A stretch of 45,107 bases of DNA, the filler included, from Jimgerdemannia flammicorona (lineage: Eukaryota), in the NCBI GenBank assembly GCA_003990765.1. It is 2 parts of 2 records of this genome, joined end to end, with 100 filler letters (N's around TTAATTAATTAA, not from the genome) between each part and the next. Parts side by side here need not be neighbours in the genome. Positions count along the whole stretch, not along the records: positions 22,605 to 45,107 come from RBNJ01001261.1; 1 more part is not named here. The stretch is one strand, 5' to 3'. Made by a program: the position numbers and the translations under genes. Shown here one piece after another: positions 1 to 45,107 of this stretch (positions are counted from its first letter, which is position 1; every line of letters starts with the position of its first letter). The notes under the pieces were generated by a model. That model was not told the DNA's origin. It made no database searches and was given only the letters and a program-made list of their open reading frames with translations.

Positions 1-15
1 AAAAAAAAAAAAAAC
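1..15 (+). repeat. Poly(A) tract, probably the tail of a LINE lying upstream of the window, which truncates the tyrosine recombinase gene
   Basis: A15 directly abuts YR-like coding sequence. Other LINEs in the window end in poly(A). Confidence 0.55.
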
Positions 16-305
16 AGGGGTAAGGATGCGTGGTGGAGAGGGGGGCCTCGCCAGTGGGCCAGTTGATGAGCGGCAATGTCGTAGAAATAGTTCTTGATGG
101 TGGTATATGGCTTTTGATCATTGGCCAGCCATAGGGCCCAGTAGCTGAGGAGGTTGTCATGAAGAGGAAAGGCAGTGGTATCATCAATGCCATAGCAGCC
201 TAGGAAGTGGTAGAAGGAGTTGGTGCCAGGTCGAAGGGCACCAGTGCGGGTGTGAGAGTGTTGGTAGAGACAGGACTCGAGTCAATGGCGAAGCCAAAGG
301 GGGAT
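16..305 (-). pseudogene. Tyrosine recombinase N-terminal (SAM-like core-binding) domain fragment
   Basis: Manual translation SFYHFLGCYGIDDTTAFPLHDNLLSYWALWLANDQKPYTTIKNYFYDIAAHQLAHWRG fits the DIRS/Ngaro YR N-terminal pattern (..Y.TIK.Y...I...H...G). Confidence 0.7.
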
Positions 306-479
306 GTTATGGTTATAGGAAGCAGTTCCTAGGGATGGGAGGGGAGATGGATAAGACAAGATAGGGAGTCGGCAGGGTTAGATGAGGAAGGAATATACTG
401 AGCTTGGATGTCAAACCCTCTGTTGAGACATAAGAGGGTAATGTGTCATAAAAGATCATTGACAAGAGGGTGGTACCAT

Positions 480-1921
480 ACCCGACCACTGGTTAGCGAT
501 TCAACATAGGGTTGGCTATTGCACCATAAGATGATATGCTGATGATGAAAGAAGGAACCCCACAATGCAAGTGAAACCCAGATGGCGAACATTTCCTTCC
601 AGAAAATGTCATATCCCTTCTGGTTGCTGAATGAAGAGGCTCACCGAATGCTCTACCAGTATTGGCCCAGAAGGCCACTGGCACCAATTGTTCCGGATAC
701 ATCTGTGAATAGACCACAATCCTGCCAATCAGAGTGGAAAAGCAGGCAACAACCTGTCCATGAGCATAAGATGTCCTGCCACCATTGAAGATCAGTAGTC
801 AGGCGAGAAGATAGATGACATCACCCAGCATAGGGTGGTTTCCATGCGGAGATGAAACGAATGATGGAATCACAGAATACTTTCCCATCTGGAAGGACTT
901 GGACAACATGCATGAGATGACCCAGTAGTGAATGAGCATCGTGGTAAGACCGAGGACATGGCCGACGAGCCTGATGAGGTATTATGAGCCAGTCTGCGAG
1001 CAGAGAGAGGATGCGTGTACGTTTTTCAAGTGGGAGGCTGATTGTCATGTTGGGGGCATTGAGGAGAAAGCCCACATACTCGATAGTTGGTGTGGGAGGT
1101 ATATCCTTGGCTGCTTTGAGGGGAAGACCAAAGCGAGCAGCGACCGAGTGAAACTGTAAGTATGTAGACTGAGTGGTAGAGGGTGATGCGATATAGATAA
1201 AGTCATCCACGAAGTGGCCCAAATTGGGAAGGTTATACTGCTGAATGTAAATCCACGTGAACAAATCCATCAGAGATGTAAATATGAATGGTGCCGAGTG
1301 AAGGCCGAATGGAAGGAACATATCAAGGAAGAAAAGGCCGAGTCAGCAGATGCCTTGCATAGCCCAGTCAGACCAGTGGACAGGGATCATGTGAAAGGCT
1401 TCAGCAACATCTGCCTTCCAAAATAGAGCTGTGGCGCCAAGTGCGAGGAGTAGCTGGAGGATGGACTAGATTGACTGGTACTGAATTGAAAACTCCTCTG
1501 GGTTGATGCCATCATTTACAGAGGCTCCCTCCAGGAAGGACAGGTGTTGAATGGTGCAAAGTTTGGTAGAGTTCTTTTTTGGAACAACTCCTAGGGGAGC
1601 ATTGCGAAAGGGATGAAACTTAGTTGGTAATGCAGAGGGAGATGAAAAGGGTCCTAAGTAGCGACCAGCTTGAAGTTCAGCAAGAATGTTGGCAGAAAGG
1701 ATGTCGCGATGTTGGTAAGCTGATGCCAGATTGTCAGATATGTAGTCGATACAAAGCTCAGGATGGGAGTGATTGCTGTAAAGGTAACCCTGACATAGGC
1801 CTGTTAAGTGGTACTGAACGAGAAGTTGGTCTGGATGGGTGTGAAGTGCTCATTGCCACTCCCCAAGGTGGTATGGACATGCTGGGGGGTCAGATAGGGG
1901 TGGGGTCACGAGATTAGCCAT
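480..1921 (-). pseudogene. pol: DIRS/Ngaro-type reverse transcriptase and RNase H, with in-frame stops
   Basis: Motifs ELQAGRYLGPF, APLGVVPKKNS, SVNDGI, WKADVAEAFHMIPVH, LPFGLHSAPFIF, HFVDDF and IEYVGF; RNase H motif LFTDVSG at about 690-715. Confidence 0.9.
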
Positions 1922-3239
1922 AGCGAATAGAGCACTCTGTACCTGGGTGAGAGCCATAGCAGAACAAGCAGACATGGGGGCAGCCACAATTGCTGCAGCA
2001 GCCAGAGCCATTGTAGTTGTGACAGATAGAACTGGCTGCACCATCCGAGGAGAGAGTATCATCCAGTTTGATGGGAAATATAGGTTGCGTGAGAGGGGTT
2101 TGGGTGCAAGAGATCAACATGTGCCCCTGCACCCCACACCAAAAGCATAAAAGGGGGCATGATGAGGTCATTCTGGGACTTTCTGTTGAGGAGGCCGTTG
2201 CCTGTATGGGCCGACATGTTGGTTGGTAGGCAAGTGGTACTGATGCTGGCTGGCCAATGATGGTTTCAAACATGTGCCGGACAGCATCTGGGTTGCCAAT
2301 ATCCAGCTCCGGAAAGGATGCTTTAAGTGTGCGAACTTGCCGGTCAAACTGCTGAAGGGCAGCCCAGTCGTAACGGTCGTTGATGGCCTTGATGATAAAG
2401 ATGATATGTGCGAGTAGCTGTGCAGCATATACAGTGTGGGGAGTAGCCCGAGTAGTGCCCAGAGACAGTAATACACCCTGAATGTTGAAGATGGCTTCAA
2501 GCCAGAGTGGTAGGTCGAGATCGCGGTCTGGTGGATGTAAATCAGATTTTTGCCGATTGCTCAGATGCGATAGCAAGGCATTGCCTGTCCATTCGGCCAG
2601 TATTTGGTATTCTCCTGCCTCAAGTGAGGTCAGTAGCTCCAATGGAACCCAATGGCGACATAGAATGGCATCAGAGATGAATAGGGGGTTAGATGACTCA
2701 CCATTTAAAGGGTTTGAAAACCATGCTGGTAAGGGTGCTGATGGGGTTGGCTGCAGTAAAAGTGAGGGAACTGCCAGAGAGGTGAAGGCAGCTGGAAGAG
2801 GGAGTGCTGGTGGTAAGCTGGGTGGTAGGACTGGAGAGGGGTTGGTGTTGGCTAAAGGTCCATGGAGATGTGCCGCGAGTGCTGAAAGTAGCTGTTTGAT
2901 CAATGTGTCGACTTCATGACCATCAGGGAGCAGTGCTGGAACCAGCGCCATAGGTTTGGCAACTGGGAAATCGGGGCCAGGTCGATGAGCATCGAGACAT
3001 GTAACCAGGGTGGCCTTTTGACTGTCTATGGAGAGGTCATATTCGTGGCAGAGTGTGATGAGCTGGTCCTTGCGTAACGTATATAGGCCAGTTAAGTTGG
3101 GAATTGATGGGGGTGCGTGTGGGGCACCAGGTGCTGGAACTGGGGGACCAGATAGTAGGCCTTGAGATCGACAGATAGGTGGCATGATGTATCTGAGAGA
3201 TAGTGCATGAAATCGATTGATATGAATTACTAATGACAA
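1914..3239 (-). CDS. gag: Gag-like ORF1 of the YR retrotransposon (SAP-like N-terminal motif, CCHC knuckle, C-terminal Cys/His finger)
   Basis: Open 441-aa ORF containing LYTLRKDQLITLCHEYDLSIDSQKATLVTCL, CFWCGVQGHMLISC and CHNYNGSGCCSNCGCPHVCLFCYGSHPGTEC. Confidence 0.8.
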   Translation of the reverse strand: MSLVIHINRFHALSLRYIMPPICRSQGLLSGPPVPAPGAPHAPPSIPNLTGLYTLRKDQLITLCHEYDLSIDSQKATLVTCLDAHRPGPDFPVAKPMALVPALLPDGHEVDTLIKQLLSALAAHLHGPLANTNPSPVLPPSLPPALPLPAAFTSLAVPSLLLQPTPSAPLPAWFSNPLNGESSNPLFISDAILCRHWVPLELLTSLEAGEYQILAEWTGNALLSHLSNRQKSDLHPPDRDLDLPLWLEAIFNIQGVLLSLGTTRATPHTVYAAQLLAHIIFIIKAINDRYDWAALQQFDRQVRTLKASFPELDIGNPDAVRHMFETIIGQPASVPLAYQPTCRPIQATASSTESPRMTSSCPLLCFWCGVQGHMLISCTQTPLTQPIFPIKLDDTLSSDGAASSICHNYNGSGCCSNCGCPHVCLFCYGSHPGTECSIRYG

Positions 3240-3315
3240 TTGCTAGAGTATGTTGAGGGAAATGTGTGGCCGCTGCCTAACTCTTGGGCATGCAGTTGGA
3301 GCTTGGGCTAGCTAA

Positions 3316-3473
3316 GGTAGGGTGCAGAAAGTGATTGAAACTGACTAAGCTAAGATGGTGGATTGCATGATTATGTTGCATGAATGTTTAAGCACATGGT
3401 AGGGTGCAGGAAGCAATTGAAACTGACTAATCTAAGATGGTAGTTGTATTGTGCGATGAATGTTAGATGCACA
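3316..3473. repeat. About 82-bp tandem duplication in the 5' terminal region of the YR element
   Basis: GGTAGGGTGCAG..TTGAAACTGACTAA.CTAAGATGGT starts at both 3316 and 3398. Confidence 0.85.
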
Positions 3474-6400
3474 AGTGTTAAGTGCAATAGCCACTTTGCT
3501 GCATTTTGAACTACGTTCACAACTATATTCATTATCAGAACAGCCCTCACCCTGTTCAGAACTAGTAGTCAAGATACTGAATCAGAAGAAAGAAGTAATA
3601 TAGATTATAGTTTGATCTCAAAGAAAAGAAGATAACTCAGAGAATAACTTAAGTCTATATAGATCCAAAAATAAGAAGATTTTCCTAAAGAATACCAAAC
3701 CCTAATCTATAGAAAGGATTTAGACAGAAATGATTATATTACTACTATCATCACTTAAGTTACTCCACTGGATCAAGCATATTTTGAAATATCTGAAGAA
3801 GAAGATTACCATCCTTACCTTCCAGAATAAGAGAAAGACAATGATTGGAAATTTCAATCAGACTACTCAAGAGATGAATTCAACCTTTATCACTACTTAG
3901 AAATATAGATCCTTAGCAAGATGAACAGAACTCTATTACTTTATAATAGTAAGGGGCAGACAAACTGAGCATTAGCTATATCAGTTCTATTCTAATTATC
4001 AAACCCTCAGTACTCTAGTTCTTTACACTCTGATACTATCTATAAGAGATTAGAAACTCTAGTCCTCTCAGCACTTCAGTATTTAGTGATCACTATCACT
4101 TAGTTAGAGAACCACTACTATTGAGAATCTCTACTCCAGTTTTAATTAGAAGAGCCAGACTCTCTACACCCTTATTAAGATACTGTCTTTACCAGTATCA
4201 CTAGTTCATCAAGCACCTCTACTATCTCCATCCTAAGCATTATCAAGAAACTCTACTCCAGAACTAGACTCAGATAGTAAAGATGAATCAGATATGAGCT
4301 ATCTTCAGAAATTCCATGGTATAAATGGTGAAGATATTGAGGAATTCCTTAGAGAAATTAAAGTATAAGTAGCAGTCAAGCAGTGATATATCCAGAGAAA
4401 GCTCAGAATTGTGGAATTACTTCTAAGAGATCTAGCTCTATAGAAGTATAACTAAGCAAAGTAAATTGGAGGAAAAATTCATATATATAACAAAATAAGC
4501 CAATAACCTTTGAGCAAATAGAGACTATATAATATCTATAAGATCTAGCTCTATACCCAATTCAATGGACTTGAGCATCAATAAGCACAAGAAGCTTTGA
4601 CTTATATGAGTCAAGCTACTAATAAAACTCCAAAAAGCTTCTATTATTAAATTCAAACTCAGATAATCAAGGCAACTTGCAATCTATAGTCTAACTAGTT
4701 CTGGTCTCAACCACCTTCCTCAATAGAATATTCCCAGAGATTTTAAGATAAGTTATTAAGATAGACTATTGAAGTATTGAGCAATAAGTTGCTAGAGCAC
4801 AAGAATACTAAAAAGTAGACTATAGATTACCCTAGAAAATACAGGAATATTGAGAATCAGCTCAAGCTGAAACTACAAAGACTCATAGAACTACTATAGA
4901 ATAAGAGAATACTTACTTGAGAGCACAGTTGGTCAGCTATGAGACCAGACCTCTGCTCTCAATTCTAACTCAATATAGGCAATAACAGTAGGCTCTACTA
5001 AGAACTCAAGAAGACTCTATGACAATACTCACTAAATATATAAAAGAACTAGCCATTGCAGTTACTTGGTTAAAGAACTAAGAAGGAAGATAGCAAGATT
5101 ATCATCAAGATAATAGACCAGACTACTAGTAGCAAGATAACAGGAGCTTCACTCAGACCTCACCAATTATAACTATGAGTTCATTAGCAATAGATTTCTA
5201 TACTTCAATATGCTTTAACTATAAAAACCAAGATCACATTCAGAGATTCTGCTCAAAGAAACAGACTCTGTCTAATGATAGAAATGTCAACCTCATTTAG
5301 ATGGCTAAAGAGACTTGAGAAATAGAAGAAAAAGCTATCTGGCTTTATGATCAAAATAATACCTATCCATACTTTGAAGTCTTTCTCTCTAAAGTGACTT
5401 GGGATACAGCACCTGCTCAGATCAGAGGACAAGGAAGACCTCAAAGAACCCCACTTCCACCACTATTGCTAGTAACTATATCTATAGATAAACATCCAAG
5501 ACAGCCATTCCTCCTCAGATATATCTCAGAAAAATGACAAGAGAGTTAGAAGAGATACCCCTGAACCAGAAGCTGGTCCATCAAGAGTATCAAGAAATAT
5601 CTTTCTACCTGACCTCAAAGAAGAAGAATACATGAGTATAGAATATTCAGCTGATGAAATACCTAATAGAAATGAGATAATTCACTCTAAGAGATCTAGA
5701 TATCAAGAGAGTAGTAAACTCCATAAAGCAGCATCACTTTGGAAATATCTCTGCATCTAGAATACAGACCTTATATTTGAATAAGTTCTTAAGAATATAT
5801 TAGAAGTTAGGCAAAAATTTCTCAAGAAAGCCAAAGAAGATATTAAGAGAATTTCTATCCAAGAACTATACATACTGGAGTCTAGCACTATTCATATAGT
5901 TCATGAACACTAGTACCAAAAACATCAATCTACAAGACAAGTTAATGAAAAAGTATATATTGAAAATACCAGAATTATTATTAATACTGAAGCAGTAGTT
6001 TGCATTATCATTTAGTGAATATTAAAAAAGATTAGATAGAGAATTAATGAAGAAACTAAAGCAAGAGTCATTATGGCAGATGGATTAGCATCTATCTCTC
6101 TTGGACTAGTCAGAGATATATCTATTCAAATTAGAAAGACTTGCCTCAATGTATCTCAAGCTATCATAACCCCAGTAACTTTCAATATTTCTGAAAACTA
6201 GCTGGTTGCATTAAGTTGGAGCTAATATAGATATCAAGAAACAGCTCCTAGTCTTCACCTTCTATAGACAAAAGCACAAGGTACCAATTGAGTCAAAGAA
6301 TCAAGGAAAGCAAGTCAAGTCTCTGAGACAGAATGGTAAGAACATAGAGATATACTCACTACTACTGAGGATAAAAGTGAAGCAAATTTTCTGTAAGAAC

Positions 6401-7399
6401 TAGAAAGTAATTTTGATGCTCTTAGAGACTCTGAAAGTAGCCAAGAAGACCTTTTTGTTGGAGTAATCAATACTGAAATCCTGGAAGAAAGCATTGATTG
6501 GAATATCAGTGAAGAAGTAGTATACAAATTTACAAGACTATCTATATACATAACTACCTCTAACTCTAAAGAAAAACCAAATTGTGTAAGCCTTCCACTA
6601 GGTATATGTAAACACTATAACCATTTCCACTTACTAAGAGATAATTATAGTAACTGCCAAATTCTCAATCTCAAGAATGTTCTAATATTAGCAATCAAAG
6701 ATAAGAATGAGTTAAAATGAGCCTCTGTTCTTATATAAATACAACCACTCACCCCTAAAGTTTTCAAGAAGATCTCTAAAGAAGAATAGAATATTCTCTC
6801 TCACTAACCTTTGGAGACCCATACAATCAAAGGCAATAACAATAGTATCTATACTATCACTTAAGCCCCCCAGATCACTCTATCTATCTATGACAAATAT
6901 CAAAAAATATATCTAATAAGTAAGGAAATCAAACAGTAGAATAAGGACTTCATCAAGCAAGGATACTGTAATTGTGGAAAGATCTTTAACTGCTACTGGT
7001 GCAAGCATCAAAGTATCTACCTTAATAAAGATTCCTATAAGAGTCAAGTTAAGAGAAAGGATTCTATCTTATAAGAATCTTGAATTTGCTAGGCCTGTTG
7101 AAAATACAAAGAGATCAACCATGAAGAGGACTGCAAAGTCAAGAATAAGACCTCTATCTGGGATCTATTATTAGAAATTCTTGCTATTATCCATTAGTAT
7201 TACTGATTATATCAAGGTAAACAAGGAGTTAACCTTATCTTCTCTTTTATAGAAGTCTTAGATCTACTTAGAAGAACTGGATCAACTATATAAGAAATCT
7301 GAAGACTGAAGTATATTGGTTATTCTTTAAGCCAGAACATATGTTCTCACCTACAGTAACAACTACTGAGGGATCATTTCTCAAGACTCAGCTCATTAT

Positions 7400-7805
7400 A
7401 CAAGTCAAACTGCTATCATTTTGGGCACAATCTCCTCTTATACAAATAGAATAATCAGTAGAATATAACCTCTGTCTCTCCTATCAGACAATGCTCTATC
7501 CTAGGACTATTAGAATTTTTGATCTTCAAATTACACTTGCTATACCACCTAGATACTATGGACAACTAGTATCAAGATCATCTCTAACTATCAAAGAAAT
7601 CACAGTAAAAGAAGAGATTATTAATTGGAATTATCAAGGTCCTCTGAAAGTCATTATTTATAACAATAGAAGAAACTATCAAACTTTTAATCTCTTGGAA
7701 GTCATCTAGCAAATTCTATTTATCAAGATATTATAACTTACTATTCAAGAGATAAATCGACTGAATAGCTCTAAGAGAGAACAAGGAGAATTTAGAAGTA
7801 CCAAT
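7400..7805 (+). pseudogene. dut: dUTPase of element A
   Basis: IPPRYYGQLVSRSSLTIKEITVKEEIINWNYQGPLKVIIYNN (motifs II-III) and a degenerate RxxGxFGST-like motif V near 7780-7805. Confidence 0.85.
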
Positions 7806-7892
7806 AGAACTCCTCAACTACTACCTATTGAAGTCTACTTAGCAATAGTAGTTCAGTTCTGCCAAATGAAATCACACATCCATCACTCTATC

Positions 7893-8302
7893 TAGTACTC
7901 CCAAATGAATTGAATCAATTTGAATTGAATCGAATTGAGAGTCATTCAAATCAAATTGAATTGGGGATTTTTCAATTTGAATTAAGTTTGAATCAAATTG
8001 AATTTGAATTGAATTAAGGGTCTGATTCGAAACCTATTTTTAGAAATATAATAACTCGACAAATACACATCCAAATTCAATGATCTTTAGCTTGTTAGAT
8101 TTCCCTATATAATAGAAATCTAACAAGCTAAAGATCATTGAATTTGGATGTATATTTGTCGAGTTATTTAATTTCTAAAAATAGAGTTCGAATTGGACCT
8201 CAAATCAAATTAGATGTCAATTTGAATTGATTCAAATTGAATTGGGCCTCAATTCGATTTGAAGTTTTCAATTTGATTCAATTCAATTCATTGGGAGCAC
8301 TA
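7893..8302. mobile_element. hAT-type fold-back MITE (410 bp)
   Basis: TIRs TAGT(A/G)CTCCCAA..GAATTGAAT; perfect 8-bp TSD ACTCTATC at 7885-7892 and 8303-8310; subterminal GAATT/AATTC repeats; internal hairpin 8051-8103 / 8115-8167. Confidence 0.9.
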
Positions 8303-10643
8303 ACTCTATCTAAGCAAGAGAAGATATACTTTTTCAACCATATCAATAAAGAAGTCTTGATATATATCTATCTGTAGATACCAACAACCTGATATTCAAA
8401 CCCAATAGAACTCTGAGAAAAGTATCACCTCCTTCTAGCTGAACAATAAATCCGTAATCAGATATTATCAATCTATATTTCTATTTAAAACCTGGGCTTC
8501 AAAGTAGTAATAATCTCTAAAGAAATAATATTGGAATATTTTGAATTACTGATAGACACCTATGAGAAAGAAGTTTTTGAATTTTTGGAAAATGGCAAGC
8601 CCTCTCTGGTGAGACTAATGGTACTAGAGAGAAAGACTCAGCAATCAAAGCTATTAATATCAAGATAACTCTAACCAAGGTACTGATCTATGCAAGATAG
8701 AGAAAGTTAAGAGCTATATATCTAACCCCTATCTCTGCAAAGAAAGTCCTATTCTTTCTCATGTTAACATCTTACTACCAGTAGTTCATCTCAAGATTTT
8801 CAGATAAGGCAGCTCTACTACATAATATCTCAATGAAAAACCAACCATTTAACTAGAAGAAAGAGCAGCAGAAGTTGTTTAACCTACTCAAGAAGGCCCT
8901 TACTGAAGCTCCTATTTTGGTGTAACCAGATTTTGATAAATCATTTATCTTAGTAATCAATGTCTCTGCCCTTGGACTCAGATCAATTCAATCTCAGCTA
9001 GATGATTAGAAGAAAGAACATATCATTAAGTATGCTAGCAAGGCTACTAACAAGACACAAGCAAACTATGGAGTCTCCAAGCTAGAATATCTAACAGTAG
9101 TATAGACTGTAGATTACTTCAGATACTACTTCTTAGAAAAGAGATTTATCCTTATTACTGACTACTAAGCTTTACAATAATTATTCAACAAACTGGAGCC
9201 CTTAGGACTCTTTGCCAGATAGATTATATCTCTGTAAGAATACCAGTTTACCATTATCTATAAGAAAGGTATTAAGAATTTCAATATTGATACTCTGTCA
9301 AAAATCCTATAAACTCAATAAGAAGAGAAGGAGCTCTCATAAGAGAAGACTACTTCTCACTTACTCAAATGAATCAAGAACTGTGTCTTGCCCTCATCTG
9401 GAGCCTGTATTATAGAAGCTTTAAAAAGGAAATTTGGCTAGCTCATAAGCTATTTATTCAAAGAAATTTCAAGAAATTTCAAGAAGATAATGGTAAACTT
9501 TGGAGAGTATAAGGAGACCAATATATCTGAGCCTCATAAGAAGATGAAATATAGAAAATACTAATAATAAACTATGATCAGAATACATACTGAGAAATTG
9601 GAGCCACTATTATAAGAATCAAGAAGAGATACTGGTGATCAAAAATGGAGAAACAAATTTCAATATATATTCAACAATATGATATCTGCCAAAGATACCA
9701 ACAAAAGCTAACTGATAAAGTACCACTAATACTAATTACAGTACCAGCTAGGGTCTTTCAAAGACTAGAAATAAATATTATTAACTCTCTACCAGTAACT
9801 AGCTAGAGAAAATGCTATATTCTCACTATTGAAGATTATCTGATTAAATAGCCTGAAGCCTTTGCCAAGACTGCAGATGCTCAGACAATCATTGAAATCA
9901 TATATAATGAAATTTTCAGCCACCATAGTGTTCTCCTCAAGGAAATCATCACAGACTAAGTCTGAGAATTTATCAATAAAGCCATGAAGACCTTTGCAGC
10001 CAACTTTAAGATCAAACTACATTTAACAATAGCCTATTACCTATAAGTAAATAGACTTACCAAATAAAAGAACCAGATTATCAAGTGAGGCCTCAGTAAG
10101 ACCAAAGACTAATTGAATTGAAATATCTACCTTTTAGTAATTTTATTCAGTATCTATACTTCAAAAGTAACTGCTATCTAACAGACTCCTTTCTATTTGG
10201 TGTATGACCAAGAAGCATAAGACCCCACTGAACCAATCTAGCTAGATTTGGCAAAATGAGTCACTGAAAAGATTACTCAGTTATACAAAATATACTAATA
10301 AGTAAGAGGTTTTATTGTCAAAGTATAAGAGCAATAAAAGAAGTACTATAACTGCAAAGCAGATTTTAAATTTCTGCTTATTGAACAATAAGTCTTAGTT
10401 TACCATACTATTATAGAAGGGAACTAGAGTATCAAACTCAAACCAAAATAAGAAGAACTCTACCTCATCTATCAAAAGTTTATAAACTATTGTGACAAAC
10501 CAAGATATACTACTCAAATTATACCTTAGCTAGATGACATGAACAATTAGCCAGATGATATAAATATACAGTATAGTAACCAGCAACCATTGCTGCAGAA
10601 ACTGTATAAATAGCCAGACTACCAGATAAGGTATATCTATACT

Positions 10644-10730
10644 GGACCTGCACACCTGTACAGGACCTGCACACCTGTACAGGACCTGCACACCTGTACA
10701 GGACCTGCACACCTGTACAGGATCTGTACA
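10644..10730. repeat. 19-bp minisatellite (GGACCTGCACACCTGTACA, about 4.5 copies) in the LTR
   Basis: Units start at 10644, 10663, 10682, 10701 and 10720. Diverged versions occur at about 13303-13376 and about 44805-44860. Confidence 0.95.
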
Positions 10731-11204
10731 ACCTGCCATAAGTAGCAATCTATAGTTAGCCATATAGCAACCAGATAGCAACTAACTTGTACAAATTACC
10801 CCAGAGATAAGAGTGAATAAACCTCAGTTCTGAAATACAAAGCAAAAGACACATCTGCCTACTATACTTTAAGAGATATACCTGCCAAAAGCCACTTGAT
10901 CCTAAAGGAATTGGATTGCAACACTTAGGAGAAATGCCTGCTCTACAGCCACTACTAGGAGATTGTGAGCTTTGTCCCTTTCCCACTCTAGCCCACTTTC
11001 TAATATAAAGCTGATTTTGCCACCCAAGTTTAAGAAAGAACTTTGCTGCTATTTCCCAGTTAAAGCCACCAATTCAGGAAGAATCCATGCCATCTGAGTT
11101 GTTTCCCAGAAGCCCACCAATTCAGGAAGAATCTGTATCATCTGTCATTTTCGAGTTATCCACCACATTCCCAGAAGAACCCTGCCAATTCAGGAAGAAT
11201 CCAC

Positions 11205-11317
11205 ATTATCCGAGTTACCTAAGTTATCTAAGTTATTGAATTATCTGCCTCCCATGACATCCAAGTTATTCGAGTTATCCGAGTTATCTGAGTTATCCAA
11301 GTTATCTGAGTTATCCA
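11205..11317. repeat. 9-bp (GAGTTATCC-like) microrepeat array in the LTR
   Basis: Repeated gagttatcc/aagttatct units; the counterpart taactcgga occurs in the other B LTRs. Confidence 0.75.
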
Positions 11318-12083
11318 CTGCTAAGTCATTCATCTGTTTCCAGTAAGCCCAAGAAGAATCTGCCACCAGTATAATTCTCAGTAAGCCACCATTTCAGAGA
11401 AGCCATGCCAAATCAAGCCATCTGCCAGAAATCACATACTTTTGAAAATCTGTCATGCTACACAGAGATCATCATGCTACACAAGATCATCATGCAGAAA
11501 TCACATATGGAGAACTGCTAAATTGCCAGACCATCATATACAAAGAGATCATCATGCTACACAAAGAAATCACCTGCTACTCAAGAAGGAAACTGCTCAT
11601 GCTACACACAAAATTCTACCAATTCCCAGTTGACCCAAGAAGGAAACCCATTCACACAAATTGCCGCTACACCCAGAGAACTGTCCCAATTAGGAAATCA
11701 ACATACAAATCGCTCACAGATATCCAGCTTAATTATTATACCACTAAACACTAAGGATCTCAGAATCTTAGAATATTTTTGTTACTTTTTTGACAAAGTA
11801 ACTGTGGGCTCAAACCAAACTACATCAACCCTCAATCTTGTAATTTGCCTCCATTGAGCCAGGCATATTACACTATACTTATTAACTCAAGTTCCTGGAT
11901 AGAGTTATACTTAAGATCAAGATACACTAAGACCTTATTACTCAGTAGAAGCAAAATACATTTAAACAACTCTATTTACTCTATTTGTATCATCTTTGTT
12001 AGAGAATGATAGATACTTCATATAGAACTCAAGAAAGCTGACAATACTGAAACCAATCTCAAGTTTATCTATATAATAGATAT

Positions 12084-13522
12084 TGTAATGTGCCGGCTCA
12101 ATGGAGGCAAATTACAAGGTTGGGGGTTGATGTAGTTTGGCTTGAGCCCCCAGTTACTTTGTCAAAAAGCAACAAAATGTTCTTGGTGTTTAGCGGTATA
12201 ATAGTCAAGATCTGGATACTGTGTGAGCGGTTTCCTTTTTGGGACAGTTCTCTGGGTGTAGTAGCGATTTGTGTGTGAATGGACTTCCTTCTTGGGTCAA
12301 CTGGGAAGGGTACAATTTGTGTAGCATGAATGGTTTCCTTCTTAAGTAGTGATCTCTGATTTCTGCGTGATGATCTGTCAATTTAACGGCTTTCCTTCTT
12401 GGGTGACGGGCGATCTTTGTGTAGCGCGGCAGATTCCTTATGTGGGATATTCTGATAATTTGGCAGATAACTCGATTTGGCTCACTGGGAATGTAAGGCG
12501 TGGGTTCTTCTTCTGGAATAATACTGGTGGTGGGTAACTTAATAACTCAGGCTCACTGGGAACAATGGGTAACTCGGATAACTTGGGTAACTTGGATGTT
12601 GCGGATCAGCTTCAACTGGGAATACTACTTGAATGATGCGAGCTCTTCTGAATCGGGCTCTTCTGGGAATGCAAATAACTCGAAAGTGGCGGATAATGTG
12701 GATTTGGCAGGCTTCTTGAAAATGGCGGCTTAACTGGGAATTAACTCAGATGGCACGGATTCTTCCTGAATCGGCAGGCTTCTAACTGGAAAACGGGTTG
12801 GCTGCTTGGAAAGAGTCTCTTGGTGAAGTTACATCAAAGACTGGCTTTGTTTGCATGGGGTTACATTGTAGACTGGCTCTACTGTAAAGTTGCATCAGAA
12901 ACTGGCTTGAGCAAGGTGACTTTCTCTTAGGCAGCGTAAAAGGTAGAAAAGGCAGAAATCTTCAGGCTTATCTGGCAAGTGAACCAATAATAATAATTCC
13001 AAGGCGGCGAAGTTCTCCTTGAACTTAGGCAGCAAATCTTCAGGCTTATCTGGCAAGCGAACCAAAAGTTTCTCTTCAAAAGGCAGCGAAGTTCTTCCTG
13101 AACTTAGGCAGCAAAATCAGCTTTGTATTGGAAAGTGGACTAGAGTGGGAATAAGGGGACCAATGCTCAATCTTTAGAGGCTTCTTTGGTTTGCACTTCA
13201 ATTCGGACTGAGGTTTATTCACTCTTGTCTCTGGGGTAATTTATACAAGTTGGTTGCTATCTGGTTACTATGTGGCTAACTATAGATCTGCTACTTATGG
13301 TAGGTGTACAGAGTCTGTATGATGTATAGGACCTGTACAGTGTACAGAGTCTGTATGGTGTACAGAGTCTGTACAGATAAACAGACCCTTTCTGGTATGT
13401 CTGACTATTTATACAGTTTTCCACAGCAATGGTTGCTGGTTACTAAGCTTTGTGTTCACGTCATCTTTGTTCGCGTCATCTGGTTAAGATATGATTCAGG
13501 TAGTACGTCTTGGCTTGTCACA
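12084..13522 (-). repeat. 3' LTR of element B (about 1.44 kb)
   Basis: TG...CA ends; direct repeat of 21121-21862; preceded on the sense strand by G-rich AGTGGGGGCTGA (PPT-like, 13523-13534). Confidence 0.93.
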
Positions 13523-13561
13523 TCAGCCCCCACTGAAGGGTAGTCTGTCTCAGACTATTCT

Positions 13562-14076
13562 TCAGTCATCATCCCAGTAAGCATAGGCTACTTCTGCATC
13601 TATATCTGTTCCATCATCTTCATTGTCTGTACTGGGGTCACTCCATTCTATGGGTTCTTCTTCTTCTTTGGAGAATAGGATTTCGACAGAGTTGATGATG
13701 CTCAAATAGGTAACAGGGTTCATTCCTTGAATATCATTCAGGGAGAATTGTGCCTGTGTCAGGGCTGTGACATTTCATTTGTAAATGGTGTATAGTCTGT
13801 CTGCGGTGGTAGTGTCTCTTCTGGTCAGACCTGTGGTGTTCCTGATGTAGGTCTGTTCTGGGGCTGGGAGGTTCTGCAATTGTTCACCAATGCATAATAG
13901 GCCTACAGCTGGTAGACTTGTAGTAGGGGTCTGGCCAAGGTAAGATTTTCTTGGTGAACTTGAATCCTCTGAAGGGGGTTTCCATTGACTTGGCCGAATT
14001 GAGGTAGGGGAACTGGTAGGGCTTGGAAGGAGCTGAGGACCAATGTCTGGAGGCGCTGATCAATTCTTTGGCTCAT
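13562..14076 (-). pseudogene. Accessory ORF between integrase and the 3' LTR; unknown helical protein with an acidic tail
   Basis: MSQRIDQRLQ...QVYQL*AYY[frameshift]IGEQLQNLPAPEQTYIRNTTGLTRRDTTTADRLYTIYK*NVTALTQAQFSLNDIQGM...EEEEPIEWSD...YWDDD*. Confidence 0.65.
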
Positions 14077-14169
14077 GATGTAGGGGGGAAATATAGTTTG
14101 AGGTGATTGATGTATACTGGTGTCCTCAGGGTTCATCCATCCATGCTTCTTAAATAGATACTGGTTCCT

Positions 14170-15100
14170 CTGATATTGTGTATGAGATAAGGTTCTTCCC
14201 ATTTTGGTTCCAGTTTGGTGGCAAAGTTTGTCTCAATCATACTTCTCTAAACTAGGACTTGATCTCCAATCCTGATCTCCTGATCCTTTTGTTTTTGGTT
14301 GTAGTACTTCTTTTGCCTTTCCTGGGCTTTGATAATCTGTCCTTGGGCTTGATTACGTAACTGTTCTGCCTTTTTGAGGAGGTCTCCGAGATTCTCATGG
14401 TCAGTAGTTCTCGTTCTCTTGGCAAACATCATTTCGAATGGCTTTTGTTTGGTGGATGTGGCAGGGGTGTTTCGAATTTCCCATAGGATCTCAGGTAAGC
14501 AGAGGTCCCAATTGGTAGGATTGACATGGGCAAGTCCTTTCTTGATGGTCTGGTTCATCCTTTCTGTCATGCTATTGGTCTGAAGGTGGTATGATGTGGT
14601 CCATTTGAGGTGGATCTTGTGAATTTGGGCATAACTTGTGATTATGTTGTTGATGAATTCTGTGCCTCGGTCAGAGATGAGTTCTTCTGGGGGTCCATAT
14701 CTGAGTGTGAGTCCATAGAGGAGGCCTACAATAGTCAAGACATCTGCGATTTCCATTGGAAAAGCCTTGGGCCACTTGGTCAGATGTTCTACAAATACAA
14801 GGATATATTTGTTTCTTCTTTGTGTAACTGGTAGAGGTCCAATTACATCTACTCCCCATCTCTGAAAGATGTTGTCTGGTGGTGCAATGGGTTGTAGTAG
14901 TGCTTGATAGTTCTTCCTTCCTTGGTACTTCTGGCAGGTGTCACATTTCTGAATGATGTCTCAGACTTGTGCTCTGAGGTGGGGCCAGTGTTGATACAGT
15001 TTTCGAATCTTGTCTTCTGTACTTGTCTGTCCTTGATGGGCCTTCTGATGTTCTTTACAGATAAGATCTTCTTGTGCCTTGATGGTCTGAGGAGCTTCCT
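14170..15100 (-). pseudogene. int: Integrase of element B
   Basis: Zinc-binding HHCC remnant, LISDRGTEF, TTSYHLQTNSMTERMNQTIK, IRIGDQVLV. Confidence 0.95.
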
Positions 15101-15136
15101 TTAGGGTGTAGTTCCTCAGGACACCCTTCTTCTGAT

Positions 15137-16400
15137 TCATTGGGGCTGGTGGGAAAGTACATCAACATTGTTGTGAGCTTTCTCTGCTTTGTGGATGATG
15201 GTGATTTTGTAATCCTGAAGGATAAGAATCCAGTGGGCTAGGATTCTGGTAGATTCCTTGCGGTTGAATAACCATTTAAGGGCTACATGGTCTGTGATCA
15301 GGGTGAACCTTTTTCCAATGAGGTAATGCTTGAACAGGGTGACCACCCATATGACTACAAGACATTCCAGTTTGGTGCTACCATAGTTCATTTGCTGCTG
15401 ATTGGTAGCTCTGCTTGCATAAGCTATCACATGGTGCTGTTGGTCAGGTCCTTCTTGGGCTAGAACTGCTCCTAGGCCATCTTTGGAAGTATCTGTATAC
15501 AAGATGAATGGCTTCTGTAGATTGGGGCGCACAAGGATTGGTGCTGTAGTCATGCGGTTCTTGAGTTCTCTGAAGGCTTTTCCTTGTGATTCTGTCCATT
15601 TGAATGGTACTCCTTTCTTGAGAAGGATTTGGATTGGGGCAGTGATTTGGGCAAAATCTTTGATAAACCTTCTGTAGTAGGATACTAGTATCAAGAATGA
15701 TAGTGTTTCCTTTGGAGTCTTGGGTACTGGCCAATTGTTGATCTTCTCGGTTTTCTTTGGGTCTGCATGAGTTCCTTCCTTTGAAACCATGAATCCTAAG
15801 AATTCAAGTTTCTGTTTCCCAAAGTAGTATTTCTTTGCATTCAATCTCAAGTGATTCTTGCAGGTGAGCTTGAAGAATTCCTCTAGGTGGTGCAGGTGTT
15901 CTTCAAAATTTGCTGAATAGATGTTGGAATCATCCATATATACAATCAGACAGTGGTGGATCAAGGGAGCATAGACTGAATTCATCATCCTCTGGAAGGT
16001 GGGGGTGCATTGCAGAGTCCAAAGGGCATTCAGAGGTATTCAAACAGTTTTCCTAGAGCAAGGAAGGCTGTCTTTTGAATGTCCTTAGGGTCCATGGGGA
16101 TCTCATGGAATCCTGCGAAGAGGTCCATACTGCTGAAGTATCTGGCATCTTATAACTGGTCCAAAAGGTCATCAATTCTGGGTAAAGGATAAGCATCCTT
16201 TTCGGTGACTGAATTGAGTTTTCTGTAATCCACACAGAGTCTCCATCCTCCTTTCTTTGGTACAATAAGTATAGGGCTGGCCCAGGGGCTGGTAGAGGGT
16301 CGGATGACTCCATTGTCTAAGAGTTCTTGAATGTGCTCCTTTTCGAATGTTTTCAAGTGATGGGGTATTCTATAGGGTTTCTGCCGGATGGGTGTTGCAC
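15137..16400 (-). pseudogene. pol: Reverse transcriptase and RNase H of element B
   Basis: [66 protein letters not shown]. Confidence 0.97.
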
Positions 16401-16949
16401 TTCCTGTATTTATACTGTGGTGATATGATGGATTGTATGGCAGGTTTCCATAATCGGTGGTGAAGATATCTTGATATTTGTTGAGAAGTTCTACTAGTTG
16501 TTGCTATTGTTGAGGTGTCAATTCTTCTCTGATGTTGGTGGAAGGCTTCACTGTCTCCTGGGTCGCAGAGGGGCCTTTCCTTTCTTCTGGGACCTTTTGC
16601 CATTTCCTGATAGGTTTAGTTCATAAACTTCCCTATGAGTTCGATTGAGAAAAGGTACCAGATGTCCTATGATGGTTCCTTTTGGCAAGATGATAGTCTC
16701 CCAACTTTGGTTGGTTGCTTGGGAGTGTACCGGGTTCATTTTGTCAGGGAATGTGTGTCCCTCTATGTCCAGATGTGGAATGTCTTCCTTGGGTTCAAAG
16801 AAAAGGTTTCTGGGGTCAGGTAGTGCAAAGATTTTGAAGGTAGTTTGATCTCCGGGCTCCAGGATGAGATTCTTGTGCAGTCTAACTGGTTGCTGGTACA
16901 CTTGCTGGGGAACATTTCTCTTGAGGTGGTTGACTTGAAGGAGATATAC

Positions 16950-17360
16950 CTCCTTTCTGTCTGAACTTCCAAATCCTTTGGCTTGCCTTGTTCCTTCAGT
17001 TAGTTCAGAGACTTCCTGTAACTGTGGGGTCTTGACCTTCATGAAGACTGCTTGGGCAATCTTCTGTCCTCTAATGATTTGGTACCATTCTGCACTGCTA
17101 TTGTGTAGGATGACCTTGATTTCGCCTGTATATCCAGGGTCAATAGTTTCTCCTTCTACAGTTATCCCTTGTCTGGTAAGTCCAGACCTTGAGGTCAGTT
17201 GAATATAAGCTCCTTGAGGTGGCTGCATGGCTAATCTGGTTCTGACTATGAAGGTTTCTCCAGGCTTGATAGATTCATCCTCTAGGCTATAAAGATCATA
17301 TCCTACATCCTCTGGGTGGGCTTTGGTCGGGGGTTTGGCCTTTGGGTGCAGCAGGGCATA
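16950..17360 (-). CDS. dut: Trimeric dUTPase domain of the element B polyprotein, within ORF 16548-17591
   Basis: All five motifs are open: DVGYDL, SRSGL, ETIDPGYTGEIKV, GQKIAQ, RQAKGFGSSD. Confidence 0.95.
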
Positions 17361-18689
17361 CTGGGAAATATCCTTGCTGAGTTCGGGCTTTCCTAAGGCT
17401 GAAGCTCCACTGGCAGAGAGCCTCCAAGCTCTGAGGTTGAGGTGTGGCCATCTGGCTCCAGTAGAGGGGTCTCGGAGGTAATTGATTCCCCTTCTTCCTA
17501 TAGGGTCAAGGGCTTCCATGAAGTTGGTGGCATCTTCTGCCCATCCTTGGTGGGTTGCATGTCTAATGAGAGCTAGGATGTCTTCTCCCAAGTCATAGAT
17601 CTTGAGGACTCTTTTTCCTGGCTTCTTGGTCTGGCTTTTTCGGATCTGGCTTTTTCTGATCTGGCTTCAGTTGTCTCCTTTCTTCAAAGTGTGCACTGCA
17701 ACATCATAACTGAGATGAATCTTCTGATGTCTGCAGTCTCGGCAGTCAGGGTGGGTGTCTCCCATGGTTACAATATCCCATTGCTCAGAAATAGTGTTCC
17801 TGGCTGTTTATCTCCTGTTGTCTTGGGAATCGGTATCCATCTTGATCATAGGTGGGTGGAAGGGTAGACAAGGGATATATTTCTGTTCGGGTAAAGAAGC
17901 CTTGTCCTCTAAATCGACTTTGTAACCTTATAGTGACTTCTTGGAAGGTGGTAGACTGTGCAAGAGTAGTTGGGGGTTCTGGTCTCTGGGGTCTCTGTCT
18001 TTCTTGTTGGTCCAACAGATGACACTGATAGCAGTAGTCTCGGGGGGAGTGGAAGACCATTTGATGTAGACATCTTCCTAGCCAGAAAGCTTTCTCTTGG
18101 TGGGTTTCTTTCTTGGGGATAATAGTGATAGTACTGGGTCCTTCCTCTGTATTCCAGGGGTCATTGTCTTCAGGTGGTGTCCAGCAAGGGTCATCCCAGG
18201 AGATGAGTTCAGAAACTTCTCCTTCATCAGGTACTTCTTGTTCAGGAACTTCTTGGTCAGAAGTTTCTTCTTCCTCGGATGATTCTTGATCCCAAATGGC
18301 TTGTACTTCTGCAGCTTCGGTTGTAGGGGTTTCTAGAACATGCCTGCATTTCTTCTTCTTCCTTTGGCACTCTGGGCAAGCTGTGCCAGGCAATTTCCTT
18401 GTTCCTATGATCTTGGAGGAGTGCTCGGGACACTTGTGGCTCTTGAGGCATGTAGGGCATCCCCTGGCTTCTCCTGCAATAGCTCCAATGGTGATAGGGA
18501 TAGTGTTCTTGGCCCACACATTGTCTTCTAGCCTGTCATCCACCAGATTGATTCAGGGATTGAGTCTGGGATCATTTCCATCTTCAGATTCTTCTTCCTC
18601 TTCTGTAGTAGACTCCTCACTGCTGGCATATTCTTCCTGAATAGTGACCTTCTTCTTCTTCTTTGATTGCTCATAGCTGGTTACCTTAA

Positions 18690-19030
18690 CTCTGTACTTC
18701 TTGCCTTGGTAGTCGAACTTGAGTACTTGTTGGCCAATATCAATGACTGCATTCATTTCCTTCATCCAGTTGGTGCCAAGAATCATGTCATAGGTGACAG
18801 CTTCTGTGACAACAGCTTTGGGGATGGAGAACTGAATGTGTCTAAGGGAGATAGTGATATTTCGTACTTCTCCAAGAGGTTGAGTTCGGGCTCCATCTGC
18901 CACTATGATACTGAGGTTGGATGGTCCATCAATGGGCCATTGGAGGGTGTCCAGGAATCATTTGACAATGACATAGACAGCTGCTCCTGTGTCTATGAGG
19001 ATTTTTGCTTTTTGTCCTCCAATATCTCTA
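18690..19030 (-). pseudogene. pro: Aspartic protease of element B
   Basis: KILIDTGAAVYVI ... YDMILGTNWM. Confidence 0.93.
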
Positions 19031-19479
19031 TGTTGATAGGTGCTGACATGTCTTTCAGCTCCTTGAACAGAGATAGGAGCTGGTTCTTGCTGTGGGATTG
19101 GAACTCGGCCAGTGCTAGACCTTGTGGTTCTCAGCAATTTGTTTCGGACTCCCGCTGGTGTCAATTGCAAGAACTGCAGGAGAGGGACTTCCATCTTGGC
19201 CTCTTGAATCTTCTGCCATACTTCATTGTAGATATCTCTAGGCATGGTCTTTGGGGTGTACTTCTTCTTAGGCTTTGGAGCAGTAGGTTCCCATTCTTCT
19301 TGTTCCATTTCTTCATCTTCTGGTGGCAGCTCGTTTGTCTCGGGGACAAAAGGTGAGGGAGTTCGGGGAGGTGTTTCTACTTGTTCCTCCTCATGTTCTT
19401 CATCTTCTTCTTGAATAATTCTTCTGCTAATGTTCCTGGATGGTCTTCCCACAGGTCTCTTTCTTTTTTCTGCTGGGTA

Positions 19480-21085
19480 GACTGTCTTTCAGGTGGTAAC
19501 CTTGGTAGGGTACAAGTCTAGGTCACTGTAGTCTTCACTGTTGCTTGCTTCCTCAAAATCTTCAACAGGATGGGCTTCAGTCTTCTTGTACTGGGTGTCA
19601 TTCCTTCGATTTGGTGGTTCTGAGTCTCTTCGGTCACTTCTTTTGTTGTCACATTCAGTAGCATAGTGTCCAAATTGTCCACAGTGAAAACATTGGACTT
19701 GGGCTCTGTCTCAGACAGGGTACCTTCTTTCTTCTTGCTGGTAATTCCTGTTATCTCTTGGTGAGTAACCTTGGCTTCTCTGTGGTAGGTATCCTCTATT
19801 GTCTTGGTAGCTCTGATTTTCACGTATAGTGAGTTTTTCAATCTGTCCAACCAATCAGTCCAACTTGGAGCTGAGGTCTTGGATTTCACTTCTATCCTTC
19901 TTTCCTTCCTTGGCTGGCCTTCTTTCTTCAGACCTTTCTTGCCCTTGAAGGAGTCCTTGCAGGGCCTCGACCAGGATATCTTCTTTATCTTCCTTCTTAT
20001 CATGGTCACTCCATGTAGTTCCTTGCCTGACATCAAAGAATCCTTGGGCTGTATCTACTTGCTCTTCAGACCTTCTGATGCCTAGGGTGCAGACATGCTG
20101 GGCAATATTCAGGGGTATTCCATTCATGAAGGTCATTGGACCTATGATGTCTTGGTTGGTGGCATTGAACCTGGCAGAATGTATTCTCTTCTGAATTCTT
20201 GTAAAGAAGGCTCTGGGTAATTCTCCAAGGTTCATTTTCATTCCCATGATGGATTCCTGAGCCTTGTGTTAGGTTTCATTTCCTGCATACTTTTCTATGA
20301 GCCAGTAGACCATGGCCTGATATTCTAGCTCATAGGAGACTGCTGCTTGTATCTGTCTTGCTAGTTCTGAATCTGGGTTGTTTGCTGTTCAATGGAAAAT
20401 TCCTCTGGCTGGTTCTCTGAGCTGAGCTTTGTAGATGGCGATTTTTCTTTCATCTGAGAGATTCCTTAAGGCTGTGATTCCTTCGATTCCATCAAGGAAT
20501 TCTCTGGGGTCTTCCTCTGGGTATCCTGCAAAGATTGGCAATGAGGTGGCCATTTCTTCGTCACTTTCTTCTGATTCTGGTTCAAATTCGGATTCTGATT
20601 CTAATTCACTTTCTGAACTATCACTAGAGACCAGAGTGCTTGGGTATCTTGAAGATGGTGTTCCAGTCCTTGGGTGGGGTGGAATAGGCCTAGGTATTCT
20701 TGTAGGAGCTACCTCTGGTTCTGCAAGGGGTGGTGGTAGGGGTTCTATTGGTGAAATTGGTGGGACTGGTGTGGGGTGTCTGGCTGTGAAGTATTTGGCC
20801 TGTGTGATAAGGTCTTCTAGCTCTTGTGCAAGTTCTCCAAAATCTCTAGTGGGGCTGCCTGTATTGTCTGGTTGATCTGGTTGATCTGGTTGGGGATTTC
20901 GGGCTATACTGCTTCCTGCTTCTGATTGGGATCCTTCTGATGCTGGGTAGTTGACAAGTCTTGAGGTGATTACTTCTCTTTCTGTCCAAATGCTAGTGAT
21001 GACTGGTTCTCCTGTAGTAGCAGAAATTGGTGTTGTATCAAATGTATCCAGTTTGACTATGGGTTCTTGTGAGCTGAAAAGTCAT
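19480..21085 (-). pseudogene. gag: Gag of element B, with CCHC zinc knuckle
   Basis: MATSLPIFAGYPEEDPREFLDGI capsid start; knuckle QCFHCGQFGHYATEC at about 19650-19700. Start position is approximate. Confidence 0.85.
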
Positions 21086-21101
21086 GTTGATTTTGAAATC
21101 T

Positions 21102-21118
21102 TCCCAGTTGAGCCCCCA
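21102..21118 (-). promoter_or_regulatory. Primer-binding site, tRNA-Pro-like
   Basis: TGGGGGCTCAACTGGGA lies 2 nt after the LTR end and resembles the tRNA-Pro PBS TGGGGGCTCGTCCGGGA. Confidence 0.75.
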
Positions 21119-21120
21119 AA

Positions 21121-21862
21121 TGTAACATGCTGGCTCAATGGAGACAAATTACAAGGTTGGGGATTGATGTAGTTTAGCTTGAGCCCCCAGTTACTTTATC
21201 AAAAAGCAACAAAATGTTCTTGGTATTTAGCAGTATAATAGTTAAGATCTGGGATACTGTGCGAGTGGTTTCCTTTTTGAGACAGTTCTCTGGGTGTAGC
21301 GGCGATTTGTGTGTAAATGGACTTCCTTCTTGAGTCAACTGGGAATAGTACAATTTGTGTAGCATGAACGGTTTCCTTCTTGAGTAGCGATCTCTGATTT
21401 CTGCATGACGATCTGTCAATTTAACGGCTTTCCTTCTTGGGTGATGGGTGATCTTTGTGTAGTGTGGCAGATTCCTTATGTGGGACGTTCTGATAATTTG
21501 GCAGATAACTCGATTTGGCTTACTGGGAATGTAAGGTGCAGGTTCTTCTTCCAGAATAATACTAGTGGCGGGTAACTTAATAACTCGGGCTCACTGGGAA
21601 CAATGGGTAACTCGGATAACTCAGGTAACTCGGATGTCACAGATCGGCTTCAACTGGAAATACTACTCGAATGATGCGAGTTCTTCCGAATCAGGCTCTT
21701 CTGGGAATGTGAATAACTCGAAAGTGGCAGATAATGTGGATTTGGCGGGCTTCTTGAAAATGGTGGCTTAACTGGGAATTAACTCGGATGGTATAGATTC
21801 TTCCTAAATCGGCAGGCTTCTAACTGGGAAATGGGTTGGCTGCTTGGAAAGGGTCTCTTGAT
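21121..21862 (-). repeat. 5' LTR of element B (visible part)
   Basis: Aligns to 12084 to about 12824; differences are mostly C/T and G/A. Confidence 0.93.
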
Positions 21863-22504
21863 TAGTGCATCGCAACCCGAGCCGACCCATGTACATATTT
21901 AACCTGACCCAGAATTATACGTCACCCATCTTTAACCCGACCCGGAATTATATGTCACCCATCTTTAACCTGATCCGGAATAATACGTCACCCGTCTTTA
22001 ACCCGACCTGGAATAATATGTCACCCATCTTTAACCTGACCCGGAATTATATGTCACCCATCTTTAACCCGACCTGGAAACATACGTCACCCATCTTTAA
22101 CCCAACCCGGAATTATACGTAACCCATCTTTAACCCAACCCGAGAAATATACATGACCCGACCCGAGAAATATACATGACCCGACCTGAGAAATATACAT
22201 GACCCGACCCTGACCCGTATTTAACCCGACACAGACCTGTCTTTAATCCGCCTTTAAGCTATAAGGCACCAAAAAAAAAATATTACACATCTAAGATATA
22301 TATTTAGAATAAACAAACAGAAACATAATTAGGAATCAGAAATCAAAATGAAATCGGAAATAAATAGGAAGTAAATCAGGAAAATAAAGAACTTACCGGT
22401 GTGAACAGATCTTACTCTTCATCGCTATAAACCAACTGATCCTCCTCTTCATCGCTATAAACCAACTGATCCTCCTCCTTCTCATATTCTGAACCATCTT
22501 TCTC
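21863..22504. mobile_element. End of a hAT-like DNA transposon inserted in the 5' LTR of B
   Basis: Starts TAGTGCATCGC, the same TAGTGC type of terminus as the 7893 MITE; subterminal ACCCGACCCG repeats; acidic minus-strand tail EDQLVYSDEEEDQLVYSDEE* at 22412-22504. The other end is lost in the gap. Confidence 0.65.
21899..22215. repeat. 33-bp tandem repeat (about 7 copies) followed by a 22-bp repeat (about 3 copies)
   Basis: TTAACCCGACCCGGAATTATATGTCACCCATCT units, then ACCCGAGAAATATACATGACCCG-type units. Confidence 0.92.
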
Positions 22505-22604
22505 NNNNNNNNNNNNNNNNNNNNNNNNNNNNNNNNNNNNNNNNNNNNTTAATTAATTAANNNNNNNNNNNNNNNNNNNNNNNNNNNNNNNNNNNNNNNN
22601 NNNN
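22505..22604. other. Assembly gap with an artificial TTAATTAATTAA linker (stops in all six frames)
   Basis: N run, TTAATTAATTAA, N run; 100 bp in total. Confidence 0.95.
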
Positions 22605-22614
22605 AAAAAAAAAA

Positions 22615-25352
22615 GACATATTGTGAGAATCTGGCAGGAGGTGGAGGAGCTTAAAGGAGTGTTATAAAGGGAGGAGGAGGTGAAGTTGCAGGGAATGGTG
22701 ACCCAACTGCAGTGGTAGGGGCTGGAGGAGGGAGAGAGGCCTACTAGGTTTTTGTCGCAGATGTTACAGGCATGATGAATGAAGCAGCAGTGGGAGGGAG
22801 TTCTGGATGCAAATGGCAAGCTGGTGGTGGGGACTCCGGCTATTCAGGGCCTATTAAGAGCCAGATGGGGGAATCTATGGAGTGAGGAGGAGGGAGGAAT
22901 GGATGCTCTGGATGTTGAAAGGCAGCTGGGGGATTGGCACCTGGACACTGTGATGGGTCTTGGGGCATTGGAGGACCCAGTGAGTGATGAGGAAATTCGC
23001 AGGGTTGTGGCCTCGATGAGTAAAAGGACAGCCCCGGGAGAGGATGGGCTTCCCTGGGATTTTTGGCAGAAGATGGCTGGAGTGGGCGAGGTGCTAGAGG
23101 AAATGACTACTATGTATGTGTGATGGAGTTCTTCGGTCTGGTGCTTGGATTGGTGGACAGCACTTAGAGCTAGTCTCCTTGCTCTCCAAGAATAAGTGGA
23201 GGCGAGAGGACTGGAAGAACTGGCAGCCAATCATGCTTCTTGACATGGACCGAAAACTGGTGACAAAGATCTTGGTGATGAGACTGCAAGGAATCGCTCA
23301 GTATGTGCTTGATGTGGAGTAGCATGGGTTTGTCAGTGGCTGGTTGATTTGAGATGGGACAGCTTGGGTACATGGCATGATTGAAGATGCCTAGGCAACA
23401 GGGGTGGATGGCAGATTGGTATTTCTGGACCAAGAGAAGGCTTATGATAGAGTGTGGAGGATATGGCTGGAGGGAGTGCTGAGATGGATTGGTATTCCCC
23501 CAGGGTTCCAAGGATCATTGATCAGCCTCTTGGAGGACAGTCAGGCAGCATTGGTCATCAATGGCCACAGGGGGGTGACCTTTCCCCTGGGATGCGGGGT
23601 ACCGCAAGGGGATCCCTTATCGCCCATATTGTATGCCCTTTCCCTGGAGACTCTACTGGACAGAATTCGGCATCAGATTGGGGGTTTGGACATTTTAGAG
23701 ATTAATTGGAAGGTGGGGGCCTTTGCTGATGATATGGTGGTCAGACTGGGCTCCTTGGTGGATGTGGGGGAGTTACAGAGGTTGAAATGGTATGAGAGGG
23801 ATTCTGGTGCTAAACTAAACTGACACAAATGTGAGACTCTGGTATTGGGTGCTGGAATTGTTGGTGGTAATGTCATTGGGACAGTGGTATCAGCTGGGGA
23901 ACCAGTGCATTATTTGGAGATCTACTTCTCAGTGTTAGGATCTCTTCTTCCCCGGGCATGGTGGGACTGCAAACTTCTGGAGTGGGGAAATGTTCTGTGG
24001 TGATGGGGAGGTCGGCATATATCACTAGCTGGAAGGGTGATGGTGCTGAATGTGTATTGGATGCCTAAGCTGTGGTATGTGAGAAATCATTTGGATTTCC
24101 CAACCTGGGTGGTCAAGGGGCTGTTGAAGATGGCAAAGTCATGGATCTTAGGAGGGCAGTGGAGCCAGGTGGGTTGGGAGGTGCTCACACTGCCCTTGGA
24201 AAGAGGTGGGCTGGGCTTAGTGGACTTTACTAAGCAGCTTCAATGTTTGAGAGCTTGGTGGTTGTGAAGGGCAAGTGAGCTTGGGGGTCAGGAGTGGGTG
24301 CCACTTATGCAGAGGTTGTGAGAGATTTGGTCCTCCCCACGTGGTGGCTTGGGTGACCTGCTCATGATGGTGGCCATGGATGGGAGTAGGAGGAAGTGGT
24401 TTATGGGCTTCTGGTGGGGGGTGGTGGATGGTGCTAAGAAAATTGGACTTCAGTGGTGAGGTGATGAAGCCGAGGAGGATTGGGGACCGCAGATGTGGCA
24501 GTGGGACAGGCTTCTGCTGGGTGGCATTCTGGTGGAGAACTTTCAGCTTAGTGAGGGTTTGGAGTATCTGCAAGGCCTAGATAGAGACCTGTGGCCCAAA
24601 GCCTGGCAGAGGGTTGGAATTGGTGAGAAGTGAGATTGGAATGGACTCTGGATTTGGAGCAAAAGGGAGAGGCAGTGGCTGCCCCCCAAGTTCTGGGTGT
24701 TGTGGTGGCATGTCCTATGGTGGAATGTGATGTTGAACTATCGATCTGGGCACTTGATAGCCAGTAGAGTGTTTGAGTATAAGGATTGTTTCGGTGTTGA
24801 TCAGGAGGGAGGCGTGGTACAAATGCCTGAACATTGGCTTGGCAAGTGCAAAGTTTTGGAGGAGTTTTGGAGATATATTATGGACTGGGTAGGGCAGGGT
24901 GCCTTGGAGGGTGAGGAAGGGGGGAGATGGGGAGAGCTCCACTGGTGACTAGTGGATGGGGTTGGGGATGAATGGCTGACCCTTAGTTGGGCTTTGGCTA
25001 TGTGGGTTGGGTTAGCTAGACATTGGGTTCATGTCTTCGAGGAGGGGTGGCAGGTTGGGGTTGGGGACAAGGTGGCATGTTGGGAATAGTTGCTATTGGA
25101 CATTTTGAATAGCTGGTGGCAAGGTTGGGGGCTGGGTGGAGGGTACCACAGGGGTTTGGTGCAGTGTATCTCCTGGAAGAGTAGTGGGTAGATTCAAGTA
25201 GTGGGTAACTGGGTGATGCTTAGGCAGGGGGAGATTGAGGGGAGAGGGTTGGGTCCATGGGGCATTGGTTGAGGGTGGGGGTGACATTGTATTGTTAGAA
25301 TTATAGACATCAGTAATAAAGGGCAGTCCAAGAGACTATAAAAAAAAAAAAG

Positions 25353-25400
<48 letters not shown>
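22615..25400 (+). mobile_element. L1/Tx1-like LINE: ORF2 RT and C-terminal region with long poly(A) tail
   Basis: TAPGEDGLP, KNWQPIMLLDMDRK, FLDQEKAYDRV, GVPQGDPLSP, AFADD, LPLERGGLGL; AATAAA at 25315; poly(A) about 25340-25400. Confidence 0.95.
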
Positions 25401-25404
<4 letters not shown>

Positions 25405-25798
25405 TAGAGTCATAAATCTGCAGGTAATTTCTTTATAGAAGAAATTAGCAATTGATTATATATTGACTTCTTTGAGAGGTTCTGCCTTTATCTATTTCAT
25501 AAAAAGCTCTTAAATAATAATGATATATCAGTTGCTAGTAAAAGTTAAAAATAGAGGACTCATTATATCTATTATAATATGGGCAAAGGGTACTAGTTCT
25601 ATGTATACTTATCCTAGAGTCTGATTTCATTAGTCCTATTTCTGTTTTTGGCATTTGTCACAGATCTTGACAAATTGTCTAATATCTTCCTCCATTTCTG
25701 GCTAGTATATTGTTCTTTCTACTTTTTTCTAGATATTTCTTTCTCTCAGATAGTAAGTTTATATACTTATTTTATTGCTTGCTCCTTCTTGTATTCAT
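25401..25798 (-). mobile_element. Integrase fragment of old Gypsy element D
   Basis: Reverse complement resembles element C integrase (about 32940-33270). It rejoins 35797 in frame (VIYEYKKEQAI) once the 4-bp TSD is removed. Confidence 0.75.
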
Positions 25799-26031
25799 TG
25801 TAACAGTAACTCCAGAATGATGATATCAGCATAGGAGATAGCCTTTCTTTGCAAGCCACCAGATTGGAGCACAAGAAGATCATATGGCATATAAGATAAG
25901 AATGATAACCAACTGTGAGTCATTGTGACCATAGTATTGGTATCTTGAGAAATATAAAAGAAAGGTCAAGGAATTACAGTAGCAGCAACCAATAAGACCT
26001 ACCAATCCCAAAATAGCTCAAAGACTTTAAA

Positions 26032-26871
26032 ATGTCTGCTGCTCACCAAACCTCAAGTTCAAGAAACCACCAAGGTGCCTCAGTTGAAGAAAGGATGTTC
26101 TAAGACATCTGAAGAGCAATGAGGACCCATACAAGAAGAACACCTAGTGTCAATCTGGGTACTAGTGACTCTTATCATTATATCCTCTACTACTGCAAAA
26201 TGGAAACAAGGATCACCATTACTACCAAATGCCTCCAAATGTGGCAGGAGTATGAAATAGAAAACCTCCTCTGCTGGGAGTTCTCACAGACCAGCACTCA
26301 AGAGCTACAAGATGCCACTCCCATAGATATACATGAAATAAGAACAGCTAAGAAGATCTATCAGATCCTCAGGCATGCACTATGGTCAATCCCCAACTTG
26401 GAGTATGTTAGAGTCTCAGATTTAGACCTATCAGCCTGCCATATCAATGTACTAGATGCCAGGGTTGCTACAGAAGCCCAGTTTACTCTCACCCTCAACA
26501 ATGATGAAGTAGAAGACTTCTGGCATCCCATCCTTCAGGACAACTCAGACCAATACCTACAAGGATTGATCTCAGTATTCCAAGGCCCAAGCATCCAGGT
26601 TAGACCTCCTCAAGACCCCACATTTGTCTCCTATTTTGTGGAAGAGAACCTCATAGACTAGCGAGCCCCAGACCTCCTTGTTTCTACTACTGCTGAATGT
26701 GATGACATCATCAATAATAACATCATTCCAAGTAACATATGCGAGACACATGATATATACAAAACATACAACCTATGTGATGATGACAAATTCATGGACC
26801 TCATCTCCTTCAAAGACATCCCAACCTCTGATGAGAATAAAGCCTCTATCATCTTGAACATTCTGCTCTAA
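26032..26871 (+). pseudogene. LTR-encoded accessory protein, 5' LTR copy (about 279 codons if stops are read through)
   Basis: ATG at 26032 is in frame with ORF 26119-26661. Its early stops are sense codons in the 3' LTR copy and vice versa. TATAAAA at 25953. The TAG at 26659 is shared by both copies and may be the true end. Confidence 0.75.
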
Positions 26872-27419
26872 AGTTCTTTGGTGACACCAAATTATGCCAG
26901 CACTGGCATTCTGATGTGATACTGAATTATACCAGCATCCTGAACTTGTGTAACCATTTGTGCTAACTCTTGAACTTAGCAGTTTTTTCTGTCCTGGCAT
27001 TTTATTTTAGTTATTAGAATTTATATTTAGCATTATATCTTAACAACCATTGAATTATATTTTGTATAAATACCCCTCTTATTTCCTCTGAAATAAAGTC
27101 AGTCAAGTTCACTTACATACAATTCCTTACAAGCAATCTAAGAGATAACAAAACAGTTTAAAGATAAGAAGTTTGAGGACCATAAGACCTTGGAAAGATA
27201 CTCCAATAAGAACTTGCTTATAACAAACTTGAGTTAGTCTAAGAGATACACCTTGAAGAGAATCAGAAATATTTAAAGAACTCAGCAACCACTATATGAC
27301 TACTTGGTGTCCATTGGCTGGTGATTCAAGATAAATCCCTCACTTTCAAGCTAAACAACAAACAACTACTACAACAACTACCCTGACTACAAGAGCCACC
27401 CCTGCAACAATTCAAGATA

Positions 27420-28700
27420 AGATGGAAATACATTCCCTCACATTTTATAGATATACTACTAAAGAGTCAATCCTGATCTTCATTGAAGACTTTGAACAAA
27501 TTGCTGCTATATGAGCCCTTGGTATTGATGTACAATTGGTCCTGAAACCAGTCAGCCTCAGAGGACCTGCCAGAGACAAGTTAAATGCAGCCACTATTGC
27601 TGATAATGGTACAGCCAAACTTGTCAATATAAAGGCCTTCCTCAGAACAATATACTATACTGAAGAGATTAAGCAAGCTCTCAAGGATCAATTCAACACT
27701 ATCTTCCAGGGACTCAGTGAAGATCCCAACTTATTCTATTCCTGAATCTGCTATCAGATTGTCTTGGCTGGCTATAATGATGCCCTCAAGGAACAAATAG
27801 CAGATTCAACCTTCCTCAAAGAAGTTCATTCCGAAATTGCCCTAGCAATCTGGTCTATTCTAGCTGCACTGACCCTTGATCAGAAAGTGGTCTTTGCACA
27901 GAGATATTGGACTACCAGACACCCCGCTGAATACTCAATAGAGAAAATAACTGACATTAAGATAGAGCCATCAAAGCCAACTAATATCATATCCACTACA
28001 GTTGTAAACAGATAATCATCCCCACCTACTCCCAAGATAACCAAAGCCAACCTAGTGGAGGAACTTGCCAAGCAGTTCACTGAGATAACTGTACATCTTA
28101 GTGATGTTGTTAGAGAAGTCTGAAGTGCCAACAGGAGACCAGTACAGAGATTTGCAGCTGCTATAGAAGAATGCAACATTACATACTTCAGATATAGAGA
28201 AGAAGGTCACTATGCAAAGAATTGCATGACTGAAACAAGATACAAAACCCAATTAAGCAATACTAGTAGAACCAGAGAACAAACCAATACAGTAGTCATT
28301 GAAGAGATTAGTGATACTGATGATGAAGAATACTATGAGGAGCTCAAATTCAACCCTGCTACTGAAGGTACCAGAACCCAGTCCAAGCCCTATAACAAGA
28401 AGAGCAATAGCAAGTCAGTTGGAAGACCAAAGAAGACCCCAGCTGTTACTATCCAAAGCAAGACCCAACTCAAGGAGGTTGATCAAGACATGGGGTTAGA
28501 TGAAGCTGCCTGTCAAATCATTAAAGACACTACTCCAGTCTCAGGAGAAAGTGAAAACAACAAGGAACAGAATCTGTGCAAGACCAAGATCCACCAGTAT
28601 GATATCTATAAGGATCTCAAGAAACAGAAGATCAATGCTACTTTTGCATAGCTAGCTGAAGTCCCTGCCTTCAGACAGCAGTTGAGAGTAGGACTTACAA
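27420..28700 (+). pseudogene. gag: Gag of element C
   Basis: SLRGPARDKL, QGLSEDPNLFY; decayed knuckle TYFRYREEGHYAKNC at about 28180-28225. Confidence 0.8.
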
Positions 28701-28799
28701 CTACTGCCAAGAATCAAAAGTACAAGATTGTAGAAGCTCACAATGTACAAGAAGAATCAGAACATTCAGGTAAAGAATCTGAAGACCAGCACAAGATAT

Positions 28800-29150
28800 C
28801 AGACTATACTCTATATCAGATTGAAGATTGTATCTTTGATGCCATCATTGATACTGATGCTGGAGGATGTCTCATGAGTAAGAAGGCAATTGACTGCCTA
28901 GGCTGGGATATTGAAGAGTCCACCAAGATGGTCTATGTTACAGCAGATAGCACATGAGCTACCCCTCTTGGCAAAATCCAAGAAGTCCCCATCAAGATAG
29001 GAGGAGCTACCATCCCAGTATATGTAATTATTATAAGTGCCACCAACTATGACATCCTCATTGGTAACCAATAGCTTCACAAGACCAATGCTATTATTGA
29101 TCTCAATGCCCAGAAGATGCAGATCAACTATAGAAAGAAATATACTAGTC
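28800..29150 (+). pseudogene. pro: Aspartic protease of element C
   Basis: AIIDTDAGGCLMS ... NYDILIGN. Confidence 0.85.
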
Positions 29151-29509
29151 TCTATCAATGTCCACAAAGGAGTTCTATCAGACATAGAGAAAGGAGTTGA
29201 AGAGAACACAGAAGTCTTCATGCACTTGGTGAACAAGAATAAGAACAAGACCCCTAAGCTCACTGATGAGCAGTGGTATAACAAGATCATTGATATCTAT
29301 GCCCCTCAAGAAAGAAGCCCCCCTGGTACTAGAATGTACTGCTCTGAACATCTGAATGACTGCTGGTTCTATATCAGTGAAGTCAGAAAAATCCATCAAC
29401 AGAAATATGAGCTAGAAGCTACTGAAGCAAAAAAGAAAGCCAAAGAAGATGACCAGACCCCCAAGCTTCAAGCTGACAGTGATGATGAGGAGAAATAAGA
29501 ACCAGATAT

Positions 29510-29925
29510 CACTCTCAAGGTCAAGAAGTTTCACCCTAAAGCCAAGATCTCAGAATATAGGACTGAAGGAGCTATAGGAATAGACCTTGCCAGCATTCAA
29601 GATGCTACCCTAAAACCACAGACCACCACCCTACTTGGCACTGGAATTAGAGTAAAGCTGCCAGAGAACCATGCCAGAATTATCAAGACCAGGAGCAGTC
29701 TGGCCAAAAGTGAAATCTTAGTTGAAGGAGGAGTAATTGACCCTGATTATACTGACAAGATCTCCTCATAGTCAGGAATCATAACCCCACCACCCCATTT
29801 GACATCAAGAAGTATGATAGGATTGGTCAGATGCTGATCTACAAAATCAAGAAGTCTAAGATCACTGAAGCCATTGAACTCATCAAGACCAAGAGAGGAG
29901 AACAAGACTTCAGATCTACTGGAAG
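29510..29925 (+). pseudogene. dut: dUTPase of element C
   Basis: KFHPKAKISEYRTEGAIGIDL, IKTRSSLAK, EGGVIDPDYT; motif V remnant RGEQDFRSTG. Confidence 0.9.
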
Positions 29926-30076
29926 AGAAGCCTATACCACTAACAAGATTACTGAACTTGAGCACAAGAAATACAGAGACTAGAGCAAGCACATATATAC
30001 CATTGGAGAAAACTTTCCCCTGGAAGAACAACTTCTCAAAATCCTGCACCAGAACAAAGAAGTACTTGGTACAGAC

Positions 30077-31410
30077 TTGAGAGATATCTACAATCAAGGA
30101 TCCAAGTACTACCACAAAGTTGACACTAGTGATACCAAGCCCATCTACCAGAAAGCCAGACCTATACCACCTGCTGACAGAGAATGGCTGCAAGCAGAAC
30201 TCAAGGAAATAGAAGAAGTCAGAATAATCAAGCAAGCTATCAGTCACTGGGCTTCACCTATTGTCCTTGCTCTGAAGAAAGGAAGCAAGCCTGGAGAGTT
30301 TGCATCAAAACTCTGCATTGACTACAGGAAGCTCAATGTAATCACCAAGAAGAATAGGCAGCCCTTGCCAAATATTCAAGAAATCCTTACCACCCTTGGA
30401 AGTGAAGCCAAATACTACACTATCTTGGATCTGTTCTTAGGCTTCTATCAGATTAGTCTCACTTAAGATACCAGTGAGAAATCAGCCTTCATTATACCTG
30501 ATGCCATCTATATCTACCTGCAAATGCCATTTGGAATGTGCAATGCCCCAGCAAGTTTCCAGTGAATGATGAACAGAGTCTTCAGCAATGAGATTGAAAA
30601 ATGGTTCTTTGTCTATATTGATGATATAATCATCTTCAGCAACACTGCACAGGAACGTATCAATCACATACAGCTAGCCCTCAAGAAGCTCAAGAAGTAT
30701 GTCCTCTATATCAAGCCCAAGAAATGTAAGTTTGTAGCTCAAGAAATTGCCTACCTAGGACACCTCATCAATCAGACTGGAATCCACACAGACCCCATGA
30801 AGATTGAGGCTGTTGCAGCCTATCCAAGACTCAGATTAACCACAGAAGTCCATGCCTTCTTTGGACTGACCAGCTACTACAGAAGATTCATCAAAGAATA
30901 CTCCAACATTGCAGCACTATCTATGTATTACTGAAGAAGAAAACCAAATTTGAATGGACCAAGGAATACTAAGAAACCTTCAATGAACTCAAGACCAGGT
31001 TGTCCCAAGCACCTATCCTCAGAAGACCAGATTGGAAACTAGAATTCATCCTGCAGACAGATGTAAGTACTATAGGACTAGGAGCCATCCTAGCTCAGAA
31101 GAAAGATAGATATGAATATGTCATCTCCTATGCAAGCTGAGGTACTAGTAGAGCAGAACAGAACTATAAGTTATACAAGCTCGAATGCTTAACAGTAGTT
31201 TGGGCAGCAGACAAGTTCCACTACTACCTAGCTGGAAAATACTTCATCATTCAAAAAGACCATTCTACTCTTACCTGACTATTCTACACTCTGAACTCCA
31301 AAGGAATATATACCAGATGGATCAATAGGCTGCAAGAGTATAACTATACTCTCAAGCACTGCTCAGAAAGAACCAACACCAATGCTGATGCCCTCTCAAG
31401 GACACCCTGA
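30077..31410 (+). pseudogene. pol: Reverse transcriptase and RNase H of element C
   Basis: SHWASPIVL, LCIDYRKLN, MPFGMCNAPASF, VYIDDIIIFS, ILQTDVS. Confidence 0.95.
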
Positions 31411-31649
31411 AATACCTCCATCAAGACTATTTAATATAAATAAGGAGTTATACTATGGATTAATTGGCTACCTTGGGTAATAGAAGATACCCAATCACCT
31501 TGAACCCTGGACAATCACTATTTTCAATCAGACTTGAAAACAGTTTGAACTAGACAACACTATACTCAGAAAAGAAGGAAAGCTAGTAATACCCAAATAC
31601 AAGAAGTATCAAGTATGAAGGAAGTACACAAGTAAGGACACCTAGGAGG

Positions 31650-32922
31650 TTCCAAGCTATGGTATGTGGCATATCATCTAGACTTCCCAGCTTGGGTGGT
31701 GAAGCAGCTGACAAAGATGGCTAGAGATTGGATTTGGGCTGAGAGGAGGTCCCAGATCAGTTGGGATACCCTTGCAACTCCAGTGGTTAGGAGAGGACTA
31801 GACCTTGTGGATTTCCCTAAGAGGTTGCACTGTCTGCAAGCCTGGTGGTTGAGGAGAGCTGTTGAATTGCAGGGAGGGGGTTGGGTGCTGCTGCTGCAGA
31901 GGGTGTGGTAGATGAGATTCTCTCCTCAAGGGTCCTCAGGAGATTTGCTTGCTCTGGTGGGGCTGAAGGGAAGTTGATAGCTGTGGTTTAAGGGCTTCTG
32001 ATAGAGGGTGGTAGATAGAGCATACTGAATCAGCCTGCACTGATTGGGCAATGAGAGAGAGGTGCCTTAGGGTCCAAATATGTAGCAATGGGACAGATTG
32101 CTTCTGGAGGGTACTCTGCTTACTGAGTTTGACATTGGGGATGGAGTGGAGTATCAGCAGGGTCTTGTCCAGGATCTTTGGCCAAGTGGATGGCAGGCAG
32201 CAAGGATTGGTGAGGAGTAGGACTAGGCAGGTGTCTGGTCATAGAGTGCTGAGGTGCAGAAGTGGCTTCCTCCCAAGTTCTGAGTAGTGTGGTGGCAGAT
32301 GCTACAGAGGAACATCATGTTGAATTTCTGTGCAGAGCATCTGGTGGAAGGTGGCCAATTAGATTGTGAGGAGTGTTATGATGTGGGGCAAGTTAGGGAA
32401 TTTGTGTAGATGCCAGAACATTGGCTGGGAGAATGTGAGGTGCTGCAGGACTTTTGGATAGAAGCAGAAAATCAGCTGGGTGTGGAGTGACAGCTAGATG
32501 GTGAGTGAGGCTGCTGGGAGGATTTGAGATCTTGGCTAGTTGGGGGTGTGGGCAATAGTTGACTTACTGCAGGGTGGGTTTTAGTGGTGTGAGGGGGATT
32601 AGTTGGACATTGGCTCTTTGTCTTCAAGGAGGGGTGATAGTTGGATTTACAGAGAAGTTGTTAAGATGGAAGGAGTTGATGGAGGGTGGGTGGGTTGAAG
32701 TCTCCAGGGGGGGCAGTGTCATTGTCTGGTGGAAGGGATCTGTGAACAGAGTGGTGGGCAGGTTGCAATAGTATTAGACAAAGTGGTCTTTCATTGAGTA
32801 GGAGTGGTGGGGAGAGGCCCCCCTAGGGGGATTGGGTGAGAGATGGGCTCAATATATTTATATAAGATAGAATGGTGTATTAATAAAGGAAGGAGTCCAA
32901 GAGACTATAAAAAAAAAAAAAA
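31650..32922 (+). mobile_element. 5'-truncated L1/Tx1-like LINE inserted in the integrase of element C
   Basis: Homologous to 24061-25340; poly(A) 32909-32922; about 14-bp TSD GGACACCTAGGAGG / GAATACCTAGGAGG. Confidence 0.92.
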
Positions 32923-33918
32923 TGGAATACCTAGGAGGAACCAATACATATGACAAGGAAAGAAGAGCTATGTAGTAGTCTAAAATAGAAGAAGACCTGC
33001 ACCAATTTGTCAAAGGTGTGATAAGTACCAAAAACAGAAATAAGATCAGCAAGACCAGGTACCCAGGTCATCAAGAATTGAGCCTATCCCCTTCCACCAC
33101 ATCACAATAGATATCGTTGGGCCACTACCAGTAATACTATCAGGAAACCACTATATTATAATTATTATAGACCTCTTTACCAAATGGATAGAAGCAGGAG
33201 CATTACAAGAAGCCAATGCCCTCTCTATAGCCAACTTCCTGCACTGAGAAATCATCTGCCACTACAAGACACCAAAGCAAATCACAACAGACTATGGCAC
33301 AGAATTTGTCAATGGATTCTACAAGATAATGTATTAGAAATGCAAGATTCAGTACATCAAGACCACTGCATACCACTCTCAAGCAAATGAACAGATAGAG
33401 AGAACTAATAAGACCCTCAAGAACATCCTGGCAAAGATCTCAGAGACATATAAGAATTGGTATAACTACCTTCCAACTGCCCTCTCTGTCCTATAAGACA
33501 TATAGTCACAGAGCATACACTTTATCCCAAGAGAACTGCTCTTTAGAGAAGAAGATTCTGATGGAACCTTAGCAATAAATCTAAACCTAACTTGGAGATA
33601 GGTTGATGCAGAAATCCAGAGACTACACCAAATCAGAAAGAAGGCTGAAGATTATATCATCAAGTTACAAGTATTGATAAGAAAAAATGAAGAAAAGAAT
33701 TACAAGACTCTAAAACCCATCCAAATCATAGAAAAGGTCCTACTGTATCGAAATATAATAGAAGCCTCATGGTTGCAAAAACTGGGGCCCAAATGGAAAG
33801 GACCCTTCCACATGTAAGATATCAAGAGAACTGCCTTATGGCTTAGAAAAATCTCAGAGACCATACTGCCTACTACAGTACATAGGAACAGACTCAAGAA
33901 GTACCATGAACCTATATA
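32923..33918 (+). pseudogene. int: Integrase of element C (N-terminus at about 31560-31649)
   Basis: IDIVGPLP, ITTDYGTEF, TTAYHSQANEQIERTN, PKWKGPF. Confidence 0.92.
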
Positions 33919-34524
33919 AGAGAAGCAAAATATGATGACTGCCCATGAGGTTCTAGTCTGTGAATCATAACAGCATGTTCCATAACCAACAAGCTATCTG
34001 TCTGGACTATTCTCTAAGGGATATAGCACCAGCAACTATTCATCCATAAGACTTTTGAAGTCAGAGGAGTTTGAACTGTCAACTGATTGATCAAGATCAG
34101 AATCAGGCCCTTGCTCTATATGAAGGAAATGACTCTTCACCATTATGCCAAAATACAAAGGGAAGATACCAGCCCATAAATACCACTTTTCGACCCCTTG
34201 TCAGAGGTTATGGGATCAGCAAATTTTTCAGGACTGGACCAATGAATAAGGATGCTTGAGAAGATCCTTATTCATGAGGAAGATGTAATAGTGATCCCAG
34301 AATGATGATATTAGCACAGGAGACAACCTTTCTTTACAAGCCACCAGATTGGAGTACAAGAAGATCAGATGGCATACAAGATAAGAATGATGACCAACTG
34401 TGAGTCATTGTGACCATAGTATGGGTATCTTGAGGAATATAAAAGAAGGATCAAGGAACCATAGTAGCAGCAACCAACTAAACCCACCAATCCCAAAATA
34501 GCTCAAAGACTTACTACAAATAAA

Positions 34525-35366
34525 ATGTCTGCTGCTCACCAAATCTCAAGGTCAAGGAATCACTAAGGTGCCTCAGTTGAAGAAAGGATGTTCCAAGACA
34601 TCAGAAGAGCCATAAGGACCCATACAAGAAGAACTCCTAGTGTCAACCTGGGTACTGATAACTCTTATCATTATATTCGCTACTATTACAAAATGGAAAC
34701 AAGGATCAGTATTGCTACCAAATACCTCCAAATATGGCAGGAGTATGAAATAGGAAACCTCCTCTGCCAGAAGTTCCCACAGGCCAGCACCCAAGAGCTA
34801 CAAGATGCCACTCCTATAGATATATGTGAAATAAGGATAGCTAAGAAAATCCATCAGATCTTCAGACATGTACCATGGTTGATTCCCAACTTGGAGTATG
34901 TTAGAGTCTCAGATTTCAGAGACCTGGCAGCCCACCATATCAATGCACTAGAAGTTAGGGTAGCTACAGAAACCCAGTCTACTATCACTCTCAACAGTAA
35001 TAAAGTAGAAGAATTCTGGCTTCCATCCTCCAGAACAACCCAGACCAATTTCTGCAAGGATTGAACTCACTATTCCAAGGCCCAAGCATCTAGATTAGAC
35101 CTCTCCAAATCCACACATTTATTCCCTATTTTGTGGAAGAGAACCTCATAGACTAGAGAACCCCAGATCTCCTTGTTTCTACTACTGCCAAATGTAATGA
35201 CATCATCAGCAATGACATCATCCCATGTGATATACATGAGATGCATGATATATATGAAACATGCAATCTATGCAATGATGACAAATTCATGGACCTTATC
35301 TCCTTTGAAGACATCCTGACCTCTGATGAGGATGAAGCCCCTATGGTCTTGAACATTTTGCTCTAA
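34525..35366 (+). pseudogene. LTR-encoded accessory protein, 3' LTR copy
   Basis: MSAAHQ..EERMFQDIRRAIRTHTRR..WQEYEIGNLLC..IAKKIHQIFRH; TATAAAA at 34438; frameshift near 35020. Confidence 0.75.
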
Positions 35367-35796
35367 AGTTCTTTAGTGATACCAAATTGTGCCAGCACTG
35401 GTATTCTGATGTGACACTGAGTTATACTAACATCCTGAATCTGTGCAACTATTCATGCCAACCCTGGAACTTAGTAGTTTTTCCTGTCCTGTCATTTTAT
35501 TTTAGTTATTAGAATTTATATTTAGCTTTATATCTTAGCAATCATTGAATTATATTTGGTACAAATACCTCTCTTATTTCCTCTGAAATAAAGTCAGTCA
35601 AGTTTACTTATATATAATTTCTTATGAGCAATCTAAGAGATAACAAGATAGTTTAAAGATAAGAAGTTTGAGGACTTTAAGATCTTGTGAAGATACTCCA
35701 ATAAATACTTGCTTATAACAAACTGGAGTTAGTCTAAGAGATACATCTTGAAGAAAATCAGATATATTTGTAGGACTCAGTGACTACTATGTAACA

Positions 35797-38700
35797 TTAT
35801 ATATAACTTGTAGCATTTCATTCTTCAATATTTCTCTATTAGTTTCAAATTGTTTCCATATTCTATTAATAATCATTTGTGACTATTCTTCCTGATGTTA
35901 GAGTATCTTTCACTATCCTAAATCAGTGATAATTCTATAGTAAAGCTCTCAATTTATTGTTGATTTGTAGATTGGGAGTCCTTTGGAGTAACTGTGAGAG
36001 AGTATCTGCATTGACATTAGTTCTTCCAGAGCAGTATATGATAGTTATATATATCATAGACCTGCAACTTCATAATCTATCTAGCTTAGATTCCTTTAGG
36101 TTATCTGATGATTAGTAGTCAGATAAGGACTAAATAGTCTATCTATATGGTGAATTATCTTCTGATGAGATAGTAGTGGAACTTTTTTAGAGCCCAAATA
36201 ACTGCAAGACATTTCAACTTATAGGATTTATATTCTTTTTTAACTCTTTGGGTACTTCTGCTATGATATATAATAATATACTCTACTTTATCTTTCTTTT
36301 AAGCCAGTCTTTATATACTTACATCTATCTGTAGAATGAATTCTTGAGTCCAATTGGGTCTTCTGAGAATGGGTGCTTGGGTCAGTCTGATCTTGAGTTC
36401 ATCAAATGCCTTTTGTTATCTGTCTGTCTATTGAAACTTGATATTCTTCTCATTGATTTCATAGTTTGATCCTGTGATGTTGAAAAATTCTTTAATAAAT
36501 CTACAGTAGTATAAGGAGAGTCCCATAAAGGCTTGGGTTTCAGTGACAGTAGTGGGCCTTAGATTTGCTACTACTGCTTGAATCTTGAGAGAATTTGTAT
36601 ATATTCTATCTCAGTTGATAATATGGCTAAGGTAGGAGATCTTGATTTCTGCCTTGCACTTCTTGGACTTAATATATAGGCCATACTTCCTTAGCTTCTA
36701 CTGGATGTGCTGTAGGTGTTCCTCTGGTATCTTGCTGTAGATAATTACATCAGTCAAATAAACCATTATCCATCTTCTTATATCATAGTGGAAAATTTTG
36801 TTCATTATTTTCTGGAAGCTTGCTTGTATATTGTACATTCTGAATAGTATTTATAGATAGATATAAGTTCTATCTAGGGTGATAAAGGCTGACTTCTCAC
36901 TTGTTGCTTCTGTGAGGCTGATTTGATAGAATTCTGAATATAAATCCAAAGTATAGTAATATTGTGCTTCATCTTTCAGAGTCACAAGAATATTACTAAT
37001 GAGAGATAGTAATTGGTAATCCTTCTTAGTAGTCAGGTTGAGCTTCCTAGTAGCCAGGTTAAGCTTTTTATAATTAGTATAGAGTCTTAAGATAAATTAT
37101 CCTTATTTGCTTTCTTTCTTCAGAGCCACTACAACTGGTGAAGCCCAAGGACTGCTGGCTTCTTTAATGATACCAGCTTCTTCCATCTACTTGATTTCTT
37201 CTCTGAGTCATTTGCAGTAGACTGATGGAATTGGTTTTGCTTTTTGATAGATTGGTTCAGTATTCTCTATATCAATATCATGATAGCAGCATGGAACCTT
37301 TTCTTTAATATCCTTGAAATCTATAGCCAGAACATTCTCAAATTCATAAAGTATCTTCTTTAGTCTTTCCTGAGTGAGAATTCCTTTTCAATAGTATAGC
37401 TATACTTATTGCAGTTTCCTCCTTCTTGTGGTGCAGTTCAGTAATCTTAGTACTGATTAATACTCCTCTTCCTGTAGATCCAAATCTCTTCCTTCCTCTC
37501 TCTGTTTTTTCCAACTTCTTGACTTCCATGATCTTTGGCTGAAGAACTGGGAAGATTAATATCTATATAAGTCAGTCCTTCTTCTTGATTAGTAATAGAA
37601 TCAAAGAGTTATAGTTCTTAGCAATGAGTAATATTTCTCTGATATAATTGGAATTGATGACTTCTTCAATAGTAATCTCACTCTTGACTAGGCTGCTTCT
37701 TGTCTTGAGAATTCTGATATAGTCTTTTGGAATAGTTATCTCTAGATTAGTTGGGAGTAGAGTAGTTGTCTGGGGCTCAAGTACAGTTTCTTCTACTGTA
37801 GCAATATCCATTCCAGCTGAATTCTCTGACTTATATTCTAGTAAGACTGTATTAGGGTGGATTTTCCAAATCTTAACCTTGATCTTCTCTTCATCATCAC
37901 TGTCTTCTAGAAGGGCTAGTGGTTCATCATCTCTTCTATCTCTTTCTCTTCTCATGTTTGTTTCTCAAGAGCCTTCTGTCTTTTTTTATAGTAGATCTTC
38001 TTGATTCCACTGATATACTAGTAGCAATCATTGATATGCTCTATATAATATATCTTGATTTCATGAGAGCAGACATTTTATAGTATATATTCTTCAATAA
38101 TCCTCCTGCACCAGTTTCTTTCACTGATCTATTCAACTTCTTCTTCTTTTTTGGAGTGGTCACCTTGTAGGTTTCTTCTTGCTCACTTTCTTCTTCTCCT
38201 ATTTCAGGGAGTACTCCTTTATTGATATTGATGGGAATCTATATCTTCTGTTCTTGGTAGATAATCTATATCTTCTGTATATTCAGACTGATTATTGCCC
38301 TGGCTTTATGAAGCTATTGGTTGCCAATATTAATGTTATAGTTGGTTGTATTAGTTACAATAATATTTACTGAGATGGTTGCTCTTCCAAACTTAATAAG
38401 GACATCTCAGATCTTTCTCAGAGATGTGGCTCTTATTCTATCTGCTGTGATGAATACAAACTTGATTGCTTCTTCAACCTCCCAACCTAGACAGTCGGCT
38501 ACATTCTTGCTGAGGAGGCATTCTCCTAATCTAGTGTCAATGATGGCCTTGAAGATTCTATCTTCAATTTGACAGGTTGTATAGGCAGAGATCTTATAAT
38601 TATCTTCACATTCTACTCCTAAGTCTTTTTGAATATTATTGGCCTCAGTTATCTTTCAACCTTGCTCCTTTATTCTCTCAGAAAGTTCATATCTCATTTG

Positions 38701-39874
38701 CTGTCTAAATGTGGAGATTTCTCTCAGCTGGCCAAAGGTTGCATTGACTTTTTATTGGCTGAGATCCTTGAAGATATCATACTTAAAGATCTTCATTTTG
38801 TGAAGCTTTCAGTTCTTTTCTCCTTCACTGACTAGGACTGGAGTACTTACTCAGATTATATCTTAAACTACCTGCTCAAGCTTCATATCTTGATTTATTT
38901 CTTCAGCTTTGCTTTCTATATCAGTTTCTATTTTTTACTCTACTGAGTTCTTCTTAGATCTCTCTGGTAGTCTCTTGTAGGATTTCTTATGAATCCTTCT
39001 TAGTGATCTGAACAGAGTAGGCCTCTCATTCTTCTTTGTCAGATTCTCTAATTTCTTTAAAGATAATAGTTTTGGTCTGTTCTCTATTCTGAGTTGAATT
39101 GTTTAGTTATATCTTATACTTGATTTCACTTAAATATTTATATGAGGAGTGGTCTTCTTCTCTACAAGTATAGCAGGTACCTCTCTTCTTGTCTGAGGTA
39201 GCAGCAAACTTCTGAACTAGAGTGAGCTCTTTCTCTAATATTCTTTACTATATCTCTTAAGTAGGTATTTATTTCAGCAACTTCTTGACTAGTTTCTCCA
39301 TGGGATCACTGCTTCTTTACTGCTCAGTAGCTCTTAGGTAAGGTGTGTTTTAATTGATCACTATAGTGGAGATTATGCTGGTTGCCTTGGGTACTTTGAT
39401 TCTAACTTCAGTGACTCTTTCTATTATATGATCTTGAAGATGTCTTGCTATCCAGTATTACTGGGCATAGGTAACCTTCTGTTCCAGATCCTGGACTACT
39501 GATATAAGTAGATGGCCATGGCTATTTCTGGATAGACTCTCTTTATAAAAGTTGTCTCAGCTAATTGATCTTGGATAGAAGTATTATAATCTATAAGAAT
39601 TATCTAATATTAAATTCTAATATAGAATATATTTAAATCCTTACTTATTCCTTAGCATATTACATTGACCTAATCCTTTAGAGCTTGTTTGATCTCATCT
39701 GTATAATAGGTGACTCTAAGCTAGGCCTTCTGTGCTGTCAGTACAGTATCATCATCATTTTCTATATAGGTTATAGCTGTAATTACTGCTCTTGCTGTAC
39801 CTCAAAGACTGAAGGATATAAGGACTACTTGTTGCCTTACTGTCAGGGTTCTTATCTCTTATATCATAATAAGA
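35797..39874 (-). mobile_element. Old degenerate Gypsy element D, main body (gag, PR, dUTPase, RT, RH), related to C
   Basis: RH about 35990-36370, RT about 36600-37300, dUTPase about 37470-37880 (SAGMDIA, KTRSSL, RGRKRFGSTG), protease KAIIDT at about 38535-38552. Confidence 0.88.
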
Positions 39875-40329
39875 TATAGATAAATTTGCCTGCCAAAAAA
39901 AAATATATTGTGGTGTTGGGTTTGTATCTCTAGTTGCTTCTAGCACGGCTCAATGTACCACTTGGTGAAGCACGCGATGTATAACTGAAGGCGTTGGTGA
40001 CATTCGCGGGTCGTTGGTCATGTGATCAGGTCGTTCAATATGTGCGATAATAGCGGGAGGTCGTTCGACGATGGCTCAATTGTTTAGTGGATAAGGGCGG
40101 CGGTTATACTGGCTAAGTTTCCTGGTGGCGATTAACTTGGCGGCAAACTCGGCGACAGTCTTGACTTTAAACGGTTCATGGTGCAGTAGGTCGGAAAATG
40201 GAGGTTGATGGCTCACTCATCCGTCTTGACTTGTTAACTTGAAAGGTTCCTGGCGGTCGTTTGGGTCTTTGGCAGCGGGTCGGTCTTTGGCAGTCTAGTA
40301 TCCTTTGGCTGGGTATCCTTGGGTTTCTG

Positions 40330-41340
40330 GGTCTTGAATCTCGAATGGCGGTCCGAATGGTGGTCCAAATGGCAGTCTGAATGCGCGGCGGTCGGGTAAC
40401 ATTTTCTTTCTGTGGCAAGAGAAAATTCTTTAACTCAAACTTCCGAGCAATCCATTGCTCTAGGTTGTTATCTTGTTCTCAGAATTTATCTGGTCTCTTG
40501 GAGGCAGTGTGTTTTCTCTGTAAAACTATCTGACTTGCGGGTGGTCTGTGGTCTTGAATCCTTGGCTGGGTCTCGGGTCTCGAATGGCAGTCGAATGGCG
40601 GCGGTCGGGTAACGTTTTCTTTCCGTGGCAAGAGAAAATTCTTTAACTCAAACCTCGAGCGATCGTTGCTCTAGTTATCTTGTTCTCAGAATTTATCTGG
40701 TCTCCTGGAGGCAGTGTGTTTTCTTTGTAAAACTGTCTGACTTGTGGGCGGTCCATGGTCTTGAATCCTTGGCTGGGTCTCGGGTCTCGAATGGCAGTTG
40801 AATGGCGGCGGTTGGGTAATGTTTTCTTTCCATGGCAAGAGAAAATTCTTTAACTCAAACCTCGAGTGATCATTGCTCTAGTTATCTTGTTCTCAGAATT
40901 TATCCGGTCTCTTGGAGGCAGTGTGTTTTCTGTAAAACTGTCTGACTTGCGGGTGGTCCGTGGTCTTGAATCCTTGGCTGGGTCTCGGATCTCGAATGGC
41001 AGTCGAATGGCGGCAGTCGGGAAACGTTTTCTTTCCATGGCAAGAGAAAATTCTTTAACTCAAACCTCGAGCGATCGTTGCTCTAGTTATCTTGTTCTCA
41101 GAATTTATCTGGTCTCTTGGAGGCAGTGTGTTTTCTCTGTAAAACTGTCTGACTGAGGGTGGTCCGTGGTCTTGAGTCCTTTTCGTGGCGGCAAAACTTG
41201 AAATTCAGGCGGCAAGAGAAATTCCTTAACTCAAACTTCCGAGCGATCCGTTGCTCTAGGTTGTTATCTTGTTCTCAGAATTTTCTGGTCTCTTGGAGGC
41301 AGTGGTTATTTCTCAAAACCAGTTGACTGAGGGTGGTCCT
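40330..41340. repeat. About 205-213-bp tandem repeat, about 5 copies
   Basis: GCAAGAGAAAATTC(T/C)TTAACTCAAAC recurs at 40415, 40628, 40835, 41040 and 41212. Confidence 0.95.
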
Positions 41341-42026
41341 TCAAATATCTCCATAAGACTCATTAGGTGATCTTGATGGTTGTCTTGGAGTGGGGTGGTG
41401 TGGAAACCTGGTTGAGTAGGTTTGGTTTGTTGGCTTCCTACGGCGATGCGGTTGCTACCAATAGAGTTGGCTACTTCAGATTCTATCCAGTCAGCATCTT
41501 CAGTTGAAAGGTGGGAGAGGCTGCCAGCCATTACTCCTTGCAAGTGTGCTATGGCCCAGAGAATATGGCAGAAGATTTGGTGGACACGGAGGGCTCTCTT
41601 GATTAGCTGGCTGGTGGTTAACATTTCGGCAATGAGGTCTTCCTGGTCACCTTCTTGAGTCTCATTGCAAAGGTGGTGTCCAATTTCGTAGTCATGCCAG
41701 AGGGTCATTCATTTGGTAGTGTCTTTGAGCTGTTGGGTCATTATATACCAGTAGTTGATGAAGTGTCCAAGGTCCTCAGTGTAGAAGTTCAAGTGTTCGG
41801 AAGTATCTGGGCACCAGATGGCCTTCTTGATAACTTCAAAGATCAGGGTCTTTGGGCCAGGCAAAGCGGTAGAGTGGCAGGAGGTCTGGTTGGATCGGCA
41901 AATGGGAGGTATTGTGTGGTGGGTACTTGGTTCTTTGGTGCCGATCCCTGAGGCAGAGTATGGTTCCTTAAATAACGTGGTCTTCATTTTGGCTCGGATC
42001 ATCTTGTCTTCTTTTGGGATGATCAC
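41313..42026 (-). pseudogene. LTR-encoded accessory protein of family E (two in-frame ORFs split by one TGA, probably from CGA)
   Basis: LIFEVIKKAIWCPDTSEHLNFYTEDLGHFINYWYIMTQQLKDTTK*MTLWHDYEIGHHLC..IKRALRVHQIFCHILWAIAHL..PLQDNHQDHLMSLMEIFEGP aligns with the family C LTR ORF. Confidence 0.8.
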
Positions 42027-42300
42027 CTAATGGGTCAGACTGTCTATTTGATTGTCATGCCATTATGTCATCTGATCTTAGCAGTCACCAGTACTCTGTT
42101 GTCAATTGCGTATGTCACAATATATATTTTTATACTTAATATTTAGAATAAAATTTTATATATATATATATATATTTTTTTTTTGACAAACTTCAAAAAT
42201 TGTATTTTTAAAAATATTTTGACTTAATATTTAATATAAAAATCATAATAATAATTATTTTTAAATTTGTTCTTTTTTTTTATAGACAAATTTATCTGCA

Positions 42301-43000
42301 AAGTAATATAAAGAATAGCAGTATATTACTCAAATCATCAATAAAGGTAATGATTGATTCATCTGAAGTATATCTATAAAATACTTATAGTTTTATATCC
42401 ATCTTGTCTGAATGTCTTGGTTTGATTTATATAGTTTTTTAGATAATAGCAGTTATTTATTATTTAGTTTAAAAGTGAGGAATTTATCTTAAATTACTAG
42501 CTAATTGACACTAAGTTGTAATGTAGTAGATGCTTAACTATGTAAGTATATGTATCAGATTTTTATATCTTGAAATCTTGATCTTCTTTAACTCTGCAGA
42601 GTCCTTGGGATGCAGAGGTAGGTGAGTACAAAGTATATCTGTCTGTAGACTTCCTAGTTCTCTTATTTTCTCTTTACTTTGAACTATTTTGATCTGAGAT
42701 TTATATACTCTGGATACTGTGGAGATTTGTACAGGTTTTCTAGCTATAAAGTGGTTAAGTTATGACTGTGTTCTAGTGTGTTACTCTTAATAGGTATTAA
42801 TCCTTGATATCTGTTAAATCTTTAATATTTGAGAAATATCAATATTTGTGAAAATATTAACATTGTCAAACTTTAATATTTGTGAAATGACTACTATTTG
42901 TAAGGCTATACTATATTTGGGAATTGGATTTAGATACTATAATTAAATATCTATTCTTCTGATTCATGTTTCAAATTTAGATCAACTATTATAATATTTA
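42301..43000 (-). mobile_element. 5' part of element D (gag start and leader)
   Basis: Reverse complement of about 42310-42405 matches the gag start of C (AAGATGGA..TTTTATAGATATACT..GAGTCAATC). Confidence 0.65.
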
Positions 43001-44387
43001 TTTTTTTTTTTTTTTTTTTTATAGTTACATGGACTCCTTCCTTTATTAATATACCTGTCTATCCTCTAAATAATATACAAAGCCCACCTCTAATCAATCC
43101 CCCTAGGGGGTCCCCCCCTCTCCACTCTCTCTCAATAAAAGACTACTTTATCAAACACTATCTCCACCCATCCACCACTCTGTGTATAGATCTCTTCTAC
43201 CAGACAGTGATGTCACCCACTCTGGAGACCCCAACCAACCCACCACCCAGTCAGCAAATCTCCCATCAAACCCTCCCAACTCAACAACTTCTCCTATATA
43301 TCTATCTGGTACCTCTCCTTGAAAACAAAGAGCCAATATCCAGCCAGCCCTACCCATACTGCTAAAACCCACCCTACAGTGAGTCAACTATTGCCTACAC
43401 TACCCACTAACCGAGATTTCAAATCCTCCCAGCAACCTCTATCTCTATCTGGCCTCCTCACCACATCCAAAAGTCCTCCAGAATCTCACACTCTCCTAAC
43501 CAATGTTCTGGAGTCTACACAAATCCCCCCACTTGCCCCACATTGTAACACTCCTCACAATCAAATTGGCTACCATCTACCAGATACTCTGTATGGAAAT
43601 TCAGCATAATATTCCTCAACAGCATCCACCACCACACCATCCAGAATTGGGAGGAATCCACTGCCATACCTCAGCACTCTACAACCAGACTCCTGCCCAG
43701 TCCCACTCCTTACCAATCTCCACTCCTTGTCAGCCACTGGGCCAAAGATCCTGGCCAAGTCCCTGCTGACATTTCACTCTATTACCAATATCAAACTCAG
43801 CAATCTGAATACCCCCCAGAAGCAATCTGTCCCATTGCCACATAGCCAGACCCCACTCCACCTCTCTCTCATTGTCTTGCCAATACAGACCTATCCAGTA
43901 TGCTCCATCCACCACCCCCCACCAGAAGTCCTTATATCATAACCATCAGCTCCCATTCAGACCTATCAGAGAGAGCAAATCTCCTGAGGACCCTCAAGAA
44001 GAGAATCTCATCTCCCACACCTTTTGTATCAGTAGTATCCAACTCCCTCCCTGCAGTTCCATAGCCCTTTTCAACCACCAAGCTTGCAGGCAGTACAGCC
44101 TCTTAGGGAAGTCCACAAGGCCTAGTTATCCCCTATCTACCAGTAATGCTAGAGTATCCCATCTGATCTGAGACCTCTTCTCTGCTCAAATCCAATCTCT
44201 AGCGAGTTTCATCAGTCTCTTCACTACCCAAGCTGGAAAGTCTAAGTGATAGGTTACATACCATAGCTTGGGGAGTCAGTAGACATTCAGAATCAATACC
44301 CACCACACCAGGGAGATGTGGTGACCTCCCCAACCTCTAAGATCTTCTTCCCAAATAGTCACCCTCCTCTCCCACTACACTCATAGT
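43001..44387 (-). mobile_element. 5'-truncated L1/Tx1-like LINE, same subfamily as 31650-32922
   Basis: Poly(T) 43001-43020; 16-bp TSD ACTATTATAATATTTA (42985-43000) / ACTATCACAATATCTA (44388-44403). Confidence 0.92.
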
Positions 44388-44653
44388 ACTATCACAATAT
44401 CTATATAATAGTTTCCATAAGAATTATATAAAGAATAAAAAGTTCTGATATGTATCTATTTAAAGAATAATCAAAGTATATTCTGAATATCCTAAATCTT
44501 ATCTATATAGATATATAGAGCCTGATATGTACTTCTTCCTATAGTGAAAAGAGATATTTTATCACATTTATTGATAATTATAATAGAAGACATATATACA
44601 CTTCTTATCAGCAAAAAGCAATACTCTGGAGAAGTTTAAAGAGTTCTAAGTAT

Positions 44654-45043
44654 TGTGATAAACCAAGATATACCACTCAAATTATACCTTAGCTAGTTGA
44701 TGTGAACAATTAGCCAGATGATGTAAATACACAGCATAGTAATCAGCAACCATTGCTGTGGAAACTGTATAATTAGCTGAACATACCAGATAGGGTCTGT
44801 TTATCTGTACAGACTCTGTACACCATACAGGTCCTGTACACTGTACAGACTTTGTATACCTGCCATAAGTAGCAGATCAATAGTTAGCCACATAGTAACC
44901 AGATAGCAACCAACTTGTATAAATTACCTCAGAGACAAGAGTGAATAAACCTCAGTCTGAAATTCAGAATATATTTCAAATCTGGTTTACTTTCCGATAC
45001 AAAGAAGAGTCCAAAATTGAATCAAAAGACAAGTCTGCCTACC
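44654..45043 (+). repeat. Start of another family-B LTR
   Basis: TGTGATAAACCAAGATATACCACTCAAATTATACCTTAGC matches 10491 onward. Confidence 0.9.
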
Positions 45044-45107
45044 GTGGTGGGAGGGTGGGGATAGTGTTTGACAGAGTGGTCTTTCACAGGGAAGGGGTAG
45101 GGGGGGG
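45044..45107 (+). mobile_element. Start of a very short LINE 3'-end insertion
   Basis: GTGGTGGG..GATAGTGTTTGACAGAGTGGTCTTTCA matches 32751-32795. Confidence 0.7.

What the first reader, a model, noticed from the sequence alone, without database searches (positions are those of the whole stretch)
25799..27302. A protein-coding gene embedded inside a Gypsy LTR (family C)
Seen: both 1.5-kb LTRs of element C hold the same reading frame (26032-26871 and 34525-35366). Most disabling stops differ between the copies, so the ancestral LTR carried an intact ORF of about 210-280 aa. It has TATAAAA about 80 bp upstream (25953, 34438) and AATAAA downstream (27092). The protein looks helical with an acidic tail, and I cannot match it to gag, pol or env. 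Known: LTR-borne genes exist in retroviruses (MMTV sag, HIV nef overlapping U3) but are unusual for Ty3/Gypsy. Inference: it is a trans-acting accessory factor, for example a transactivator or anti-silencing protein.
Basis: partly seen in the sequence, partly recalled or inferred. Interest (0 to 1): 0.88.

Follow-up and report, generated by a model that had tools for sequence, protein, structure and literature searches.

The report
Conserved protein gene inside Gypsy LTRs
The long terminal repeats of this retrotransposon carry two dead copies of a real protein-coding gene from a previously undescribed family that evolution has kept intact elsewhere, an arrangement known from a few retroviruses but apparently not from Ty3/Gypsy elements.

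Summary
Two 1.5-kb LTRs (25799-27301, 34284-35796; 87% identical) flank a decayed gag-PR-dUTPase-RT-RH-IN element. Both hold the same 280-codon frame, with 3 stops in the 5' copy against 10-26 in the other five frames (shuffle P=0.0002).

It is a real gene family. Database searches found 13 related proteins, with intact forms of 271-342 aa. One metagenome contig (L001) has an intact 323-codon ORF in the same layout: TATA, ORF, second TATA, AATAAA. dN/dS of window versus L001 is about 0.15. A distant paralogue (about 30% identity) lies near the start of a second, different putative LTR in the window (41912-41331, minus strand).

The second TATA, the AATAAA and a TCAGT initiator, with fixed 36-nt spacing, also occur in ORF-less LTR families. 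This places the genomic RNA start near 27101 and the ORF in U3.

The protein has no Pfam, PDB or fold match. It is soluble, with a helical N-terminal part of about 210 aa and an acidic, hydrophobic-studded tail.

Best reading: a self-contained accessory gene in U3, acting in trans. A transactivator or anti-silencing role is only inferred. No RNA data were available.

The parts
25799..27301 (+). 5' LTR of element C (1503 nt, begins TG; final CA read as C-T in this copy)
   Evidence: Direct repeat with 34284-35796, 87% identical. The left flank is TCAT.
25953..25959 (+). TATAAAA box 79 nt upstream of the ORF's ATG; putative promoter of the LTR gene, lying inside U3
   Evidence: Read. GAATATAAAAG is identical in the 3' LTR and L001 (11 of 11); the 5' LTR reads A instead of G at its first base. 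The 5' UTR behind it is only 62% identical with 31 gap columns. A TATTTAA lies about 55 nt upstream of the paralogue's start in element D.
26032..26871 (+). LTR-borne ORF, 5' copy: 279 codons plus stop. Dead: stops at 26101, 26110 and 26659, and an in-frame 3-nt deletion at 26423/26424
   Evidence: It is 66-70% identical to the intact proteins P0003 and P0004. dN/dS against L001 is 0.16.
27065..27072 (+). TATAAATA, inferred core promoter of the genomic RNA
   Evidence: TGTATAAATACCCCTC is conserved in L001, and related forms occur in three ORF-less LTR sequences of the window.
27092..27097 (+). AATAAA poly(A) signal, 4 nt upstream of the inferred start site (so in U3)
   Evidence: Present in 5 of 5 aligned LTR sequences.
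27099..27104 (+). TCAGTC initiator-like motif. Its A at 27101 is the inferred U3/R boundary
   Evidence: TCAGT is invariant and the block from TATA to TCAGT is gap-free in 5 of 5 sequences. The offset of 36 nt from the first T of the TATA box was counted by eye in C, L001 and A_10640. Similarity falls away directly after it.
27305..27317 (+). Primer-binding-site-like TGGTGTCCATTGG, 3 nt after the LTR
   Evidence: Read. A soil contig's loose end reads the same junction as ...ACTTGGTGCCCATTGGCTGG (table 7).
27302..34283 (+). Internal region of element C, decayed and carrying an unrelated ~1.2-kb repeat at 31652-32834. Order: gag with a decayed zinc knuckle (28124-28651), PR (28652-28957), dUTPase (29499-29771), RT-RNase H (29984-31407), IN (33092-33670), purine tract 34274-34283
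34284..35796 (+). 3' LTR of element C; right flank TTAT
34525..35366 (+). LTR-borne ORF, 3' copy. Dead: stops at 34564, 35091 and 35154, and a 1-nt deletion at 35020/35021
41331..41912 (-). Remnant of a distant paralogue of the same gene (ATG read as ATA, one internal stop, C-terminal half missing), near the start of the putative 5' LTR of a different Gypsy element (D)
   Evidence: tblastn gives 78% identity to P0013 (E 2e-65) and 27-32% identity to the C-type, L001-type and P0011/P0012-type proteins (E 1e-15 to 2e-22). An intact 325-aa form exists elsewhere, P0136. Sequence read.
39972..42113 (-). Putative 5' LTR of element D. It begins TGTGAC next to AT-rich flank and is followed by TGGTACATTGAGCC and then PR, dUTPase and RT on the same strand
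   Evidence: There is no second copy in the window, so LTR status is inferred.
40368..41340 (.). Tandem array of ~206-nt units that begins at the codons for FEGPP and takes the place of the paralogue's 3' half

Best explanation
The U3 part of this LTR family carries a complete accessory gene. It has its own TATA box (25953), a leader of about 45-80 nt without upstream ATG, an ATG with A at -3, and an ORF of about 271-280 codons. About 190 nt downstream lie the element's own core promoter (TATA 27065, initiator 27101) and the poly(A) signal (27092), which the gene would share.

Inferred mechanism. Each LTR (5', 3' or solo) could produce a monocistronic mRNA of about 1.1 kb. Its product is a soluble, acidic protein with a helical N-terminal part of about 210 aa and a 47-126-aa acidic, hydrophobic-studded tail. 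The protein would act in trans for the family. The most likely role is a nuclear regulator of the element's own expression (activator or anti-silencing factor).

What is shown: the gene is real, it is conserved under purifying selection, it lies inside the LTR, and both window copies are dead.

What is inferred: placement in U3, a promoter of its own, and the function.
For: 1. The ORF lies wholly inside both LTRs.
2. It has 3 stops against 10-26 in the other frames; shuffle P=0.0002.
3. Searches returned 13 database relatives, grouped by me into four subfamilies, including intact forms of 271 aa (P0003), 325 aa (P0136) and 342 aa (P0012).
4. Contig L001 has an intact 323-codon ORF in the same order: TATAAAAG, ATG 65 nt later, ORF, TGTATAAATACCCCTC, AATAAA, TCAGTCAA.
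5. NG86, window 5' copy against L001: dN/dS 0.16 over 275 codons and 0.148 over the first 210 (pN 0.236, pS 0.692). Fisher P=6e-22.
6. A paralogue at about 30% identity sits at the matching place in a second Gypsy family of the window, so the arrangement is old.
7. The module of second TATA, AATAAA and TCAGT is gap-free in 5 of 5 aligned LTR sequences, three of which lack the ORF. That marks it as the elements' common promoter and terminator and puts the ORF upstream of it, in U3.
8. Tail net charge is -9 to -25 in 9 of 9 members that have a tail, and 15-34% of tail residues are F, I, L, V, W or M. There is no conserved hydrophobic span.
Against: There is no RNA or protein evidence of any kind.

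The TAG at codon 210 is shared by both LTRs, so it was already in the RNA that made this insertion. This copy therefore transposed with a tail-less ORF, and the gene is not needed in cis.

Only one outside locus (L001) gave DNA. For the other 13 proteins the LTR context is unseen.

Element D's LTR has no second copy in the window.

Both structure models are of low confidence (mean pLDDT 49 and 51), so the 'helical domain' is only a secondary-structure statement.

The start site at 27101 and the promoter at 25953 are motif-based.

The window copies have decayed neutrally since insertion: differences by codon position are 44, 28 and 43.
Confidence: 0.6

Rival explanations
1. The ORF has no promoter of its own. 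It is read from the 3' LTR's U3 on a spliced subgenomic RNA that starts at the normal LTR start site, as for MMTV sag or HIV nef.
For: U3 of the 3' LTR is part of every genomic transcript, so the ORF is present on RNA without any extra promoter (established retroviral logic). The placement in U3 rests. The TATA at 25953 is only a motif.
Against: A TATA-like box 55-80 nt upstream of the start codon is present in C, L001 and D although the sequence around it has diverged. I identified no splice acceptor and made no systematic search for one.
Confidence: 0.15
2. Transcription of the genomic RNA starts at the first TATA (25953). The ORF then lies in a very long R region (about 1.1 kb) and is the first cistron of the full-length RNA, like the extra ORF upstream of gag in plant Ogre elements.
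For: TATA at 25953 with no upstream ATG before 26032. Extra ORFs upstream of gag are known in plants (PMC7264820, passages read).
Against: The second TATA, AATAAA and TCAGT module with fixed spacing is shared with ORF-less LTR families. An AATAAA inside R would have to be ignored at the 5' end. From my own recall, an R of about 1.1 kb would be far longer than any known.
Confidence: 0.12
3. The ORF is a host gene, or a piece of another mobile element, that was captured once into the LTR and does nothing for the retrotransposon.
For: Gene transduction by LTR elements is known (PMC7264820 abstract, seen). The protein has no recognisable retroelement domain.
Against: No longer or host-like relative was found. 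Among 1.84 billion representatives only 5 true relatives appeared, all 342 aa or shorter and, where a contig length was shown, on contigs of 0.6-2.4 kb. The ORF is retained at about 30% identity across two LTR families with dN/dS about 0.15, which a passive passenger would not show.
Confidence: 0.05
4. The open frame is a chance or compositional effect in an A-rich LTR.
For: None beyond the fact that both window copies are interrupted.
Against: Shuffle P=0.0002. Intact homologues exist. dN/dS is 0.15.
Confidence: 0.01

Closest known systems
MMTV sag, the superantigen ORF in U3 of the betaretroviral LTR (recalled, not from a call)
   Same: A long LTR (over 1 kb) whose U3 holds a complete sense ORF of about 300 codons ending upstream of the LTR's TATA box. 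The gene is therefore duplicated with every insertion.
   Different: Sag is a type II membrane glycoprotein. This protein has no conserved hydrophobic span and no Pfam match at E<=0.1 in the Pfam-A library searched. The host element here is Ty3/Gypsy, not a retrovirus. Expression here is unknown.
HIV/SIV nef and foamy-virus bel/bet, which overlap U3 (recalled)
   Same: Accessory, trans-acting proteins whose coding sequence runs into U3 of the 3' LTR.
   Different: Those ORFs begin in the internal region and only overlap the LTR; here the whole gene, with a TATA box of its own, is inside it. No sequence similarity was seen.
Additional ORFs of plant LTR retrotransposons: Ogre ORF upstream of gag, env-like ORFs, and the antisense ORFs of Grande and Retand (PMC7264820, abstract and passages)
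   Same: Family-wide conserved extra ORFs of unknown function. The authors suggest they may act like retroviral accessory proteins.
   Different: All are described as lying in the internal region (upstream of gag, or between pol and the 3' LTR). The phrases 'in the LTR', 'within the LTR' and 'inside the LTR' do not occur in that review.
Gypsy elements with dUTPase between PR and RT: bdelloid rotifer Juno/Vesta/TelKA (PMC5408684, passages) and some basidiomycete elements (PMC2864245, passages)
   Same: PR-dUTPase-RT order, seen here in four elements of the window. The rotifer elements also carry varied extra ORFs.
   Different: The rotifer LTRs are 159-551 bp and their extra ORF3 lies between pol and the 3' LTR. 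The LTRs here are 1.5-2.1 kb and hold the ORF.

Membership tests
Ty3/Gypsy (Metaviridae) LTR retrotransposon | Two LTRs in direct orientation with TG..CA ends and a short target duplication | tested here: met
   25799-27301 and 34284-35796, 87% identical. Flanks are TCAT and TTAT, one transition apart. The terminal CA of the 5' copy reads CT.
Ty3/Gypsy (Metaviridae) LTR retrotransposon | pol order PR-RT-RNase H-IN, with integrase after RT | tested here: met
   PR weak (E 0.053). dUTPase E 1.7e-14 and RVT_1 E 1.7e-12. RT-RNase H at 30554-31407 and IN at 33092-33670 by tblastn with element B's proteins.
Ty3/Gypsy (Metaviridae) LTR retrotransposon | gag with a CCHC zinc knuckle | tested here: inconclusive
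   Only a decayed remnant is visible by eye: YFRYREEGHYAKNC in ORF 28124-28651. There is no Pfam zf-CCHC hit.
U3-encoded retroviral accessory gene of the MMTV sag type | Complete sense ORF inside U3 of the LTR | tested here: inconclusive
   The ORF is inside the LTR (shown). Its place in U3 rests on the conserved TATA/AATAAA/TCAGT module at 27065-27104, not on mapped RNA ends.
U3-encoded retroviral accessory gene of the MMTV sag type | Type II membrane glycoprotein homologous to Sag | tested here: not met
   No Pfam family at E<=0.1. The maximum 19-residue hydropathy is 1.1 or less in 9 of 10 members, with one at 1.78.
Internal additional ORFs of LTR retrotransposons (Ogre ORF1, env-like, antisense aORFs) | ORF lies in the internal region, between the LTRs | tested here: not met
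   Both copies lie wholly within the repeated LTR sequence.
Acidic transcriptional activators (viral transactivator type) | Acidic, hydrophobic-studded activation region | tested here: met
   Tail net charge -9 to -25, 19-36% D+E and 15-34% FILVWM in 9 of 9 members that have a tail. This is a compositional resemblance only.
Acidic transcriptional activators (viral transactivator type) | A DNA- or factor-binding domain of known fold; nuclear localisation; reporter activation | tested here: inconclusive
   Models have pLDDT 49 and 51. The best structural Z is 4.0 among 48,161 chains. Localisation and activation cannot be tested with these tools.

The most novel reading that the evidence does not exclude
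In this Gypsy clade every LTR is a free-standing protein-coding gene, with promoter, ORF and poly(A) signal all inside U3/R. Solo LTRs left behind by recombination would then keep supplying a family-specific nuclear factor that activates the family's promoters or counteracts their silencing. This would be a retrotransposon 'public good' encoded in the repeat itself, and a new protein family with no known fold.
Probability: 0.25. Interest if true: 0.88.

Novelty: new variant of a known kind. Interest (0 to 1): 0.72.

Why it matters
LTRs are normally treated as non-coding control regions and are masked before gene calling. A conserved gene inside them would be missed systematically.

If it is expressed, three things follow. 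Thousands of LTRs, solo ones included, could be coding units. Ty3/Gypsy elements would have arrived independently at the retroviral device of placing an accessory gene in U3. And a new protein family would become available for studying how retrotransposons manage their own expression or their host's silencing.

The claim can be tested directly with RNA end mapping and a reporter assay using the natural intact homologues.

Tried and rejected
- Pfam on the ORF, both read through with X at the stops and as the 182-aa intact piece: 0 families at E<=0.1.
- Profile against PDB sequences: 0 hits at E<=1.
- ESM Atlas: best feature score 0.83, best TM 0.33, no lead.
- AlphaFold2 on the whole protein (10 rows) and on the N-terminal 216 aa (11 rows): mean pLDDT 49.4 and 51.0.
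No fold can be named and none is excluded.
- Related loci. The first metagenome scan found none; the second found 1 locus, L001. Viral contigs gave none of 62 pattern matches and prokaryote genome contigs none of 15.
- Sequencing runs: no RNA holder was listed. The four runs laid (three soil-metagenome DNA runs and one run of unrecorded kind, all as short contigs) carry many diverged pieces of the LTR. All contigs covering 26110 read A, so the TGA is private to this copy.
- Earlier findings of the scan: nothing in 3 look-ups.
- Literature: five searches and passages of three papers gave no report of a gene inside a Ty3/Gypsy LTR. Subscription journals are not covered.
- Host. The nearest named relatives of element B's RT-RNase H are Rhizophagus and Dentiscutata at 41-47% identity, but a sponge and a butterfly follow at 42-43%, so the host stays unidentified.
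- A RIP-like context was considered: C/T differences are followed by A in 47 of 91 cases. I judged this too weak in an A-rich sequence.
- Short motifs in the tail (DLI-x-F, LNF near the C-terminus, D-[IV]-[IV] runs) resemble clathrin-box, export-signal or SUMO-interaction motifs from my recall. None fits its consensus across all members, so none is claimed.

Full report
**1. What is there**

The window holds four nested or adjacent Gypsy elements:
- A on the plus strand, about 7245-10900;
- B on the minus strand, about 12084-21551;
- C on the plus strand, 25799-35796;
- D on the minus strand, 36050-42113, which ends at C's right-hand end.

Element C is the one in the finding. Its LTRs are 25799-27301 and 34284-35796. 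They differ at 192 of 1501 aligned positions (87% identity), with 160 transitions and 32 transversions. The flanks read TCAT and TTAT, a purine tract precedes the 3' LTR, and a TGG-initiated primer-binding-like site follows the 5' LTR.

Between the LTRs lie a gag remnant, PR, a dUTPase domain (PF00692, E 1.7e-14), RT (RVT_1, E 1.7e-12), RNase H and IN, in the Gypsy order. All are broken, and an unrelated ~1.2-kb repeat is inserted at 31652-32834.

**2.

Both LTRs contain the same 280-codon frame.
- The 5' copy has stops at codons 24, 27 and 210 and an in-frame 3-nt deletion.
- The 3' copy has stops at codons 14, 189 and 210 and a 1-nt deletion in codon 165.
- Only the TAG at codon 210 is shared.

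The frame has 3 stops against 10, 24, 16, 14 and 26 in the other five frames. Only 0.02% of 5000 shuffles have 3 or fewer. Differences between the two copies fall 44, 28 and 43 times on codon positions 1, 2 and 3, so since insertion the copies have decayed more or less neutrally.

**3. It is a real gene family**

A word-indexed search of 5.8 billion proteins with the X-read-through found 5 relatives among 280 candidates. One is an intact 271-aa protein covering 100% of the query at 66% identity. A profile search of 1.84 billion representatives found 6 hits at E<=0.001. Five are true relatives of 138-342 aa. The sixth is an ankyrin-repeat protein at E 1.5e-4 that I discount. A second profile search added four more, including an intact 325-aa form.

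That makes 13 cluster representatives. All 12 contig lengths shown (for 11 of the 13 representatives and one cluster member) are 0.6-2.4 kb, and none carries an informative name. None is longer than 342 aa, so no fused or host form was seen.

At codon 210 every homologue reads W where both window copies read TAG.

By eye I group the family into four subfamilies:
- C-type: P0003-7 and P0010;
- L001-type: P0015 and P0137;
- D-type: P0013, P0136, P0138 and P0139;
- P0011/P0012-type.

**4. Selection and conserved architecture**

Only one outside locus with DNA could be fetched, the 1345-nt metagenome contig L001. In order it reads:
- GAATATAAAAG at base 1;
- ATG at 69;
- an uninterrupted 323-codon ORF;
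- TGTATAAATACCCCTC;
- AATAAA;
- TCAGTCAA.

This is the order found in the window's LTR.

Nei-Gojobori counts for the window's 5' copy against L001 give dN/dS 0.16 over 275 codons. Over the first 210 codons the value is 0.148, with pN 0.236, pS 0.692 (saturated) and Fisher P=6e-22. Because the window copy is dead, this overstates the true ratio.

Nucleotide identity between the two is 66% in the first 215 codons, 53% in the tail and 49% in the 184 nt after the ORF. It rises again to 73% over the second TATA block.

**5. A second LTR family with the same gene**

tblastn of the family against the window finds, besides the two C copies, a third locus at 41912-41331 on the minus strand. It is 78% identical to P0013 and 27-32% identical to the other subfamilies' proteins.

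It lies about 200 nt inside the outer end of element D, which begins TGTGAC next to AT-rich flank. A TATTTAA sits about 55 nt upstream of its former start codon, now ATA. Its 3' half is replaced by an array of ~206-nt tandem units. After about 2.1 kb come TGGTACATTGAGCC and then D's PR, dUTPase and RT.

D has no second LTR in the window, so its LTR status is inferred by analogy with C. The geometry matches C: element end, 140-155 nt, TATA, 55-80 nt, ATG.

Elements A and B belong to the same dUTPase-bearing group but show no copy of the ORF.

**6. U3 or R?**

I aligned the 3' part of C's LTR, L001 and three ORF-less LTR sequences of the window (10640-, 44770-, and 13400- on the minus strand). 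All five share one block: TAGTTAGCCA..., a TATA box (TA[TC]AAAT), AATAAA and TCAGT. There are no gaps from the TATA to the TCAGT in any of the five, and similarity collapses right after TCAGT.

By my count in C, L001 and A_10640, the A of TCAGT lies 36 nt after the first T of the TATA box. I read this block as the common core promoter, with the initiator at 27101 and the poly(A) signal just upstream of the start site. The signal would then appear only at the 3' end of the RNA, and R would be short.

From recall, this is the layout of retroviruses with a short R. It places the ORF (26032-26871) in U3. This is an inference from motifs; no RNA ends are available.

**7. The protein**

No Pfam, PDB-sequence, Atlas or structural match was obtained, and both AlphaFold models are unreliable (pLDDT 49 and 51).

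What can be said:
- There is no signal peptide-like start and no conserved hydrophobic span.
- Helices are predicted through the first ~190 residues.
- The core is strongly conserved: W-x-EYEI, HQIFRH-x-P, WNPILQDNPDQFLQGL, F-x-GP-x-I, PYF.
- After the conserved I-x-W-R comes a tail of 47-126 aa with net charge -9 to -25 and many bulky hydrophobic residues, in 9 of 9 members that have a tail.
- The tail has short recurring motifs: DLI-x-F, and LNF near the C-terminus.

From recall, that composition is what acidic activation regions look like.

**8. Most likely mechanism and its rivals**

I commit to a self-contained accessory gene in U3, transcribed from the TATA at 25953 and ending at the LTR's own poly(A) site, whose product acts in trans.

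The shared TAG shows that this very copy transposed with a truncated gene. Whatever the protein does can therefore be supplied by other copies.

The rivals are listed with odds in the rival explanations: spliced expression from the 3' LTR as for sag or nef; a very long R with the ORF as leader cistron; a passive captured gene; and chance. Chance is excluded.

**9. Comparison with what is known, and novelty**

The closest analogue is the sag ORF in U3 of the MMTV LTR (recalled). The layout is the same, but the protein is unrelated (no membrane span, no Pfam hit) and the element class differs.

A review of extra ORFs in plant LTR retrotransposons places them upstream of gag or between pol and the 3' LTR, and never uses the phrases 'in', 'within' or 'inside the LTR' (PMC7264820, abstract and passages). 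Bdelloid rotifer elements share the PR-dUTPase-RT order and carry extra ORFs, but downstream of pol, and their LTRs are 159-551 bp (PMC5408684, passages).

Five full-text searches gave no report of a gene inside a Ty3/Gypsy LTR. The library lacks most subscription journals, and I read no supplements.

I rate it a new variant of a known kind: an LTR-borne accessory gene in a new element class, with a new protein family.

**10. Limits**

- The host is unidentified. The nearest named RT relatives are Glomeromycotina at 41-47% identity, by a narrow margin.
- Related LTR pieces occur in all four runs laid, three of them soil-metagenome DNA runs.
- No genome, RNA or protein data were available.
- Only one external DNA locus supports the conserved architecture.

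Noticed in passing
window 7245-7841 (+), 16548-17666 (-), 29499-29771 (+), 37572-37964 (-): All four Gypsy elements of the window appear to carry a dUTPase domain between PR and RT. Pfam confirmed it for B and C. A is supported by tblastn with B's PR-dUTPase segment, and D only by my reading of the translated ORF. The papers read report this arrangement only for bdelloid rotifers and some basidiomycetes.
   Followed up: partly
window 10748-10828 (+), 44876-44956 (+), 13207-13287 (-), 27060-27108 (+); L001 1210-1260: One core module (TATA box, AATAAA, TCAGT, gap-free between them) is shared by several otherwise unalignable LTR sequences, both with and without the ORF.
   Followed up: yes
window 40368-41340: About four and a half tandem units of ~206 nt (77-89% alike) inside element D's putative LTR. 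The array starts exactly at the codons for FEGPP of the paralogous ORF and replaces its 3' half.
   Followed up: partly
window 21861-22173: Tandem array of a 33-nt unit (7 overlapping 115-nt copies reported) just outside element B's upper repeat.
   Followed up: no
window 31652-32834 (+) and 43095-44271 (inverted): A ~1.2-kb repeat with strong G-over-C skew is inserted between RNase H and IN of element C and recurs in inverted orientation near the window's end (76-82% alike). Its 91-aa ORF (31636-31911) has no Pfam hit.
   Followed up: no
window 25799-27301 vs 34284-35796: Decay of the LTR pair is dominated by transitions (160 of 192). C/T differences are followed by A in 47 of 91 cases, and G/A differences are preceded by T in 31 of 69. 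CpG is almost absent from this LTR, whereas element D's LTR keeps many CpGs.
   Followed up: partly
window 1914-3242 (-): The longest open frame of the window (442 aa), in a G+C-rich stretch (about 50%), has no Pfam family. A weak RVT_1 fragment lies next to it at 821-1342 (-).
   Followed up: no
window 7993-8225: Near-perfect hairpin: two 111-nt arms, 86% complementary, 11 nt apart, inside element A.
   Followed up: no

Follow-up and report, generated by a model that had tools for sequence, protein, structure and literature searches.

The window analysed here, a 45,107-nucleotide stretch of DNA (filler included) from the assembly of Jimgerdemannia flammicorona, contains a Ty3/Gypsy element, C, a decayed C-like Gypsy element, C′, and a 2,211-bp unit, E, lying within the latter (Table 1). 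A Pfam scan of 39 of the 117 stop-to-stop ORFs of the window (plus strand, 22.8–34.3 kb; minus strand, 36.4–44.9 kb) places dUTPase (29499–29980), RVT_1 (29984–30931) and a weak rve match (33044–33244) in the internal region of C. This region also holds an insert at 31652–32922, a fragment resembling the reverse-transcriptase-bearing repeat at 22.7–25.4 kb. The signals TATAAATA at 27065 and AATAAA at 27092 are found in the C LTR. An accessory gene lies wholly inside both C LTRs; the copy at 26032–26868 is contained in the LTR at 25799–27295 and precedes the TATA motif at 27065. E interrupts the gag region of C′ between the equivalents of C positions 27510 and 27632, with C 27284–27510 corresponding to 42534–42315 on one side and C 27632–27851 to 39729–39510 on the other. 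It is a clean, bounded insertion into an older, decayed element.

Table 1. Features of elements C, C′ and E in the window.
Feature	Position	Strand	Evidence
5′ LTR of C, 1,497 bp	25799..27295	+	86.6% identity to 34284–35790 over 1,508 columns; ends
Gene copy in C 5′ LTR, 279 codons, 3 in-frame stops	26032..26868	+	codon reading; 70% identity to P0007 over its 247 residues
C internal region: gag-like ORFs, dUTPase, reverse transcriptase, integrase	27296..34283	+	Pfam, self-BLASTN
3′ LTR of C	34284..35790	+	self-BLASTN pair; ends
Gene copy in C 3′ LTR, one in-frame stop, frameshift near 35025	34525..35363	+	ORF reading, tblastn
C′, decayed C-like Gypsy element hosting E	35995..42534	-	colinear with C 27284–31398; dUTPase 37575–37964 (Pfam)
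Putative target-site duplication ATATA(T), left copy	39904..39908	.	end reading; low complexity, weak
E unit, probable solo LTR, 2,211 bp	39909..42119	-	ends, insertion into decayed C-like element, contig breaks, GC
Tandem repeat in E, period 207 bp, 3.9 copies, 92% matches, downstream of ORF	40368..41181	.	repeat detection, window self-comparison
LTR-embedded accessory gene remnant in E	41313..41912	-	BLASTP, tblastn, codon reading
TATA-like motif TATTTAAG, 62 nt before E start codon	41967..41974	-	by eye; missed by regular-expression scan
Putative target-site duplication ATATA(T), right copy	42120..42124	.	end reading

On the minus strand E reads 5′-TGTGACA...CCACCACA-3′ with ATATA(T) on either side; in window orientation its junctions at 39909 and 42119 are ...aaaatatat/TGTGGTG...TGTCACA/atatatat.... 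The termini are thus TG...CA and form a short inverted repeat (TGTGACA...CACCACA, minus strand). Together with a GC content of 0.474, against 0.336 in the left 1 kb and 0.227 in the right 0.9 kb, they delimit the discrete TG..CA unit of 2.2 kb that the sequence-only reading had described. The ATAT target-site duplication claimed in the same reading is present on both sides as ATATA(T), but is weak evidence by itself, because the surrounding DNA is (AT)n-like and a chance match is possible. The reported absence of gag and pol from E holds: no Pfam family was found in its main ORF or in two further ORFs scanned, and tblastn returned the accessory ORF only. The 207-bp repeat varies in copy number between contigs from other samples, whose joints skip 156–709 bp. 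A regular-expression scan of E gave no TATA[AT]A[AT] beyond the ORF, and neither AATAAA nor ATTAAA occurs in the unit; the scan thus yields no U3/R/U5 layout for E. Rfam gave no match at E ≤ 0.1 on 39500–42600, ARAGORN predicted no tRNA in the window, and the flank of E on the primer-binding-site (PBS) side (TGGTTTCTCCGC...) matched no tRNA.

The E ORF is homologous to the gene in the C LTRs. BLASTP aligns it with the ORF of the C 5′ LTR (45/157 identical residues, E = 1e-16) and with that of the 3′ LTR (37/131, E = 6e-18), and these alignments contain all the peptide pairs quoted previously. Smith–Waterman scores are 160 and 157, respectively, whereas shuffled sequences averaged 32 and 30 (sd 5) and peaked at 59 and 65 in 1000 shuffles, so none reached the real score and the alignment is significant (z = 25). 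By contrast, self-BLASTN of the window found no match between E and C LTR DNA at E ≤ 1e-5, and BLASTN with a word size of 7 recovered a single 95-bp stretch of 64% identity, within the ORF. E accordingly represents another unit, divergent in DNA, in which a homologue of the C-LTR gene is found, with as little DNA similarity to the C LTR as had been stated. The two homologues share their position and orientation relative to the unit ends, with 208 nt in E and 234 nt in C separating the 5′ end from the start codon. The protein has been kept while the remaining LTR DNA is unalignable, and distinct intact ORFs of 247–342 aa occur on metagenome contigs, which fits past selection on the protein, as the sequence-only reading had suggested. 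It is scarcely credible that the ORF is instead a host gene or gene fragment, captured twice or included in the repeats by chance and of no use to the elements. The orphan status of the family, which has no function assigned, would suit such a gene; however, its position and orientation to the LTR start are the same in two DNA-divergent families, all three copies in the window sit in LTR or LTR-like units, and searches of 5.8 billion clusters and of 1.84 billion representatives found no relatives beyond a small set.

The copy of the gene in E is dead. Its start codon is ATA (41912–41910), where other copies read ATG (T>C at place 41910), and an in-frame TGA interrupts it at 41711–41709. It retains codons 1–194 of a gene of approximately 325 codons before a stop at 41315–41313; the match to intact relatives of 324 aa likewise covers residues 1–194 only and ends at 41331, the last ~130 codons, or C-terminal third, being gone. 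The expectation that a "self-contained gene cassette" had been left behind therefore fails for this copy, which has neither a start codon, an open frame and full length nor, as noted above, an AATAAA or ATTAAA signal. The E ORF lies on the minus strand, which corrects an earlier description.

Six sequencing runs gave matches, the best with 0.19 of the words; no RNA run was among those listed. In five contigs assembled from two studies (four from X1 and one from X4), the match to the window stops at 42119 and the sequence runs on into the same 24 purine-rich letters. On the element strand this neighbour reads ...GCAAGGGGCAGA immediately before TGTGACA, a polypurine-tract-like sequence comparable to GAGGAAGA, which precedes the C 3′ LTR. 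An LTR-type boundary at 42119 is supported. At the other end, two contigs of X2 share a common flank past 39903 (agreement 0.87); they also match the six flanking letters 39903–39908, so either the true end of E or the duplication is slightly uncertain.

Inside the unit, three contigs (two from X1 and one from X4) diverge from the window at 41331 and read on in frame, with ITIEAPVGAT-like codons corresponding, by eye, to EGPPITMEVPAGAT of the intact proteins. No contig among the longest pieces listed bridges 41300–41336, and X2 covers 39841–41352 well and 41353–42119 barely, with X1 showing the reverse; E may accordingly have arisen by deletion or as a chimera. In the chimeric alternative, the 5′ 790 bp (LTR start and codons 1–194) would have been fused at 41331 with a repeat-bearing tail of unrelated origin (39909–41330), through deletion or through recombination between different elements. 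The loose ends at 41331 in two studies, the unspanned stretch, the opposite coverage of the two halves and the missing C-terminal codons are all compatible with it. Nevertheless, we consider it unlikely, as the same ATATA(T) on both sides and the LTR-like ends fit integration in one piece, the same data can be explained by the plain loss of some 0.4 kb or more from the interior, and the contig evidence comes from the longest pieces listed only, a further 433 pieces and 83 loose ends falling outside that listing. A search of the window for two loose-end sequences from the other samples found neither.

We consider it probable that E is a solo LTR, likely deleted internally, from a Ty3/Gypsy family sister to C. 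This is the best reading because the contigs of other samples break at 42119 into purine-rich sequence, as expected beside a 3′ LTR. E would once have flanked gag-pol and later have been reduced through LTR–LTR recombination; that the putative flanking duplication persists is in keeping with an exchange inside a single element. The gene-bearing solo LTR of the sequence-only reading is thus upheld as regards the bounded insertion, the LTR-type end at 42119 and the C-like position of the gene, but the gene that it bears is broken.

Intact relatives of the protein, 247–342 aa long, occur on short metagenome contigs only, of 0.6–4.8 kb, apart from one of 19.4 kb that encodes P0011. A scan of metagenome contigs yielded one locus, L001 (1,535 bp), with an intact ORF of 291 aa and without gag-pol context. 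Neither the window nor the one related 1.5-kb metagenome locus showed gag-pol enclosed by a pair of E-type LTRs. This result and the short contigs would suit a mobile cassette that is non-autonomous, or else a unit LTR-like at its ends only, that never flanks gag-pol and moves in trans. This is very unlikely in our view, since the C homologue resides inside the true LTRs of a complete element, and an internal region would account for the purine-rich 5′ neighbour and the 3′ flank that other copies have in common. No relatives were found in viral or prokaryote genome contigs, and the lack of longer or fused forms among 7,999 scored candidates is weak evidence.

The E and C proteins match no Pfam family at E ≤ 0.01; the hits at E ≤ 1, namely ATG5_HBR (two of 16 members, best 0.088) and DUF3391 (one of 16, 0.13), are at chance level. 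A profile search of PDB sequences gave nothing at E ≤ 5, and the ESM Atlas gave no usable match for the family member P0009; for the dUTPase ORF, the matches were generic dUTPase clusters only. AlphaFold2 produced no confident fold, with a mean pLDDT of 42.2 from an 11-row alignment and 44.5 from 16 rows, so the models are too poor for a fold search. The family product would be mostly helical, 247–342 aa long, with an acidic tail rich in hydrophobic motifs and no known relatives. Elsewhere in the window, the peptide MPPICRS, shared with a 423-aa ORF (1914–3185), was rejected as a sign of homology, as only the heptapeptide matches (E = 0.14).

In this group, long LTRs (at least 1.5 kb) would house a whole accessory gene in U3, approximately 210–235 nt from the LTR 5′ end. 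Lying ahead of the main promoter of the LTR (in C, TATAAATA and AATAAA), the gene would become part of genomic RNA solely by way of the 3′ LTR, the situation known for sag of mouse mammary tumor virus (MMTV). TATA[AT]A[AT] motifs are located 79–87 nt before the ATG in C1, C2 and L001; the conserved TATA-like motif 62–87 nt before the start codon, E included, suggests that the gene may also have its own promoter. As to function, we can offer only a low-confidence guess: a trans-acting regulator, for example an activator working on the U3 repeats or a counter to host silencing.

The solo LTR that a deleted element leaves is normally regarded as a harmless scar. We speculate, while regarding the idea as rather doubtful, that in a presumably fungal Ty3/Gypsy lineage the LTR became a complete gene unit, comprising a TATA-like promoter, an ORF of 250–340 aa, U3 repeats and the LTR polyadenylation signal. 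Every LTR, fresh solo LTRs included, would then continue to supply the family with a trans-acting protein to its benefit, and LTR–LTR deletion would silence nothing until the solo copy decays, as E has. A real and active family would mean one more orphan accessory protein for the Ty3/Gypsy repertoire and an explanation for LTRs of such unusual length; it would also raise the question of whether solo LTRs keep expressing an element-serving gene. At the E locus the answer is plain, as the copy is a dead remnant.

A protein gene located wholly inside an LTR is textbook knowledge for one retrovirus, through sag of MMTV. This is the closest architecture to E and C, which likewise accommodate a whole accessory gene within an unusually long LTR: the ORF is wholly inside the LTR (U3), as for Sag, both in C (26032–26868) and in E (41912–41313 within 42119–39909). 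The MMTV LTR owes its length of ~1.3 kb to the Sag coding sequence in the 3′ LTR (PMC3026287). Both sag and the gene described here lie upstream of the main LTR promoter, so that every LTR copy carries the gene. However, MMTV is a vertebrate betaretrovirus, whereas C is a Ty3/Gypsy element, and E probably the solo LTR of one, in a presumably fungal genome, and the Pfam (E ≤ 0.01) and PDB (E ≤ 5) searches did not place their proteins in the Sag family.

Solo LTRs are common in fungi, as described for crapaud of Podospora, whose families differ mainly in U3 (PMC10787394). The crapaud solo LTRs are lone LTRs with a flanking duplication and without an internal region, as E would be if its putative duplication is genuine, but crapaud LTRs are 339–443 bp long and non-coding (PMC10787394), whereas E measures 2.2 kb and contains a protein-gene remnant and 207-bp tandem repeats. 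A full-text literature search found no precedent of an LTR-embedded protein gene among fungal LTR retrotransposons.

The additional ORFs (aORFs) known from LTR elements of plants, bdelloid rotifers and C. elegans (Cer1) are internal ones, placed ahead of gag or in the stretch from pol to the 3′ LTR, in contrast to the E/C ORF, which is wholly inside the LTR. In plant elements they are extra genes of unclear function beside gag and pol, and the available text of a review on them contains neither "in the LTR" nor "within LTR" (PMC7264820). Additional ORFs also occur in bdelloid rotifers and in Cer1 of C. elegans (PMC5408684, PMC10309623). In an article that covers the fungal, dUTPase-bearing PosPlaTy3-5 of Postia placenta, a figure legend marks an "add. 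ORF" in some elements, and the available text describes no LTR-embedded gene (PMC2864245). The order PR-dUTPase-RT of PosPlaTy3-5 (PMC2864245) is matched by C and the decayed C′, in which dUTPase stands just before RT; dUTPase-bearing fungal Ty3/Gypsy elements also occur in Phanerochaete and Tuber.

Unit E (39909–42119, 2,211 bp, minus coding strand) was bounded where the sequence-only reading had placed it. On the plus strand, ...aaaatatat precedes TGTGGTG at 39909 and TGTCACA at 42119 is followed by atatatat; on the minus (coding) strand, this gives 5′-TGTGACA...CACCACA-3′ with ATATA(T) on either side. The GC content is 0.474 within the unit, compared with flank values of 0.336 and 0.227; the ATATA(T) duplication is itself low-complexity sequence. 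Blocks colinear (Table) with C, a complete but decayed Ty3/Gypsy element, make up C′, an old AT-rich relative of C that occupies minus-strand positions 42534 to 35995, and E separates the first of these blocks from the second. E therefore inserted later than C′, within the gag 5′ region of that element. An imperfect direct repeat of ~22 nt (39877–39898, ATAGATAAATTTGCCTGCCAAA, and 42282–42303, ATAGACAAATTTATCTGCAAAG; by eye) encloses E together with a 163-bp AT-rich stretch, and a third related copy is found just upstream in C′; the repeat may be a long duplication from an earlier insertion where E landed, or a local duplication.

Six public sequencing runs contained parts of E (best share 0.19), and contigs from four of them (X1, X2, X4 and X5) were compared with the unit. 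At 42119 the match stops and is followed by the same 24 letters in four X1 contigs (agreement 1) and one X4 contig, a shared divergence point that fixes the boundary to the base. The adjoining sequence on the element strand ends in ...GCAAGGGGCAGA directly before TGTGACA; this purine run resembles GAGGAAGA, which precedes the 3′ LTR of C, and looks like a polypurine tract adjoining a 3′ LTR. An X4 contig at 42125 and an X5 contig at 42127 run on into unrelated sequence, as would be expected of other insertion sites. At the 39909 end, two X2 contigs have a common flank (agreement 0.87) beginning at 39903 and reading CA-ATATA-TGGTTTCTCCGC... on the element strand; TGGTTTCTCCGC could represent the primer-binding side, and no tRNA match could be tied to it. 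Neither a canonical TATA nor an AATAAA marking the R region was present in E, and the window and the contigs compared showed no pair of E-type LTRs enclosing gag-pol. Taken together, the contig boundaries, TG..CA ends, flanking duplication and homologous gene position indicate that E is likely a solo LTR of a family sister to C, which we consider the best reading.

E contains one long minus-strand frame (41912–41313), interrupted by a TGA at 41711–41709. It matched the ORFs of the two C LTRs in BLASTP with E=1e-16 (45/157 identical) and E=6e-18 (37/131 identical). Smith-Waterman scores of 160 and 157 far exceeded the means for shuffled sequences (32 and 30; sd 5), with none of 1000 shuffles scoring >65, hence z ~25. 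At the DNA level, self-comparison of the window at E<=1e-5 yielded no match between E and the C LTR, and word-7 BLASTN returned a single 95-bp stretch (64%) within the ORF and nothing more. The earlier claim of protein homology with little DNA likeness is thus borne out. The start codon lies 208 nt from the 5′ end of the unit in E and 234 nt from that of the LTR in C.

The sequence-only reading had also proposed that E, as a solo LTR, leaves a self-contained gene cassette behind; a solo LTR is likely, but the cassette is absent from this copy. Its gene begins with ATA where X1 and X5 contigs read ATG (place 41910), has a TGA aligned with R, W or Q of relatives, and lacks the last ~130 codons from 41331 on. 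Judged by these lesions, the window copy is a pseudogene. Three contigs (two from X1, one from X4) depart from the window at 41331, where the second Pro codon of ...EGPP ends, and continue in frame as ITIEAPVGAT (printed letters read by eye), matching intact proteins (EGPPITMEVPAGAT...). None of the contigs listed spans 41300–41336, and the cover of the two halves of E is opposite in X1 and X2, which points to a deletion derivative or, with lower probability, a chimera. Across 39409–42619, most differences from X1, X2 and X5 are transitions, and sites with A/T in the window but G/C in the other copies are in excess (X1: A>G 32 and T>C 21 vs G>A 19 and C>T 15); this bias fits C-to-T decay of the window copy.

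Both ORF copies of C are damaged, one by three stops and the other by a stop and a frameshift. TATAAATA at 27065 and AATAAA at 27092 stand ~200 nt past the ORF and ~200 nt before the LTR end, which places the ORF in U3.

Coordinates of features of C, C′, E and the metagenome locus L001
Feature	Position	Remark
C LTR pair	25799–27295 and 34284–35790	86.6% identical
C ORF copies	26032–26868 and 34525–35363	each wholly within its LTR
C dUTPase	29499–29980	internal region
C reverse transcriptase	29984–30931	internal region
C integrase	33044–33244	weak match, internal region
Fragment inserted in C	31652–32922	resembles RT-bearing G-rich repeats at 22.7–25.4 kb and 43.0–44.3 kb
G-skewed repeat	22700–25400 (+), 31652–32922 (+), 43007–44332 (-)	three copies
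C/C′ colinear block	27284–27510 (plus)	C′ 42534–42315 (minus)
C/C′ colinear block	27632–27851 (plus)	C′ 39729–39510 (minus)
C/C′ colinear block	28195–28331 (plus)	C′ 39164–39028 (minus)
C/C′ colinear block	28596–29191 (plus)	C′ 38783–38194 (minus)
C/C′ colinear block	29892–31398 (plus)	C′ 37501–35995 (minus)
TATA-like motif, C1 (5′-LTR copy)	25953	ATATAAAAG, 79 nt to start codon
TATA-like motif, C2 (3′-LTR copy)	34438	ATATAAAAG, 87 nt to start codon
TATA-like motif, L001	296 (in locus)	TATAAAAG, 80 nt to start codon
TATA-like motif, E	41974–41967	TATTTAAG, 62 nt to start codon, by eye

The protein family appears very small. Searches with the E protein gave 3 matches among 264 candidates and 6 among 1.84 billion representatives, and a profile search gave 12 among 5,379 candidates. 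The 8 clusters examined comprise 15 member sequences, all drawn from assemblies at JGI/IMG and ENA; their contigs measure 0.6–4.8 kb, with one of 19.4 kb, and they are annotated at most as "hypothetical protein". The relatives fall into an E type (324–331 aa; e.g. P0009, which shares 75% identity with the window copy across residues 1–194), a C type (247–271 aa; P0007, P0016) and a third type (291–342 aa; L001, P0006). All three share an N-terminus MP[PA]..R and a helical core (W[HQ][ED]YEI, AKK.HQ.FRH.P, LQDN.DQ.LQ....F[EQ]GP); the tail, which is acidic, contains recurring hydrophobic motifs (DLISF, DLINF, LNFLL). In L001, a 33-nt direct repeat (170–202 and 1481–1513, 82% identical, 1,311 nt apart) surrounds the intact 291-aa ORF.

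No Pfam family matched at E<=0.01 (chance-level matches only at E<=1), no PDB sequence at E<=5 and no ESM Atlas entry; viral and prokaryote contigs held no relatives, and no longer fused forms were found. The AlphaFold2 model consists mostly of helices (pLDDT 42–44). With all homology and structure searches empty, any function is a guess. Ours is a trans-activator of the LTR, preferred over an RNA-handling factor or an antagonist of silencing because the tail is acidic and bears hydrophobic motifs and because 207-bp tandem repeats lie inside E just downstream of the ORF.

With the gene in U3, genomic RNA would carry the ORF only via the 3′ LTR, like sag of mouse mammary tumor virus. A TATA-like motif precedes the start codon by 62–87 nt in all copies examined (Table), suggesting a dedicated promoter of the ORF. 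Such a promoter, if real, would make the LTR a promoter-ORF-poly(A) unit, and the gene would survive in a fresh solo LTR. The idea of the sequence-only reading, put generally as fresh solo LTRs keeping a working gene unit, seems to us rather doubtful, and it is untrue of the decayed E copy.

The closest architecture is that of sag: the ~1.3 kb LTR of the mouse virus is described as long because Sag is encoded there (PMC3026287). Membership in the Sag family was excluded by the lack of a Pfam or PDB match. Solo LTR formation is described as ordinary and common among fungi (PMC10787394), additional ORFs are reported from LTR elements of plants, rotifers and nematodes (PMC7264820; PMC5408684; PMC10309623), and fungal Gypsy elements are known to carry dUTPase between protease and RT, one figure legend naming an "add. 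ORF" (PMC2864245). Apart from the grounds of the sequence-only reading, this placement of dUTPase is the sole basis here for regarding the host as fungal. The phrases "in the LTR" and "within LTR" are absent from the plant review (PMC7264820). No description of a fungal LTR-embedded gene was found in the literature, subscription journals and figures being outside the scope.

The window holds several other repeats. A 423-aa ORF (1914–3185, -) starts with MPPICRS, a heptapeptide identical to the N-terminus of the E gene and the sole aligned part in BLASTP (E=0.14); its C-terminal stretch is Cys/His-rich. Directly after this ORF comes an RT fragment (821–1321, -), whose weak RVT_1 match falls short of the Pfam cut-off and which belongs to another, GC-rich element. 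The first copy of the strongly G-skewed repeat contains RVT_1 at 23395–23820, then a long A run at ~25345–25400, and another sits in pol of C; the repeat probably represents a non-LTR (LINE-like) element. Another Gypsy element (12084–21860, -) encodes dUTPase, RT-RNase H and integrase between 740-bp LTRs without an ORF (12084–12822 and 21121–21860, 91% identical), and is adjoined by a 33-bp tandem repeat at 21861–22173. Finally, a ~330-bp repeat occurs in three copies (76–80% identical) at 10485–10839, 13185–13522 (-) and 44648–44966.
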